Shown here: piece by piece, positions 1-64,000 of the stretch
Numbering within the stretch: the first letter of the stretch is position 1
Layout: each line of letters starts with the position of its first letter
Assembly: GCA_036567785.1 (NCBI GenBank)
Contig: DATCTV010000034.1
Coordinates: 102,468-166,467 of the forward strand
Length of the DNA stretch: 64,000 nt
Source of the DNA: Desulfomonilia bacterium
GTDB taxonomy: Bacteria > Desulfobacterota > Desulfomonilia > UBA1062
Direction of reading: 5' to 3'
Notes under the pieces: model-generated
What the model saw: only the letters and a program-made list of their open reading frames with translations
Told to the model about the DNA's origin: nothing
Database searches by the model: none
Position numbers and translations under genes: made by a program

Positions 1-222
1 GAATGCCGCAAGATAAGCGATAAAATAGCCGCGTATAAAAAGCCCTGATTTTCCTGGCGCTACTCCATTTTTTTAGATTTATCAGTTCACTTTTAAGGCC
101 GCTTGATGAACTCTTCACAAGTCATCTTTCATTCTTCGGACGACAAACAAGGTTTTCATAACATGATATTATATCCAGCATACGCTCAAGTGTCATCATT
201 GCGGGTTACTTTAAAAAATATG

Positions 223-291
223 AACCACGAAGAACACGAAGAGAATCAAATAGAATCAGTTTTCTTCGTGTCCTTCGTGCTCTTCGTGGTT
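223..291. terminator. Imperfect ~19-bp stem-loop built from heptamer repeats (CACGAAG x2 / CTTCGTG x3). On the minus strand it is followed by a U6 run, so it is the likely intrinsic terminator of the minus-strand gene at 439..1662.
   Basis: Positions 223-233 (aaccacgaaga) are the exact reverse complement of 281-291. A further 7 bp of inner pairing gives a 27-nt loop. On the minus strand the stem is followed by TTTTTT (complement of aaaaaa at 214-219). Confidence 0.45.
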
Positions 292-438
292 AAAAATCAT
301 TTTGTTATATTGCCTTGAAAAACATTTGCTTATAGACAGTTATGGCTGATAAGCAGTTAAGCAGAATAAGAGGTTGAAAGGTTCTGTTTAACAGTTCTTG
401 AGCTTCATAACTTAACAGCTTCTTATTTCCTTCCTGCC

Positions 439-1662
439 TCAGGCCTCTTTTCTTTTCTTCAAATCCAGTGCGGCTTTCAGGCCTTTTTCACGTATCACCT
501 TGATCTTGAGCCCGGTCTCAGAGAGGCGGAAAAAGCGTTTGCCGTATTTCTTGAGAAGCCTTTCATCGATATCGAAACCCAGCCCCGGTTTTCTGAACGG
601 CTGCAAGAACGCGTTTTTATCAGGCAGAATCGGCGCGATTATCCCCTCGCGAAACTCGGGAATCCACGAGGGCTCTTCGAGCGGATATTCCAGTGGCAGC
701 ATGTTTCCCGGGTCGGCCAGCACCATATTCCAGTTGACGTAAAAGCCTATGCCGTTCGTCCATGTGTGGGGCGAATATTCCCGGCCCTTTTCATGGCATG
801 CATCGATCACCTTTTTCACCTGTGCGATGCCGCCTGCAAAGGTCGCATCCGGCTGATATACATGGAAGCAATCCTTTTCGAGCATGATCTTTATCTCGTC
901 CCAGCCGTAATTGAGCTCGGCCCCGGAAATCTTTATCTTCGAGATCTTTTTAAGCGCTGCGTTGTCGTCGTAATTGCGCGACTCTAGCGGCTCCTCCAGC
1001 CAGAGAAGGCCGTTTGCATGGCAGGCCTCGGCAAATTCCGTCGCACGCTTCAAATCCCAGTTCGGTATCTTATCGACGATGGATACAGGCCAGCCCTGGT
1101 TGGCGTCAACCCCGAGGCTCATCTTGCCACTAAGACCTTTTGAGACTGTTTCTATGTGGCGGATGTCTTCTTTCAATTCCCTGCTTTTCACCCGCAGCTT
1201 TGCGGTCTTGAACCCCCGCTCGCGCATGGCCAGCAGCTCGTCAACCCTCCTGTCCGGGTCATGTATCTCTCCTGTCGAGCAGTAAACCTCTATCGGCCGC
1301 GCTGTGCCTCCCAGAAGCTCATAGACAGGTTTTCCCTGAGCCTTTCCAATTATGTCCCAGCATGCGGGCTCTATCCAGAAATTGCGCCAGCCCAGAATCC
1401 CGGCCTGTTTGAGCAGATCCTGGGTCTTTTCAATATCCATAGGGTCGGCGCCAATCAGATAAGAACCAATCAGGTCGCCGAGCCCCTCCCGCTCGGTTCC
1501 CATAGCGGAACCTGCACTGTAACCCTCTATGCCGTCATCAGTAATAAGCTTTACAAGCGTAAACTTGTTGTGGGTCTGCGGATAGCCCGGTATCCATGTC
1601 GGCCAGAATGTGGCCTTTAGCGGTACGGAAACATGCCATAATTCAATTATCTTGATTTTCAT
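439..1662 (-). CDS. Enolase-superfamily enzyme, mandelate racemase / muconate lactonizing enzyme family (sugar-acid dehydratase-like)
   Basis: 407-aa ORF with the N-terminal capping domain and TIM-barrel metal-ligand pattern typical of MR/MLE family dehydratases (e.g. ...KLRVKS..., GVDANQGW, LWLEEP). Confidence 0.75.
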   Translation of the reverse strand: MKIKIIELWHVSVPLKATFWPTWIPGYPQTHNKFTLVKLITDDGIEGYSAGSAMGTEREGLGDLIGSYLIGADPMDIEKTQDLLKQAGILGWRNFWIEPACWDIIGKAQGKPVYELLGGTARPIEVYCSTGEIHDPDRRVDELLAMRERGFKTAKLRVKSRELKEDIRHIETVSKGLSGKMSLGVDANQGWPVSIVDKIPNWDLKRATEFAEACHANGLLWLEEPLESRNYDDNAALKKISKIKISGAELNYGWDEIKIMLEKDCFHVYQPDATFAGGIAQVKKVIDACHEKGREYSPHTWTNGIGFYVNWNMVLADPGNMLPLEYPLEEPSWIPEFREGIIAPILPDKNAFLQPFRKPGLGFDIDERLLKKYGKRFFRLSETGLKIKVIREKGLKAALDLKKRKEA

Positions 1663-1804
1663 ATTAACATCCCCCTTTCATCACATAATATATACTCGAA
1701 AAACTAATTATAAAACAATTTTGCTTGGATTAAGTATTATATTCTTATATTGGTTTAAGCATTCAATTGATGCCGTTTGGCAAAAAACATGAGAGGTGAG
1801 AAAT

Positions 1805-3136
1805 ATGCTGTCATGCAAAAACAAAAATGATGTCTTTGCTGCCGTTAAAGAATTCAACGTAAGTTTCATACAGTTCTGGTTCACCGATGTCCTGGGAAGG
1901 CTCAAGAGCTTCAGCGTCACACCGTCCGAACTTGAAGAAGGAATGGAAGAGGGCATGGGATTTGACGGCTCGTCGATTGAAGGCTTCGCCCGCATCCATG
2001 AGAGCGATATGATTGCGAAGGCCGACCCGGAAACCTTCCAGCTCATTGCATGGCGGCCGGGAGACAGGCCGGTGGCCCGGATGTTCTGCGATATAGTAAA
2101 CCCTGACGGCAAACCCTATGACGGATGTCCGCGCTGGGCTTTAAAACGCATACTGAAAAAAGCTGCATCAATGGGCTACCAAGTCTTCATGGGCCCTGAA
2201 CTCGAATATTTCTATTTCGCCAGTGAAAAGGCGCCCGAGACCATAGACAAGGCCGGGTATTTTGACGGGCTTCCCATCGACCTGGGCATCGACATCAAAC
2301 GGGAAACGATATTCGCGCTTCAGAAAATGGGCATAGAGGTTGAATACAGCCATCACGAGGTCGCACCATCCCAGCACGAAATCGACCTGAAATACAAGGA
2401 AGCCCTTGTGATGGCTGATACAGTCATGACCTACAGGACAACGGTAAAAGAGATCGCACGTCAGAAAGGCGTCTACGCCACCTTCATGCCGAAGCCGATT
2501 TTCGGCGAAAACGGTTCGGGCATGCATGTGCATCAGTCCCTGTTCAAGAACGGGAAAAACTCATTTTTCAACGAGAAGGACAAGTACCATCTGTCGGATA
2601 CAGGAAAACATTACATAGCGGGAATTCTCACTCATGCCCCCGAGATCACGGCCATCTGCAACCAGTGGATCAATTCCTACAAGAGGCTTGTCCCCGGCTA
2701 CGAAGCGCCTGTCTATGTCTCATGGGCTCGCAGGAATCGCTCGGCCATGGTAAGGGTTCCCATGTACAAGCCAGGCAAGGCCAACGCCACACGCATGGAA
2801 TACCGTTCTCCCGACCCGGCATGCAACCCGTATCTCGCATTTGCGGTAATGATTGCCGCAGGACTGAAAGGAATTGAAAACAAATACAAACTGCCCGAAC
2901 CGATTGAAGAGGACATCTTTGAAATGAATGAGAAAGAGCGCGAAAAAGCAGGCATCATTTCACTTCCCGGGAGTCTTCACGAGGCAGTCTGCGAGCTTCA
3001 GAAGAGCAAGCTGGTCCGCGAAACCCTCGGCGACCACATTTTCAATAAATTCATCGAAAACAAGAAAAAGGAATGGGATGCTTTCAGTACCCATATAAGC
3101 GCATTCGAAATAGAAAACTACCTGCCCGTTCTGTAA
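1805..3136 (+). CDS. glnA: Glutamine synthetase type I
   Basis: N-terminus MLSCKNKNDVFAAVKEFNVSFIQFWFTDVLG is typical of GS-I. Adenylylation-loop and GS catalytic motifs run through the 443 aa. The ATG at 1805 has an AGGTGA RBS 5-8 nt upstream. The track start at 1796 is a GTG inside that RBS. Confidence 0.9.
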   Translation: MLSCKNKNDVFAAVKEFNVSFIQFWFTDVLGRLKSFSVTPSELEEGMEEGMGFDGSSIEGFARIHESDMIAKADPETFQLIAWRPGDRPVARMFCDIVNPDGKPYDGCPRWALKRILKKAASMGYQVFMGPELEYFYFASEKAPETIDKAGYFDGLPIDLGIDIKRETIFALQKMGIEVEYSHHEVAPSQHEIDLKYKEALVMADTVMTYRTTVKEIARQKGVYATFMPKPIFGENGSGMHVHQSLFKNGKNSFFNEKDKYHLSDTGKHYIAGILTHAPEITAICNQWINSYKRLVPGYEAPVYVSWARRNRSAMVRVPMYKPGKANATRMEYRSPDPACNPYLAFAVMIAAGLKGIENKYKLPEPIEEDIFEMNEKEREKAGIISLPGSLHEAVCELQKSKLVRETLGDHIFNKFIENKKKEWDAFSTHISAFEIENYLPVL

Positions 3137-3146
3137 ATGCACAAGG

Positions 3147-3175
3147 GTTCCTGCTTGTTGAAGCAGGAGCCCTCT
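3147..3175 (+). terminator. Stem-loop just downstream of the glnA stop (ggttcctgctt-gttg-aagcaggagcc); no strong U-tract
   Basis: 10/11-bp inverted repeat with a 4-nt loop, 11 nt after the glnA stop. No poly-T follows, so the call is low confidence. Confidence 0.3.
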
Positions 3176-3420
3176 GAGACAAAGCGAGCAAAACAGCATG
3201 GCACTCAATTGATATTCAACCTTACCAAATATCTCATCAAGACCATAATTTTACCGGATGTGGAATAAATTTACTCCTTCTTGCCTGATCATCGTTTTGA
3301 TAATTCCGATAGATCATATGTATTCATTAAGTTATAATCCTTATCCGAAGGTATGCCGTTTGCATGAATTGAGACATTGAGAACTTACAGGACAGTATCT
3401 TGAATCAAGGGGAGGTTGGA

Positions 3421-4422
3421 ATGAAGATATCAAATGGCAGAGGATACTCAAGAAGGGACTTCATCAGGCTTACCGGTAAAGGTGCAGGGTTTGTCGCTTT
3501 GTCATCCCTGCCGCTCGCGCTTACCGCATGCGATCCTGACAGATATTTTTATTTTGCCGTAATTGCTGACACTCATATAATAGACGAGTTCTATAAGGGT
3601 CCGGAAAGCAACCCTGTTGACACCGAATCCATGTTCAAGACTGCCGAGCGCTATACGGCGGCAAGGGATGTTATCAACAGCCTTGATCCGAAAATCGAGG
3701 CCGTTTTCATCGCAGGCGATTATATCCACAATTACCCTTCAAGGGATTATGATTTCTATTTCAGCAACAGAACCCGTTTCGACATAGTAAAAGAGATTAC
3801 CGCCGGTTTCAACATGCCTGTATATCCATGCTTCGGAAATCATGATTATGACCTTCCCGACATACCGCTCGAATTCTCGCATGCGCTTTTCAGGGAAAAA
3901 TGGGGGCTTGATCCCTATTATTATATTGACCTGAAGGGATTCCGCTTCATCCATTTGAACAACTACTTAGGCTGCTCAATGGACCCGGAAAGCGGAAAAT
4001 ATAATAACGATCTCGGCTCGTTCGGTGAAGAGCAGCTGCTCTGGCTCGAAGCGCTGCTTGCGGAAAAAAAGCCCAGCTTCGTCTTCTTCCATCAGCCCAT
4101 GATCATGATAATGCCTAATGAAATCGGCGACCTTGATGTCTTTTCCGTGCTGAACAAGCACAGGAATTGCGTAAAGATGGTCATTGCAGGCCACTGGCAC
4201 AGATGGGTGGACTTCAGCTGGCTGTTCGGCGTCAGGCATATGGTATGCGCATCGACCCGCTATGACGGCGACAGCTACATGATCATAGAGGTTGACAGGC
4301 AGACACAGGGATTCCGTATCCTCAACTGGCCGTGCTACCAGTGGATCACATTCAATACCGCCCCGTACACGCAGAGTCAGCACAAATATCTTGCAAAAGG
4401 GGCCTGGGCAAAAAATACATAA
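3421..4422 (+). CDS. Tat-exported (probably lipid-anchored) metallophosphoesterase, calcineurin-like
   Basis: Twin-arginine motif SRRDFIR followed by a hydrophobic stretch and LTAC lipobox. Metallophosphoesterase motifs GDYIHN and GNHDYD. GGAGG RBS 6 nt upstream of the ATG at 3421. Confidence 0.75.
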   Translation: MKISNGRGYSRRDFIRLTGKGAGFVALSSLPLALTACDPDRYFYFAVIADTHIIDEFYKGPESNPVDTESMFKTAERYTAARDVINSLDPKIEAVFIAGDYIHNYPSRDYDFYFSNRTRFDIVKEITAGFNMPVYPCFGNHDYDLPDIPLEFSHALFREKWGLDPYYYIDLKGFRFIHLNNYLGCSMDPESGKYNNDLGSFGEEQLLWLEALLAEKKPSFVFFHQPMIMIMPNEIGDLDVFSVLNKHRNCVKMVIAGHWHRWVDFSWLFGVRHMVCASTRYDGDSYMIIEVDRQTQGFRILNWPCYQWITFNTAPYTQSQHKYLAKGAWAKNT

Positions 4423-4495
4423 AAGAGCCTGTGAGAGTTTTTAAAATTTTTGCCCTTCAGTTATTCTTTATTTACGCCGATTAATTGACCTAGCC

Positions 4496-5155
4496 ATGAT
4501 TATGAATAATCCATTCCCGGCATATGTCGGTTATGCAGCCCTCACCCCGGAAACCGCACGCGATTTCGTGCTTTCCAGTGAGGAATCCAGCCTTCTGGGA
4601 CCCAAGGCGGTAAAAAAGAGACGGGACGAATTTTATCTGGGGCGGGCGGCCTGCAATGCGGCGCTCAAATCAATCGGAATAGAAAATCCCGGGCCAGTCC
4701 TCAAAGGCCCATCCAGCGAACCTCTGTGGCCCAAAAACATAATAGGCGCCTTGAGCCATTGTCCAGGGATAGCTGTCTGCGCCGTATGCCATGATAATAT
4801 GCTCATGGGGCTGGGTATCGATATTGAAGAGCTTCCCGGCGACATGCCGCAGGATGTCATCAGGCTGGTCTGCACCGGAAAGGAAATGGAATGGGTAGGA
4901 AACGAGACTTATAAGATGAAAATGATCTTTTCCGCCAAGGAGGCGGCTTTCAAGGCGTTCTTCCCGTCCGTGGGCGTGTACATGGATTTCAAGGATGCAG
5001 AACTTCATTGGAACGAGCAAAAAACCGCCTTTGATGCCAGACTTTTAAAAAAGTATCTTCCGTTTGAAAAGGGGTTTTCCTTTGAAATAGGGTGCAGAAT
5101 AAATTCCCGCTATATACTGAGTTATATCATGCTTAAAAAGCAGCCGGCGGTTTAG
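4496..5155 (+). CDS. 4'-phosphopantetheinyl transferase, Sfp/EntD type
   Basis: 219 aa with PPTase motifs GALSHC, GIDIE and FSAKEAAFKA. The size fits the Sfp/EntD class rather than the 125-aa AcpS class. Confidence 0.7.
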   Translation: MIMNNPFPAYVGYAALTPETARDFVLSSEESSLLGPKAVKKRRDEFYLGRAACNAALKSIGIENPGPVLKGPSSEPLWPKNIIGALSHCPGIAVCAVCHDNMLMGLGIDIEELPGDMPQDVIRLVCTGKEMEWVGNETYKMKMIFSAKEAAFKAFFPSVGVYMDFKDAELHWNEQKTAFDARLLKKYLPFEKGFSFEIGCRINSRYILSYIMLKKQPAV

Positions 5156-6630
5156 AACTTATCCACCAGTTCCTTCGGCCTGCCTATGCTCGACTTTATC
5201 TGTATGACCTTGCCGCTAACCGGGTCCCTTGGTATCATGTCCAGTATCTCGCCCTCGAAGGTCATCCTTCCGGCAAGCCCTTCGCGCTCCATGTTGAACT
5301 CCATGATCTTCACCAGATCCTCGGGTGTTATCGTGCCGGGCTTTTCCGGTACAATTCTGAATACGGCCTTGTCCCTTTCGACCTGGTCGATCTGATACTC
5401 CTTGAACCCCTGCATATTGAGCGCCGGAACAAGGAAGATATACGGATGGACAGGTTCATAACCGCCGCCTGGTTTTGATATGAAGAGTATCTCTTCTGTC
5501 CTGCCCTCGACAGCTTTTATTTTCGGAAGCCTGTTTCCGCATGTGCAGCCGGCATCGTCCATGATGACACGATCGTTGACCTCATACCTGATCATCGGTT
5601 GTGCGTATGTGTACAGATTTGTTACGAGCACCCTGGTACTGGATTTTCCGGGCGGCACAGGCTTGTAGTTTTCGTCTACCGGTTCGAAGATTACCAGATC
5701 GCTGTTTATATGCATGCCCGAATGCAGTTCGCATTCCCTTGCCATGATGATGCTCTCGCACGCGCCATAGGTGTTGGTCACGTCGATTCCAAAGGCCTTC
5801 CTCACCATTTCCCGTGTCTTGTTGCTGAGCGGTTCGCTGATCGAGATTATCGAACACCTCGAATCGTCGAACCTAAGTCTGAGCCTTCCCTCGAGCTGTT
5901 CATATGCGAGGTAGTTGAGCGAACTCGGGTATATCTGGATGACGTGCGGCTGGAATTCGTTGAGCTGCTCCACCAGCTTGTCAAGCGGAGTGAATATCGA
6001 GAAGAACCTGTTTTTCATCAGAGGATGGTCTTCTACCGTGCAAACCCTGAATGTGACCACAAAGCTGGCCGAATGGCTGTTGATGAGCATGATGTTGGCA
6101 ATCTTCAGCGGTTTGTAGACAATCGATTTGAGAAGAGTCAGAGGGTTGGCCGCGTCATTGCTGCCTCTGGACATTGCGACTGCGAACACATTCCTGAATT
6201 CCTCCCAGTGGTAGCCCATAATGGCCTTCTCTCCCGTGGTTCCGGAGGAGTTGAGGATCACGAAATCGTTCTTGTAGTTGACGGATGCGTTCTCGGGGAT
6301 CTTGAGGTATTCGGTCAGGTCTTTTCTGTTGAGCCTTTTGTCAGTGACCAGCCTGTCATAATTATCCATCATCTTTCTTTTTGTGAGCGTCGGCAGGTCG
6401 GTTATGCTGCACGTGTCTATATTGATGCCCTTGTAGTGTTCCCTGTAAAACTCGGAATTTGCTACGGCATGCTTGATCAGACGCCGGAATTTAAGCTCCT
6501 GCAGTTTCGTAATCTGTTCAGGATAAAGATGCAGGTTTCTGTCGAATTCCCTTTTGAGCTTAAGGGTCTTCAGGACTTGTTTTGTGTCTGTCCAGTAGTA
6601 CCTTGCCTTCTCAAATAAACTTGCTTCCAT
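5152..6630 (-). CDS. Adenylate-forming enzyme of the PaaK / coenzyme F390 synthetase-like family (acyl- or aryl-CoA/ACP ligase)
   Basis: 492 aa with the PaaK-type P-loop NSSGTTGEK and C-terminal adenylation-domain layout. The 3' end overlaps the PPTase gene by 4 nt (convergent). Confidence 0.65.
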   Translation of the reverse strand: MEASLFEKARYYWTDTKQVLKTLKLKREFDRNLHLYPEQITKLQELKFRRLIKHAVANSEFYREHYKGINIDTCSITDLPTLTKRKMMDNYDRLVTDKRLNRKDLTEYLKIPENASVNYKNDFVILNSSGTTGEKAIMGYHWEEFRNVFAVAMSRGSNDAANPLTLLKSIVYKPLKIANIMLINSHSASFVVTFRVCTVEDHPLMKNRFFSIFTPLDKLVEQLNEFQPHVIQIYPSSLNYLAYEQLEGRLRLRFDDSRCSIISISEPLSNKTREMVRKAFGIDVTNTYGACESIIMARECELHSGMHINSDLVIFEPVDENYKPVPPGKSSTRVLVTNLYTYAQPMIRYEVNDRVIMDDAGCTCGNRLPKIKAVEGRTEEILFISKPGGGYEPVHPYIFLVPALNMQGFKEYQIDQVERDKAVFRIVPEKPGTITPEDLVKIMEFNMEREGLAGRMTFEGEILDMIPRDPVSGKVIQIKSSIGRPKELVDKF

Positions 6631-6723
6631 AACAATTTCCTGCCATTTACAATTTTATTTTCTGAGGATTATAGCACAGATAACTCTTGATCGCATAAAT
6701 AAATTTAACGGGCGGTATAAATC

Positions 6724-7062
6724 ATGCGGAAGCTTAAAGGATTTGAAAGAACATACCTGAGAGGGCTGGCTCACAGTTTAAAACCGGTTGTGCAGATAGG
6801 AAAAAACGGCCTGAAAAATGAGGTGGTGGGATCCATCGAAGAGGCCTTTTCGACAAGAGAGCTGATCAAGATCAAATTCAATGAATTCAAGGAGGAAAAA
6901 AAGACCATCTCAAAAGAGATCGAGGAAATCACCGGAAGCGAGATGGTTGGCATGATAGGCAACATCGCAATCTTTTTCAAAGAAAACGACGATGAAACAA
7001 AACGCAGGATCAAACTGCCTGCAAAGGTTACCTCCCGTGGAATACACAAATCTAAACAGTGA
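6724..7062 (+). CDS. yhbY: CRM-domain RNA-binding protein YhbY
   Basis: LRGLAHSLKPVVQIGKNGL...ELIKIKF closely matches the E. coli YhbY core (KGLAHPLKPVVLLGSNGL...ELIKVKI). Confidence 0.8.
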   Translation: MRKLKGFERTYLRGLAHSLKPVVQIGKNGLKNEVVGSIEEAFSTRELIKIKFNEFKEEKKTISKEIEEITGSEMVGMIGNIAIFFKENDDETKRRIKLPAKVTSRGIHKSKQ

Positions 7063-8452
7063 AATCCTTGACGGTCTTGCCGCTATAGTCGGCCCCGGCA
7101 ATGTCATGACCGAAGCGGAACTTATTGAGCCCTATTCCCATGATGAGTTCGCAGAAAAAGATATCAGGAGGTTGCCGGCCTGCGTTGTCAGGCCCGGAAG
7201 CACAGGCGAGGTAAGTAAGATACTCAATCTTGCGGACATTCATAGAATTCCTGTGACCCCCAGGGGAGGCGGAACCGGTTTGTGCGGCGGCTGCGTGCCC
7301 GTTTCAGGCGGCATAGTTCTTTCGCTTGAAAGGATGAAGAGAATAATCGATATCGACAAAACCAACCTCATGGCGGTGGTCGAAGCCGGAGTAACCTTGA
7401 GGGAATTCTATGAAGCGATAGAAAATAGCGGCCTTCTGTTCCCTCCGCATCCGGGTGATGAAGGTGCGCAGATAGGAGGACTTATCGCCACTAACGCAGG
7501 CGGGGCGCGTGCAGTTAAATACGGGGTGATAAGAAATTATGTGCGCGGCATGGAGGTGGTCCTTGCCGGCGGAAAGGTTATTGAACTCGGCGGCAAGCTC
7601 ATGAAGAGTTCAACCGGCTACAGCCTGCTCAACCTTATGACAGGCTCTGAAGGAACCCTGGGGATTGTCACGAAAGCGACACTGAACCTTACCCCGCCTC
7701 CCGGGGCGATGTTCACCCTGGTGGTACCTTTCAAAACAATAGCCGACGCAATCAGGACAGTGCCGTTGATACTTATTAATCGCATAATTCCCATGGCTGT
7801 TGAGTTCATTGACATGAAGGCAATAACCGTAACCGAGCGGTATTTGAACAGGAAATGGCCGTGTGAAGAAGGAGAGGCGCATCTGATGTTTATTGTGGAT
7901 GCCCCTGACAGGGACGACCTTCTTGAGCTTTCGGGCCGGATTTCGGAGATATGCCTTTCCGAAGGTGCAATCGATGTCTATGTGGCCGATGACAGCGAAA
8001 AGCAGAAGAACGTGCTCACGATAAGGAGCCTCATGTACGAAGCCCTTCACGACCACATGATCGATCTGCTCGACGTGTGTGTTCCCAGGGCTTCAATCGA
8101 CAGGTTCGTGAATGAAGTCCGCGAGGCAGAGAAGGCCTTCGGGGTATGGCTTCCCGTTTACGGGCATGCGGCGGACGGTAATGTCCATGTGCACCTGATG
8201 AAGGATGCATGGGATGACGGGGTATGGAAAGCGATTCCTGATTCCCGTAATAAGGCTCATGCAATAAGGGACCGGCTGCATGAGGCGGGCAGAAGGCTTG
8301 ACGGAGTAGTGTCCGGCGAACACGGGATAGGCATTGTCAAGAAACAGTATATGCCATTATTCCTTGATGCCGCTCAGCTGGAACTCATGAAGGGAATCAA
8401 AAAAGTTTTCGATCCTAACGGGATAATGAACCCAGGCAAGGTGATCCCATGA
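7037..8452 (+). CDS. FAD-linked oxidase, GlcD / D-lactate dehydrogenase-like
   Basis: FAD-binding PCMH domain (…HRIPVTPRGGGTGLCGG…) and a C-terminal FAD-oxidase domain. Probable GTG start at 7037 with AAAGG upstream. The track ATG at 6992 overlaps yhbY and lies in a poor context. Confidence 0.7.
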   Translation: MEYTNLNSEILDGLAAIVGPGNVMTEAELIEPYSHDEFAEKDIRRLPACVVRPGSTGEVSKILNLADIHRIPVTPRGGGTGLCGGCVPVSGGIVLSLERMKRIIDIDKTNLMAVVEAGVTLREFYEAIENSGLLFPPHPGDEGAQIGGLIATNAGGARAVKYGVIRNYVRGMEVVLAGGKVIELGGKLMKSSTGYSLLNLMTGSEGTLGIVTKATLNLTPPPGAMFTLVVPFKTIADAIRTVPLILINRIIPMAVEFIDMKAITVTERYLNRKWPCEEGEAHLMFIVDAPDRDDLLELSGRISEICLSEGAIDVYVADDSEKQKNVLTIRSLMYEALHDHMIDLLDVCVPRASIDRFVNEVREAEKAFGVWLPVYGHAADGNVHVHLMKDAWDDGVWKAIPDSRNKAHAIRDRLHEAGRRLDGVVSGEHGIGIVKKQYMPLFLDAAQLELMKGIKKVFDPNGIMNPGKVIP

Positions 8453-8521
8453 ACATGACTTCGGCTTGACGGCATGCATGAATTGCCGGTAGAAAAATGA
8501 AAATAAATTTCAGAGGGGACC

Positions 8522-9745
8522 ATGATAAGATTAAATGAAAACTATTTGAAGCTTCAGTCATCATACCTGTTTTCGGAGATAGCAAAGCGGGTGGCCGCTT
8601 TCCAGAAGGAAAACCCCGGCAAAGAGGTCATCAGGCTGGGTATCGGTGACGTTACCAGGGCCCTTCCCGATGCGTGCATAGAGGCGTTTCACAAGGCAAC
8701 CGATGAGATGGCCGATGATGCCACATTCCGCGGTTACGGCCCTGAGCAGGGCTATGACTTTCTGCGCGAAGCGATCGCCAGAGAAGACTTTCAGGCAAGA
8801 GGCGCTGAAATAAGCGCGGATGAGGTGTTCGTAAGTGACGGCGCAAAATGCGACACCGGAAATATACAGGAGCTTTTTGCAGGCGACATCAACGTTGCGA
8901 TACCCGATCCGGTCTATCCGGTCTACATAGACACAAACGTCATGGCGGGAAGAACAGGGAAATACAAAGATGGCCGCTACGACGGCGTCACATACCTCGA
9001 CTGCACCAAGGAAAACCATTTCGTGCCGGAGCTGCCCAGAGAGCCTGTCGACCTGATTTACCTCTGCTTTCCAAACAACCCGACCGGCGCCACCATCACA
9101 AAGGCTGAACTTGAAAAATGGGTCGATTATGCAAGGAAGAACAGGGCGCTCATAATCTACGATGCAGCCTATGAAGAGTTCATCCGGGATGAAGAACTGC
9201 CAAGAAGCATATTCGAGATAAAGGGTGCGCGCGAAGTGGCGATAGAGTCACGCAGCTATTCCAAGACAGCAGGCTTTACGGGTGTCCGCTGCGCCTATAC
9301 AGTGATACCTAAAGAGTGCATGGCCTATGATGCGGCCGGGAATAAACATCCCTTGCACGGGTTCTGGAACAGGAGGCATACGACCAAGTTCAACGGGGTG
9401 AGCTATCCGGTGCAGCGTGCGGCTGAAGCCACATATTCAGAAGAGGGGAAAAAACAGGTCAAGGAGCTGAGCAACTATTACCTGGAAAACGCAAAGCTCA
9501 TCAGGCAGACCGTTACAGGACTCGGTTTGGCATGTACCGGCGGCGAAAACTCTCCTTATATATGGGTGGATACTCAAAGAGATTCCTGGGAGTTCTTCAG
9601 CATGCTCCTTGAGAAGGCAGGCGTTGTAACCACACCCGGCGCCGGATTCGGCAGATGCGGTCAGGGCTTCATCCGCATCAGCGCATTCAATTCAAGGGAC
9701 AACGTTGAAAAGGCCCTTACCAGGATCAAAGAGGCGCTTAAATAG
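8522..9745 (+). CDS. dapL: LL-diaminopimelate aminotransferase
   Basis: 407 aa. N-terminus [20 protein letters not shown] and a fold-type I PLP aminotransferase body characteristic of DapL. Confidence 0.8.
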
Positions 9746-9829
9746 TCCTCATGCCGACATATGAACACTTTGAAGATTTGCCGGTCTGGAAGGAAGCAGC
9801 CAGCCTTTATAATATAAAGGAGGTGTATA

Positions 9830-11479
9830 ATGGCTATCAGCCCATTGGCAGGAAAGAAGGCCCCGGCCCAAATACTCGCAAACATCCCGAAACTGATAAG
9901 CGCCTACTATGTCATAAAACCCGATCCTGAAAATCCCGCCAATCTCGTAGAATTCGGGACTTCGGGGCATCGCGGCATGTCAATGAACGGAAGCTTCAAT
10001 GAGGCGCATATCCTGGCCATCACACAGGCCATCTGTGAATACCGCAAAAACAAAAATATTACAGGCCCGCTGTTCCTCGGCATGGATACTCATGCGCTTT
10101 CAGAACCGGCCCATTCAACGGCGCTTGAGGTGCTGGCCGCAAACGGCGTCGATGTCATGATAACTAAGGAATACACCCCGACCCCTGTCATCTCGCACGC
10201 CATCCTGACCTATAACAAAGGAAGAAATTACGGGCTTGCTGATGGTATCGTTATAACACCTTCACATAATCCCCCTGACAACGGCGGCTTCAAATACAAT
10301 CCTCCCAACGGAGGGCCTGCCGATACCGATGTAACAGACCATATTGCGAAAAGGGCGAACGAACTGCTTAAAGCAGGAAATAGGAACGTAAAGCGTATTC
10401 CCTTTGAAAAGGCGATAAAGGCTCCTACAACACATGAACATGATTATATCTCGTCCTATGTGAACGACCTTAAGAATGTTGTGAAAATGGATATTGTTAA
10501 TGCAACGGGTCTTAAGCTGGGGGCAGATGCGCTGGGCGGCTCGGGACTTGGCTTCTGGCAGGTCATTGCGGATGTCTACGGTCTCGATATTGACATCATG
10601 AACAATCATGCAGATCCCACATTTTCTTTCATGACGGTGGATAAGGACGGGAAGATACGCATGGACTGCTCTTCGCCCTATGCAATGGCTGGCCTTATAA
10701 GCCACAAGGACAAATATGACCTGGCATTCGGAAACGACCCCGATTTCGACAGGCACGGCATTGTCACAAAAAGCGCAGGGCTGCTTAATCCCAACCACTA
10801 TCTCGCTGTGGCCATAAATTATCTCTTTGCCAACCGGCCCGGCTGGAAAAAAGATGCCGCAGTGGGCAAGACCCTGGTCAGCAGCTCGATGATCGACCGC
10901 GTTGCATCCAGGCTCGGCAGAAAACTGAGCGAGGTCCCTGTCGGATTCAAGTGGTTCGTTGACGGTCTTATTGACGGCTCTTACGGCTTCGGCGGTGAAG
11001 AGAGCGCAGGCGCGTCATTCCTGAGGCTTGACGGGACTGTATGGACGACGGACAAGGACGGTATCATAATGGACCTGCTCGCTGCAGAGATACTTTCAGC
11101 CACAGGCAAAGACCCGGCAGAACATTATCGTGAATTGACCGAACTTTTCGGAAACCCTGTTTATGAACGCACCGATACCGCGGCAAATGCCAGAGAGCGA
11201 AGCATCCTCAAAAAGCTCGCCCCTTCGCAGATAACAACGGAAACCCTGGCCGGTGAGAAAATCACTTCAATCCTGACGAATGCACCGGGCAACGGCGCGG
11301 CTATTGGAGGACTAAAGGTCACTGCGGAAAACGGCTGGTTCGCAGCAAGGCCATCCGGAACCGAGGACGTTTACAAGATTTACGCCGAAAGCTTCAAAGG
11401 TAAAGATCACCTGGAAAAAATTAAACAAGAGGCGCAGGATATCGTCAACTCGGCGTTCGCTGCTTCGAATGCAGGATAA
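9830..11479 (+). CDS. pgm: Phosphoglucomutase (alpha-D-glucose phosphate specific)
   Basis: 549 aa. Active-site Ser loop TSGHRG, metal loop, and sugar/phosphate-binding loops. The N-terminus parallels E. coli Pgm. AAGGAGG RBS present. Confidence 0.9.
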
Positions 11480-11505
11480 GCCCTGAAAGGGAGGCCTCAA
11501 AAATC

Positions 11506-12486
11506 ATGAAAAAGCTTGTCACCGGCTCGACCGGATTCATCGGTTCGGCAATCGTCAGAGAACTTCTCAAGGAAGGCGTTGAGGTAAAGGTCCTGACAAG
11601 AAAAACAAGCAATACGCGCAATATTGACAACCTCGATGTCGAGAAGGTTTATGGAGACATCCGCGACAGCGATTCCATGAAAAAAGCCCTTAAGGGTTGC
11701 GATACCCTTTATCTTACGGCCGCATATTTCGCGCACTGGGCACCGGACCCGAAACTGCTTTACGATGTAAATGTGGGAGGAACCAAGGCGACAATGCAGG
11801 CTGCTCTCGAAGCGGGCGTTGATAAGATCGTCTATACAAGCACGAATAATGCCATTGCCGCAAGCGGTCCCGTACCTGCAAACGAAGAGAAGGCCTTTAA
11901 TTACTGGGAAGCGCGCGACCACTACTCCATGTCCAAATATATTGCGGAAAACGAGGTAAGGATTTTCATCACGAGAGGACTTCCGGTCGTTATTGTCAAT
12001 CCCACGCTGGTCATCGGCGTGAACGATATAAAACCGACACCGTCAGGTCAAATGATCATAGATGTCGCCAGACGAAAGATGCCCGGCTACATAGACGGCG
12101 GTGTGAACATCATCGATGTCGAAGATGTCGCCAGAGGCCACATCCTCGCGGCGAAAAAAGGCAGGGTTGGTGAAAGATACCTACTGGGAAACAGAAACAT
12201 AACGGTTCATGATTATCTTTGGCTTATTGCGGATATTGCGGGAGTGAAACCGCCCGCCTTGAAACTGCCGTACCACCTTGCGCTTGCGTTCGGATATGCG
12301 TTCGAACTAATTGCAAATCTGACGAAAAAGCCCCCTGTCGTGACAGCCAGCGAGGTAAGGATAGGTAAAATGACCGAGTGGTATGACTGTTCAAAGGCGG
12401 TGAACGAACTCGGCCTGCCCCAGACGCCGATCGATGTGACTATCAGAAAGGCTCTCAACTGGTTCAGGGAAAACGGTTATCTTTAG
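11506..12486 (+). CDS. NAD-dependent epimerase/dehydratase (extended SDR family)
   Basis: Rossmann motif VTGSTGFIGSAIV at the N-terminus and an extended-SDR catalytic YxxxK region, 326 aa. Confidence 0.75.
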   Translation: MKKLVTGSTGFIGSAIVRELLKEGVEVKVLTRKTSNTRNIDNLDVEKVYGDIRDSDSMKKALKGCDTLYLTAAYFAHWAPDPKLLYDVNVGGTKATMQAALEAGVDKIVYTSTNNAIAASGPVPANEEKAFNYWEARDHYSMSKYIAENEVRIFITRGLPVVIVNPTLVIGVNDIKPTPSGQMIIDVARRKMPGYIDGGVNIIDVEDVARGHILAAKKGRVGERYLLGNRNITVHDYLWLIADIAGVKPPALKLPYHLALAFGYAFELIANLTKKPPVVTASEVRIGKMTEWYDCSKAVNELGLPQTPIDVTIRKALNWFRENGYL

Positions 12487-12522
12487 AGATATTCTATATT
12501 GGATCAGACTGAGGGACAGAGA

Positions 12523-12554
12523 GTGAGCAGCAAAGATTCAAACCTGCTGCTCAC
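12523..12554. terminator. Stem-loop between the convergent epimerase and lon genes (GTGAGCAGCA-12nt-TGCTGCTCAC)
   Basis: 10-bp perfect inverted repeat at 12523-12532 and 12545-12554 in the 85-bp convergent intergenic gap. The flanking T-tracts are weak. Confidence 0.4.
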
Positions 12555-12571
12555 TTATCGACAGGATTTAA

Positions 12572-14932
12572 CTATTTAACAAAAACCAGTTCCAGCACTT
12601 CATCCATATTGCTTACGGGATGGAAGTTTATTTTCTTGCGTACCTCTGTCGGTATATCCTCGAGGTCCTTTTCATTATCCTTCGGGATGATTATATCGAA
12701 TATCTTGTTTCTGTGTGCGGCAAGGGCCTTTTCCTTGAGTCCGCCGATAGGAAGCACCTTGCCCCTCAATGTAATCTCACCGGTCATCGCTATGTCTTTC
12801 CTGACCGCCCGGTTGGTAAGCGCGGAGATTGTAGCAACCGCCATTGTTATTCCGGCGGAAGGACCGTCTTTGGGAATCCCCCCGGCAGGCACATGGATAT
12901 GTACATCCTTTTCCTTGTTGAAGCTTGGGGAAATCCCGAGCTGTTCCGCACGTGAACGGATATATGATATACCTGCCTGTGCAGATTCCTTCATGACGTC
13001 TCCAAGATGTCCGGTAAGGACAAGTCCGCCGCCCTTTCCGTCCTGGCTCTGCACCACCGAGACTTCTATATAAAGGATCTCGCCGCCGAACTGCGTCCAA
13101 GCAAGACCTGTCGAAACGCCCACTTCGTGTTCCGTTCTCTCCTGTTCCGGGAGGAATTTCTGAACACCGAGATAATTGTGTACGTTTTTGGCAGTCACCC
13201 TGTATTTCTTTTTGCGCTTACTCTCTTTTTCTGCGATGTCGCGGGCGATCTTTCTGCAGATCGAACCGATTTCACGTTCAAGATTCCTTACACCGGCCTC
13301 TTTTGTGTAATGGTTGATTATGTCGAGTATCGAATCGTCTGAAAAATCTATGTCCGCTTCGACCATGCCGTTTTCCTTGATTTGCCTCGGCACAAGATAG
13401 CGTTTTGCAATCTGGAGCTTTTCATGATCGGTATATCCCGGCAGCTCAATGATCTCCATACGGTCTCGAAGCGGTCCCGGAATCGGGTCAATAAGATTTG
13501 CTGTAGTAATAAACATGACCTTTGAAAGGTCGAAGGGGACATTCAGGTAATGATCCTGGAAGCTGAAGTTCTGCTCAGGGTCAAGGACTTCAAGCAGTGC
13601 GGACGAAGGGTCTCCCCTGAAATCCTGGCCTATCTTGTCGACTTCATCAATCATGAAGACAGGGTTGTTGGAGCCTGTATGCTTTATTCCCTGTATGATT
13701 CTGCCGGGCAGTGCGCCGATATAGGTACGTCTGTGCCCCCTGATCTCAGCCTCGTCCCTTACTCCTCCGATTGACAGCCGGTAGAAGTTTCTTCCAATAG
13801 ACCTCGCTATCGAACGGCCCAGAGAGGTCTTTCCGACACCCGGAGGCCCTACGAAACAGAGGATGGCGCCTTTCTTGTCAGGATTTAGTTTCCTAACAGC
13901 AAGATATTCGAGGATCCTCTGCTTTACCTTTTCAAGGCCGTAATGGTCTTCTTCCAGTACCTTGTCCGCTTCCTTTATATTGAGCTTGTCGTCAGTGGAT
14001 ATTGACCAGGGAAGCTCCACCATCCAGTCGAGATATGTCCTGATGATATTCGCCTCGGCGGAATCGTGGTGCATCATCTTGAGCCTGTCAAGCTGCTTCG
14101 TTGCCTCTTTTGCAACCTCTTCAGGCATTTTGGCCTTGTCGATCTTCTGCCTGTACTCATCGACCTCCTTGCCCTTGTCGTCGACCTCGCCCAGTTCGTT
14201 CTGTATCTGGCGCATCTGCTCGCGGAGGAAATATTCCCTCTGGGTCTTGTTCATTTCGTCCTTGGCCTGATTCTGTATCCTTGCCTGAACCTCGGTAAGT
14301 TCCATCTCCTTGGTAAGCAGTGAATTTACATGCTTGAGCCTCTCGATCGGGTCGACTATTTCCAGGACATTCTGGGATTCGTCCACCTTGAGCCTGAGGT
14401 TCGATGCAACCAAATCGGCAAGCCTGCCGGGATCATCGATCGCCTCAAGAATGGAAAGGGCGTCCGGCGAGACGATGCCCCTCAACTGGAGTATGCGCTC
14501 GGATTGTTCCTTTACGGATCTCATAAGCGCTTCTATCTCTACGGTGAACTCCTTGATCTCGGGTTCTTCAATCCTTTCGATGTCGACTGTATAGAATCCC
14601 CTGTCGTCCTTAATGAAGTTTTTGATCCTCGCCTTTGCAACACCCTGTACAAGTATCTTCACCCTGCCGTCCGGAAGTTTCAGCATCCTTATCACCATGG
14701 CAATTGTCCCCATGGTATAGATCTGTTCGGGTTCAGGCTCTTCAACGGAAGAATCCTTCTGCGCCACCAAAAAAATAAACCGGTCCTTGTTAAGAGCCTC
14801 ATCGACAGCCTTTATCGAAAGCCCGCGGCCTACAAACAGCGGGAGTATCATATATGGGTAGATAACTACATCCCTGACCGGCAGCAATGGCACGTTGCCA
14901 GGGATTTCTATTGCCTGCTTCTCATTTTCCAT
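12572..14932 (-). CDS. lon: ATP-dependent Lon protease
   Basis: 786 aa: LON N-domain, AAA+ module (GPPGVGKTS), and a C-terminal Ser-Lys protease domain (…[10 protein letters not shown]…). Confidence 0.95.
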
Positions 14933-14952
14933 TCGTCTCTCCTGAAAAAGTT

Positions 14953-15354
14953 CTATTTTACCTCTATACGCTTAACCATCTCCACCTTGTTTTCCGAACG
15001 CGCGATTCTTACCGTCAAAACCCCGTCCTTGAATTTTGCGTCAATATTTTCAAGGTTGAATCTTTCCGGAATCTCAAGTTCACGGCTGAATCCGCCAAAG
15101 CTCCTTTCCATTCTGATATATCTTACCCCGCCCCCTGAAAGCGGGTCTTTTTTCATGCCGCTTATTCTTAACGTATTGCCGATTATCTCCACATTGACAT
15201 CTTCCTGCATAACCCCGGGAATTTCCATCTCGATAAAAAGATCATCGGAACTCTCATATACGTCAATCGAGGGATAACAAATACCCAGCCTTTCTTCCCC
15301 CATTTCCGGTCCGAGCAGAAAGCCCATTATTTCCTGAAACTTAAGGTTTATCAT
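14953..15354 (-). CDS. Small heat-shock protein, Hsp20/alpha-crystallin family
   Basis: 133 aa with the alpha-crystallin domain signature (…[18 protein letters not shown]…GVLTVRI). Sits immediately upstream of lon on the same strand. Confidence 0.85.
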
Positions 15355-15382
15355 AATTTTCTCCGCAAATTATTATAAGGTT

Positions 15383-15412
15383 CTTAATAGGACTACATCG
15401 GGATATGTCAAG
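15383..15412 (-). promoter_or_regulatory. Candidate sigma-32-like heat-shock promoter for hsp20-lon
   Basis: On the minus strand: CTTGACA-13nt-TCCTATTA, about 30 nt upstream of the hsp20 start codon. Only a partial match to the CTTGAAA / CCCCATnT consensus. Confidence 0.25.
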
Positions 15413-15430
15413 CATCCCTTAAATTTATTA

Positions 15431-15640
15431 TTAGGGACGCTTTCCTCCCCAGGGATTTTTTTCCGGATTCTCATGACAATCGCTGCAGAAAGCTTTAGGG
15501 TCGATGTGACCGCAGCCGTAACTCCACAAGTCGAATATACGGCATTTTTCACATAATGCACGAGAACATCCGTCGCACAAAACGACGGCTTCCCTAAACC
15601 CGCACTTTTCACATATCCGGCTGTTTCCTGATAGAATCAT
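15431..15640 (-). CDS. Small cysteine-rich (11 Cys) hypothetical protein, zinc-ribbon-like
   Basis: 69-aa ORF with repeated CxxC pairs (CEKCG…CDGC…CEKC…CSDC). Located upstream of hsp20-lon. No other support. Confidence 0.35.
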   Translation of the reverse strand: MILSGNSRICEKCGFREAVVLCDGCSRALCEKCRIFDLWSYGCGHIDPKAFCSDCHENPEKNPWGGKRP

Positions 15641-15798
15641 TTTCCTACTCTCTTAATAATATTAACAGAAATCGTATGATTCAGGGAGCTCTAATAAATA
15701 TAATATATAACTATAATTTATAATTCTATATTGTTGACACGTTCAAGGCCATTTGTTAAAAGTTCGACGGTTTTCCATACTTTCTTAGGGGGTGCCGC

Positions 15799-17373
15799 TT
15801 GAAAATTCTGGTAAGTGATAAGCTTTCAGCACGAGGAGAAGAAATACTTAAAGAAGGTGGACTTAAAGTCGACGTAAAAACGGGCCTTAAACCTGATGAA
15901 CTCAAAGAGATTATCGGTGATTATGACGGCCTAGTCGTAAGATCCGCCACAAAGGCGACAGCAGAGATCATTGCTGCCGGTAAAAAACTCAAGGTAATCG
16001 GTCGCGCAGGCGCGGGTGTTGACAATATCGATTCTGAAGCAGCAAGCAAACAGGGTATTGTTGTCATGAACACACCGGGCGGCAATACGGTAACGACTGG
16101 AGAACACGCAATCGCAATGCTTATGGCTCTTACACGTTTTATTCCCCAGGCAACCGCTTCAATGAAGGCTCAAAAATGGGACAAAAAAAGTTTTGAAGGC
16201 CGCGAGGTCTTTAACAAGACTCTGGGAATAGTCGGAATCGGCAGGGTAGGGACAATCGTTGCGACAAGGGCGATTGGCCTCAAAATGAATGTTATCGCCT
16301 ATGACCCGTTCATATCGAAAGAAGCCGCGGACAATATGGGCGTTGAGCTGGTTTCTCTGGATGAACTCTATGCAAGAAGCGACTACATTTCGGTTCATAC
16401 CCCCAAATCAAAGGATACAATAGGGCTTCTGGGAAAAGATGCTTTTGCCAAGATGAAAAAAGGTGTCATGGTCATCAATTGCGCAAGGGGTGGAATCGTT
16501 GACGAAAAAGCCCTTATCGAAGCCCTCGATTCAGGAAAGGTGGCAGGCGCGGCAATTGATGTGTTCGAGAAGGAACCGCCTGAGGACTGGTCTCTTCCTC
16601 TTCACCCGAAGGTCATCTGCACACCGCATCTCGGTGCTTCCACGGAAGAGGCGCAGGAAAACGTGGCAATAGCCATAGCCGAGCAGATAGTCGATTACCT
16701 CAACAATGGCGTTATCAGAAACGCAGTGAATGCGCCTTCGGTAGGGCCGGATATGCTTCCCAAAGTAAAACCCTATATTGAACTTGCCGAAAAAATGGGG
16801 CTTTTCATGGGCCAGCTCATTTCCGGAAGGATCCGCAAAGTCAACGTCAATTATTGCGGCGGGGCTTCCGGCATAGAGACGAAACCGGTAACGATTTCAA
16901 TGCTCAAAGGGCTGTTTGCGGCCATCATGGATGACGTCAATTTTATCAATGCGCCCATTATAGCCAAAGAGCGCGGCATAGAAGTCGTTGAATCCAGAAC
17001 CGAGAAAGAAGAAATATTTACAAACACCCTGGAACTTGTAGTCCATCTTGATACAGGTAAACGCTACCTGGCAGGCGCCGTCTTCACTCAGGACGACCTC
17101 AGAATAGTCAAGATAGACAATTATCCGATAGAAGTCACCCCGGAAGGCAATATGCTCGTTATCTACAATAAAGACCTGCCGGGAACCGTCGGAAAGATAG
17201 CTTCCACTCTGGGAGATGATAAAATCAATATCGCAAGACTTTTCCTCGGCAGGGACAAGAAGAAAGGCACCGCGATAATAATCATCAATCTGGATGCGGA
17301 AGTGCCTGAGTCTGTTGCTGAAAAGATCAGGAATGTTTCAAACACCCTATCGGTTCAAAAGGTTACAATCTGA
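15799..17373 (+). CDS. serA: D-3-phosphoglycerate dehydrogenase with C-terminal ACT domain
   Basis: 524 aa. 2-hydroxyacid dehydrogenase NAD-binding motif GIVGIGRVG, catalytic R/E/H pattern, and an ACT regulatory domain. TTG start with an AGGGGG RBS. Confidence 0.9.
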   Translation: MKILVSDKLSARGEEILKEGGLKVDVKTGLKPDELKEIIGDYDGLVVRSATKATAEIIAAGKKLKVIGRAGAGVDNIDSEAASKQGIVVMNTPGGNTVTTGEHAIAMLMALTRFIPQATASMKAQKWDKKSFEGREVFNKTLGIVGIGRVGTIVATRAIGLKMNVIAYDPFISKEAADNMGVELVSLDELYARSDYISVHTPKSKDTIGLLGKDAFAKMKKGVMVINCARGGIVDEKALIEALDSGKVAGAAIDVFEKEPPEDWSLPLHPKVICTPHLGASTEEAQENVAIAIAEQIVDYLNNGVIRNAVNAPSVGPDMLPKVKPYIELAEKMGLFMGQLISGRIRKVNVNYCGGASGIETKPVTISMLKGLFAAIMDDVNFINAPIIAKERGIEVVESRTEKEEIFTNTLELVVHLDTGKRYLAGAVFTQDDLRIVKIDNYPIEVTPEGNMLVIYNKDLPGTVGKIASTLGDDKINIARLFLGRDKKKGTAIIIINLDAEVPESVAEKIRNVSNTLSVQKVTI

Positions 17374-17386
17374 CAGGAGAATAATA

Positions 17387-18664
17387 ATGGCGAATCTAGT
17401 AATTGTCGGCGCGCAGTGGGGAGATGAGGGCAAGGGAAAGGTCGTTGATCTCCTTACGGAAAAAGCCGACCTCATCATACGATTTCAGGGTGGAAACAAT
17501 GCAGGTCATACTCTTGTAATAGGCGACAACAAGGTCGTGCTCCACCTTATACCTTCAGGCATACTTCATAAAAACAAGATGTGCGTGATCGGTTCCGGCG
17601 TTGTGCTGGACCCGGAAATCCTTCTTGGCGAAATAGATGCGTTGAGATTGAAAGGGCATGAGGTTTCACCGGAAACGGTTGCAATCAGCGACCGGGCTCA
17701 TGTTATCATGCCTTACCACAAGGTGATCGACCATGCCCGTGACGCTGCACGTATCGGTACGACAGGCAGAGGGATCGGGCCCGCATATGAAGACAAGGCC
17801 CGAAGAACAGGCATACGCGTGATAGACCTTATCAATCCAGGACTGTTAAGAAATAAAATCGAAGCCTTCTGGGATGAGCGCCAGGAATATATAACAAAAA
17901 TCCTCAAGGCCAAGGCCCCGGACAAGGATGAACTCATCGAAAAACACATAATATTGGGAGAACGTCTGAAACCATTTGTTACCGATGCCTCAATCCTTAT
18001 CGACAAGGCAGTCAGGTCAGGCAAAAGTCTTTTATTCGAAGGAGCACAGGGTGGAAATCTCGACATGGACTTCGGGACATATCCATTTGTCACATCTTCA
18101 AACACCATTGCAGGCGCCGCCTGCACCGGTTCAGGTATCGGGCCAACCAGGATTGACAAAGTCCTCGGCATTTGCAAGGCATACACGACGAGGGTCGGCG
18201 GTGGTCCTTTCCCGACTGAACTGACGGATGAACTGGGCGAAAGGCTGCGCGCCTTCGGCGGTGAATATGGTGCGACAACCGGAAGGCCCAGAAGATGCGG
18301 ATGGCTTGACCTTGTGGCGCTAAGACACACAGTCCGCCTCAGTTCAATAAGCCATCTTGCCATAACAAAGCTCGATGTCCTCTCAGGTCTTGAAACGTTA
18401 AAGGTCGCCACGGCCTACAGATCAGGAAATACGGTCATGGAAAGTATGCCGGCCGATCTGGAGCTTTATCCCGAAATTGATATTGCCTATGACGAACTCC
18501 CCGGATGGGAAGAAAATATTTCAGACATAAAGAAATTTGATGATCTTCCTGCAAGCTGCAAGGCATATATCGCGTACATTGAAAATAAGCTCGGAGTTAA
18601 GGCTGCAATAATATCAACCGGACCGAAACGGGATCAGACGATAATCGTAGAAGATTTATTATAA
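17387..18664 (+). CDS. purA: Adenylosuccinate synthetase
   Basis: MANLVIVGAQWGDEGKGKVVD N-terminus, GTP-binding and IMP-binding loops. The ATG at 17387 has an RBS and lies 14 nt after the serA stop. The track ORF at 17294 is an upstream in-frame extension. Confidence 0.95.
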   Translation: MANLVIVGAQWGDEGKGKVVDLLTEKADLIIRFQGGNNAGHTLVIGDNKVVLHLIPSGILHKNKMCVIGSGVVLDPEILLGEIDALRLKGHEVSPETVAISDRAHVIMPYHKVIDHARDAARIGTTGRGIGPAYEDKARRTGIRVIDLINPGLLRNKIEAFWDERQEYITKILKAKAPDKDELIEKHIILGERLKPFVTDASILIDKAVRSGKSLLFEGAQGGNLDMDFGTYPFVTSSNTIAGAACTGSGIGPTRIDKVLGICKAYTTRVGGGPFPTELTDELGERLRAFGGEYGATTGRPRRCGWLDLVALRHTVRLSSISHLAITKLDVLSGLETLKVATAYRSGNTVMESMPADLELYPEIDIAYDELPGWEENISDIKKFDDLPASCKAYIAYIENKLGVKAAIISTGPKRDQTIIVEDLL

Positions 18665-18667
18665 AAC

Positions 18668-18699
18668 AAAGGGCCGGAAAACCGGCCCTCTTTTTTTAT
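18668..18699. terminator. Rho-independent terminator shared by purA (+) and the convergent minus-strand genes
   Basis: GGGCCGG-aaaa-CCGGCCC stem at 18671-18689 followed by TCTTTTTTTAT. An A-tract on the 5' side makes it bidirectional. Confidence 0.8.
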
Positions 18700-18732
18700 C
18701 ATGCAGCGCTGACCGCGCTGCTTCCATCAGCC

Positions 18733-18921
18733 TCAGGTTGGACCGCACGAAGTCGACGAACATGTTCCGCACCCGGATTTCCCCGAAGCGGTCATGGACA
18801 TTTTTTTTATTACATCCTCTGATTCGCATTTGGGACATTTGATCTTATCTTTACTGCTCAAAGAAACCAGCTTTTCAAAATCATTATCGCATTTTTTACA
18901 TCTGTATTCATAGATGGGCAT
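18733..18921 (-). CDS. FmdB-family zinc-ribbon protein
   Basis: MPIYEYRCKKCDNDFEKL…CPKCES… is the canonical FmdB/zinc-ribbon N-terminus with two CxxC pairs; 62 aa. Confidence 0.7.
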   Translation of the reverse strand: MPIYEYRCKKCDNDFEKLVSLSSKDKIKCPKCESEDVIKKMSMTASGKSGCGTCSSTSCGPT

Positions 18922-18982
18922 GGTCCTCTCCTTTCGTATTTTTTGAGTAGTGCCTGAGCTTTATTTTGTCAAGGTATCCCAT

Positions 18983-20245
18983 TCATTCCAGGCCGTTCGC
19001 TGCTATCACCTTTGCATACCACTTTCCGCCCTCCTTTATCGTGCGCTTCTGAGTGGCAAAGTCTATATTAATCAGACCGAATCTCATTTCATAGCCCTTG
19101 TCCCATTCATAGTTGTCGGTCAGCGACCAGCACATATAGCCCTTGACCGGTATACCGTTCTCTATCGCTTTGTGAACCTGCCTGATATGGGCATCCATAT
19201 AGAATATCCTTTGAGTTTCATCTGTTGTTCCTATACCGTTTTCCGTTACTATTACAGGCAGTTTTACCTCATTTCCTAGATATTCGAGGCAGTCATATAT
19301 ACCCTCGGGATAGATAACCCAGTCCATGTCTGTTACAGTGTCTCCCGGCTTCGATGGTATGTTGGTCAACCCTTTCTGGTAGCTTGAACTGTAATAGTTG
19401 AGGCCTATGAAATCCATTGCACCTTTCAAACCCGGGAATTCATCCCACAGGCCTAATGGCGGTCCGATTTTCCCTGTCTTTACACCTTCGAAAAACCTGA
19501 GGTTGGCCGTGATATCGGCAAATCTTGCACCGGCCCTGTCAATGAATACATCTGGCCTGTAGGGCCTGAAGTGCATAAAGGCGAATGCAACCCCGACAGG
19601 AGCCTCCGGGTAATATTTCTTAATCGTATGAAAGGATGCCTGATGCATGTCGAAAAAAGTCCGATAAACCTTTATAAACGCGACAGGATTCTTTTTGTAT
19701 GGAGGAAACTGCCCGGCGAAGTATCCGCCCAGAGGCACGACATTCGGCTCGTTTATCGGCAGCCAGTAGTCGACAAGATCGCCCAGTGAGCTTACGATAA
19801 CATCAAGATAATCCTTGAAATGCTTCATGAAAACAGGCCTGTTTTCAAATCCTCCGTAGGCCAGCACCCATATGGGAATAGTAAAATGATGCAGGCAGAG
19901 CATGACCTTGATGCCGTTTTTTTTCAAGGCCTCAAGAATTTTCCGGTAATGGGCGATGGCGGCTTCGTCCGTTTTGCCTTCCGACGGTATCACCCTTGAC
20001 CATTCAATTGACGGACGGTGAATCATCACGCCGAGTTCCCTTGCAAGGGTATAGTCCTCTTCATATCTGTTCCAGTGATCACATGCATTTCCGCAGGGTT
20101 CTTTGAATTTTCTCTGTCCGACAGGTTTCCTCATATCCATCTTTTCCATGAAGTACCAGTCGTTGTTGAAATTTCCCCCTTCTGTCTGATATGCCGATGC
20201 GGCCGTGCCCCACATGAAGCCTTTTGGAAATAAGACTTTATCCAT
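18983..20245 (-). CDS. Glycoside hydrolase family 1 beta-glucosidase
   Basis: GH1 N-terminal signature FPKGFMWGTAASAYQTEGG, catalytic NEP acid/base and ENG nucleophile regions. The preferred start is the ATG at 20245 (GGGGAG RBS) rather than the track start at 20287. Confidence 0.85.
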   Translation of the reverse strand: MDKVLFPKGFMWGTAASAYQTEGGNFNNDWYFMEKMDMRKPVGQRKFKEPCGNACDHWNRYEEDYTLARELGVMIHRPSIEWSRVIPSEGKTDEAAIAHYRKILEALKKNGIKVMLCLHHFTIPIWVLAYGGFENRPVFMKHFKDYLDVIVSSLGDLVDYWLPINEPNVVPLGGYFAGQFPPYKKNPVAFIKVYRTFFDMHQASFHTIKKYYPEAPVGVAFAFMHFRPYRPDVFIDRAGARFADITANLRFFEGVKTGKIGPPLGLWDEFPGLKGAMDFIGLNYYSSSYQKGLTNIPSKPGDTVTDMDWVIYPEGIYDCLEYLGNEVKLPVIVTENGIGTTDETQRIFYMDAHIRQVHKAIENGIPVKGYMCWSLTDNYEWDKGYEMRFGLINIDFATQKRTIKEGGKWYAKVIAANGLE

Positions 20246-20398
20246 TTTTAATCTCCCCGGGTTTTGATATCCGTCAAGTATACTCAATACCTGCCTTCAT
20301 CAAGGAATAAAATTTCAGAAAAATCCCTATGGACAACAACACTGGAATTTCAGATACTATTGATGATTATTTGATATTCAATAAATGGAGGATTTGCC

Positions 20399-21094
20399 GT
20401 GAAGGCACTGCTGGACAGATTTATCAGACACCTGCAAACAGGCATAAGCATAAAGGAACGATTTATCTGCACTGTAGTAATGTATCTGTTTTTCTGTATC
20501 GCATATCTTGCCGCCAACCGTTTCATAGACATGAGAAGCTGCCATAATATTTCCACTCCGGTTGATGAAGCGCTGCCGTTCATGCCCTATTTTATTTATC
20601 CGTATTCATTCATTTATGTTTTTTCCATGCTTCCTTCGCTGGTATGTGAAAACCGTTCTCTTTATTTCAGAACGGTCGTCGGCAGCGGCCTGCTCATTAT
20701 AATTTCAGCAGCAATATTCGTCGTTTTTCCCGTAAGCATCCCCAGGTCATATGATCTCCCCGCCGGTTTCACGGGATGGGTATTTTCCCAGCTTGACTGG
20801 ATTGACAATCCAGTTTGCGGATTTCCAAGCCTGCATGTAGGATTGACGATGCTTGCCACTTTTTGCGTCTTCAGGGAAAACCGCATACTAGGCTGGTTCT
20901 GCGTTGTAGTTGCAATGCTTACGGTCTTGTCCACCCTGCTCACCAAACAGCATGTATTATGGGATGTAGCAGGCGGTGCTGTCATGGCGATATCAATTGA
21001 CCTTCTTATACTGCGAAACTGGATAAATTATCTTATCCCCCTTGAATACGCCAGGCAGGAGTTCAACAGGGTAAGAAACAATTTCAAATTTTAA
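20399..21094 (+). CDS. PAP2-superfamily integral membrane phosphatase/transferase-like protein
   Basis: Five or six TM helices with PAP2 motifs (PSLHVGLT; KQHVLWDVAGG). GTG start with a GGAGG RBS 7 nt upstream. Confidence 0.55.
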   Translation: MKALLDRFIRHLQTGISIKERFICTVVMYLFFCIAYLAANRFIDMRSCHNISTPVDEALPFMPYFIYPYSFIYVFSMLPSLVCENRSLYFRTVVGSGLLIIISAAIFVVFPVSIPRSYDLPAGFTGWVFSQLDWIDNPVCGFPSLHVGLTMLATFCVFRENRILGWFCVVVAMLTVLSTLLTKQHVLWDVAGGAVMAISIDLLILRNWINYLIPLEYARQEFNRVRNNFKF

Positions 21095-21243
21095 ATTTAA
21101 TAACCGGCAGCAAGACATCTTCAAAATAAGGTTTTTCGAATATAAAATTAAGGATATTCATAATTTTTATAAAATCATTACGGGTCTATCATGTCATAAA
21201 CCTTTAAGCATTTTATCATTCCTGAACCGTAAAAGGAGAGTTT

Positions 21244-21930
21244 ATGAATAAACTTGCTGCGGAATTTATCGGGACTTTATGGCTGGTATTGGGAGGATGC
21301 GGAAGCGCTGTTTTAGCAGCAGCTTATCCGGAACTGGGAATCGGATTTGCAGGTGTTGCCATCGCATTCGGTTTAACAGTGCTGACAATGGTTTATGCAA
21401 TCGGACACATTTCAGGCTGCCACCTGAATCCTGCCGTATCAATCGGCCTCTGGGCCGGAGGCCGTTTTGATAAAAAAGAGCTGCTTCCATACATCATTGC
21501 CCAGGTCCTCGGAGGAATAGCCGGAGCAGGAATCCTTTTCCTTATTGCAAGCGGAAAAGCCGGTTTTGAACTTGGAGGGTTCGCAGCCAACGGGTATGGG
21601 GAACACTCTCCTGATGGATACAGTATGCTTTCAGGTCTAATTACTGAAATTGTAATGACCTTCATGTTTTTAATTATTATTTTAGGTGCTACGCATCCAA
21701 AAGCCCCAAAAGGTTTTGCCGGAATAGCAATCGGCCTGGGATTAACACTTATTCACCTGATAAGCATTCCTGTAACAAACACCTCGGTAAACCCAGCAAG
21801 AAGTACAAGCCAGGCAATATTCGTCGGCGGCTGGGCATTGAGCCAGTTATGGCTGTTCTGGGTAGCGCCGATTGCCGGAGCAGTTTTAGCAGGTTTTGTT
21901 TATAAAATAATTTCACCCGAAAAAGAATAA
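21244..21930 (+). CDS. aqpZ: Aquaporin Z
   Basis: 228 aa, six TMs, two NPA boxes (HLNPAVS; VNPARS), and an AqpZ-like N-terminus [18 protein letters not shown]. Confidence 0.9.
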
Positions 21931-22001
21931 ATCAACACCTGCTTTTATAATATTGAATCATTGCCAGTCCTCGCAGATATTGTGCGAACAGGTTATGGTT
22001 A

Positions 22002-22703
22002 TTATGGTTTGTGGTTTATAGCCCTTTTGAGGAGCCTGTCCTGAACGGCTGAGCCTGTAAGTTCCCGCAGGGCATCTGCAGCTATCCATCTGCCTGCCTT
22101 TGTGCCTGAGATGCGTATCCTTTGTGAAAGCTCAATAGCCTTTCCGTTGAGGTAAAGATTACGCTTCCCTATCTGTCGGATGGCCCAGTTGACGGCCTTT
22201 CTGACCATCGGCCTGTCATCGCCGGATTCGCTCATTATCAAAGGATAAAACTCTTCGAACAGCTCATCCGGCGCCTTTCTGTCGGCTACGGCAATTCTTG
22301 CCATAAGGACAAAGCCGGCGCGCTTCACAAAAGTTTCTTCCCTTTTGGACCATGCAAGGGCCTTTTGAAGTGCATAGGGTGTTTTCTGGAAAAGGTTTGA
22401 ACAGACCTGATCGCACACGTCCCATGAATTGAAAGCCACGACCCATTCTTCCATTTGTTCCGGCAGCACTTCCCTGTGATCATCAACAAGTGAGGCAAGT
22501 ATCCTTGCCTCGTGAATTCCGCAGTCCCATAAAAGAAGGGCAAGTTCGTGGTCTTTTCCGGTCTCTTTTGCCATTGCCCTGAGTCTAGGCATTGAAACGC
22601 CAAGAAGAACTCCTCCGGGATTAATCCCGTAACGCATCATACCGGCAGCATCGGCTGGGCTGGCCAGAGACTCGAGCCTGGTGATTATATCATCAGCCTT
22701 CAT
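22002..22703 (-). CDS. HEAT-repeat DNA alkylation repair protein, AlkD/AlkC-like
   Basis: HEAT-like repeats with conserved W/D residues (…LLWDCGIHEARILA…WDVCDQV…). Start placed at the ATG at 22703 (GGGGA RBS), which removes the 34-nt overlap with the upstream AAA gene implied by the track start at 22772. Confidence 0.6.
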   Translation of the reverse strand: MKADDIITRLESLASPADAAGMMRYGINPGGVLLGVSMPRLRAMAKETGKDHELALLLWDCGIHEARILASLVDDHREVLPEQMEEWVVAFNSWDVCDQVCSNLFQKTPYALQKALAWSKREETFVKRAGFVLMARIAVADRKAPDELFEEFYPLIMSESGDDRPMVRKAVNWAIRQIGKRNLYLNGKAIELSQRIRISGTKAGRWIAADALRELTGSAVQDRLLKRAINHKP

Positions 22704-22738
22704 ATAAATTCCCCGATTTAATGCAGCTGGCGGCATTA

Positions 22739-24397
22739 CTAATGAGCGTTTACAGTCCTTTCCGATGCCCATTCCCTCAGATTTTCGATCTGCTCCACGC
22801 GGGTAACAGATAAGGGCTTTGTCCTGCCAATCTCAGCAACAAGCATATCGTTCGTAAGTTCACAATTTGCTGAAAATGCACCGTAAAGCCCTGATACGAC
22901 CACCTGTTCTATTTCGGCCCCGCTGAAACCGTCTGAGGCCTCTGCAAGTGCCGCGATATCGAACTTCGCAGGATCTTTTCCGCGTCTTCTCAGATGGATC
23001 GAAAAGATAGCGGCCCTGCTATCGGCATCGGGAAGGTCTACAAAGAACACCTCGTCGAAACGGCCTTTCCTGAGGAATTCCGGCGGCAATTTTTCAACTT
23101 CGTTTGCCGTCGCCACTACAAATACATCGCCTTTCCTGTCCTGCAGCCAGGAAAGGAAGGTCCCCAGGACGCGCTGTGACACGCCTCCGTCCTCGCTGCC
23201 GCCGGAGGCGAATGCCTTTTCAATCTCGTCTATCCACAGGATTACCGGCGCCATCTTTTCGGCCGTTTCCATGGCCCGCTTGAAGTTGCGCTCGCTCTCT
23301 CCGATGTACTTGTTGTACAGATTGGACGGGTCCATTTTTAATAGCGGCAGGCCCCATTCCATTGAAACAGCCTTGGCGCACAGGCTCTTCCCCGATCCCG
23401 GAACACCGAGCAGGAGTATCCCCTTCGGAAAAGCGAGTCCGAAGGAAACAGCCCTTTCAGGTTCGGTTATTATCATCCTTCGTTTGTTGAGCCAGTCTTT
23501 CAGTGTGGCCATGTCCGCAATTTCCGACATGCCGTGCTCAGCCGGGAAATACTCCAGAAGACCGTCCCTTTCCACGACCGTCCTTTTAGCGTCAATCACC
23601 CTCTGGATGTCTTTTGCATTAAGGCCTCCGTCTTCAATGATGGCCCTGGTCAGAATTTTTTCCGCTTCAAGAAGCGTAAGCCCTTTCAGATTGTTTATAA
23701 GCCGGTTCAGTTCAGTGTTTGTTATCTCGACCTTGATCTCGGTTTTGGCCCTGAGGTCGCGGATGATGTTATTGAGAAGTTCAGAATATTCCTCTCTTTT
23801 CGGCGCGGGGGGAGACACTTCAGCCAGATAAGGCTTCAGGCTCTCGGGTATATTCATGTCGGCGCCGGTCAGAATTATCGAAGCATCGTGGGGAGAATAT
23901 TTTTTTGCGGCGTCGTAGAGTCTGGCTGCAATTGCCGGATCGCTCAGAAAAGGCGCTATCCCCTGAAACAGGTAGATCGCGGGAAAATCAGAACTGATGA
24001 CATGATCGAGTGCAGCTTTCGGTTCGGTTGTCATATAAACCGGCCCGTCCATATCCGTGCGTTTGAGGCCATGCGTAAGGCTCCATGTGAAAAGCTTCAA
24101 GCCTAAAGAGTCTGCCAGATGCGATAAGAGGCTTTCAGCTCGCTCCTCTTCATTGGTTCTGACCCAGATGAGTCCGTAATGAGACTTTATCAGAAGGGCT
24201 ATTTCCCTGACTATATCAGGTACTGCCCCGGGGGAAGGCTTTTCACATTCCTTCTCCTCATTTTCCGCTTCAGGCTGTTTGCCCAGCCTTGCCTCCGCCC
24301 TTGCATAAATAACGCCGCATCGCGGGCATTCTGTCAGTGGACCCGGATCGCCGTCATTTCTTATATATCCGCATTTAAGGCATTTCTTTCCCATCAA
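22739..24397 (-). CDS. AAA+ ATPase (classical AAA clade) with N-terminal zinc-ribbon
   Basis: N-terminus CLKCGY…CPRCG zinc ribbon. Walker A GVPGSGKS, Walker B ILWIDEIE, and second region of homology (…ATANEVEKLPPEFLRKGRFD…). Confidence 0.75.
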   Translation of the reverse strand: MMGKKCLKCGYIRNDGDPGPLTECPRCGVIYARAEARLGKQPEAENEEKECEKPSPGAVPDIVREIALLIKSHYGLIWVRTNEEERAESLLSHLADSLGLKLFTWSLTHGLKRTDMDGPVYMTTEPKAALDHVISSDFPAIYLFQGIAPFLSDPAIAARLYDAAKKYSPHDASIILTGADMNIPESLKPYLAEVSPPAPKREEYSELLNNIIRDLRAKTEIKVEITNTELNRLINNLKGLTLLEAEKILTRAIIEDGGLNAKDIQRVIDAKRTVVERDGLLEYFPAEHGMSEIADMATLKDWLNKRRMIITEPERAVSFGLAFPKGILLLGVPGSGKSLCAKAVSMEWGLPLLKMDPSNLYNKYIGESERNFKRAMETAEKMAPVILWIDEIEKAFASGGSEDGGVSQRVLGTFLSWLQDRKGDVFVVATANEVEKLPPEFLRKGRFDEVFFVDLPDADSRAAIFSIHLRRRGKDPAKFDIAALAEASDGFSGAEIEQVVVSGLYGAFSANCELTNDMLVAEIGRTKPLSVTRVEQIENLREWASERTVNAH

Positions 24398-24405
24398 GTA
24401 TTCCT

Positions 24406-26091
24406 TTATGCTCTTGTTAGTCTCCGGTATTTTATGCGGTGCGGGGTATCCGCTGCAGCGCCCAGGCGTCTTTTCTTGTCCTCTTCATATTCAGTGTAGT
24501 TGCCGTCGAACCATGTGACCGTGCTGTCGCCCTCGAATGCCAGAATATGTGTTGCGATGCGGTCAAGGAACCATCTGTCGTGGCTTACCACGACCGCGCA
24601 CCCTGCAAAGTTCTCCAGCGCCTCTTCGAGGGCACGCATGGTGTTCACGTCAAGATCGTTCGTCGGCTCGTCCAGAAGAATTACATTCGCGCCGCTCCCC
24701 AGCATCATGGCAAGATGAACACGGTTTCTTTCTCCTCCCGAAAGAGTGCCTAGCTTTTTCTGCTGGTCGGTGCCCGAAAAGTTATAGCGGGCGACATACG
24801 CTCGCGAGTTGATCTCGCGGCCTCCCAGCACTATAGTGTCCTTCCCGCCGGAAATGGTCTCCCATATGGTTTTATCAGGATCGAGAGAATCCCTGCTCTG
24901 ATCGACATATGCGAGCTTTACGGTTTCGCCGATGCGGATTGAACCGGAATCAGGCGTTTCCTGGCCGGTAATCATCCTGAAAAGTGTCGTCTTTCCGGCA
25001 CCGTTAGGGCCTATTACCCCGATAATGCCGCCGGGAGGCAGCATGAAGCTCATGTTTTCAAAAAGAAGCTTGTCGCCGTAGGCTTTCGTTACGGCCTGCG
25101 CTTCGATTACTACATTACCGAGCCTTGGCCCGGGCGGTATATATATTTCAAGGTCTCTGGCGCGCCTTTCGGATTCGCTGCCGAGCAGTTCTTCGTATGC
25201 GGTTATCCTGGCCTTCGCCTTTGCATGACGCCCCTTAGGGCTCATGCGTATCCAGTCCAGTTCACGTTCAAGTGTCTTCTGGCGATCGGTTTCGCCCTTT
25301 TCCTCAACTCTCAACCTTTCCTGCTTCTGTTCGAGCCATGAAGAATAGTTGCCTTTCCAGGGTATTCCGTGGCCACGGTCGAGTTCGAGTATCCATCCGG
25401 CAACATTATCCAGAAAATAGCGATCATGTGTAACTGCAATGATTGTACCCTCATAGCGCTGCAGGTGATGTTCGAGCCACGCAACTGTTTCTGCGTCGAG
25501 ATGGTTGGTCGGTTCGTCGAGCAGCAGGATGTCGGGCTTCTGCAAAAGCAGGCGGCACAGTGCAACCCTGCGCTTTTCGCCTCCGGAAAGCACTTTTACC
25601 TGCATGTCGCCCGGAGGACAGCGAAGCGCATCCATTGCCATTTCAAGACGCGCATCAAGATCCCACGCATTAAGGTGGTCGAGCTTTTCCTGTACGACGC
25701 CCTGGCGTTCTATCAGGGAATTCATCTCATCGTCACTCATGGGCTCGGCAAATTTCATGCTGATCTCGTTGAATTCGTTCAGGAGGTTTACCGTTTCCTG
25801 TACGCCCTCTTCCACCACCTGGCGGACCGTCCTGGTTTCATCAACAAGGGGTTCCTGTTCAAGATAGCCCACTGTGTACCCGGGTGAAAGCACGGCCTGA
25901 CCGTCAAAAGCATTATCAACGCCGGCCATTATTCGAAGGAGCGAACTTTTGCCCGAACCGTTGAGGCCGAGTACGCCTATCTTGGCGCCGTAAAAATAGG
26001 ACAGAGAGATGTCCTTGATAACTTCCTTTTTTTCGTAGCGCTTGCTCACGCGCATCATCGAATAGATTATCTTGTTCGGTTCAACCGCCAT
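24406..26091 (-). CDS. ettA: ABC-F translational throttle ATPase EttA
   Basis: 561 aa with two ABC cassettes. Near-colinear with E. coli EttA (…SLSYFYGAKIGVLGLNGSGKSSLLRIMAGVD…, arm and PtIM regions, …RIKYRRL… tail). Confidence 0.9.
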   Translation of the reverse strand: MAVEPNKIIYSMMRVSKRYEKKEVIKDISLSYFYGAKIGVLGLNGSGKSSLLRIMAGVDNAFDGQAVLSPGYTVGYLEQEPLVDETRTVRQVVEEGVQETVNLLNEFNEISMKFAEPMSDDEMNSLIERQGVVQEKLDHLNAWDLDARLEMAMDALRCPPGDMQVKVLSGGEKRRVALCRLLLQKPDILLLDEPTNHLDAETVAWLEHHLQRYEGTIIAVTHDRYFLDNVAGWILELDRGHGIPWKGNYSSWLEQKQERLRVEEKGETDRQKTLERELDWIRMSPKGRHAKAKARITAYEELLGSESERRARDLEIYIPPGPRLGNVVIEAQAVTKAYGDKLLFENMSFMLPPGGIIGVIGPNGAGKTTLFRMITGQETPDSGSIRIGETVKLAYVDQSRDSLDPDKTIWETISGGKDTIVLGGREINSRAYVARYNFSGTDQQKKLGTLSGGERNRVHLAMMLGSGANVILLDEPTNDLDVNTMRALEEALENFAGCAVVVSHDRWFLDRIATHILAFEGDSTVTWFDGNYTEYEEDKKRRLGAAADTPHRIKYRRLTRA

Positions 26092-26109
26092 TAAATGCTC
26101 CCTCCGTTA

Positions 26110-27303
26110 TCAAACAGTAAACATGCCTTTTTCATAAATTGTTATGGTTCTTCCTGATTTAAGCTTTGCCGTGACCCTCTTTTTTTCAGTATTCACAAGG
26201 TCCCAGTGAAGGGCCGAATCGTTAAAGCCCAGCGCCTCCTTCTTCTCTTTCGTAAGCTCTGCCGGGTCACCGGAATATGTATCCGAATACGATGCACCGA
26301 CTGCGATATGACAGTTGCCGTTTCTGCCTCCGAAGTTCTCGTCAAAAAGGGTATTGGCCATGAACCTGTCGATCTTGGAAAAACGTTTGTCTGTCAGGGA
26401 AAATTCGCCCACCTGATCAGCCCCGTCATCCATTGAAAGCTGCTTGCGCGCAAATTCCGCTCCCTTGTCGGCATCAATCTTCACTGCACGGCCGTTCCTG
26501 AATTCAAGCTTCAAGCCTTTTACCAGGTTTCCGTTCCTGTAGGAGGGCTGGTCCGCATAGTAGACTCCCCTTGTCCCGCGCCAGTCGGGAGACAGGAATA
26601 TCTCAAAGCTCGGTATGTTGTGCCCTGATATCCCTATCCATTTCCTCATCTCTCCGGGCGTTATGACAAGGTCGGTGTTAGCGCTTTCCACATGGTATTC
26701 AGCCACTTCCATGGAATTAAGGCCTTTTTTGATCGAACTCACCTCGGTATATACATCTATCCATTTCCCGACAGGGTCTCTGCTGTTAAGGAAAGCGGCC
26801 TTTGAAATCTGTTTCGTATAGTCATCCAAAGATAGGCCCGCATGCTTTGCAAGCTCTTCAGTAGGATACATGCACAGAGTCCAGCCGAAGAGCCCCATCT
26901 CTTCGCGCTTGTCAAGTATGTCGCGCAGGTATTTCTGGGCAACCGCCGCCATGCCTATGCGTTTGGGATCTATTCCGGCAAGGTGTGTTAGCGATGAAGG
27001 TGCGATGATATAGATGCTCCCGTTCAGGCTCTTATAGAGTTCCTCATTCCCGGGGACCTTGAATGTGAGCTGCTCGTCATTTGAAAGGGAATAAAATCCC
27101 TTTTCCATCGTCGGGGTAATGCCTGCCCTCGGTATGACATTAAATCCCATTTTTATGAGCCTTGAATATACGGATTCAGCAAGGCTTATGGCGGGCAGTT
27201 CATACCTGAGCAGGATGATGTCGCCTTTTTTAAAAGTCTGCGTGCGTGCCGTTGTAAGCCCCCAGATAAGAACATCCGTATATTTTTCGAGCCTTATTTT
27301 CAT
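26110..27303 (-). CDS. Aminopeptidase, probably M29 (AmpS/aminopeptidase T-like) family
   Basis: 397 aa. Overall similarity pattern to thermophilic-type leucyl aminopeptidases. Family assignment is from memory and not motif-proven. Confidence 0.5.
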   Translation of the reverse strand: MKIRLEKYTDVLIWGLTTARTQTFKKGDIILLRYELPAISLAESVYSRLIKMGFNVIPRAGITPTMEKGFYSLSNDEQLTFKVPGNEELYKSLNGSIYIIAPSSLTHLAGIDPKRIGMAAVAQKYLRDILDKREEMGLFGWTLCMYPTEELAKHAGLSLDDYTKQISKAAFLNSRDPVGKWIDVYTEVSSIKKGLNSMEVAEYHVESANTDLVITPGEMRKWIGISGHNIPSFEIFLSPDWRGTRGVYYADQPSYRNGNLVKGLKLEFRNGRAVKIDADKGAEFARKQLSMDDGADQVGEFSLTDKRFSKIDRFMANTLFDENFGGRNGNCHIAVGASYSDTYSGDPAELTKEKKEALGFNDSALHWDLVNTEKKRVTAKLKSGRTITIYEKGMFTV

Positions 27304-27821
27304 AATTCCCTCCTTCTGGCTGCTAAATGTCTTTTTGCCAGTTCAACATATATTTCAGCCGGGTTTCTGTTTGCTATCGCACTGTCTGCATCAAGCTCTC
27401 TCTTGAATACTGCGGGTGAACCTGCAACAAGCTGATTCTCGCCGATTTCCTGCCTCTCCCTGACAACCGCACCTGCCGCCACGATAGAACCCTTTCCTAT
27501 GACCGAGCCGTTCAGAAGAATCGAACCCAGTCCTATAACCGAACCTTCGCCTATGCGGCAGCCGTGAAGAACAGCGTTGTGGCCGACAGTGACATAATCT
27601 CCTATAACGGTTGCATTTATGCCGTCGACATGTATCGTGCAGTTATCCTGTATGTTGGAAAACCTGCCAATTCTTATTGCATTGAGGTCGCCTCTGATGA
27701 CTGCGCCGTACCAGATGCTTGAACCTTCACCGATTTCCACGTCTCCTATGACAACCGCATTCGGAGCCACGAAAACCCCTTCGGCAATTTTGGGTTTTTT
27801 CCCGTTAATCTCGATAATCAT
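27300..27821 (-). CDS. Gamma-carbonic-anhydrase-like hexapeptide-repeat protein (YrdA/PaaY-like)
   Basis: Left-handed beta-helix hexapeptide repeats (…AVVIGDVEIGEGSSIWYGAVIRGD…) with the His ligands of the gamma-CA family. Overlaps the downstream aminopeptidase gene by 4 nt. Confidence 0.8.
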   Translation of the reverse strand: MIIEINGKKPKIAEGVFVAPNAVVIGDVEIGEGSSIWYGAVIRGDLNAIRIGRFSNIQDNCTIHVDGINATVIGDYVTVGHNAVLHGCRIGEGSVIGLGSILLNGSVIGKGSIVAAGAVVRERQEIGENQLVAGSPAVFKRELDADSAIANRNPAEIYVELAKRHLAARRREL

Positions 27822-28130
27822 TTGTTCACTCTTCAGTCAAAACTCTTTGCCAGTCAAGAAGAGATATGGGCGTTTATCACGACCGGAATCATTTTTGGTA
27901 TTAATTCCCGCAATTGAATTTTTGATAGAATTTTTTGTGAAATACACGAATGAATTAAACAGCAGTTCAACCTCTTAACAGGCATATCTTCCCGGGTGCG
28001 ACTCGAATATCATAAAATGGGAAAGACTTTCGTCAAGGCCTCAGCCGCAACCGGCAGATATAAAGGTTTCATGGCCTGTGCGCTTTATTTTTTTGCCGGG
28101 ATTCTCATCCAAGGGACTGATTAAGGGTTC

Positions 28131-29270
28131 CTATCTTTCAAGGTCTGAAACGGCCTTTTTAATTCGGCCAAGAGCTTCTTCAATAACAGCCCTCGGGCAG
28201 CCGAAATTGAGCCTGACAAAACCCTTGACGCCGAAATCGTTCCCGTCGGAAAGCCCGACCCCCCTTTCTTCAAAGAAGGCCGCCGGATTTTGAAGCCCCA
28301 GTTCCCGGCAGTCTATCCAGGCAAGGTAAGTCGCCTCGACATGATTCATTGATAATCCATCGATCCCGGATATCGATTCTTCAAGGTAATCCCGGTTTTC
28401 CCCAAGATATTCTATCAGGGAGTCATGCCAGTCTTTGCAGTCGCGGTAAGCAGCCAGGCCAGCGGTATAGCCGAAAATATTCACATGGGGAACTATTCCA
28501 TCCATGGCCTTTTTGAAGCTTTTTCTGATTTTTTCATCGGGGATAACGGCAAAGGAAAAGCCCAGTCCCGGTATGTTGAATGTCTTGCTGGGTGCCATCA
28601 AAGTAATGGTACTAGCGGCGATTTCTTCCGATAGAGAAGCTATCGGTACATGCCTTTTGTCTTTATCCAGCACAAGCCCGCAATGTATCTCGTCCGAGCA
28701 GATGATCATACCGCGCCTCAAACAGATTTCGGCAAGCGTATTCAATTCTTCGGAACTGAAAACCCGGCCGAGGGGATTCTGCGGGTTACAGAGAATGAAC
28801 ATGTCAGTGTCTTTTGTATGGGACTTTTCAATTGCATCATATTCAAACCTGTAGCTGCCATTTTCAACCATGTGTTCTGTTGTCACGAGTCTTTTGCCTG
28901 CATTGACCGGGGCGCTTAAAAACGGCGGATAAACAGGGATGGACGTCATCACCGTCTTTCCCGGCATGGCCCTGCATGAGATATTGAGCCCTGTCACAAG
29001 CCCCGGCAGCCAGACAAGCCAGGACGGTTTTATCCGCCAGGCGTATTCTGTTTCAAGCATACCGACAATTACATCTTCAAGCTCATCCGGTTCGCATGTG
29101 TAGCCGAAAACTCCGTGGCCGGCCCTTTCAATTATCGCGTTGGTAACCGGTCCGGGCGCTTCAAAGTCCATGTCCGCCACCCACATGGGAATGACATCAC
29201 GGCCCTTATACTTGTCCCACTTGATGCAGGCGGTGTTCCGCCTGTCGATTATCCGGTCAAAATTCGTCAT
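28131..29270 (-). CDS. patB: PLP-dependent C-S lyase / aminotransferase, MalY/PatB family
   Basis: N-terminus MTNFDRIIDRRNTACIKWD is characteristic of MalY/PatB cystathionine beta-lyases. Fold-type I PLP lysine region present. Confidence 0.75.
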   Translation of the reverse strand: MTNFDRIIDRRNTACIKWDKYKGRDVIPMWVADMDFEAPGPVTNAIIERAGHGVFGYTCEPDELEDVIVGMLETEYAWRIKPSWLVWLPGLVTGLNISCRAMPGKTVMTSIPVYPPFLSAPVNAGKRLVTTEHMVENGSYRFEYDAIEKSHTKDTDMFILCNPQNPLGRVFSSEELNTLAEICLRRGMIICSDEIHCGLVLDKDKRHVPIASLSEEIAASTITLMAPSKTFNIPGLGFSFAVIPDEKIRKSFKKAMDGIVPHVNIFGYTAGLAAYRDCKDWHDSLIEYLGENRDYLEESISGIDGLSMNHVEATYLAWIDCRELGLQNPAAFFEERGVGLSDGNDFGVKGFVRLNFGCPRAVIEEALGRIKKAVSDLER

Positions 29271-29297
29271 AATTCGATATGAAGATATTAAAATGTT

Positions 29298-29633
29298 CTA
29301 CCAGAACTTCCACCAGGGTTTTAAGTTCTCTTTTTCCCATTGATACATATTCTTCCAGGAATCATCACCTTTAAGATATTTGACAAAAACTGCGAGCACT
29401 TCTGTTCTATTCAATTTATTCACACTCTGAAATTGAACATCATTACCATCATCATTTCTGCAGCAATATTCTACAACGAACGAATCATTTTTTATTTTTG
29501 ATGTCTGAACAAAATAATTATCATGATTGAAAAGAATAACAAATTCCTTAAAACCATCGTTAATGAATAATTTTTCCAAATCTTCTTTTGTTGCATTTTC
29601 AGTTATTATGCCTTTTTCTGTTTCAATTTTCAT
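29298..29633 (-). CDS. Hypothetical protein encoded in a sharply AT-rich segment
   Basis: 111-aa ORF with a strong GGAGGAG RBS. Local GC is about 30% against about 50% in the flanks. Recognised nothing homologous by eye. Confidence 0.5.
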   Translation of the reverse strand: MKIETEKGIITENATKEDLEKLFINDGFKEFVILFNHDNYFVQTSKIKNDSFVVEYCCRNDDGNDVQFQSVNKLNRTEVLAVFVKYLKGDDSWKNMYQWEKENLKPWWKFW

Positions 29634-29648
29634 TTTATCTCCTCCTTA

Positions 29649-30677
29649 TTAATAATAAAAACCATCATCGCCATCATCATCCGGCAACATATTGCCATGC
29701 TCACGGTTCCACTCCTCCTTATGCTCCATAATGATCTGAAACTGGTTGCGCAGGTCAATGAGCTCCTTCGCCCAGAAATTTTCGTTGCCCCAGTCCGGAT
29801 GGTCGCGTTTGAAGTCAAGGTCGTCACCCTGGCGGGCGCACCAGGCCAGATAATAGATTATACGCATGAAGCGCAGAGGCTCGATGAGCTTAAGCGTCGA
29901 ATAGTCGAATTCCCTGAATTCTTCATAACCGCTCATTATGAGATCGATTTCACGCTTCGCCCTTGTATAGTGATCAGGCAGCATCAGCCAAAGGTCATGC
30001 ACGGGTGGCCCTGTCATCATGTCGTCAAGGTCGATCACCATGAGTCCTTCGCCGGGCCTTTCAATCAGGTTTCCCCTGTGGCAGTCACCGTGAATACGTA
30101 TATATTCTACGCCGCCAAAGAGCCCGGTAATTTCATCCAGAATCTGAAAGCAAAGCTCCTTGAATGCGTCTCTCAACTCGGGGTGAATGAATCCGCCTTC
30201 AAGCAGAAATTCTATATCCGCCCGTGTGGATATGCCGGGATGGAGCCTTACCCTGTGAGGCGCATCTTTTTTTGCGCCTACGGCATGTATCCTGCCTATA
30301 ATACTCCCGACCCTGACCCAGTCTTCATCGTTATTTATCTCGAACATCCTCCCGCCCTTTTTGGGAAATACTGCAAGGTTGATGCCTTCGATATTCATAA
30401 GAGTCGATCCGTTAGAGAGCTTAATGGGCGCCACAACAGGGATTTCACCGGCATCGCAGTCGGCGATAAAGGCATGCTCTTCTTCTATAGCCTCCCTGCT
30501 CCACCTGCCGGGGCGGTAGAATTTTATCACAAAGCGCTCCGTATCCATTGCCTGCAATTCATAGACACGGTTGATATAGCTCGGGTGCTGTATCAGGAGG
30601 CCGGTAAACCTCTTGCCGACAGCTTTTTCGGCAGAATTAATAATCAGGTCCGGTGTCAGGACCTTAAAGTCTGTCAT
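29649..30677 (-). CDS. srkA: Stress-response Ser/Thr kinase SrkA (YihE/RdoA)
   Basis: Colinear with E. coli YihE: FVIKFYRPGRW, IHGDCHRGNL catalytic loop, DLDD, and the LIEPLRFMRIIYYLAW C-lobe. Confidence 0.75.
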   Translation of the reverse strand: MTDFKVLTPDLIINSAEKAVGKRFTGLLIQHPSYINRVYELQAMDTERFVIKFYRPGRWSREAIEEEHAFIADCDAGEIPVVAPIKLSNGSTLMNIEGINLAVFPKKGGRMFEINNDEDWVRVGSIIGRIHAVGAKKDAPHRVRLHPGISTRADIEFLLEGGFIHPELRDAFKELCFQILDEITGLFGGVEYIRIHGDCHRGNLIERPGEGLMVIDLDDMMTGPPVHDLWLMLPDHYTRAKREIDLIMSGYEEFREFDYSTLKLIEPLRFMRIIYYLAWCARQGDDLDFKRDHPDWGNENFWAKELIDLRNQFQIIMEHKEEWNREHGNMLPDDDGDDGFYY

Positions 30678-30749
30678 TATTTCTGCTCCACACGGACAGT
30701 GAAAAAATTGATATGACAGTGCCCATCAATTTTAAAATCTGAAGCATTA

Positions 30750-31829
30750 TCAGGATTCCGCACCAAAATATCTGGAAAAATTCATCAGCATATCGAGATT
30801 ACCCTCGGCTTTGTATTTTCCCTCGATGAATGCCGTCCCTCCGTCCACCTTCCCGAACATTATATCCATCCACAGTTCAAAAGGTGTACTGACGATGAGA
30901 TCAGGTTTGATAAAAGCGATGTCTTCCGAGGTCTCAAGTGTGCCGTTTTCAATATGCAGCATGCATTCCCTTTTAGCTTCGCCGGTGAATATGAACTGAA
31001 TATCAGCCTTAACACCAGCCGCTGATTCAGGTTTGAAGGCTATTCGCATGATGGCCAGAAATTCCGGGATATTTTCCGCCCTGGGGATAAGTTTCTTTTC
31101 CGCGGCTTCCTTTACTGTCACGCCTTCCTTTATGCAGGTCTTCCACCACATGTTGGCAAGGAGCTGGAATGTCTCTTTGTCGATAAGAGGCTGCGTGATC
31201 CTTTTCATTATTCCCTCGGATACCGACTTATTTAGAATTATCTCCCGGCCCGCCTCTTTCAATGCATCAAAAATATCCGCCTTTATTTTTCCGAATGCGG
31301 AAGAGGCGAGCGTTTCGGCGCCAGGCCTGTAAATTTCAGCGATCAGGTCTTTTTTGTAGATATATCTAAGCCAGGAAGAAAGCTGGTCAAAAATACCCGG
31401 ATCGGGAAATCCCGCAACCGAAAGGGCCACGACCATTGGGATATTGCACCTCAGAGGGTGGGTAGATCTGCCGTTTTTTTCTATCATGAAAGGTTCGGCC
31501 ATAGGAAGCGTGCGGTCAATGAACGTCTTCATTCCGGCCGTGACCGAGTAAAAATAAAGGGGAGAAGCAAAAATAACGATGTCGGAGCTAATATATTTCG
31601 GGAACAGCTCAGCGGTCATATCGTCTTTGTGGATACATTTGCCCGGGGTTTTCGTCCAGCATGTATAACAGCCGATGCAGTTATGAATTTTTCTGTTCCT
31701 GAGATACACGACCTCGACATCGGCAGAGGCGTCTCTCATTCCCTGGACAAGAGGCTCGAGCAGCATTTCGGTCTTGCTTTGACCTCCGCCCCTAGGGCTT
31801 GAACTGATCGCCAGAACTTTCATGACCAC
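30750..31829 (-). CDS. Flavodoxin-like NAD(P)H-dependent FMN reductase / iron-sulfur flavoprotein-like protein with C-terminal SCP2 domain
   Basis: N-terminus KVLAISSSPRGGG…CIGCYTCW…C (flavodoxin fold plus Cys cluster). The C-terminal ~100 aa resemble SCP-2 sterol-carrier domains. Confidence 0.6.
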   Translation of the reverse strand: MVMKVLAISSSPRGGGQSKTEMLLEPLVQGMRDASADVEVVYLRNRKIHNCIGCYTCWTKTPGKCIHKDDMTAELFPKYISSDIVIFASPLYFYSVTAGMKTFIDRTLPMAEPFMIEKNGRSTHPLRCNIPMVVALSVAGFPDPGIFDQLSSWLRYIYKKDLIAEIYRPGAETLASSAFGKIKADIFDALKEAGREIILNKSVSEGIMKRITQPLIDKETFQLLANMWWKTCIKEGVTVKEAAEKKLIPRAENIPEFLAIMRIAFKPESAAGVKADIQFIFTGEAKRECMLHIENGTLETSEDIAFIKPDLIVSTPFELWMDIMFGKVDGGTAFIEGKYKAEGNLDMLMNFSRYFGAES

Positions 31830-31978
31830 CTCCGATTTAATAGTTTTATATTAATGCTTTTAATATCACATACAGCACCAGGGTACAAAGACCAGAACCG
31901 GTATTAATTATACATGTCATTATTTCAAAGAAGTTTGCCCTGTCCTTTTCCGGCGGCCGGTAACCTCTTTTAATCAGT

Positions 31979-32008
31979 TTGACAGTGTGTACACTTGCAT
32001 TGTAAATA
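31979..32008 (+). promoter_or_regulatory. Candidate sigma-70 promoter for the ACP-dehydratase-plsY operon
   Basis: TTGACA at 31979-31984 and TAAATA about 18 nt downstream, about 40 nt upstream of the ACP start codon. Confidence 0.3.
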
Positions 32009-32047
32009 ATTGCTCAATTGTTATTCAAGTCCAGCGCAGGAGAAGAC

Positions 32048-32296
32048 ATGGAAAAAAAGGAAATATTTGATATCATCAAAGAATATTTCATCAGCCAGTT
32101 TGAAATTCCGGAGGATAAAATAATAATGGAGGCTCTCCTCAAGGATGACCTGGGGCTGGACAGCATTGACGCTCTCGATATGATAGGAATGCTTGAAGCA
32201 AGACTCAATATGGAAATAGAGGGAGAAGAACTCAAACACATCCGTACTGTCAGCGATGTTGTCGAATTTATCCTGAAAAAACTTCAAACCCGGTAA
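32048..32296 (+). CDS. Acyl carrier protein (dedicated, cluster-associated)
   Basis: 82 aa with a phosphopantetheine attachment site DLGLDSID in a four-helix ACP layout. AGGAG RBS 7 nt upstream of the ATG at 32048. The track TTG at 32018 is an in-frame upstream extension. Confidence 0.85.
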   Translation: MEKKEIFDIIKEYFISQFEIPEDKIIMEALLKDDLGLDSIDALDMIGMLEARLNMEIEGEELKHIRTVSDVVEFILKKLQTR

Positions 32297-32299
32297 AAA

Positions 32300-32674
32300 A
32301 TGGCGGAATTACCCTGGCATACCCTGCTCGGCTTTGAATTGAACAAAGACGGCATTACCGGGCAATTCAATATACCGGCAGATTCTTTATGGTTTGAAGG
32401 ACATTTCCCCGATGAACCCGTCCTGCCAGGAGTATCGATGCTCTGCATGATAAAGGAGCTTATCAGCAAAGCAAATCCGGTCATCAATATAACAGGCCTC
32501 AGGCGCATCCGTTTCAGACAGCTTGTCCATGAAAATGAACTCCTGAATGTGAAAATAACATGGGAAAAAGGACACGGTTCAAAATCCGCTTCCTTTGATA
32601 TTACCAGCAATGGAAACCTTATCAGTTCAGGATTTATCGAGACAGACGGACCTGTCGGGAACTTGAAATCATGA
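32300..32674 (+). CDS. Hotdog-fold 3-hydroxyacyl-ACP dehydratase, FabZ/ApeI-like
   Basis: HFPDEPVLPGV matches the FabZ catalytic-His motif (HFPGxPxMPGV). 124 aa, 3 nt after the ACP gene. Confidence 0.75.
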   Translation: MAELPWHTLLGFELNKDGITGQFNIPADSLWFEGHFPDEPVLPGVSMLCMIKELISKANPVINITGLRRIRFRQLVHENELLNVKITWEKGHGSKSASFDITSNGNLISSGFIETDGPVGNLKS

Positions 32675-33081
32675 ATATGGACATCGAATCCTACATGCCC
32701 CACAGGGGCCGGATGAAACTGATAGAAGATATTCTTGAATCGGACGAGAACAGCTGCAAAGCCATTGCCGTCCCGAAACTTACCTGGCCCTTTCAGAGGC
32801 ACGAGGGTATTGATCCACTGGTGATTATCGAGCTTATTGCACAGACAACCAGCGCATACGTGGGCTGGTGCAGACGCAATGAAAAAATGATGGGTGGAGC
32901 AGGGTTTCTTGTGGGTATTCGCAGTGCCGGGATAGGCCTTACCTGTCTGCCTCTAGACAGCCCTGTTTTTATTTCATGCAAGAGAATGCTGGATATGGAC
33001 AACTATGGTGTATTTGAAGGCCGTGTTTTTATCAACGACACCACATATGGTACATCCGTCATTCAAGTATACAATCCATGA
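32671..33081 (+). CDS. Second hotdog-fold dehydratase, FabZ/ApeP-like
   Basis: YMPHRGRMKLIEDIL and ELIAQTTSAY resemble the FabZ N-terminal and central-helix motifs. Start overlaps the previous gene (ATGA). Confidence 0.55.
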   Translation: MNMDIESYMPHRGRMKLIEDILESDENSCKAIAVPKLTWPFQRHEGIDPLVIIELIAQTTSAYVGWCRRNEKMMGGAGFLVGIRSAGIGLTCLPLDSPVFISCKRMLDMDNYGVFEGRVFINDTTYGTSVIQVYNP

Positions 33082-33668
33082 AGGTAATTTTTTTTTCAGC
33101 GTGTATCCTTCTCTGTTCTTATCTTCTCGGTTCGATAAATTTTACTGTAATCATTTTCAGGCTGCTCGGACTTGATGACCCCAGAATGAAGTTTTCAGGT
33201 AATCCCGGGACAACAAATGTCTACAGGATAGCAGGGCCTTTCTGGGCGGCGCTGGTTCTTGTCCTCGATATCAGCCGTGCAGGACTGGTATCCATAGCAG
33301 CGCTTAAATTGCTTCCTGCTCAGGAAATTGCACTTGCAGGTTTTTTTCTTGTGCTCGGAAACAGATATCCCTGCTTCCATGGTTTTAAAGGCGGCAAAGG
33401 CGTGGCCAATTATATGGGTTTTGTCCTGTTCATAATACCTGTCTGGGGAATAATCGTAACCCTGCTCTGGCCTTTGATATACAAACTTGTAAAAATTACT
33501 TTCATACCTTCTTTTGTCATAATTACCCTGATGGGAATCGGCTTATCGTTGCATTTTCAGTTCAATCCACTTTTCACAGCCATAACAGCAGCAACCATTC
33601 TGCTGATTTTCGCCGGCCACAGAAAAAACGTCAGGCAATACATTTCAAGGGAAAAAAGACTTGATTAA
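33078..33668 (+). CDS. plsY: Acyl-phosphate:glycerol-3-phosphate acyltransferase PlsY family (cluster-embedded copy)
   Basis: PlsY motifs SGNPGTTN and FKGGKGVA in a five-TM 196-aa protein. ATGA overlap with the upstream dehydratase gene. Confidence 0.8.
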   Translation: MKVIFFSACILLCSYLLGSINFTVIIFRLLGLDDPRMKFSGNPGTTNVYRIAGPFWAALVLVLDISRAGLVSIAALKLLPAQEIALAGFFLVLGNRYPCFHGFKGGKGVANYMGFVLFIIPVWGIIVTLLWPLIYKLVKITFIPSFVIITLMGIGLSLHFQFNPLFTAITAATILLIFAGHRKNVRQYISREKRLD

Positions 33669-33725
33669 ATTTTTTTAAACAGCATTATAGTTTGTGAAAA
33701 AAAGATAAAGAAAGGAGACCTGCTT

Positions 33726-34148
33726 ATGAAAAAACTAATGTTAATTATGTTTGTTGTCCCGGCATTCTTTATCATATCATGCGCCAGCACCCTTCAGGTT
33801 ACAGATATCGACTCCTGGCTCACTACAAAAGCAGCCGGAGTAAATGCAACAGCGAATATTACGGGAACCTGGAAAGACGCACTTAATGAGACCGACTCCT
33901 TCATGAGCTGGGGACAGGGTGAATGGACCCAGACTGGAAACATCATAACAGGCAATATCAGCTCTTATGTAATTAAAGGTATCATGTCCGGAAAAACTGT
34001 TTATATAGTCCTTTATAACGGGGCCAAAGTAGATTACACAGCCAAGCTTGAACTGAAGAATAACAATGAACTATATGGTAATTACTACAGCTCCCGTGAC
34101 CCCGGTCAGACAAAACCTACCCCGATGAGCTTCAAGAAAGTCAAATAA
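33726..34148 (+). CDS. Hypothetical lipoprotein
   Basis: Signal peptide with lipobox IISC. 140 aa, no recognisable domain. Confidence 0.45.
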   Translation: MKKLMLIMFVVPAFFIISCASTLQVTDIDSWLTTKAAGVNATANITGTWKDALNETDSFMSWGQGEWTQTGNIITGNISSYVIKGIMSGKTVYIVLYNGAKVDYTAKLELKNNNELYGNYYSSRDPGQTKPTPMSFKKVK

Positions 34149-34167
34149 TACGTTTACTTGAACATCT

Positions 34168-34206
34168 GACACCGGCGGTCTTGAATCTTTATCGGTTGCC
34201 GGTGTC
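34168..34206. terminator. Stem-loop between convergent lipoprotein genes (GACACCGGC-21nt-GCCGGTGTC)
   Basis: 9-bp perfect inverted repeat in the 40-nt convergent gap. It overlaps the stop codon of the minus-strand gene. Confidence 0.35.
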
Positions 34207-34842
34207 TTCTGTCTGAATCAGTTCAAAGCTCAGTGTGTATCCGCTGACACCTTTTATTTGAAGCGTCATCTTTGAAAACAGGCCGTCTATTACAGGCGGC
34301 ATAAGGATGGCCTGCCTGATGATCTTTGAATGCCCTTTTAATTCCCTGATAACGGTTTTTTCCTTTTCTTTTTGAAATTCCTTCCTCATATCCATTTTTT
34401 CCCAAAGACAATAACAGGAGCCATCCTCATTATTTGAAGCTCTTTTTATATTTCCGTCAGGCTTAATGAAAAGAAAACGGATATCATCTGCAAGCCCTGA
34501 CGCAAAATCCTTTCTGTTAAGAGGAGGCATCCCCGAATTAATCTTTATTTCCTGGCCTGTAGATTCTGCATCCAGAAGCGTAATGCCTTCTGGAGACAAT
34601 AGAACCACTTTAATGAAGCCGGTATCAGGATAAATTTCCGTCACCCCTATAAACGTCTGATAACCGCCGAAAGGAAGATCTGCCTCGATTTTATGAACAG
34701 CCCGGAATGGTTTTGCCGGAAAAACCGACAGACACTCTTTTTCCGTTCCGGGATTTATTTCTATTTCTGTAACTTGTTCCCTGTGTGCACATTGAAGAAG
34801 CATGCAGCAGAGAGGCAATACAAACAAAACGGCTTTTTTCAT
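34189..34842 (-). CDS. Hypothetical lipoprotein (possibly the DUF-type lipoprotein found in APE-like clusters)
   Basis: Signal peptide with lipobox LLQC. 217 aa, unknown fold. Confidence 0.45.
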   Translation of the reverse strand: MKKAVLFVLPLCCMLLQCAHREQVTEIEINPGTEKECLSVFPAKPFRAVHKIEADLPFGGYQTFIGVTEIYPDTGFIKVVLLSPEGITLLDAESTGQEIKINSGMPPLNRKDFASGLADDIRFLFIKPDGNIKRASNNEDGSCYCLWEKMDMRKEFQKEKEKTVIRELKGHSKIIRQAILMPPVIDGLFSKMTLQIKGVSGYTLSFELIQTEDTGNR

Positions 34843-35450
34843 CTAACTTTAGTGAATATGCCATCAGGCAAAGGTTTGTTGATCTCTGTGTTATCGAACT
34901 CCAGGTATGTCGTTGCTCCCTGAACCTCTATAATCTCGATAGCCGAAATTACGCCCGCATCTTTTGAAAAAGTGATTACAACTTTTTTGATAAAACCTTT
35001 GATTGTTGCATTTTGAGGGGTCAGCTCCACCTTGCCTTCAATAATATCCGCCCTGAAATCCTTGTTATTATTGAATTTGCCGGCAAACCACTCGGTAATC
35101 TGGCCTACAACAATGCGGACGGCTTCGAGTCTTGCGCTGGAATCTTCAACGAAGCTTCCTTCCTTGAAGATGAAGCGTTTTACATTGCCCTTGTCTACAA
35201 GGAGAATGCTCTTTACAGGCTCTGTGTATTCCCACCTGATCGAATCGGGAGATAGGTAATAAAGCCGTCCTTTGCTGATGAGGGGCCTGCTCAGTATCCT
35301 GATGTCCTTTTTCTGTGTGAAGGCTCCTGATATGGACTTTACCTGAGACATGTTCTTTTCGATAGATTCCCAGCTCAGCGTCCACCCGGAAAGGACAAAC
35401 GAAATGAAAAATAGAAACAGGACAAAGGCCTTTGAAGCATGCCTCATCAA
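34839..35450 (-). CDS. LolA-like outer-membrane lipoprotein carrier family protein
   Basis: Signal peptide plus ~180-aa beta-rich body with a LolA/LolB-like pattern. Overlaps the downstream lipoprotein gene by 4 nt. Confidence 0.5.
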   Translation of the reverse strand: MMRHASKAFVLFLFFISFVLSGWTLSWESIEKNMSQVKSISGAFTQKKDIRILSRPLISKGRLYYLSPDSIRWEYTEPVKSILLVDKGNVKRFIFKEGSFVEDSSARLEAVRIVVGQITEWFAGKFNNNKDFRADIIEGKVELTPQNATIKGFIKKVVITFSKDAGVISAIEIIEVQGATTYLEFDNTEINKPLPDGIFTKVR

Positions 35451-36169
35451 ATCATGCCCCCGTTAACAGAGAGAACCTGCCCCGTTATATACGATGCATC
35501 ATCGGAGCATAAAAATCCGACGGCTTTTGCAACCTCTTCCGGTTTCCCCACACGGCCCATCGGAATGTGCTGGACAACAGCCTCAATGGGCAGATCCTTT
35601 ATCATTTCTGTTTCGATGAGACCGGGCGCCACGGCGTTTACCCTTATGCCCAGCTTTGCCATCTCCTTTGCAAGAGCCTTGCAGGCTCCGATCAGTCCCG
35701 CTTTGGCTGCGGAATAATTGACCTGCCCGGCATTACCGATAATACCGGAGATGGATGCAATGGCTATTATATTACCATTTTTCTGCCGGATCATGCTTCT
35801 GAGAACCGGCTTTGTGACGTTGTAAAAACCCCTGAGAGATGTGTCTATGACGTTTTCCCAGCTCTGCCTCGATGTCATCGGGAAGAGGCCGTCACTGGTA
35901 ATTCCTGCATTGTTTATAAGTACCTTTATGTATTTGTGCCTGTCCAGAAGGTCTTTTATGGCAGCAGCTGTTTCATCACCGTTTGCGACATCGAACTGCA
36001 CTGTTTCGCCGTCTCCTCCCGACTCTTTTATTTCAGCAAGCGCAGCTTCCGCCGCATCCTTCCGCGAGTGGTAGTTTATGATGACATAATATCCCTTTGC
36101 CGCAAGCTCCATTGATATCGCCCTGCCTATGCCCCGGCCTCCTCCTGTAACAAGCGCTATTTCTGTCAT
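35447..36169 (-). CDS. fabG: 3-oxoacyl-ACP reductase, FabG-like SDR
   Basis: TGGGRGIGRAI cofactor motif, NAG, catalytic S…YxxxK (YSAAKAG), 240 aa. Confidence 0.8.
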   Translation of the reverse strand: MTEIALVTGGGRGIGRAISMELAAKGYYVIINYHSRKDAAEAALAEIKESGGDGETVQFDVANGDETAAAIKDLLDRHKYIKVLINNAGITSDGLFPMTSRQSWENVIDTSLRGFYNVTKPVLRSMIRQKNGNIIAIASISGIIGNAGQVNYSAAKAGLIGACKALAKEMAKLGIRVNAVAPGLIETEMIKDLPIEAVVQHIPMGRVGKPEEVAKAVGFLCSDDASYITGQVLSVNGGMI

Positions 36170-36963
36170 AATTCCTCCATCACTTTCTTGCCAGTAAGCT
36201 TATCAAGGGATAAAAAATCAAGCCCCTTTTTCCTTATGCCCGTAATTGTCTCCTCCATCTGTGCGATAAGTTCCGAAACAGACACGCCTCCTGAGGGCGC
36301 CCTGTCATGAAGCATGATGATGCCGCCATCCCTGGCGCCTTTTAAAATATTACGGCCTATATTGCCGATTCGGCGGTTGCCGAAATCATACCCCCTTATG
36401 CCGAACATCACACAAAAAAGGCCAAGACGGGAAAGAATAGGCTCCAGTTTCGGATTGACAATACCTGCAGGTGGCCTGAACGTATATGCAGTTATACCGA
36501 ACCCTTTAAGCACATCCTGACAGGATGCAATCTCATTATTCAGCCTGGCAGAAGTTTTCAGCATAATTAACGTGTCATGGTTCATGGTGTGGTTTCCCAG
36601 CGTATGGCCGTTATCAAGTATAAGTTTTATCAGTTCCGGATGAGCGGCTGCTTTTTTGCCGACAATAAAAAAATGGGCCTTAATCCCTTGTTTTCTTAAC
36701 ATCTCGATGACAGACGGGGTGCTTGCGGGATCAGGGCCGTCATCGAATGTGAGAGCTACCCCGTGAGAACCCGGTGCACCCCTCGTGATACAAGGCAGGA
36801 ACATCTGCCACTCTGGAAAAAAAGGCGATGCCATGGAAACAATGACGAACAAGGAAAGCGGAATCAGGGCATAAACAGGACTGATCATTGAGACAATGAT
36901 GGATGTAATAATGGCTGCAATCCCGATAAAAAATATTCGAGGGATTTTTCCGCTATTCATTTC
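36166..36963 (-). CDS. Polysaccharide deacetylase (NodB homology / CE4) with N-terminal TM anchor
   Basis: NodB motifs TFDDGP and HTLGNHTMNHD. Start chosen at the ATG at 36963, which leaves an 11-nt overlap with the LPLAT gene. The track start at 37032 would give an 80-nt overlap. Confidence 0.7.
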   Translation of the reverse strand, partial: EMNSGKIPRIFFIGIAAIITSIIVSMISPVYALIPLSLFVIVSMASPFFPEWQMFLPCITRGAPGSHGVALTFDDGPDPASTPSVIEMLRKQGIKAHFFIVGKKAAAHPELIKLILDNGHTLGNHTMNHDTLIMLKTSARLNNEIASCQDVLKGFGITAYTFRPPAGIVNPKLEPILSRLGLFCVMFGIRGYDFGNRRIGNIGRNILKGARDGGIIMLHDRAPSGGVSVSELIAQMEETITGIRKKGLDFLSLDKLTGKKVMEEL

Positions 36964-37843
36964 CAGCCTTTTCAATGAGGAAAGGCTCGAAGCAGTACCA
37001 GTGCTCGGGATGTCTGCGTACCACGTCCTCATACATTTTAAGATACTTCACCGCCGCCTCTTGTATGACCTTTTCCTTATTTGACCGGTTTATTGAATCG
37101 AGAAAAATGGGCTGGTTATATTCGATCCGGTATTTTGCCCGGCCTGTCCTGATTATGAAAAAAACGAAGAGCGGAACCTGAAGCGTATATGCAAGTGCGA
37201 ACGGCGAATATGGAAGCCTTACCATATGATCTAAAAATTCAAGTTTCATTGATTTCTGACTGTCGCTCCAGACCCTGTCCCCTGTCATTGAAACAAAGCC
37301 CTCGTTTTTAAGATATCGAAGTACTTCAAACACGTTAAGAGGTGCACTCTCGTTCTCGTCAACAGAAATGATCTTTATGCCCTTGCCCGAAATTTCAGTT
37401 TTCATCTGTGTTTCAATCTTCTGCGCCTGCTTTGAGCCAACGAAGAGCGCCACATTTATCCCTAAATCGGAAAGCTTTCTGGCTGCAAGTTCCCAGTTGC
37501 CTATATGAGACATTAGAAGAATGCCCCTTTTTCCGCTTTGATGGGCATTATATATATGCTCCCATCCTATACTCTCACAGGGGAATGCCCCTGTTGCCTC
37601 GACTATGAGCCTGTCGGTGAATACTGTTGAAAAATGATGAAACTGACGCCATGCGCATAAAAGGTAATAAAACCCTGACCTGCCGGGAAAGAGTGCACGG
37701 TAAAATTTCATGCTCAATCTGACCTGCGGTCTTGGCATAAGAAAATAGCATGTTGTGATGAACCATGTGAGAATTTCCGCAATGTATATCCCGGTCCTGG
37801 TGCCTGCGAGAAAATGCATGATTTTATAAAATAATACCTTCAT
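36953..37843 (-). CDS. Lysophospholipid acyltransferase (LPLAT / HtrB-MsbB lipid A acyltransferase-like)
   Basis: N-terminal TM followed by the LPLAT core with a catalytic HxxxxE-type region (…LLMSHIGNWELAA…). 296 aa. Confidence 0.65.
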   Translation of the reverse strand: MKVLFYKIMHFLAGTRTGIYIAEILTWFITTCYFLMPRPQVRLSMKFYRALFPGRSGFYYLLCAWRQFHHFSTVFTDRLIVEATGAFPCESIGWEHIYNAHQSGKRGILLMSHIGNWELAARKLSDLGINVALFVGSKQAQKIETQMKTEISGKGIKIISVDENESAPLNVFEVLRYLKNEGFVSMTGDRVWSDSQKSMKLEFLDHMVRLPYSPFALAYTLQVPLFVFFIIRTGRAKYRIEYNQPIFLDSINRSNKEKVIQEAAVKYLKMYEDVVRRHPEHWYCFEPFLIEKAGNE

Positions 37844-40800
37844 GTAAGGAAATCCCGCCCGCTCACGGGCTCAGCCACAAACCATGTTTCTTCTCTTTGC
37901 TGTGCAGTAGCTTCACTGAGTACGAGTTTATAACCGGTCTCTTGGAGCATGAAAGAAATATCTTCCTTCGAACGCAGCCATATGGCGTTCCTTGCAACCT
38001 TGTTTCTCAGGATTTCAAGCCATCTTTCCCACGGGACTTTCTTTTCCGATGGTATCGTCACCCGCAGAATGAGTCTCCCGTCAGCAGCAAGCCTTGATTT
38101 TATTTCCAGGAGGATTTTCTTAAGATCCGTCTCGGGGATATAATGTATCATGTCAAGCATAAGCGCCGTGTCTATGGTTTCGGGATACGAGTCAAACGCC
38201 TGCGCAGTTGAAACATGAACCTCATCATCATCGCCTAGAACTCTGCCAGCAATCCTGATGCGCTCCCTGTCAGGGTCCAGAGCGCAAATCCTCATGCCGG
38301 GGAACAGGGTTTTCAGCCATACACCCTGAACGCCATATCCGCAGCCTATGTCCAGAACCGTACCGGTACTTTTCATGAAACCGGCGAGCTTAGGAAACAT
38401 CGGGTCGAACTTCATCTTGAACCTGGCAAACATGCGGGCATAGACTTCCAGGTGTCTGAAGCGGGACATTACCAGTTTTATATGTTCAGGAGATCCCGGC
38501 TGGATGTCCTTCGCGGCAGGGAATGGAATCTGTCTGAATACACGCTTTAAAAGAGGGGGCAGAAGAAGGCATGTCCCGGCATATGTATACAATATGCCCA
38601 GTGTCGCAGAAAGGCCGGCGCTCGACAACAGGGGATGTCTGGCCAGGGCAAGGACTGAAAACCCCGTCAGAATTGCCGCTGCCGCCATAAGGACCGACGC
38701 CCTTATTGTTTTCATCGAAGGGTGTTTCTCATCGATGTAACGCTGTTGCATCCTCACAATATATATTGAAAACACTATTCCCAGACCAAGCACTACCACC
38801 GCCAGCATCAGCCCCGGGATATCAATAGGATGGCCTATCAGGGTAAACGTGCCGAATGTGCAGATAAGGGAAAACGCCACCGGCAAAAGAGTCAGGAAAG
38901 CAAGGGTTATGTCGAGGTAATAAAAGAGAAGCAGAAGTGCGAGCGCACTTCCCGCCGTGATGAGCGTTTTCATGAATATCCCGTGCACAAGGCCGGACAG
39001 CCTCTGGGTGAAAAGACCATAATCAAGCATGCTGCCGAGATTTTTACTATGGATTTCATCGAAAACAGGCTGGGCCTTATAGTCAGGTCCTGGCATGGCG
39101 GTGCTGATCAGCAGGTATTTTTTCCCCGGATCCTCCGTGAAAAGTCCCAGGAATTCATATGAACCGACAGTAAGGTCCGTCCCTGTTATTACGGGATTCT
39201 CAAGTAGTTCCATGAACGGCTCAAATGCATCTGCATTAAAACCGTATTCTTCTGAGGCCGGGATTATCTCTGATTTCAGTGCTTTTACCCTGTCTTTGTT
39301 CCAGAAGTCTTTCCAGTCCTGAAGGTTTAAGCTCGAAAGATATGACGAAGGAATAATATCGGAGAGTGTAAAGGATGAAGCCAGGGTTTTCTTTCCAACC
39401 TGCTCTTTGAAGAAAAGCGACATCCTGTCGGATATGTTTCTCAGGCCTTCGATGGAATCCCCTTCGGACAGAAAATATATCCTGCTGAAGACATCCCCCC
39501 AGACGGATTTGAATGTCTCTTCAGCCTTTATGGTTACAGGACCGACCGCATTCATCCTGTTCAAATCGGCGTTGAAGACCGGTTTTGCAAGAGCGGCCAT
39601 GGTGATGCCGAAGACTGCGGCCAGGATAAATCCGGTCCATCCCGGCTTGAGGCTCAGAAATTCAGCGATCTTCTCAACAGGCAGCAGGGCGCTTCTTTTC
39701 GCAGGCGGCATGCTTATGAATATTCGCGGCTGCAGGGTATGGACAAATACAAATGTAAATACGGCTCCGAGTGCGGCAAACATGCCGACATCGGCCATGA
39801 TCCTGAATCCGCTGAAGACAAGCGCCAGAAATGCCCCGGCAGTCGTGAACATGGCCATGAGTTCCACCGAGCGTATCTCATGCGAGGTCTCTTTGCCTGA
39901 TGTCATGGAAGTCCTGTCCAGAAAAAGGAAAAAGGATATCCCGCTGTCCACGGTAAATGAAAGAATCGCTCCGCCAAAGCCAAGGGCCAGAAGCGACATT
40001 TCGGGCCTGATGATGGACAGGACAAACATGGCGGCGGTTGTGCCAGCCGCGCCGGGGAAAAAGGAAAGCAGCCCGATATAGGGTCTCGGAAAGCAAGTAA
40101 TCAGGATAAAGGCTATGCCAAGAGTTGATACTATGGCAGCGAATATTACATCTCTTTTTGCGGTTTTTTCATTATCCATGGCAGAGCGGTAAGAGCCTAT
40201 CGCATTGAGCTTTATTTTAGGCGTCCTGTTCCTTAAAGCATCTGATTCAAATTCATTCGAGATCCTGTTGAAAAGCTCGGATATCCGTCTTGAAAACTGA
40301 GTATCCATACCGGGATTCCTTGTATGGGCGACAACAAGGCAGTGCCTGCCGTCGGAACTGAATATCTGACCCTTATAGACCAAGGATCCTTTTACCTCCA
40401 GGAAATTTCTGAGCCTTTCAAGGATTATAAACCTCAACCCCAGCGGGTCTTTTGAGATCATATCCGACTGGCCTATACCTTCAAATCCGCCCAGGAGTTC
40501 TATGTCGGCATTCAGGCTATTCCTGATTGCCTCCTTGTTAATCAGCGGAAATATGCGTTCATTGAGATCCTGAGCCGAAAAGCTTCCGGGAAGATTGTCC
40601 GCAACCATATTTAATATGCGGGGCAAAGCACTGCCGGGATCATCTATCCCGATCTTTTCAAACAGGCCCGATTTCTTCATCTCGTTTTCAAGACGCAAGG
40701 CATATGAAGCAAGCAGGTCCTTGTCAGGTAAGGCCACACCTTCAAGGCAAAGGTCCACGGCCACCTTGTCCGGAAGCCTGTAGCGGTCGAATATCTTTTT

Positions 40801-40953
40801 GGCGTCTGATATTACCGGGTCGTAAGACGGCACTGATGACAATATGTCCGAACTCATCCTCAAATGAGACTGGGTCCACAGGCTCATCAAAATAAGCCCT
40901 GCGATGGTAAAAATCAGAAGCCTAAGATTGATGTTGTATCCCCGGAATTTCAT
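37840..40953 (-). CDS. MMPL/RND-type lipid exporter fused to a C-terminal class I SAM-dependent methyltransferase
   Basis: Two 6-TM bundles each preceded by a large periplasmic loop (MMPL topology). The C-terminal ~240 aa carry SAM motif I VLDIGCGYG and the downstream MTase motifs. Confidence 0.7.
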   Translation of the reverse strand: MKFRGYNINLRLLIFTIAGLILMSLWTQSHLRMSSDILSSVPSYDPVISDAKKIFDRYRLPDKVAVDLCLEGVALPDKDLLASYALRLENEMKKSGLFEKIGIDDPGSALPRILNMVADNLPGSFSAQDLNERIFPLINKEAIRNSLNADIELLGGFEGIGQSDMISKDPLGLRFIILERLRNFLEVKGSLVYKGQIFSSDGRHCLVVAHTRNPGMDTQFSRRISELFNRISNEFESDALRNRTPKIKLNAIGSYRSAMDNEKTAKRDVIFAAIVSTLGIAFILITCFPRPYIGLLSFFPGAAGTTAAMFVLSIIRPEMSLLALGFGGAILSFTVDSGISFFLFLDRTSMTSGKETSHEIRSVELMAMFTTAGAFLALVFSGFRIMADVGMFAALGAVFTFVFVHTLQPRIFISMPPAKRSALLPVEKIAEFLSLKPGWTGFILAAVFGITMAALAKPVFNADLNRMNAVGPVTIKAEETFKSVWGDVFSRIYFLSEGDSIEGLRNISDRMSLFFKEQVGKKTLASSFTLSDIIPSSYLSSLNLQDWKDFWNKDRVKALKSEIIPASEEYGFNADAFEPFMELLENPVITGTDLTVGSYEFLGLFTEDPGKKYLLISTAMPGPDYKAQPVFDEIHSKNLGSMLDYGLFTQRLSGLVHGIFMKTLITAGSALALLLLFYYLDITLAFLTLLPVAFSLICTFGTFTLIGHPIDIPGLMLAVVVLGLGIVFSIYIVRMQQRYIDEKHPSMKTIRASVLMAAAAILTGFSVLALARHPLLSSAGLSATLGILYTYAGTCLLLPPLLKRVFRQIPFPAAKDIQPGSPEHIKLVMSRFRHLEVYARMFARFKMKFDPMFPKLAGFMKSTGTVLDIGCGYGVQGVWLKTLFPGMRICALDPDRERIRIAGRVLGDDDEVHVSTAQAFDSYPETIDTALMLDMIHYIPETDLKKILLEIKSRLAADGRLILRVTIPSEKKVPWERWLEILRNKVARNAIWLRSKEDISFMLQETGYKLVLSEATAQQREETWFVAEPVSGRDFLT

Positions 40954-41672
40954 GACATACTCATACGCTTTCTTGTCGCCTGCGGAAAAACAAGCCTCAT
41001 GACAATCAGGCGAGTAAAGGTTGCAGAGTTCCTCAGGAAATCCACAAAAGGCCTGAAGTGAGAAACCCTCTTTCCGTTTTCAGGGTAGACGACACTGACA
41101 GGAACCTCATAGACCGGTATTTTATGCCAGTTCGCCAATACAAGAATTTCCACCTCAAACTGAAACCTGCTGGCCCTGCTTTTAAGGCTCAATATTTCCT
41201 TTACAGGGTAAATCCTGAACCCGCTCTGTGTATCTGTCAGAACGGGCCCCCCTGAAAGTTTTACCCAGAAGTTTGAAAATTTCCTTCCGAATCTGCTTGT
41301 CCAGGGAATACTTTCATCATCGAACATGTTTTTTCTGGCGCCTATGACAACAGGCCGTGCCCCCTCTTGTATTGATTCCATCAATCCTACGGCGTCACCA
41401 GGCACATGCTGCCCGTCTGCATCTATCGTTACGGCAAAATCGGCAATTTTAGATGCCTCTTTCAGGCCCGAGCGTATAGCCTCACCTTTGCCGATATTTC
41501 TTCCATGCCTGATAACCGTTATATTGTCATACCGTGCTAAAACTTCTGTTATCCCGTCAGTCGATCCGTCATCAACGACTATGACCGGCAGACCGAGTTC
41601 AATGCATCCGTCAAGCACAGAGGCCAGGGTTGCGGCATGGTTGTATACGGGGATGACAAAAGAGAACTGCAT
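40950..41672 (-). CDS. Family 2 glycosyltransferase (polyprenyl-phosphate sugar transferase-like)
   Basis: FSFVIPVYN…VDDGSTDG…(DxD)…RNIGKG: GT2 / GT-A fold motifs, 240 aa. First gene of a seven-gene minus-strand operon. Confidence 0.8.
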   Translation of the reverse strand: MQFSFVIPVYNHAATLASVLDGCIELGLPVIVVDDGSTDGITEVLARYDNITVIRHGRNIGKGEAIRSGLKEASKIADFAVTIDADGQHVPGDAVGLMESIQEGARPVVIGARKNMFDDESIPWTSRFGRKFSNFWVKLSGGPVLTDTQSGFRIYPVKEILSLKSRASRFQFEVEILVLANWHKIPVYEVPVSVVYPENGKRVSHFRPFVDFLRNSATFTRLIVMRLVFPQATRKRMSMS

Positions 41673-41886
41673 CCATCGGGTGTAAGATAAACGGCAGTAT
41701 CATGTCAATGCTCATTAGCTCTTGTGGGACAACAATATCATTGTTCGCCTTATTAATTTTTCCTGCTTACTTTTTATATAAATTAATAATATAATATTAA
41801 TGTACAATTAATACCTTTTCAGCGATCCTGTTTTTTAGGTTCAGTAGTCAGGCCACAGTTTTTAATTTTATCTTTGAGGAGTGAAC

Positions 41887-43809
41887 ATGAAAAACCTGAA
41901 TTTGAAGATTTACACCCTGCCAGGTTGTTTGGTCGTATTGTTCCTTATTCTGCCGGGATGCAAATGGCAGGCCCCCGTCCTCAATGATCTTTCCGTAAAG
42001 GCAGTCAGTTCCAGGACAATAACCCTTGCACAGCCTGTGCTCATTAAAGCGGGCTATCCCGAGGCTTCGGTCAATGCCTTTATCGGGCCTTCCGGACAGA
42101 TATCAGTCGACGGGTCAGATGTCAGCGGTTCAGCCGAAGGGCCGGTGGATGTCTCAAAAGGTAATTACCAGTTTAAAGGCCTGAACCCAGGGTCAAGCTA
42201 TGATATCATTGTTGTAGCAAAGAATATTTCCGGCTGTTCAGTTAAAAGCCTTGCCGGCATCAAGCCTCATATCCCTCAGATCGATCCGGCCTCATATCAG
42301 AGCATAGGCACGGATGAAATGGGTTTGTTCCGATGGTATCTGGCTCTTGCCGACGATCCCATTTCCGATTTCAGCAAGATTCCGTCATATGATGACAAGC
42401 AGACCGAGGGTTCTTCATACAGGTATTCGCTGGCATTCATGACCTATTTTCTTATTCTTGAGCAGTACCATAAGCTTCCTGCATGCGCAGAGATCATCAA
42501 GCCGCGCATGGACCGGCTGATCCAGAAAATACTTGACAGGCAGGTCTGGACCTACTGGGCCAATACAAGCCAGGGCGTGGAACTTCTTGAGCCTAAGATG
42601 GACAGGCCATACCCTGAACAGCACGACCCCGTCGCAGACCAGAACATTATGTATTCCGGCCACGTGGGGATGATGATCGCCTCTTATGAAATGCTCTACC
42701 GCGACATGAAATGGAGCGAGCCCGGTTCGATCATCTTCAAGTGGAGCGACACCGAACAGTACGTCTATGACAACCACTCGCTGCAGAAGGTCATGTACGA
42801 CCAGATGGCAAACAACCCGTATCACGGAATCGCATGCGAGCCTAATGCGGTATTCCCGGAGTGCAACCAGCACCCGATCATTTCGTTCATGCTGTACGAC
42901 CATGTACACGGCACCAGTCTGGCAGAAGCCCGCAACCTGTTCCTGGACTTTTTCCTCAAACGCGGGATGATCAATCCTCTGACTCACGAGGTCTGCGTGA
43001 ACTACCTTGTTAAGCAGAATATAGTCGTCAGTCAGGAAAACCCCAATTTCGGGAATCTGGCTTCTCTTTATACGATTCCCCAGGTACTTGCCGGTAAGCT
43101 GATTCTGCATGCGGCAGCCGCCGACGGCTGGACGGGCACATTCATGCATGCCTGGCAACCGGACTTCATTGAGCGCCATTATCCGTACCAGAAAAAACTG
43201 CATGTTCTTGATCCTGACAGCATGACCGCGCATCTTGACGGAAAAAAGGAGCAGGCCACCAACCAGCTTGCAACACCGTTTTTCGCCATGCTGGCCGCCG
43301 AGGTGGGTGATACCGACACCAGAGACGGTCTCATTCAATGGTGCAAGGACTTCTACAAGCCGGTCTGGGAAAACGGGATGCTTCACTACCCGGCAAAAGA
43401 GCCTGTCAACATCAACACTTCGGGTGAGTTCACGCCGTACGGTAACGCAACCACTGGCGCACTGATAGCGGTCGCCATGGCAAATTCTAAAAATGGGGTC
43501 TGGTCTCTCGTCAACAGGCCTTTCACTGACAGGGAATTCAACGCCCCCAAAGTATCAGGGGTTGACTTCCCCAATGCCCTGCTAAAGCGCGCGATCTATG
43601 ACTTCGAGAAGGAGGCGCTCATAATCACTACAGATGGCGGAGCCATTAAAAGCGGCAATACGTCATTCAGCGTGACGCAGCTTGATCCTGCCAGGTCATG
43701 GAGACTCCTAATGGACGGTGTTTGTGTTGGAGAATATACAGGGGTCAGCTCCGTCTCAATATCCGTTGCACTTGATTCTCAGCACGATTTTGTACTGATA
43801 GCGGAATAG
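41887..43809 (+). CDS. Lipoprotein: FN3-like domain plus large domain resembling the linalool dehydratase/isomerase (LDI) family, paralog 1
   Basis: Lipobox LPGC. About 100-aa FN3-like module (…YQFKGLNPGSSYDIIVVAKN…). The following ~450-aa domain has NIMYSGH (Met-x3-His), GIACEPNAVFPEC (Cys-x8-Cys) and RYSLAF, which I recall as the LDI active-site layout. The ATG at 41887 has a GAGGAG RBS. Confidence 0.55.
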   Translation: MKNLNLKIYTLPGCLVVLFLILPGCKWQAPVLNDLSVKAVSSRTITLAQPVLIKAGYPEASVNAFIGPSGQISVDGSDVSGSAEGPVDVSKGNYQFKGLNPGSSYDIIVVAKNISGCSVKSLAGIKPHIPQIDPASYQSIGTDEMGLFRWYLALADDPISDFSKIPSYDDKQTEGSSYRYSLAFMTYFLILEQYHKLPACAEIIKPRMDRLIQKILDRQVWTYWANTSQGVELLEPKMDRPYPEQHDPVADQNIMYSGHVGMMIASYEMLYRDMKWSEPGSIIFKWSDTEQYVYDNHSLQKVMYDQMANNPYHGIACEPNAVFPECNQHPIISFMLYDHVHGTSLAEARNLFLDFFLKRGMINPLTHEVCVNYLVKQNIVVSQENPNFGNLASLYTIPQVLAGKLILHAAAADGWTGTFMHAWQPDFIERHYPYQKKLHVLDPDSMTAHLDGKKEQATNQLATPFFAMLAAEVGDTDTRDGLIQWCKDFYKPVWENGMLHYPAKEPVNINTSGEFTPYGNATTGALIAVAMANSKNGVWSLVNRPFTDREFNAPKVSGVDFPNALLKRAIYDFEKEALIITTDGGAIKSGNTSFSVTQLDPARSWRLLMDGVCVGEYTGVSSVSISVALDSQHDFVLIAE

Positions 43810-43834
43810 AGAACCTGACGGGAGTTGGCAAACT

Positions 43835-45775
43835 ATGAGAATATTTATGCATGTTGGGTATGCCAAAATGTCCGGACTGGCCATATGCCTTTTCATGCTA
43901 ATAATCCTTATGCCCGGATGCAAATCTAAGCCAGAGGTGGCACCGGTCCTCAACGACCTGAACCTCAAGGCATACAGTTCACGTACCATAACGATCAGTC
44001 AGCCGAATTTTGCAACACCGGGCTATCCTTCACCGGCTGTAGAGGCATATATCGGGGCGACCGGGGCGATAACCGCTGAAGGGTCATCTGTTTCGGGGGC
44101 ATCCGAGGGACCGGTCGATGTGTCCAAAGACGGCTACCAATTCATGGGCCTCGCAACCGGCGCTTCCTATGACATCATCGTAATTGCAAAGAACAAGGCC
44201 GGCTTCTCGATCAAAAACCTTACAGGAGTGGTTCCGGCTGTGCCCAATGTAGATCCTGCCTCTTACCTTCAGATCGGGAATGACGAAATGGGTATGTTCA
44301 GATGGTATCTCACGATGTGTGACGATCCCCTGGACGACTTCTCCAAGATAGAATCCTGGGACAAGGACCAGTACTTCATCTCATCATACAGATACAGCAT
44401 TGCATTCATAACCTATATGCTCGCACTCGAGCAGTACCACAAGCTCAATGCCTGGCGCGAGTACATAAAACCCCGTATGGACAGGCTCATACAGAAGATG
44501 CTCATGAAGCAGGTATGGCAGTACTGGGCCATGAGAAGCAAAGGGGTCAGTTTTCTGGAGCCGTTATTGAATACGCCGTATCCAGAGGAACGCGATCCGG
44601 TAGGCCACAAGAACATCATGTACTCGGCCCACCTTGGTCAGATGATCGGGCTTTATGAGATGCTCTACAGGGACCTGAAATGGGACGAGCCCGGTTCCAT
44701 CGTGTTCAAGTGGAGCGAGACAGAGCAGTATGTCTATGACAATAACTCCCTGCAGAAGGTCATGTACGACCAGATGATGTACAACCAGCACCAGAGCATC
44801 GAATGCGAGCCTAATGCCGTCTTTTCCGAGTGTAACGAACACCCCATACTCTCCTTCATGCTGTACGACCATGTACACGGGACGAACCTTGCCGAGGCAC
44901 GCAAACGATTTCTGGACTTTTTCCTGGAGAAGAATTTCATCAACCCGATAACACACGAGACCGCCGTCCTCTATCTGGTCAAGCAGAAGACGATGATAAC
45001 CCAGGAGTTCTGCAGCTTCGGAAACGGCCTTTCCCTGGTATCCGTACCCATGGCCTGGCTGGGGCTGATAAATGCCAATGCCTCGATATCGAACGGATGG
45101 AACGGGGCCTTCATGCACGGCTGGGAACCTGCCCTTATTGAACGACATTATCCTTACCAGAAAAAGAGGCATGTGGTGGAGCCGGACAGCAATACCGCGC
45201 ACCTGAAGATAGAGATGATAACAGATCAGATAGCCACGCCGCTCTTCGCCATGCTGGCAGGTGAAGTGGGAGACACTGCCACAAGGGACAAACTCATAGC
45301 CTGGTGCAAGGACTTCTACAAACCGACATGGGACGACGGTATGCTGCATTACCCTGTCGGAAAAGACACATACGTCAACCTTCTAAGAATGGCATGGACG
45401 CCATGGCCCCAAGCCTTCACCGGCGTTCTTGTGGCATTCACGGCTGCCAATCCACCGAGCGGCATCTGGAAACTCCACAACAAGCCGTTCATCCAGCGAG
45501 ATTTCGAATCTCCGCAGGTGACGGAAGTCGACTTCCCCAATGTCCTGCTTACAAGGGCCGTCTACGACTTTGAAAAGGAGGCTCTTGTTATGTCCACAGT
45601 AGGCGGCGCACTCCATAGCGGCAGCACATCTTTCAATGTAACTCAGCTGGACAATAACAGGAAATGGAAGCTCTTCCTGGATGGGATTCTTCAGAATGAA
45701 TATATAGGGGTCCGTTCTGTTTCAATCAATGTTCCCCTTGATGCGCAGCATGATATTGTATTGGTTGCGGAATAG
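43835..45775 (+). CDS. Lipoprotein, FN3-like plus LDI-like domain, paralog 2
   Basis: Lipobox MPGC, same architecture. About 60% aa identity to paralog 1 and about 85% to paralog 3 by eye. Same Met-x3-His and Cys-x8-Cys motifs. Confidence 0.55.
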   Translation: MRIFMHVGYAKMSGLAICLFMLIILMPGCKSKPEVAPVLNDLNLKAYSSRTITISQPNFATPGYPSPAVEAYIGATGAITAEGSSVSGASEGPVDVSKDGYQFMGLATGASYDIIVIAKNKAGFSIKNLTGVVPAVPNVDPASYLQIGNDEMGMFRWYLTMCDDPLDDFSKIESWDKDQYFISSYRYSIAFITYMLALEQYHKLNAWREYIKPRMDRLIQKMLMKQVWQYWAMRSKGVSFLEPLLNTPYPEERDPVGHKNIMYSAHLGQMIGLYEMLYRDLKWDEPGSIVFKWSETEQYVYDNNSLQKVMYDQMMYNQHQSIECEPNAVFSECNEHPILSFMLYDHVHGTNLAEARKRFLDFFLEKNFINPITHETAVLYLVKQKTMITQEFCSFGNGLSLVSVPMAWLGLINANASISNGWNGAFMHGWEPALIERHYPYQKKRHVVEPDSNTAHLKIEMITDQIATPLFAMLAGEVGDTATRDKLIAWCKDFYKPTWDDGMLHYPVGKDTYVNLLRMAWTPWPQAFTGVLVAFTAANPPSGIWKLHNKPFIQRDFESPQVTEVDFPNVLLTRAVYDFEKEALVMSTVGGALHSGSTSFNVTQLDNNRKWKLFLDGILQNEYIGVRSVSINVPLDAQHDIVLVAE

Positions 45776-45829
45776 GACACACAAAAAATTATAGACAGAC
45801 GATTTCAGTCCAGACTTAGGAGGAAGGGT

Positions 45830-47752
45830 ATGCAAAAGAATTCCATGAAAACATTCAGCACCGTGATATGCCTTTTCCTGGCTGTTTTAATGATGCCGGG
45901 ATGCAAAAAGGCGGTTGCACCAGAGCTCAACGACCTGAGCCTCAAGACTTGCAGCGCGCGCTCAGCGACAATTGATAAGCCGAGTTTTGCCACACCGGGC
46001 GACCCGGAACCGATAGTGGAAGCTTACATCGGGGCAACCGGAACCATCTCAGTCGACGGATTATCTGTGTCAGGTGCTTTACAGGGGCCTGTTGACGTAT
46101 CCAAGGATGGCTGCCAGTTTACGGATCTTGTCAAAGGCTCTTCCTATGACATCATCGTCATTGCAAAGAACAAGGCCGGTTCCTCGATTAAAAGCCTTAC
46201 CGGAGTAGTTCCGGCAGTACCCACGGTGGATCCTGCCTCTTATCTCGAGATCGGGAATGACGAGATGGGCATGTTTAGATGGTACCTCTCAATGTGCGAC
46301 GATCCCCTGGATGATTTTTCGAAAATCGAATCCTGGGATCAGGATCAATTCTACATTTCATCATACCGCTACAGCATAGCGTTTACTACATACATGCTGG
46401 CTCTTCAGCAATATCACAAGCTCCCTGCCTGGCGCGAATACATAAAGCCCCGCATGGACAGGCTCATACAGAAGATGCTCCTGAAGCAGGTGTGGCAGTA
46501 CTGGGCCGTGCGCAGCAAGGGCGTTGATTTCATCGAACCTCTCCTGAACACGCCATATCCCGAAGAACACGATCCTGTAGGCCACAAGAACATCATGTAC
46601 TCAGGCCACCTGGGTCAGATGATAGGTCTCTACGAAATGCTTTACAGGGACATGAAATGGGACATGCCGGGTTCGATAGTCTTCAAATGGAGCGATACAG
46701 AAGAATATGTCTACAACAACTATTCCCTCCAGAAGGTGATGTACGACCAGATGATGTACAACCAGCACCAGAGCATCGAATGCGAGCCAAACGCTGTCTT
46801 CTCCGAGTGTAACGAACACCCGATACTCTCCTTCATGCTTTATGACCATGTTCACGGTACTAAGCTGGCAGAAGCCCGCAACAATTTCCTGGATTTCTTC
46901 CTTAAGAAAATGTTCGTAGATCCTCTTACGCATGAGACGGCCTTCTTCTATCTGGTCAAGCAGAAGACTATGATTACCCAGCAGTTCTGCAGCCTGGGCA
47001 ACGGACTTTCTCTTGTATCGGTTCCTCTTGCCTGGCTCGGGCTCGTTAATATAAATGCTTCGATATCGAACGGATGGAACGGCGTGTTCATGCACGGCTG
47101 GCAGCCGGACATAATAGAGCGCCATTACCCATATCAGAAAAAAAGGCATGTAGTTGAACCAGACAGCACCAGCGCCCACCTGAAGGTTGAGATGGTGACC
47201 GACCAGCTCGCCACACCCTTCTTCGCCATGCTGGCAGGTGAAGTAGGAGACACTGCCACGAGGGACAAACTCATAGCCTGGTGCAAAGACTTCTACAAGC
47301 CGACCCTGGATGACGACGGGATGCTGCATTACCCTGTGGGTCCGGACACCTATGTGAACCTTTCCAGGACGAAATGGTCAGAATTGCCGCAGGCCTTTAC
47401 GGGCGTGCTGATAACCTTCGCGGCTGTTAACCCGCCGAACGGAGTCTGGAAGCTTCACAACAGGCCGTTTACCCAACGCGACTTTGAGTCTCCGCAGATT
47501 ACGGGCCTGGACTACCCCAACATACTGCTGAAACGGGCGATATACGACTTTGAAAAGGAGGCCCTCATTGTATCTACCATGCCCGGAAAAGGCACTGGCA
47601 GCACGTCGATAAACATCACCCAGCTTGACCCTTCAAGGACATGGGACGTAATTGTTGATGGTGAGAATTTCTGTACTGTCAGCGGGACAAGTTCCACATC
47701 AGTTGATGTATCCATGGACGCAGGACATGACATTGTCCTGATAGCGGAATAA
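45830..47752 (+). CDS. Lipoprotein, FN3-like plus LDI-like domain, paralog 3
   Basis: Strong AGGAGG RBS, lipobox MPGC. Colinear with paralog 2. Confidence 0.55.
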   Translation: MQKNSMKTFSTVICLFLAVLMMPGCKKAVAPELNDLSLKTCSARSATIDKPSFATPGDPEPIVEAYIGATGTISVDGLSVSGALQGPVDVSKDGCQFTDLVKGSSYDIIVIAKNKAGSSIKSLTGVVPAVPTVDPASYLEIGNDEMGMFRWYLSMCDDPLDDFSKIESWDQDQFYISSYRYSIAFTTYMLALQQYHKLPAWREYIKPRMDRLIQKMLLKQVWQYWAVRSKGVDFIEPLLNTPYPEEHDPVGHKNIMYSGHLGQMIGLYEMLYRDMKWDMPGSIVFKWSDTEEYVYNNYSLQKVMYDQMMYNQHQSIECEPNAVFSECNEHPILSFMLYDHVHGTKLAEARNNFLDFFLKKMFVDPLTHETAFFYLVKQKTMITQQFCSLGNGLSLVSVPLAWLGLVNINASISNGWNGVFMHGWQPDIIERHYPYQKKRHVVEPDSTSAHLKVEMVTDQLATPFFAMLAGEVGDTATRDKLIAWCKDFYKPTLDDDGMLHYPVGPDTYVNLSRTKWSELPQAFTGVLITFAAVNPPNGVWKLHNRPFTQRDFESPQITGLDYPNILLKRAIYDFEKEALIVSTMPGKGTGSTSINITQLDPSRTWDVIVDGENFCTVSGTSSTSVDVSMDAGHDIVLIAE

Positions 47753-47762
47753 GGAGGTAAAA

Positions 47763-48185
47763 ATGAAGAAGTCTCAAATCTGGGCACTTGTAATTATTCT
47801 GCTGGGGGTGGTCGTCATACTTATCCCATGGCAGCTTTTCCCTGTCTGCGGAGTGGGTCGCTATGCACCGCCTGCCGGGGCTATGCCCCGGATGCACGGC
47901 TGTGACGGCACCCTTAAAGCCGCTACTTATCTGGGTATTATAACAATTTGCGCCGGGCTGCTGCCGCTATTTTTCAAACAGCACCTTGCCGGACTTATCT
48001 CGGCAGTTTCAACAGCAGTGATCGGCGTCCTTCTCATACTCTTCCCGACAGTCATAACAGGAGTCTGCAAGGTGCCGACAATGCCATGTGTCTTCGGGAC
48101 AAAACCTGCCCTCATAATGGCGGGTATAGTATTGATACTGGTGGCTGGCTCTTTCGGCATCATGCTGATGAAAAAGAAAAAGTAA
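47763..48185 (+). CDS. Small 4-TM integral membrane protein with conserved cysteines
   Basis: 140 aa with four hydrophobic helices and six Cys (CGVG, HGCDG, CAG, CKVPTMPC). 10 nt after paralog 3. Its stop overlaps the start of the permease gene (TAATG). Confidence 0.45.
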   Translation: MKKSQIWALVIILLGVVVILIPWQLFPVCGVGRYAPPAGAMPRMHGCDGTLKAATYLGIITICAGLLPLFFKQHLAGLISAVSTAVIGVLLILFPTVITGVCKVPTMPCVFGTKPALIMAGIVLILVAGSFGIMLMKKKK

Positions 48186-49393
48186 TGACAACGGCAAGCC
48201 TTGCCCTGGGCAATCTCATCAAACGCCCATGGCGAACCGCCATACTGGCGGTTTGCATCGCATGTCTTGTGGGAATGCAGATGGCGGCCACGATCATTGA
48301 ACGGGCCAGCAGACAGGGTCTCAAACTGGGTCTTGAGCGCCTCGGGGCCGACCTGGTGGCAGTCCCCCGTCAGCTTGACAGCGACCTGGTGCAGGCCTAC
48401 ATGACGGGAAAAGCAGCGGTCTTCTACATGCCGGCCACTATCGAACAGCGTATCCGTAATTTTGATTTCGTCAGACAGACATCCCCTCAGCTTTACATAG
48501 AATCTCTCTCAAATGCGACCTGCTGTTCAACATGGAATGTTTTCCTGATCGGATTTGACCCCAAGACCGACTTTACTGTCCGGCCCTGGCTGAGCAGACA
48601 CCGCGACATACAACTCGGCCCTTCAGACATCCTGGTCGGCGCTGCGCTACAGTCTCCGCCCGGAAAGACCTACAAATTTTATGGTCAGATATTCAATGTC
48701 GCGGGGTCGCTGGATGCAAGCGGTATGGGACTTGACTATTCCGTCTTCATCCCGATCGAGGGAGTCAAACGTATGATAGCCGAATCAGGGATAAAGGCAG
48801 TTAAACGGCTCGATATCGCCCCTGATCAGACATCTGCAATCATGATCAAGCTGAAGCCGGAGATATTCGGGGGGCTCCCTGCATGGAAGGCGGCCTATGA
48901 AATAGAGAGCCGGGTGCCGGAAGTCACTATCATCCAGCCCGCAGACATCACGGTAAAGGTTCAGAAAAATCTGGCCGCGACACTTAAGACCTTGACAATG
49001 GCCAGCTTCGCCATATGGCCCATGACAGTCCTTCTCGTCGGACTCGTGTTCATGATGGCAGTCAGGGAACGCCAGCGCGAGATAGGTCTCATGAGGGCAA
49101 TGGGCAGTACACGTCTGTTTATATTCCGCATGATACAACTTGAAGCATTAATGATCTCGGTTCTGGGAGCAGCTCTCGGACTGATCGTTTCAACGGGAAT
49201 AGTGATCGGTTTCGAGCGTATGATTGCACTTAGACTTGAAATCCCCTTTGCGGTGCCGGGAGTCTTTGAAATTCTTTTCATAGCAGGCCTTTCCTTTGGA
49301 CTCGCAGTTGTCACGGGAGTTCTGGCCGCAATGATCCCGGCACTTAAAGTAAGCGCCATGGAGCCTTACGAGGCCATCAGGAGGGCGGGATGA
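48185..49393 (+). CDS. ABC transporter permease, FtsX/MacB-like (type VII) with large periplasmic domain
   Basis: N-terminal TM, ~220-aa periplasmic domain, then three C-terminal TMs (FtsX-domain pattern …REIGLMRAMGST…). Start reassigned to the ATG at 48185. The track start at 47948 is out of context and overlaps the previous gene. Confidence 0.7.
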   Translation: MTTASLALGNLIKRPWRTAILAVCIACLVGMQMAATIIERASRQGLKLGLERLGADLVAVPRQLDSDLVQAYMTGKAAVFYMPATIEQRIRNFDFVRQTSPQLYIESLSNATCCSTWNVFLIGFDPKTDFTVRPWLSRHRDIQLGPSDILVGAALQSPPGKTYKFYGQIFNVAGSLDASGMGLDYSVFIPIEGVKRMIAESGIKAVKRLDIAPDQTSAIMIKLKPEIFGGLPAWKAAYEIESRVPEVTIIQPADITVKVQKNLAATLKTLTMASFAIWPMTVLLVGLVFMMAVRERQREIGLMRAMGSTRLFIFRMIQLEALMISVLGAALGLIVSTGIVIGFERMIALRLEIPFAVPGVFEILFIAGLSFGLAVVTGVLAAMIPALKVSAMEPYEAIRRAG

Positions 49394-50076
49394 TAATCCT
49401 TAACGGGGTCTCAAAACTCTATGGTTCCGGAGGCGGTGAAATCCGTGCCGTGGATGACGTTTCTCTTGAGGTTAAAGAAGGCGAGTTCCTTGTTCTCATC
49501 GGCCATTCCGGAAGCGGTAAAACCACACTCCTTAACCTCATAGCCGGTATGACGCGTCCGGACACGGGACGAATAGAAATAGCCGGACGGGATATTCTCG
49601 GCATGAGTGATGCCGAAACGGCACATATGAGGGCTTCGGTCATCGGTTTTGTCTTTCAGTTCCAGAGCATGATTTCAACGCTCAATGCACTGGATAATGT
49701 CAGGCTCCCGTCGCTCTTCCGCAGACACAGATCAGAGAAGAAAGAGGCATTCGAAATGCTTGACCGGGTCGGTCTGGCCGGCAGGGAACATGCATATGCA
49801 CACGAGCTTTCACTTGGTCAGCAGCGCCGTGTCGGTATTGCACGGGCCCTGTTCAGCAGGCCTTCGCTGCTGCTCTGCGATGAACCGACAGGAGACCTCG
49901 ACCCTGAAACAGAACTGGCGATCATGGGTTTGATCTCAGGGGCGAACAGGGACGGTGCTACCATTGTCATGGCCACGCATAACCATGACCTCTGCTCTTA
50001 TGCAAACCGTATCCTGTGCATGGACCACGGCCGGATTTCCTCGGTTGAGCCCGGGACAGAACATGCGATTAAATAA
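49390..50076 (+). CDS. ABC transporter ATP-binding protein (LolD/MacB-type)
   Basis: Walker A GHSGSGKTT, signature LSLGQQRRV, Walker B LLLCDEPT, 228 aa. ATGA overlap with the permease gene. Confidence 0.9.
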   Translation: MIILNGVSKLYGSGGGEIRAVDDVSLEVKEGEFLVLIGHSGSGKTTLLNLIAGMTRPDTGRIEIAGRDILGMSDAETAHMRASVIGFVFQFQSMISTLNALDNVRLPSLFRRHRSEKKEAFEMLDRVGLAGREHAYAHELSLGQQRRVGIARALFSRPSLLLCDEPTGDLDPETELAIMGLISGANRDGATIVMATHNHDLCSYANRILCMDHGRISSVEPGTEHAIK

Positions 50077-50227
50077 CAGGTAATCCCTCTTCTGTTTCAG
50101 AAAAACCGCCGGGTACAAAATGATTGAAGAATTATCAGGTACTGCCGATAGATATTTTAGCGCACTTAATTAATAAATATTAAAAACCGGGCGATTCATG
50201 CTCTATTCGCGCAAACAAGGAGCCCTT

Positions 50228-50524
50228 ATGAAAATTAACAAAACGACGGCCGGAGTCAGCATGACCATCGAACTCGAAGGCAGGCTGGACAGCGTAACGG
50301 CGCCGCAGCTCGAAGCCGAATTGAAATGCTCTCTTGACGGCATAACGGAACTGGCGCTTGATTTCTCGGCGCTCGATTATCTTTCATCAGCAGGACTGCG
50401 TGTAATTCTTGCCGCACAGAAGGTCATGAACAAAAAAGGGTGCATGCAGATCAGAAATGTCAACAAAACGATCATGAATGTGTTTGAGATCACGGGGTTT
50501 ACTGATCTCCTGACAATCACCTAG
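50228..50524 (+). CDS. STAS-domain anti-sigma-factor antagonist (SpoIIAA/RsbV-like)
   Basis: 98 aa with the conserved phosphorylatable Ser in the DFSALDYLSSAGLRVIL context. AAGGAG RBS upstream of the ATG at 50228. Confidence 0.8.
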   Translation: MKINKTTAGVSMTIELEGRLDSVTAPQLEAELKCSLDGITELALDFSALDYLSSAGLRVILAAQKVMNKKGCMQIRNVNKTIMNVFEITGFTDLLTIT

Positions 50525-50649
50525 CTGAAGTATCTCGAAAAATGCGCCTGGCAGTATCCGGGCTTATTATAAAACAGATCGTTCCTCTGGACAAATGTTG
50601 AACACAACATGACGCCAATCCTAAAACATCATCTTCAATCAACAGCCTG

Positions 50650-52584
50650 TTAAGTCCCTTCTTTTCGGTATTTCAAGGCAAGCATGGTAATATCATCCGA
50701 TTGTGATGCGCCATTGGTGTGCAGTGTTACAACCGAGCGTATGTAATGGATCATTTCTGTAACATCCTCTTTAGGTGCCTGTTTAAGCGCATTTAAAAGG
50801 CGCTCCTCGCCGTATAGTTCCTGTTCCATGTTTTGCGCTTCCGTCACTCCGTCGGTATAGAGAAAAAGTGTGTCTCCGGCTTTAAGGGTAAGCCGTTCGG
50901 CTTTATAGACAATACCCGGCATGGGGCCCAGCACAAAACCGGGTTTCAGGGTAAGGTATCTTATCCCCTGAGAATCCATGATTACCGGGGCATTATGCCC
51001 GGCATTGGCAAACCGTACGACTCCTGTAACAGTATCAAGAATGGCGCAGAATACTGTAGCGAACATGGTGCTGTCATTGTCCGAGGCAAGAATGTTATTC
51101 ACGCATGAAAGTATCTGATCGGGCTCGCCAAGCCGCTGACCCTCGGATTTAAGGAGGGTCTTTGCCACCATCATGTAAAGGGCCGCCGGCACACCTTTAT
51201 CCGAAACGTCTGCAATTAGGAAGCAGAGATTGGTATCGTCGATGAAAAAGAAATCGTAGAAGTCTCCACCTACTTCCTTGGCGGGATCCATCGAGGCGTA
51301 AATGTCAAATTCGGGACGATCCGGAAATGCCGGGAACAGACGTGGAAGCAGACTGGCCTGTATTTCGGTTGCCATCCTGAGTTCGCTCTGTATACGTTCC
51401 TTTGCCGCAGTGGTTTCGGTCAGGTTCTTTATGTATTCCTTGAGTGACGTTTTCATTACCTGAAAGTCATGCGTGAGCACGCCGACTTCATCCTTAGATC
51501 TGACCGCAGGCAATTCCACATCGAAGTTACCCGAAGCTATATCATCCGTCGCAGCCGCCAGCAGACGGAGAGGTTTTATGATAGCGCTGGCAACATAGAC
51601 GACAGTCGCAACCAGAAGCAGGAGCCCTGCAAAACCCATGGCCGCCATGGTCATGCTCAGACACCTGACATTTTCAAGAAGCTCCGCCTCTGGAAATACA
51701 ACGGCAAGCGTCCAGCCTGTAGAACGGACCGGCGCGTAATACATCCAGCTCCTGAATCCCATAAGGCTGTTGTAGAGAATGAAACCAGACTCTCCGCTGA
51801 CCATCTTTTTGCCGAGTTCGCGCAGTGAAGCATCATTGCGCGCCTCGGCTATGCTGAAGAATGTCTCATTCATGACGGCATCCTTCAAGGGGTGTGCGAG
51901 CAGCATCCCGTTTCGTGAAAGAAGGGCTGCATACCCTGACTTCAGTATCTTGACGGATGAGATCATTTGCGTAAGCGAGTCCAGCGAGACATCCGCCGTC
52001 ACTATTCCTTTGAGTATTCTTGTCCCGTTCTTTTCACCGTAAAATGGAACCGAACATGTTGACATGACGGTATTGCCTGCCCCCTCGTCGAAATACGGCT
52101 CGCTCCATTCGGTTTTGCCCAGTTCCCTCGGGATCTGGTACCAGTCCCAGTATAGATACGGTACGTATTGATATGAGTCTTCCAGGCGGCTGAAGGCAAT
52201 TTTTCCTTTATCCCGGTAGAAGTAGGGAGCAAAAAGACGGATTGAGGGGCTGAAGGCATAGGGCTCAAATGCCACTGTTGAACCGTATATATCCGGATTC
52301 TTTTCAACTGTGGTTCTGATAAGCGAAAGGAGTTCCTTCTCCGTGTACTGACCGGACTCAAGTGAATTAGCCACACCTTCGGTCACTTTGGCAACCCCGA
52401 TAAGCTCGGTTTCAACATGATAGACTAAAGACATGGCAAGGTTGCGCGCATTGGCTTCAAGCTCGTTCTCTAGAACGACGCGGGAGCGGTAATAGTTGTA
52501 GCCGAGAGTTACGGCAAAGATGAGCGTGCTGCATAGCGTGATAACAAGGACAAGCTTGGTGACGATACTATTTTTCCCCGGCAT
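50650..52584 (-). CDS. Sensor PP2C phosphatase: TM, periplasmic Cache-like domain, TM, HAMP, SpoIIE/RsbU PP2C domain
   Basis: Two TMs bracketing a ~280-aa periplasmic domain, a HAMP region (…ATDDIASGNFDVELP…), and C-terminal PP2C motifs (GDFYDF, ADVSDKG, DGVTEA). Confidence 0.8.
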   Translation of the reverse strand: MPGKNSIVTKLVLVITLCSTLIFAVTLGYNYYRSRVVLENELEANARNLAMSLVYHVETELIGVAKVTEGVANSLESGQYTEKELLSLIRTTVEKNPDIYGSTVAFEPYAFSPSIRLFAPYFYRDKGKIAFSRLEDSYQYVPYLYWDWYQIPRELGKTEWSEPYFDEGAGNTVMSTCSVPFYGEKNGTRILKGIVTADVSLDSLTQMISSVKILKSGYAALLSRNGMLLAHPLKDAVMNETFFSIAEARNDASLRELGKKMVSGESGFILYNSLMGFRSWMYYAPVRSTGWTLAVVFPEAELLENVRCLSMTMAAMGFAGLLLLVATVVYVASAIIKPLRLLAAATDDIASGNFDVELPAVRSKDEVGVLTHDFQVMKTSLKEYIKNLTETTAAKERIQSELRMATEIQASLLPRLFPAFPDRPEFDIYASMDPAKEVGGDFYDFFFIDDTNLCFLIADVSDKGVPAALYMMVAKTLLKSEGQRLGEPDQILSCVNNILASDNDSTMFATVFCAILDTVTGVVRFANAGHNAPVIMDSQGIRYLTLKPGFVLGPMPGIVYKAERLTLKAGDTLFLYTDGVTEAQNMEQELYGEERLLNALKQAPKEDVTEMIHYIRSVVTLHTNGASQSDDITMLALKYRKEGT

Positions 52585-53590
52585 CTGACCTCCGGCTGAA
52601 AGCGTCGTAGTAGGGGCAACTCCGGATCAGGCCTGCCTTGAGAAGTGAACTGCAAACCGCCTCATAATCTTTTTCTTTGAGAATGCCAGGAGCACCCAGG
52701 GATGTGCCTGGCATGATCATATCCCGCATCCGGTCAAGCATCCATTTCTGATGAATCCGGTTGGCGGGTATTTTTGCCTCGCGCATGCGTCTGATGACTA
52801 TGTCCAGAGCCTCTTCGGGATGCTCAAAGGCATAGCGCCAGCCATCCAGAGATGCTTTTACAAAGGCCCCGGCCAGTGCAGGGTCATTATGCAGGGTTTT
52901 TTCCATCGCATATATGCCGTCCTCCGGGAAATTCATCCCCAGCTCATTCATGGAAAAAACGTTCAGTTCTTCAGGATCGAGTCCGGAATTGATGATAGTG
53001 TGGTACTCGTTGTACCACATTGCGGATGTGACATCGATCCCGCCTCGAAGGAAGAGGTTCACGGTGGCGTTCTGGGGCACCTCACGTACTTTGATGCCGT
53101 ATTTAATAAACAGGGCATGCGGAGGTATGGACAAGTCTCCTCCCCACAGTCCCACCTTTTTGCCGTTCATATCAGAGACAGTCCGAATGCCGCTTGATTT
53201 TCTTGAAATCAGCATCATGGAAGATCTCTGTATGATCTGAGCCAGATTGACAAGATCTGTACCGGCAGACCGCTGTTGAATTGCAGTCGTAAGCCACAGA
53301 ATAGCGAAGTCGGCAGAACCGTCCTTCAATGCCCTTACAGGGTCATGACCAGGACCTGCATTGAGAATTTTAAGATCTATGCCATAACGGGCATATATCC
53401 CTTTGTCCAACGCGACATAATATCCGGCAAACTGCGCCTGTGGAGTCCAGAGCGGCATGAGGGTAGCCTTTTTCAGAACGGGTTCGGAGACGGCCCATGT
53501 CGAAAGGGGCAACATCAGAAACAACAGCAATGCAAAAATCAATTTCAATAAATTTTGTTCAGTATATTTTTTTTTGTGCATCATAATCAT
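52568..53590 (-). CDS. Periplasmic substrate-binding protein, NMT1/SsuA/TauA-like
   Basis: Signal peptide followed by a type-2 periplasmic-binding fold typical of nitrate/sulfonate/bicarbonate ABC SBPs. Overlaps the downstream phosphatase gene by 17 nt. Confidence 0.65.
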   Translation of the reverse strand: MIMMHKKKYTEQNLLKLIFALLLFLMLPLSTWAVSEPVLKKATLMPLWTPQAQFAGYYVALDKGIYARYGIDLKILNAGPGHDPVRALKDGSADFAILWLTTAIQQRSAGTDLVNLAQIIQRSSMMLISRKSSGIRTVSDMNGKKVGLWGGDLSIPPHALFIKYGIKVREVPQNATVNLFLRGGIDVTSAMWYNEYHTIINSGLDPEELNVFSMNELGMNFPEDGIYAMEKTLHNDPALAGAFVKASLDGWRYAFEHPEEALDIVIRRMREAKIPANRIHQKWMLDRMRDMIMPGTSLGAPGILKEKDYEAVCSSLLKAGLIRSCPYYDAFSRRSDAGEK

Positions 53591-53684
53591 TACGAAAGAG
53601 AGCGTAGGTATTTACGGATTGTCTGTCAAGAATATCTTAGGAAACCTGCTTTATATAAGAGTGAAATTGGGGTAAAGTGATTGC

Positions 53685-54764
53685 ATGAAGATAGGACTGA
53701 TTGGACTGGCAAAGGCGGGAAAGACAACCGTGTTCAATGCAATTACACGCTCGGATGCAGAGACGGGGGCGTTCACATCGGGTAAGCCCGAACCCAACAT
53801 CTCGGTAGTGGAAGTGGCTGATGCACGGGTTGACAGTCTGAGCGCAATGTTCAAACCCAAGAAGACCACCCATGCAACCATCGAATTTATGGACTTCGTC
53901 GGCATTGCCAGGGATGAAGACAAGAAGCAGTCTTTTACGGCGAGCGAACTCGGCCTTATTAAAACCTCAGATGCACTTGCCATCGTGCTCAGAAATTTTG
54001 CAAATGAGATGCTTGATGCATCCATAGGCACCCATGATCCAGCGAGAGATCTGGAAAACGTTATTTCGGACATGGTGCTTTCCGACCTTATCATCGCAGA
54101 GACAAGAATTGAACGCATTGACGCCCAGTGCAAAAAAGGCGGCAAAACCCCTGCCCTTGATCTTGAAAGGGCTACGCTGGTAAAGATTGTTTCTTATCTT
54201 AATAATGACAAAAGGCCTGACCCTGAAGCTTTCACCGCCGAAGAGCTTAAATCGATCAGGGGTTTTCAGTTTCTGACGCTCAAGCCTACTCTCATAATCC
54301 TGAATTCAGATGACATGTCCTACGGCAAGAACGATAAAATCCTCACCGGACTAAACAGTATATTCCCGGCGATAGAATATGCAGGGGAATTCGAGATGGA
54401 GCTCTGCCGCCTGAGCGCCGAAGAGGCGCAGCTCTTCATGGATGATATGGGCATTAAATCCTCCGCCAGAGACCGGCTTACCCAGATGGCTTATGACATT
54501 CTGGGTTTGATAACTTTTTTCACGGTAGGTCCGGACGAAGTAAGGGCATGGACCATAAACAAGGGCGAGACGGCTTTGGAGGCAGCAGGCACTATACACT
54601 CCGACCTTGCCAGAGGCTTCATAAGGGCAGAATGTTTTACCTATGACGAGATAATGGCGCACGGGTCTGAAAAGCACCTCAAGGAAAAAGGGCTTGTGAG
54701 ACTAGAGGGCAAGACCTATGTCGTCAAAGACGGCGATATCCTGAACATAAGGTTCAGTGTTTAG
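53685..54764 (+). CDS. ychF: YchF/OLA1-family P-loop NTPase (divergent paralog)
   Basis: P-loop GLAKAGKTT. C-terminal TGS-like domain nearly colinear with E. coli YchF (VRAWTI…AAGxIHxDxxxGFIRA…GKxYxVKDGDxxNxxF). The G1 and G4 motifs diverge from canonical YchF. Confidence 0.7.
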   Translation: MKIGLIGLAKAGKTTVFNAITRSDAETGAFTSGKPEPNISVVEVADARVDSLSAMFKPKKTTHATIEFMDFVGIARDEDKKQSFTASELGLIKTSDALAIVLRNFANEMLDASIGTHDPARDLENVISDMVLSDLIIAETRIERIDAQCKKGGKTPALDLERATLVKIVSYLNNDKRPDPEAFTAEELKSIRGFQFLTLKPTLIILNSDDMSYGKNDKILTGLNSIFPAIEYAGEFEMELCRLSAEEAQLFMDDMGIKSSARDRLTQMAYDILGLITFFTVGPDEVRAWTINKGETALEAAGTIHSDLARGFIRAECFTYDEIMAHGSEKHLKEKGLVRLEGKTYVVKDGDILNIRFSV

Positions 54765-54778
54765 AATCAGGGGAATAC

Positions 54779-55936
54779 ATGTCCAGGGTTTCGATAATTG
54801 AAGTTCGCAGGTATGACAGCGGTCTTATCAAGCAAGCCATGTTTAAGGCCCTTGATGAGATCGGATTCGACCTTTCCAGCCTGAAGGGTAAAAGGGTAGC
54901 TGTAAAACCCAACCTTCTGTCTGCAAGCAAGCCTGAGCAGGCGATTATAACCCATCCTGAATTTTTCCGGGCGGCTGTACAGATAATCAAAGGTGCAGGC
55001 GCGTTCCCGGTCCTCATCGAATCCCCGGCAATCCATTCGCTTTCAAGGGTATTTCGCGTTTCTGGTTATGACAGGGTCATCGAAGAAGAAGGCATCGAGG
55101 TGGACCTCGAGCAGGCAGGCATGACAATCACCAACAATAACGGCCGCAGATACAAGAATTTCGAGATCATGAAAAGCGTGACCGGTGCGGATTTCATCTT
55201 CAACCTGCCCAAGTTCAAGACACACGGCCTCACATACATCACCGGCGCACAAAAAAATCTTTTCGGGCTGATACCCGGTATGGCCAAAACCCAGTGGCAT
55301 TTCAAGGCCAATGAAAGGGAAATATTCTGCGAGTTTCTGGCGGATTATTTCGAGGCGGTGAGCATGCTTTTCAAATCTCCCAAGGGTATCATACATGTGA
55401 TGGATGCGATCACAGGCATGGAGGGAAACGGTCCCGGCTCGGGAGGAAAACCCAGGGAAATAGGCGCCGTTATCGTATCGGAAGACGCCATTGCCGCCGA
55501 TTTCATTGCAACAAGCCTTGTCGGATTCGATCCGAGGTTTGTTAAAACCATGTCCTTTGCCTCAGAGCGCGGCCTCGGCAAAAAAGGGTTTAATGAAATA
55601 GATTTCGACCGGAACGCCTTCGACAGGCTGAAGCTCGACAAGTTCGAGCCGGCGCCAATGCCCTTCAACGTCAGGCTGGAAAAAATTAAATGGCTGAACA
55701 ATCTGCTTAAGAGGCTTATGGTTGAAAGGCCGGTGCCGATAGAGGGCAAATGCACCCTGTGTTATCAGTGCAGGCAGATCTGCCCGGCAAAGGCCATTGA
55801 TAAGGGTGACACGGTCGCCATCTTCAACTATGAAAAATGCATACGCTGCTTCTGCTGCATAGAAGTCTGCCCCGAAGCGGCGATTAGAATCAAGGGTAAT
55901 TTCCTGAGCAGAATATTCAACCCGAAAAAAGGTTAA
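54779..55936 (+). CDS. DUF362-domain protein with C-terminal 2x[4Fe-4S] ferredoxin domain
   Basis: C-terminus CTLCYQCRQICP…CIRCFCCIEVCP gives two CxxCxxCxxxCP motifs. The N-terminal ~300 aa match the DUF362 pattern as I recall it. Confidence 0.6.
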   Translation: MSRVSIIEVRRYDSGLIKQAMFKALDEIGFDLSSLKGKRVAVKPNLLSASKPEQAIITHPEFFRAAVQIIKGAGAFPVLIESPAIHSLSRVFRVSGYDRVIEEEGIEVDLEQAGMTITNNNGRRYKNFEIMKSVTGADFIFNLPKFKTHGLTYITGAQKNLFGLIPGMAKTQWHFKANEREIFCEFLADYFEAVSMLFKSPKGIIHVMDAITGMEGNGPGSGGKPREIGAVIVSEDAIAADFIATSLVGFDPRFVKTMSFASERGLGKKGFNEIDFDRNAFDRLKLDKFEPAPMPFNVRLEKIKWLNNLLKRLMVERPVPIEGKCTLCYQCRQICPAKAIDKGDTVAIFNYEKCIRCFCCIEVCPEAAIRIKGNFLSRIFNPKKG

Positions 55937-56018
55937 ACAATTGACTTTTTAGATATATGCATATTTACTGATTTATCAGTGCGCTATACTCTCTTGAAAT
56001 ACTGAAACGGAGGTTACA

Positions 56019-57482
56019 ATGAAGCCAGGCAGACTGGAGTTCCTGAGTGAATCCGAAATTAAAAAGATCGATGCGCTATCCTTGGACATCCTCGAAAACA
56101 CCGGCATCAAGGTCGAACTTAAAAAACTGAGAGGAATCCTTCGCGATATAGGATGCACGGTTGATGAAACTAAAAAAATCGTTAAATTCCGTCCAGATAT
56201 CGTTCAGGCATTTGTTAAGAAGGCACCAAGGGAGTATATCCTTTGCGGAGCGGATCCGTCAAAACGCTGGCCCGTCAATCCGGACACAAGAGTTTTCGGG
56301 GGACTGGGCACAGCCGTGAACATGTACGATCTTTACTCGGGGGAATACCGTCAGGCGACCCTGCAGGATGTCGTCAACCACATCATCCTTTTCGACGGCC
56401 TTGAGCATATCGTCTCCAGCCAGATGGACATCTGGCCGGGTGACATCCCGATGCAGACAATCCACGTTGAGGCCATGCGGGCCTGGGCCAGGCACAGCAC
56501 CAAGTCATTCGGAATGGGTGCCTACGGCGTCATGCCCACGCAAGACATGATGGAAATGACGTCATTGATAATGGGTGGAAGGGAAAACTTTAAAAAACAG
56601 CACCCCTTCATCGCCATCGTGAGCATTCAAAGCCCTCTTTCCTCGGTACAGATACAGCTCGAGGGGCTTATGGTACTTGCGGAATGGGGTCAGCCCGCTC
56701 TCATGTCGCCGGAGGCCATGGCCGGCACAACAGCTCCTGTAACGATTGCGGGGCTTCTCGCCCAGCACAACGCGGAAATACTTGCGTATATCGTTATGGC
56801 CCAGGCAGTCAATCCAGGTACACCGGTCATGTACGGAACGGTTTCGACCATTGCCGAGATGCGGCGCGGAACCGTAGCATTAGGCGCGATTGAAATGGGC
56901 CTCATCAGCGCCGCCTCTGCACAGATGGCACATTATTACGGAGTTCCCTGCAGGGCCGCAGCGGGCGGCACCGAGGCCAAGACCTTGGACATGCAGTGCG
57001 GCATAGAGCGCGAGCGCTCGATGATGCTTGCTGCCCTCGGCGGTGCAAACTATATCACCAGTGTCGGCACCATCGAATCCACCACGGCAGGCGCGCATGA
57101 ACTGGCGGTAATCGACAACGAAATCATCGGACAGATCGAGAGGGCGCTGCGAGGCATCGAGGTGGGCGACATCACCATGGCGGCCGAGGTCATCAAGGCC
57201 GTGGGCCCTGACGGAAACTACCTCATGCAAGACCATACACAGAAAAACTTCAGGCGCGAACATTATATTCCGAAACTGGCGGATAGAGACAAACGCGATG
57301 TATGGGAACGAGGCGGAAGCAGAGAAATGATTAATAACGCCAGAGAAGAAGCCAAAAAGATCATCGCCACACATAAAGAGCGGCAGCTGGACCCGAAGCT
57401 TTTAATGGAGATTGACGCCTATGTGGATTCTGTGAAGGCGAGAAGCCTGGAAGATTTTTATGCGGCTGAATGGGAAAGCTGA
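56019..57482 (+). CDS. MttB-superfamily methyltransferase, non-pyrrolysine type (glycine betaine / quaternary amine:corrinoid methyltransferase-like)
   Basis: 487-aa TIM-barrel MttB-family pattern. Continuous ORF with no in-frame TAG, so it is the non-Pyl class (MtgB/MtpB/MtcB-like). GGAGG RBS. Confidence 0.8.
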   Translation: MKPGRLEFLSESEIKKIDALSLDILENTGIKVELKKLRGILRDIGCTVDETKKIVKFRPDIVQAFVKKAPREYILCGADPSKRWPVNPDTRVFGGLGTAVNMYDLYSGEYRQATLQDVVNHIILFDGLEHIVSSQMDIWPGDIPMQTIHVEAMRAWARHSTKSFGMGAYGVMPTQDMMEMTSLIMGGRENFKKQHPFIAIVSIQSPLSSVQIQLEGLMVLAEWGQPALMSPEAMAGTTAPVTIAGLLAQHNAEILAYIVMAQAVNPGTPVMYGTVSTIAEMRRGTVALGAIEMGLISAASAQMAHYYGVPCRAAAGGTEAKTLDMQCGIERERSMMLAALGGANYITSVGTIESTTAGAHELAVIDNEIIGQIERALRGIEVGDITMAAEVIKAVGPDGNYLMQDHTQKNFRREHYIPKLADRDKRDVWERGGSREMINNAREEAKKIIATHKERQLDPKLLMEIDAYVDSVKARSLEDFYAAEWES

Positions 57483-57502
57483 ATAGATAAGGGAGGCATG
57501 TC

Positions 57503-58144
57503 ATGGGAGAGACTACGTTAAAAGAACTTGAAGATGCGATCGTACAGATGGATGCCGATATCACGGAGGGGCTTGCCATAAAGCTTCTCGATTCAGGCAC
57601 AGAAGCTCAGGTAATATTAAAAGAGGCGCTTCTTCCGGCACTTGACCGGGTTGGAACACTCTTCAGGGACGGGGATTATTTTCTCCCGGACGTGCTCATG
57701 TGCGTAAAGGCCTATGACAATTCGTTCAAGATAATCCTGCCAAAGCTCAAGGAAGGCGATTATACCTCGCGCGGCAGGGTGATTCTGGGAACCGTGGAAG
57801 GCGATATCCACGAGATCGGCAAGAATATTCTTTTCGCGCTTCTTGAGGGTAACGGCTTCGATGTGCTGGATATGGGCGTAAATGTCAAGGCGGACGACTT
57901 TCTTGCAAAGGCAAAGGAGTGGTCTCCGGACATCATCGGCATGTCGTCGCTGCTTTCCACGACCATGCCCGCAATGAAACAGGTCATCGACACCTTCACA
58001 AAAGAAGGGCTCAGGAATAACTATAAATTCATCATCGGCGGTGCGCCGGTAAGCCAGCGGTTTGCCGATGAGATAGGTGCAGACGGTTATGGGGAAGATG
58101 CACAATCCGGAGTGGAGCTGGTAAAGCGGCTGCTCGCATCCTGA
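57503..58144 (+). CDS. Corrinoid (cobalamin-binding) protein of methyltransferase systems
   Basis: N-terminal helical cap plus B12-binding Rossmann domain with the DxHxxG motif (GDIHEIGKN). 213 aa. 20 nt after the mttB-like gene. Confidence 0.85.
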   Translation: MGETTLKELEDAIVQMDADITEGLAIKLLDSGTEAQVILKEALLPALDRVGTLFRDGDYFLPDVLMCVKAYDNSFKIILPKLKEGDYTSRGRVILGTVEGDIHEIGKNILFALLEGNGFDVLDMGVNVKADDFLAKAKEWSPDIIGMSSLLSTTMPAMKQVIDTFTKEGLRNNYKFIIGGAPVSQRFADEIGADGYGEDAQSGVELVKRLLAS

Positions 58145-58164
58145 CAAAAAGTCCGGGAGAAGAC

Positions 58165-59511
58165 ATGACCGACAGGCATGCAGTTCAAGAGTTCATGCCG
58201 GTAACTCTGAAGGAAATCATCCTCTACAATCTGGCAGGCTTTGCCTTCAACGTGTACGATACCGTGCTTTACGCATGGCTTCCGTACTTCTATACTCCGC
58301 CGAAAGATTCTTCGGCGATTCATTATATACCGTTGGCCGCCATAGGGATAATACTGGCAGGCGGCAGGATCCTCGATGCCTTCAATGACCCGCTTGTGGG
58401 TTACTGGAGTGATCACACCAAATCCCGCTGGGGGAGAAGAAAGCCTTACATCTTCATTGCAAACCCCTTTCTCTTTCTCACTTTCATCCTGGTATGGATG
58501 CCCCCAGTGCGAGGAGAAAGCATAACGAATGTAATCTTTCTAGCTGCAGTTCTTTTCTTTTACTACTGGGCCTATACGGGGGTGCTCATTCCCTGGTTTG
58601 CCGTTCTGCCCGAAATAAGCAGGAAGAATGAAGACAGGGTGAAGATTGCATCGATAGGTGTCGCCATCGGCGTAATCGGGGCACTTCTGGGCGGTGGCCT
58701 CTCCGGTCCGCTCTTCTCCAAATACGGGCCATTCATGATGGGGCTTTTACTCGGCATTCCGGCATTCATAGCCGGCGAACTCACCCTATTCGGCATCAAG
58801 GAGCGCCATTCACCGCCCCCCGAAGAGGACATGCCCGGTTTTTTCAAGGTCATGAAAGAGGTTTTCGGAGATAAGCAGTTCCTTTCCTTCGCCGGAATGA
58901 TAATGATGGTTCAGCTTACCTATCAGCTAATGCTTATGAATGTGCCCTATCTGACTACCCTTATCCTCGGCAAAAAGGAAGCGGATGCGTCTCTGATCAT
59001 GGCTGAGGTGATCATAATGATCGCGGCTTCGTCACCGCTGTGGTATCTCCTTCTTAAAAAGTATTCGAAGAAAAATATCTTCCGCATTATCATAATCCTT
59101 ATGATCTTGGGCTTTTCACTTAGTTTCTTCATCGGCAGGCTGCCCTTCTTCTCGCCACTGGTCCAGGCCATGCTGATATTCCCCATTGCCGCAATTCCCA
59201 TAGGCGGCATGTTTACGGCTTCGCTCGGCATTATTGCAGATCTCACGGATTACGATGAACTCAAGAGCGGCAGGCGCAGGGAGGCTATATATTACGGCCT
59301 CTACGGGATAGTCAGAAAGACCGGCTGGGCGCTATGCTCTCTTATCCTTGTGGGGATATTTTCCTTTTTCGGCTACAGCAAAGAGAATCCTCTAGGCATA
59401 CGTGTGGTCTGGATCGTCTGCTCGATTTCCTGCCTCATAGGGCTTCTCGCATTCATCCCTTACAAGATAGGCGACAGCAAGGAAGAGACAAAACGCATCA
59501 TGGGGCTGTGA
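58165..59511 (+). CDS. MFS transporter (GPH/cation-symporter-like)
   Basis: 448 aa, 12 predicted TMs, MFS loop motif region (…GYWSDHTKSRWGRRKP…). Confidence 0.75.
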   Translation: MTDRHAVQEFMPVTLKEIILYNLAGFAFNVYDTVLYAWLPYFYTPPKDSSAIHYIPLAAIGIILAGGRILDAFNDPLVGYWSDHTKSRWGRRKPYIFIANPFLFLTFILVWMPPVRGESITNVIFLAAVLFFYYWAYTGVLIPWFAVLPEISRKNEDRVKIASIGVAIGVIGALLGGGLSGPLFSKYGPFMMGLLLGIPAFIAGELTLFGIKERHSPPPEEDMPGFFKVMKEVFGDKQFLSFAGMIMMVQLTYQLMLMNVPYLTTLILGKKEADASLIMAEVIIMIAASSPLWYLLLKKYSKKNIFRIIIILMILGFSLSFFIGRLPFFSPLVQAMLIFPIAAIPIGGMFTASLGIIADLTDYDELKSGRRREAIYYGLYGIVRKTGWALCSLILVGIFSFFGYSKENPLGIRVVWIVCSISCLIGLLAFIPYKIGDSKEETKRIMGL

Positions 59512-59544
59512 TTCAGGATTTTTGGGGCCCTGTTGAAATTGCGG

Positions 59545-60249
59545 TCATGAAAGATTTTGCAGGTTGAATTTTTTCCCCACATGCGAAAGGTGTGCGATCA
59601 TGGCCTTTCGTGCCCCATCGGGATCATGCGCCTTCAGCGCCGCCACAATCTCCCTGTGGTCATCAACAGCCTGTCTGCGGACTTCCATGTCGTCGCCGGT
59701 TCTCCGCCTGCTGTAGATGCTGATCCTGTCTATTGAATGCATGAACGCCTGAATGATCCTGTTTCCTGCAACTTCCATAATACGCCTGTGCAGATCAATA
59801 TCATATGCCATGAATGTTTCCGGGTCATCGATTACCTTGAGGGCCTCGTCAAGGCACTTCTCGATTTCATGTATTTCGTCGTCGGAGATATTCTCCGCCG
59901 CAAGGGCCACCATCCCGGCTTCCAGTATCGTTCTTGCCTGAAGGAGATTCGCGTAGGTGGAATCGTCGAGTGCGAATTCGATGTCAAGGTGCTCTACAAG
60001 CTTTTCGGGAGTAAGAGACGAAACAAACGTCCCCGAGCCCTGGCGGTTTTCTATTATGTTCATGAGCTTAAGGGCATTGAGGGCCTCTCTCAGCGAGGGC
60101 CTGCTGACGTTCAGAATCGATGACAGTTCCCTTTCCGGAGGGAGTTTGTCACCTCTCTTGAGGCCCTTTTCCCTTATAAGCGAAAGGATTCTCTGCGCAA
60201 GATTATCAGGCTGGATTTCTTTAAAAGCGGTACTTTTTTTTACTTTCAC
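59545..60249 (-). CDS. GntR-family transcriptional regulator with FCD (FadR C-terminal) domain
   Basis: N-terminal wHTH (…GDKLPPERELSSILNVSRPSLREAL…) and a C-terminal all-helical FCD domain. Confidence 0.85.
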   Translation of the reverse strand: MKVKKSTAFKEIQPDNLAQRILSLIREKGLKRGDKLPPERELSSILNVSRPSLREALNALKLMNIIENRQGSGTFVSSLTPEKLVEHLDIEFALDDSTYANLLQARTILEAGMVALAAENISDDEIHEIEKCLDEALKVIDDPETFMAYDIDLHRRIMEVAGNRIIQAFMHSIDRISIYSRRRTGDDMEVRRQAVDDHREIVAALKAHDPDGARKAMIAHLSHVGKKFNLQNLS

Positions 60250-60270
60250 AAGGCTTCTCCGGTCCGCTGA

Positions 60271-61404
60271 CTATCGTACACTGATTATATCTGCCGGAAG
60301 AGTTGTTATCTTATGAGGTACTGTTTCCGTTATGATATAAGTTTCTTCATCTCCGATTTCCACCCCTTCGGCATAATTGTAATACAGCTCGATATTGATC
60401 ACCATATCGGGATTCAATTCAAAATCGCTTCCTCCATAGAGCCAGGACTCTTCGGTCATAAGGCCTATAGAATGCCCCGCTGTGACGATTAGCGGAATCA
60501 TGCCTTCACGCTCATAGATTTTGACGGCCATTTCATAGATTTGTCCGGACGTTGTTCCGGGGACAAGGGATCTGCCTACCTCATCCACGATAGCGTTCAT
60601 TTTTTTATTTAGCGCTCTCAGTTCTTCGGGCACATCTCCTGTAAAGGCATGCCTCCTTATATCAGAGAGATAGCCGTAATAGCTTGCACCAAGGTCAATG
60701 GCCACCAGCTGACCTTCTCCGAGAGTTTCATTTATGGACACTTCCGGATTCGATGTGCCGAATGAAATCGTGACATGGCCGATGCCTGTCGCCCCGTTTT
60801 TGATCATGCGCCATTTGGCTTCCTGAATTAGTTCAGGCCTTGTTATGCCCGGCCTGACAACTTCAGCAATCAGTTCCTGCATGGCCTTTTCCGCTATCTG
60901 GGTCGATTTTATAATCATATCAAGTTCATAGACCGATTTTATCAGTCTGAGTGAATCCATGACATCATCGACATATATGAACCTAACGTCTGATGCTGTT
61001 TGAACAATCAAGTCCTTCAGATAAACAGGCATCCCTGACTCGATGCCGAGAGTCTTTCCTGAAAGGTTTTTTGAGGAAAAAAAATTATTAAGGGTTGAAT
61101 GGGCGCCGGCCCTGTCGGCCCAGACCTCGATATGATCGCATCCGAACTCAACATCGCCCAGCACCGCACCTATCCAGCAGCCGAGCGTTACTCTGCCGTC
61201 AGGTTCAATGAAAGAAAGGAACGGTAACTGGTTTCGAAGCGCAAACAAAATGGGATTACCGCTTCCGGGCAGACACGGATATCCTGTCGTGTACATAACA
61301 TTTTCAGGAGTAGTCAGCAGAACAGCGTCGATTCCCTTTTCATTCATCGTTTTCAGCAGGGAGTCCTTGTAAAATCCTATCGGCTCGAATCTTGCGCCTT
61401 TCAC
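60271..61404 (-). CDS. M24-family metallohydrolase (Xaa-Pro aminopeptidase / creatinase / ectoine-hydrolase-like)
   Basis: Creatinase-N-like domain plus pita-bread fold with a complete metal-ligand set (D…D in VAIDLGASYYGYLSD, H in GHSIG, E in NIELYY, E in EIGDEE). Confidence 0.75.
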   Translation of the reverse strand: MKGARFEPIGFYKDSLLKTMNEKGIDAVLLTTPENVMYTTGYPCLPGSGNPILFALRNQLPFLSFIEPDGRVTLGCWIGAVLGDVEFGCDHIEVWADRAGAHSTLNNFFSSKNLSGKTLGIESGMPVYLKDLIVQTASDVRFIYVDDVMDSLRLIKSVYELDMIIKSTQIAEKAMQELIAEVVRPGITRPELIQEAKWRMIKNGATGIGHVTISFGTSNPEVSINETLGEGQLVAIDLGASYYGYLSDIRRHAFTGDVPEELRALNKKMNAIVDEVGRSLVPGTTSGQIYEMAVKIYEREGMIPLIVTAGHSIGLMTEESWLYGGSDFELNPDMVINIELYYNYAEGVEIGDEETYIITETVPHKITTLPADIISVR

Positions 61405-61493
61405 CGGAACCTCCGTTTAATGGTTTTCATGAAAACAAATGGTCTTACCAATTTACAAATAGACCCTTTTTTGTCAAGGTAAAACATGTTATT

Positions 61494-61501
61494 TGTATAA
61501 T
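61494..61501 (+). promoter_or_regulatory. Extended -10 element (TGTATAAT) in a 311-bp, ~20% GC intergenic region
   Basis: TGnTATAAT at 61494-61501 with TTGTCA 19 nt upstream. Sits in the divergent region between the M24 hydrolase gene and the 61716 lipoprotein gene. Confidence 0.25.
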
Positions 61502-61715
61502 GATAAGTCCGGATGTAACTTATTTCAGAATGCGGGGAAAAATATTTCCACATTAAACATGAATCGAGTTGGAATGACCACCCATGCTTAACAACTGCTT
61601 GAATTTAATTATTAATTAATTATATATATTAGGCATGGTTCATGCAATTATTTGTTATGAAATATAATAATTATTAATTTTAATTCAGACAATTTATCAG
61701 TCTTGAGGAGACAGT

Positions 61716-63512
61716 ATGAAGATAATGCGATATTTGCTTTTCGTTCTGTTTATTCTGACGGCAATGTTATTCGCTGCTTGCGGTGGGGCCAATCACAATG
61801 AAGAGCTTGCAAAAGACGAATCGTTTTATGATCCCGGCGCATCAGTGGAAGCAGTTGATTTCAGTGAAGCGCAGACAATAACGTTATATGTCTGGAAACA
61901 GACGGGATATAATAAATACGGGTTTGTGAAGGTGTCAAATGGCGATTTCCTTGCCCCTGGAAAGCATAAATTCGGTGTTTCTGTAACACAGAGGATTGTC
62001 AACGGTGAAGTCGCCCCCGAGCGCGTTTTCATAGGCGACGGCGGAATTGATTATCAGGTGGAGGCCCTGCCTGATAAGGATTCCGGTTATTATGTCTGTG
62101 ATTACAAGCTTGCCCCCGCCGATTATCTCCTCACTTGCCCTATACTGATTCAGGTCATTTATGAAGACGCCCTTGCATCAAAGGAAAAATTTGTAGTCAG
62201 GACCGAAGATGGAATGGGAGCGCCTTTTGACATGCTTGCAGATAAGGGCCTGGGTATATCGCTGAGCAAATACATGCTGAAACAGGCCATCAAGGTTGTC
62301 AATCCCATGATCGCCCAGCAGATAAAAGGTGTGTCGATTCAGGATCTGAGACCTGTAGTAGGCGGGAATGGAATCATCCATGTAGACCTCGGAAGCATAG
62401 GTTGTGATGTCGCCATAACCGACATGAACAAAAAAACAAGGGGCCTGTTCATCGGGCTTGAGAATATAACCGGCGGCAGCGGCAGCGGTAATATTTTAAA
62501 TTCCGTAATCAGCGCAATCCTCAAAGGGATTTTAGGAAAGGGGATCAATATTAACGGCATCTCTGTAGGTGCCCTTGGATTTAATATACCGGACATGATT
62601 TCAGGCCTTGCCGGACCGGCCGATCCTGACAGCGAAGACCCTCTTGCTGGGATCCTTACAGGACTTAAGCTTGACTCAGTCATGTTCCTGAATCTGAAGG
62701 GACAGCCGGACTCAACCACGGAAAACAATGCCTTACTCAGCGGCAGCCTTTATTCCGCTCCTGCCGGAACAGTTAAAAAAGACAAAGACGGCAATTACAT
62801 ATGGCCGTCAGTTACTGAAGACACAACGAATACTCTTAAAATGGATTTGACAAGACTTCAGGGTGACAATACGGACATAGGGCTTGCCCTTTCAGACTAC
62901 AATCTTAATCAGGTGCTGTCTGCCGTGATGAACGGATTTTCCATCGAAATAAAAGATATCCAGAAACTTACCGATTTCTTTTCACCGGATGACCCAAACA
63001 ATTCGATGACACTGGACGTTAAAATAAACCCTGGCGGCATTGCCCTTGACCTGGCGAACCAGAGGGTGGCGGTAAACGATGTTCGCCTGACAGTATACGA
63101 GGTTATGCCCAATGGGACATCATGGGCAAGGACGGAACTATCTCTTGATGTGACAATAGCATTCGAGGCCGGTTTCCATTCCGACAGCAAGACATCATAT
63201 CTCGATCTGATGCTTTCTCCCCAATACGACAAATGCCACATTCACATCATGAAAGACAACATGGACATGAGCATGTTTGACCACAGTTCATATTTCCCGC
63301 TTATTATTTCGGGATTTACCGGAGGGAAAGCCGATCTCAGCCTTAGTCTGGCGCTTTCGGATTTCGGCATCCTGCCAAGGCCGGGCATTGATCCAGGAGA
63401 AGTGGAATACGACAACTCGGGAAACTGCTATATGAAAATGGCGGTAGGCGATCTCGACGCCTCAAAACTTCCTGTTGACGGGCTCTGTTTTATAAGTACT
63501 GCAGCCGGCTGA
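61716..63512 (+). CDS. Large secreted lipoprotein of unknown function
   Basis: Signal peptide with lipobox FAAC followed by GG. 598 aa, Gly-rich central region (GGSGSGN). No recognisable catalytic motif. GAGGAG RBS. Confidence 0.5.
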   Translation: MKIMRYLLFVLFILTAMLFAACGGANHNEELAKDESFYDPGASVEAVDFSEAQTITLYVWKQTGYNKYGFVKVSNGDFLAPGKHKFGVSVTQRIVNGEVAPERVFIGDGGIDYQVEALPDKDSGYYVCDYKLAPADYLLTCPILIQVIYEDALASKEKFVVRTEDGMGAPFDMLADKGLGISLSKYMLKQAIKVVNPMIAQQIKGVSIQDLRPVVGGNGIIHVDLGSIGCDVAITDMNKKTRGLFIGLENITGGSGSGNILNSVISAILKGILGKGININGISVGALGFNIPDMISGLAGPADPDSEDPLAGILTGLKLDSVMFLNLKGQPDSTTENNALLSGSLYSAPAGTVKKDKDGNYIWPSVTEDTTNTLKMDLTRLQGDNTDIGLALSDYNLNQVLSAVMNGFSIEIKDIQKLTDFFSPDDPNNSMTLDVKINPGGIALDLANQRVAVNDVRLTVYEVMPNGTSWARTELSLDVTIAFEAGFHSDSKTSYLDLMLSPQYDKCHIHIMKDNMDMSMFDHSSYFPLIISGFTGGKADLSLSLALSDFGILPRPGIDPGEVEYDNSGNCYMKMAVGDLDASKLPVDGLCFISTAAG

Positions 63513-63516
63513 AAGA

Positions 63517-63547
63517 AAGGCGGCGGGACAGCCTGTCCTGCCGCCTT
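63517..63547 (+). terminator. Stem-loop terminator after the lipoprotein gene
   Basis: aaggcggcgggacag-c-ctgtcctgccgcctt is a 15-bp stem with one mismatch, 5 nt after the stop. The downstream sequence is AT-rich with a TTTTT run. Confidence 0.5.
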
Positions 63548-63622
63548 AAATATACAATTTTTGCTTAAGCCTTCTTCAAGGAATCCCGATATGTTTTTTA
63601 TCCCATTTCCCAGGAGGCAAAG

Positions 63623-63859
63623 ATGATCAAACTTTATAATAAGGACAACAACTCCTTCATTGGAACAATTACAGAAGAAGACCTTCTGCTGCTTGAAAAA
63701 GTTCTTGTTGAAGAATCCGAGACCGATACCGACTATTTTATAAATCCCGACACGATTGACCTGATTGAAGACAGCAATGCAAGTCCCGAACTCATATCTC
63801 TTCTGAGATCGGCGGTCGGACAAAGCGATGGAATAGAGATTTCATGGAAAAAGAGATAG
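63623..63859 (+). CDS. Small acidic hypothetical protein
   Basis: 78-aa ORF with a GGAGG-like RBS (ccaggaggcaaag). No homology recognised. Confidence 0.3.
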   Translation: MIKLYNKDNNSFIGTITEEDLLLLEKVLVEESETDTDYFINPDTIDLIEDSNASPELISLLRSAVGQSDGIEISWKKR

Positions 63860-64000
63860 TAGCCGACGAAACTTATAAGAAACTCGCATGCGTTCTGGAT
63901 ACGCTTCCCAACGGTTTTCCGGAAACCAAGAGCGGTGTTGAGATAAAACTGCTCAAAAAGATATTCACGCCTGAACAGGCAGGACTATTCTGCGAACTGA
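63844..64000 (+). CDS. 5' end of an ORF truncated by the window edge (MEKEIVADETYKKLACVLDTLPNGFPETKSGVEIKLLKKIFTPEQAGLFCEL…)
   Basis: Open frame from the ATG at 63844 to the window end, overlapping the previous ORF by 16 nt. Function not assignable. Confidence 0.3.
   Translation, partial: MEKEIVADETYKKLACVLDTLPNGFPETKSGVEIKLLKKIFTPEQAGLFCEL

Follow-up and report, generated by a model that had tools for sequence, protein, structure and literature searches.

Gene content and organisation

Within the window, by which we mean the whole 64,000-nucleotide stretch of DNA analysed here, the locus comprises the following features:

54779-55936, + strand: DUF362 protein ending in a 2x[4Fe-4S] ferredoxin domain (PF04015 and Fer4)
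55937-56018, + strand: upstream intergenic region of 82 nt; GGAGG, 6 nt ahead of the ATG, is the ribosome-binding site
56019-57482, + strand: MttB-family methyltransferase, 487 aa (PF06253, E=1e-99); ends in TGA, no internal stop
57503-58144, + strand: corrinoid (B12-binding) protein, 213 aa (PF02607 and PF02310)
58165-59511, + strand: MFS_2/GPH-family transporter, 448 aa (PF13347, E=2.5e-64)
59545-60249, - strand: GntR/FCD regulator, 234 aa (PF00392, 62 bits; PF07729, 96.5 bits)
60271-61404, - strand: M24 hydrolase with a Creatinase_N domain, 377 aa (PF00557 and PF01321)

The five ORFs running from the methyltransferase to the M24 hydrolase lie where the original prediction had placed them, and Pfam profiles match the families it had named; at the level of sequence these assignments represent strong homology, with chance excluded. 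Successive genes are separated by gaps of 20, 20, 33 (convergent) and 21 nt, the corrinoid gene thus starting 20 nt past the stop codon of the methyltransferase and the transporter gene 20 nt past that of the corrinoid gene.

We compared the locus with ~135 related loci, all of them from MAGs or metagenome contigs; the two sets may partly overlap, so that the counts given below are not fully independent. The MttB-corrinoid-MFS order is preserved in orthologs of 56-95 % identity, with the corrinoid gene adjoining MttB in 30 of 43 assessable ortholog loci (many MttB orthologs have no adjacent corrinoid gene) and the MFS gene co-operonic in 27 of 40 (59-95 % identity). Tightly spaced and conserved, the three genes (56019-59511) are, as judged from these comparisons, one operon; the predicted succession of methyltransferase, corrinoid protein and MFS transporter is borne out, being kept in orthologs down to ~56 % identity.

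Directly 5' of the methyltransferase gene, and on the same strand, lies the DUF362-ferredoxin gene, a position retained only in relatives of at least 93 % identity; that its product serves as electron donor to the MttB system is speculative. Distant DUF362 copies are seen 2-10 kb away from MttB in two further loci (L043 and L048). Between the two genes, TTTACT...TATACT (within 55937-56018) is a possible promoter of the operon; a promoter consensus scan of this upstream region returned nothing above background, and a riboswitch search upstream of the MttB gene found none.

The MttB-family methyltransferase

The PF06253 profile covers residues 5-473 of the protein with a score of 334 bits (cut-off 25), placing it in the MttB superfamily. 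It shares both superfamily and TIM-barrel fold family with the pyrrolysine (Pyl)-containing MttB of Methanosarcina barkeri (PDB: 7XCL; 194 bits), from which it differs in its 30 % identity, in having no UAG codon and in Gly317, which aligns with the Pyl residue; the TIGR02369 model for the Pyl-MttB equivalog scores 415 bits, below its cut-off of 525. No tRNA or pyl gene was found in the window (ORFs of at least 150 aa scanned). A true Pyl trimethylamine methyltransferase is rejected on the missing UAG, Gly317 and the TIGR02369 score, and the predicted assignment to the non-pyrrolysine members of the superfamily, made from the lack of an in-frame amber codon, holds.

The best solved-structure match is the glycine-betaine enzyme MtgB of Desulfitobacterium hafniense (264 bits, 34 % identity), whose MtgB/MtgC/MtgA system (PDB: 2QNE, 9YCE) likewise combines a non-Pyl first methyltransferase (MT1) with an adjacent B12-binding_2/B12-binding corrinoid protein. 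Mutagenesis and a glycine betaine-bound structure have defined the substrate residues of MtgB: Y97 and F356 make cation-pi contacts and R312 and H348 bind the carboxylate, Arg312 being reported as conserved in all MttB enzymes for acidic quaternary amines (PMC13080624). Of these four validated residues the window protein keeps R312 alone, its pocket signature reading L96/R312/G317/deletion/T355 at the positions of MtgB Y97/R312/Pyl-site/H348/F356; the same pattern is common to all 56 clade members aligned (R312 kept; Y97 to Leu, H348 deleted, F356 to Thr or Ser). With Y97, H348 and F356 replaced, identity as MtgB is rejected and glycine betaine is disfavoured as substrate, leaving an enzyme that would be neither a trimethylamine nor a glycine-betaine methyltransferase. 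The original list of candidate substrates holds in setting trimethylamine aside, its inclusion of glycine betaine being disfavoured.

The same combination of a conserved Arg and a variable aromatic pair is found in MtpB, MtcB, MtyB and MthB of Eubacterium limosum (proline betaine, carnitine, gamma-butyrobetaine, phosphocholine), which are also non-Pyl and act on acidic quaternary amines; their systems differ from ours in employing MtqC/MthC, a THF methyltransferase and the activase RamQ.

A search for homologs returned 898 with E<=1e-30, the best 120 of these 898 being 60-93 % identical and mostly 487 aa long; the protein belongs to a widespread and previously uncharacterised clade. In a neighbour-joining tree built with two reference enzymes, the window lineage nests among branches that bear a PF02574 or URO-D gene (see below).

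The corrinoid protein and transporter

The corrinoid protein combines a B12-binding_2 cap with a B12-binding Rossmann domain carrying all three motifs of its family (DxHxxG, 101-106; SxL, 148-150; GG, 179-180). Its nearest models are those of MtgC and the methylamine corrinoid proteins, with every score, including those for the MtgC and MtbC equivalogs, falling under cut-off. Amongst solved structures, MFSD2A (70 bits, partial) comes nearest to the transporter, followed by MelB (46 bits); the protein, of the MFS_2/GPH family, is presumed to import the methyl donor.

The GntR/FCD regulator and M24 hydrolase

On the opposite strand, and convergent on the MFS gene, the M24 and GntR genes appear from their 21-nt gap to form a separate co-transcribed unit, next door by chance. 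The regulator belongs to the FadR/FCD subfamily of the GntR family, with a GntR winged helix-turn-helix at its N-terminus and an FCD domain at its C-terminus. Best PDB matches of the M24 protein are prolidases, and in an alignment to Pyrococcus furiosus prolidase (1PV9) it conserves the D, D, H, E, E positions, which we take to be the prolidase/M24 metal ligands. In creatinase, the M24 metal ligands are lost. The two models for the ectoine hydrolase DoeA score 69 (cut-off 575) and 22 (cut-off 613), with PepQ and other NCBIfam models also far under their cut-offs. Both DoeA and creatinase are rejected as identities on these scores and the retained ligand positions; the protein appears from its sequence to be an M24B-type, Xaa-Pro peptidase-like metallohydrolase.

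It had been proposed that these two genes complete the locus, the regulator controlling the operon and the hydrolase processing its substrate or product (proline betaine, ectoine- or creatine-derived amines). We now regard such a five-gene unit as very improbable. The pair stands beside MttB only at identities of at least 93 %, in 1 of 46 lineages; GntR accompanies MttB only in the window and in L006, L007, L008 and L010 (five assemblies of the same lineage, amongst which the adjacency is kept), and the pair is already missing from beside MttB in a 91 % relative (L009). M24 orthologs of ~59 % identity sit in other gene clusters, far from MttB within the same genomes, one of them sharing a contig with the MttB ortholog but at a distance of ~460 kb. 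The better conservation of MttB (93-94 %) and MFS (93-95 %) than of M24 (81-84 %) amongst close relatives argues against operon decay. In favour of a functional connection, MthK, from the E. limosum systems, provides a precedent for an accessory enzyme that defines the true substrate of an MttB enzyme (PMC12155760), and GFO/IDH/MocA and BKACE genes lie close to an M24 ortholog (L065, where a GntR-FCD gene also lies within the M24 cluster) as well as to some MttB orthologs (L003, L063), a case of loose guilt-by-association. Set against the opposite-strand arrangement, the prolidase-type metal-ligand positions and the DoeA scores, this does not rescue the proposal; on neighbour conservation, GntR and M24 are no conserved part of the MttB system, and the substrates to which M24 had seemed to point lose that footing.

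The second methyltransferase position in related loci

No second methyltransferase (MT2; PF00809, PF01208 or PF02574) and no RamA/RACo-type activase is found in the window (ORFs of at least 150 aa scanned), and a complete MT1-corrinoid-MT2-activase set is accordingly missing at the locus; the prediction that MtgA-like and RamA partners are absent is upheld for the window. Its accompanying assumption of an MtgA-type THF acceptor fares less well, as the relatives carry thiol methyltransferases and a PLP enzyme resembling methionine-gamma-lyase (MGL). Of the 18 assessable non-redundant MAG loci, 14 have a Zn-thiol methyltransferase in the slot following MFS (13 PF02574, 1 URO-D), as do three of six further loci from the metagenome set; URO-D occupies the slot in L017/L064 and L070. 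The PF02574 partner, co-operonic in 13 of the 18 MAG loci and absent from the window, has an invariant Zn triad (C208 and C273-C274) and scores best with the homocysteine module of cobalamin-dependent MetH (147 bits; BHMT reaches 69 and MmuM 45). The thiol methyltransferase is missing from the MttB-corrinoid-MFS locus in four MAG lineages, namely that of the window, L009, L041 and L045. An MGL-like PLP gene adjoins the locus in 22 of 46 cases from MAGs and 27 of 50 from metagenomes, the best PDB matches of its product all being MGLs; TPP-enzyme and IlvD-family genes, whose products could use 2-oxobutyrate, flank it in L003 and L026, and an amino-acid permease is found amongst the MttB-locus partners in L001.

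These neighbours bear on whether the system carries out classical quaternary-amine methylotrophy, as in Desulfitobacterium and Eubacterium, with THF as acceptor and the genes for an MtgA/MeTr-type enzyme and a RamA-type activase at some other place in the genome. In its favour, a THF MT2 serves every bacterial non-Pyl MttB system that has been characterised biochemically (PMC12155760; PMC13080624), the genes for MT2 and activase frequently being unlinked; our corrinoid protein is nearest to MtgC-type models, and in the window lineage the locus is devoid of a thiol methyltransferase. However, a pterin-binding gene is near none of the ~135 related loci, with no PF00809 or RamA-like gene among neighbours seeded, JGI Pfam-annotated or scanned (the scan taking in 130 further ORFs within ~2.5 kb); PF02574 or URO-D occupies the MT2 slot in most assessable loci, and the PLP partner comes from a family of Cys/Met metabolism. 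We judge a THF-linked pathway unlikely. The D. hafniense system itself differs from ours in its pterin enzyme MtgA, which has no counterpart in the window, in the thiol methyltransferases borne by our relatives, and in the GPH-type MFS transporter.

A closer likeness is offered by MtgBCDE, the modular glycine-betaine demethylase/split methionine synthase of Ruegeria pomeroyi and Phaeobacter inhibens (Mausz et al. 2025, PMC12478193), in which a donor module (PF06253), a corrinoid protein that is free-standing and a homocysteine module (PF02574) link the demethylation of an onium compound to methionine synthesis; this precedent supports a PF02574-linked reading of our clade. MtgBCDE cannot do without its pterin module, MtgD, and its mtgE gene mostly lies apart from the others (PMC12478193), whereas relatives here unite MttB, corrinoid, MFS and PF02574 in a single operon and have no pterin module in the vicinity: an MtgD-type PF00809 gene is found in none of the window ORFs scanned and does not recur among related-locus neighbours. 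Our hosts are, moreover, uncultured and mostly of anaerobic lineages, the MT1 pocket differs, and the window has no PF02574 gene. A thiol as final acceptor is also seen in the glycine betaine:CoM pathway of Methanolobus vulcani (MtgB-MtgC plus MT2), analogous to the URO-D loci described above; that pathway is archaeal, with CoM as acceptor and RamA present (PMC12478193, Fig. 1 legend), whereas most relatives here carry PF02574 rather than URO-D.

Discussion

The reading to which we lean, with modest confidence, is that the operon provides the first half of a corrinoid-dependent demethylation system with a thiol-type acceptor, independent of the M24-GntR pair. In this scheme the GPH-type transporter would bring in a methylated onium compound with an acidic group, and the MttB enzyme (MT1) would move one methyl onto its neighbouring corrinoid protein in the Co(I) state; the resulting methyl-Co(III) protein would be discharged by an MT2 encoded outside the window. 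We infer both this direction of methyl flow and the specificities of transporter and enzyme. In this clade, MT2 would most likely be a Zn-dependent enzyme methylating a thiol, in the form of a free-standing homocysteine module of the MetH type that yields methionine, with the MGL-like PLP enzyme functionally tied to the system; the window lineage would have lost both partner genes or relocated them from the locus. The gene neighbourhoods make homocysteine, or else a different thiol, the clade's probable methyl acceptor, and MT2 is probably not a pterin-binding THF methyltransferase; since the window has neither MT2, PLP partner nor activase, this acceptor is drawn only from relatives of <=84 % identity. 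The neighbouring PF02574 protein could instead work independently, as an MmuM-like enzyme.

The partner genes also raise a different methyl donor, namely a sulfonium: either S-methylmethionine (SMM), giving methionine and then MGL-like cleavage, or DMSP. Recurrent partners do touch methionine chemistry (the PF02574 homocysteine module, the MGL-like lyase, the permease of L001), the TPP-enzyme and IlvD-family neighbours are possible 2-oxobutyrate users, and the pocket has lost the MtgB cation-pi aromatic pair whilst retaining the carboxylate-binding Arg; our literature search, for its part, found no paper connecting MttB with S-methylmethionine or MGL. This support is, however, associative alone: known MttB substrates are all N-methyl compounds (PMC12155760), the PF02574 partner is MetH-like, unlike the SMM-dependent MmuM, and the transporter falls outside the MmuP type. 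We consider a sulfonium donor improbable; if true, the clade would be the first sulfonium-specific MttB-family enzyme.

Returning to a demethylation system with a thiol acceptor, a bolder version of it, which we hold to be a long shot, would make the clade a folate-independent, B12-dependent onium compound:homocysteine methyltransferase, forming with the PLP enzyme a catalytic homocysteine/methionine shuttle. The methyl group would pass from donor to Co to homocysteine, yielding methionine, from which gamma-replacement with sulfide by the PLP enzyme would regenerate homocysteine and free methanethiol; alternatively, gamma-elimination by the same enzyme would supply 2-oxobutyrate to metabolism. 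If true, such a shuttle would give a route, defined at the level of genes, by which osmolyte-type methyl groups end up in methanethiol or methionine in sulfidic sediments.

Gene content and layout

The real unit at this locus is a three-gene operon (56019–59511), formed by a conserved transporter, a methyltransferase of the MttB superfamily (MT1) and its corrinoid carrier. The original prediction had combined these with a GntR/FCD regulator and an M24 hydrolase into a single quaternary-amine demethylation locus, and all five open reading frames are found exactly where it placed them, their families confirmed by Pfam:

56019–57482, + strand: MttB-family methyltransferase, 487 aa (PF06253, 334 bits, E=1e-99)
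57503–58144, + strand: corrinoid protein, 213 aa (PF02607 and PF02310)
58165–59511, + strand: MFS_2/GPH transporter, 448 aa (PF13347, E=2.5e-64)
59545–60249, − strand: GntR/FCD regulator, 234 aa (PF00392 and PF07729)
60271–61404, − strand: M24 hydrolase, 377 aa (PF00557 and PF01321)

Reading along the plus strand, we see a GGAGG ribosome-binding site 5′ of the MttB ATG, then a reading frame without internal stop that ends in a TGA terminator codon. As predicted, the corrinoid and transporter genes follow, with gaps of just 20 nt at each junction, an arrangement kept in orthologues; the cobalamin-binding motifs of the corrinoid protein are all canonical (DxHxxG 101–106, SxL 148–150, GG 179–180). 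The transporter is a distant GPH member; the closest solved structures to it are MFSD2A lysophosphatidylcholine symporters (partial match, 70 bits) and MelB (46 bits), matches that give at most a weak hint. The GntR and M24 genes, on the minus strand, are separated by 21 nt, with the GntR stop 33 nt from that of the transporter.

Our scan of window ORFs of at least 150 aa revealed no pterin-binding methyltransferase, RamA-type activase or pyl gene, and no tRNA, bearing out the expectation that MtgA-like and RamA proteins are missing here; the remaining ORFs have housekeeping and envelope functions. Neither a second methyltransferase (MT2, discharging the methyl-corrinoid) nor a PLP enzyme or activase is encoded within the window. 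Neither upstream of the window operon nor at 11 related loci did a riboswitch or leader RNA (SAM, B12) reach Rfam gathering thresholds, and a scan for sigma-70 promoters and terminators across 53.5–61.8 kb gave nothing above shuffled background. The idea that the operon is a decaying remnant was rejected: all three of the assessable ORFs are intact in close assemblies, and better conserved than M24.

Upstream, 82 nt from MttB and 14 nt after ychF, lies a gene for a DUF362 protein fused to a 2×[4Fe-4S] ferredoxin (54779–55936, + strand); since this position is kept only in relatives of at least 93 % identity, we find no support for it as a RamA substitute. Further away are a partner-switching-type module (50198–53590), comprising a STAS anti-sigma-antagonist-like gene (+), a Cache/HAMP/SpoIIE (PP2C) phosphatase (−) and an overlapping NMT1/THI5-like binding protein (−), and three tandem linalool dehydratase/isomerase (Ldi, PF18566) paralogues of 640–646 aa each (41881–47752, +), followed by a MacB-type FtsX permease and ABC ATPase (47948–50076, +). 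NMT1-like genes (25–29 % identity) also occur within a few kb of MttB orthologues in five related loci (L028, L034, L045, L085, L099). The related locus L008 runs from GT2/MMPL genes straight to the STAS gene without the Ldi block, which therefore looks like an insertion in the lineage of the window, L006 and L007. Beyond this is an envelope/lipid-type cluster (34189–41672, −): LolA-like, SDR, polysaccharide deacetylase, lipid-A-type acyltransferase, a 1037-aa MMPL-methyltransferase fusion and GT2.

Family placement and substrate pocket

Compared with solved structures, the window MttB matches Desulfitobacterium hafniense MtgB first (264 bits, 34 % identity) and the pyrrolysine-containing MttB of Methanosarcina barkeri second (194 bits, 30 %). 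It scores below the cut-off of the trimethylamine-methyltransferase equivalog TIGR02369 (415 against 525 bits) and has no subfamily-specific NCBIfam match. Gly317 occupies the place of the pyrrolysine in 7XCL; together with the uninterrupted reading frame, this upholds the predicted assignment to the non-pyrrolysine members.

For MtgB, the glycine-betaine site was established with mutants and a structure containing the ligand: cation-π contacts come from Y97 and F356 whilst the carboxylate is held by R312 and H348, and R312, but not the aromatic pair, is reported to be kept in MtcB, MtpB, MthB and MtyB (Picking et al. 2026, PMC13080624). We aligned 56 clade members with MtgB and Pyl-MttB using MAFFT; where MtgB has Y97, R312, H348 and F356, the window protein carries L96, R312, a deletion of one residue and T355, respectively. 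The signature—Leu (Ile), Arg, a small residue at the Pyl site, the deletion, Thr (Ser)—is present in all 56, and on its account the window protein therefore falls outside MtgB. Its pocket is thus non-Pyl and non-MtgB, retaining the acid-binding arginine typical for enzymes acting on acidic quaternary amines. As judged from the alignment, the clade pocket is unlike that of every characterised member compared (MtgB, Pyl-MttB), and we would class MT1 as representing a new, uncharacterised subfamily of the MttB superfamily.

Distribution of the clade and its neighbours

Homologues number 898 at E≤1e-30, the best 120 of which are 60–93 % identical and nearly all 487 aa long; where these 120 are named, it is by the automatic label ‘trimethylamine methyltransferase’, which is wrong for genes of this clade. 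A one-genome-per-species scan gave 55 loci, all in MAGs, and a metagenome scan a further 80, such that the ~135 loci examined are all MAGs or metagenome contigs. They span Desulfobacterota, Spirochaetota, SAR324, Chloroflexota and Poribacteria; the groups among the 55 are Desulfomonilia, other Thermodesulfobacteriota, Desulfobacterales, Zymogenaceae, Spirochaetota/Leptospirales, SAR324, Dehalococcoidia, Anaerolineae and Poribacteria. Nearest to the window protein are CAZEMO01 (94 %) and then a Desulfomonilia MAG, CAXXDQ01 (91 %).

Neighbours were counted in a tblastn census with defined seed proteins, de novo ORF calling with single-linkage neighbour clustering having been dropped owing to antisense-ORF artefacts and merged clusters; the MAG census covers 46 non-redundant lineages at ≥56 % identity, many counts being limited by contig ends and the MAG and metagenome sets possibly overlapping. 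The corrinoid gene adjoins MttB in 30 of 43 assessable MAG loci, and an orthologous transporter gene lies within the operon in 27 of 40. Where MttB, corrinoid and transporter genes are followed by further sequence (18 MAG loci), the next position—the MT2 slot—holds a PF02574 gene in 13 and a URO-D-family (PF01208) gene in one; the four exceptions are the window lineage, its 91 % relative L009, L041 and L045. Six metagenome loci are assessable at this slot, two with PF02574 and one with URO-D. A PLP-enzyme gene (PF01053) is located within 3.5 kb of MttB in 22 of the 46 MAG lineages and adjoins it in 27 of 50 metagenome orthogroup loci, or 21 of the 31 with enough upstream sequence.

One sub-branch (L005, L029, L030, L032, L033, L038, L062, L079, L084, L089, L093) has no transporter gene but a B12-binding radical-SAM gene directly upstream of MttB and the corrinoid gene; the nearest models for this enzyme (BchE, HpnJ, P-methyltransferase) all score below their cut-offs. 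Directly 3′ of MttB and the corrinoid gene in this sub-branch is a cluster compositionally similar to the envelope cluster of the window (LolA, deacetylase, radical SAM-SPASM, GT2, SecDF/MMPL), seen in L005, L030, L032, L033, L038 and L062 at only 28–38 % identity.

Partner proteins and the methyl acceptor

The PF02574 partners (~290 aa, 63–69 % mutual identity) all have the zinc triad typical of homocysteine methyltransferases, as invariant C208 and C273–C274, the latter in ‘GGCCG’. Among solved structures they come closest to the Thermotoga maritima MetH homocysteine module (147 bits), followed by cobalamin-dependent methionine synthases in full length (119–128 bits), with BHMT (69 bits) and the S-methylmethionine-dependent MmuM/YagD type (45 bits) well behind; NCBIfam agrees, and we therefore regard them as stand-alone MetH-type homocysteine modules. 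An ORF weakly matching the MetH activation domain (PF02965) beside PF02574 in the 84 % relative L001 was set aside, as it recurs at no other locus and has no NCBIfam match. The URO-D family seen in the slot in L017/L064 and L070 includes the methyl-corrinoid:thiol methyltransferases of methanogens; two unrelated Zn-thiol-alkylating families thus occupy one slot.

For the PLP partner, the 14 best PDB matches are methionine gamma-lyases (296–326 bits), ahead of cystathionine gamma-lyase-like (275), O-succinylhomoserine sulfhydrylase (260) and O-acetylhomoserine sulfhydrylase (233 bits) entries; it falls below all NCBIfam equivalog cut-offs, and is called MGL-like here. In L003 (4938–9810) and L026, genes for an IlvD/Edd-family dehydratase and a TPP enzyme lie upstream of MttB directly beside the MGL-like gene, fitting use of the 2-oxobutyrate from gamma-elimination, for example toward isoleucine. 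The variant operon of L064 (= L017; 6388–14749) and L070 runs MGL-like, a 660-aa Hydantoinase_A-family (ASKHA-type) ATPase, MttB, corrinoid protein, transporter and URO-D in the MT2 slot. This ATPase could be an unconventional corrinoid activase; as a candidate it was rejected, being present in one lineage only.

A neighbour-joining tree with two reference enzymes (MtgB and Pyl-MttB) places the window lineage and L009 as sister to L001, nested among branches carrying PF02574 or URO-D, so that the MT2 gene appears to have been lost from the locus or moved elsewhere. In the nearest MAG (L063 = L040; CAZEMO010000004.1, 78454–99917), a second clade member of 62 % identity lies 76 kb from the first on the same contig, flanked on one side by divergent genes for an MGL-like enzyme, a second MFS_2 transporter and a GFO/IDH/MocA oxidoreductase, and on the other, in the same direction, by a BNR-repeat (sialidase-like) protein and ATC_hydrolase; no corrinoid gene adjoins it. 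The organism therefore probably keeps part of the partner set outside the window.

A serious rival to a thiol acceptor is transfer of the methyl group to tetrahydrofolate by an MtgA/MeTr-type pterin methyltransferase, which would be encoded elsewhere along with a RamA-type activase. The characterised anaerobic bacterial systems of D. hafniense and Eubacterium limosum all have THF methyltransferases and RamA/RamQ-type activases, and across a very large superfamily with some six known substrates, every bacterial case so far has the methyl group ending up on tetrahydrofolate. Among 130 further neighbours in the related loci, Pfam scans found no family in more than eight loci and no PF00809 among families present at least twice, and spot checks returned regulators, M20 peptidase and similar with no pterin methyltransferase or activase; on balance we consider the folate route unlikely.

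The GntR–M24 pair

The GntR and M24 genes were predicted to complete the locus, and M24 to hint at its substrate. The pair is found next to the MttB operon only at ≥93 % MttB identity (L006, L007, L008, L010), that is, in one of the 46 MAG lineages—the window lineage itself—and neither gene is beside MttB in any metagenome locus, both loci of ≥95 % identity ending before that position. In L009, MttB, corrinoid and transporter genes are followed by unrelated genes, and in L001 by PF02574. M24 orthologues (~59 % identity) sit elsewhere: in L065 within a cluster of GFO/IDH/MocA, second M24, BKACE, SDR, GntR-FCD and aldolase genes, ~460 kb from the MttB orthologue on the same 941-kb contig, and in L066 adjoining an aldolase. 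We therefore regard GntR–M24 as an independent neighbouring operon and drop both genes from the locus.

Aligned to Pyrococcus furiosus prolidase, the window M24 conserves the Asp, Asp, His, Glu and Glu positions that we take to be metal ligands. Its scores with DoeA, PepQ and the other models are well short of their cut-offs. The pair carries no demonstrable information on the MttB substrate, and adjacency-based guesses of this kind need synteny checks. Divergent from M24 is a gene for a 598-aa protein (61716–63512, +) that begins with a hydrophobic segment at the N-terminus and lacks a Pfam match, kept beside M24 in L006–L008 and L010 (74–89 %); the contig of a 77 % M24 orthologue (P0130) also carries M24–GntR and this protein.

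Discussion

Taking the partners of relatives of ≤84 % identity as a guide to both substrate and acceptor, we envisage that the transporter would import an acidic onium compound, from which a methyl group would move to Co(I). The MetH-type module would then pass this group from the methyl-Co(III) protein to a thiol, most likely homocysteine, yielding methionine, with the MGL-like enzyme presumably working on the methionine/homocysteine side. The result would be a MetH-like system with an MttB-type donor module in place of the folate module.

A PF06253 donor, corrinoid protein and PF02574 acceptor are together known from MtgBCDE of aerobic marine bacteria; there, however, the pterin module is essential and mtgE usually unlinked (Mausz et al. 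2025, PMC12478193). The acceptor wiring that we infer for the clade would depart from the anaerobic paradigm. Our literature searches found no paper tying MttB to methionine gamma-lyase, S-methylmethionine or this clade.

The window contains an intact member of an MttB clade that is widespread, unstudied and accompanied by unusual partners centred on methionine, its most interesting components lying outside the window. If the coupling proposed here is real, it would connect the turnover of methylated osmolytes in anoxic habitats to the metabolism of methionine or methanethiol independently of folate, would carry the MtgBCDE concept beyond aerobic marine bacteria to anaerobes, and would offer a concrete gene set to express and assay.
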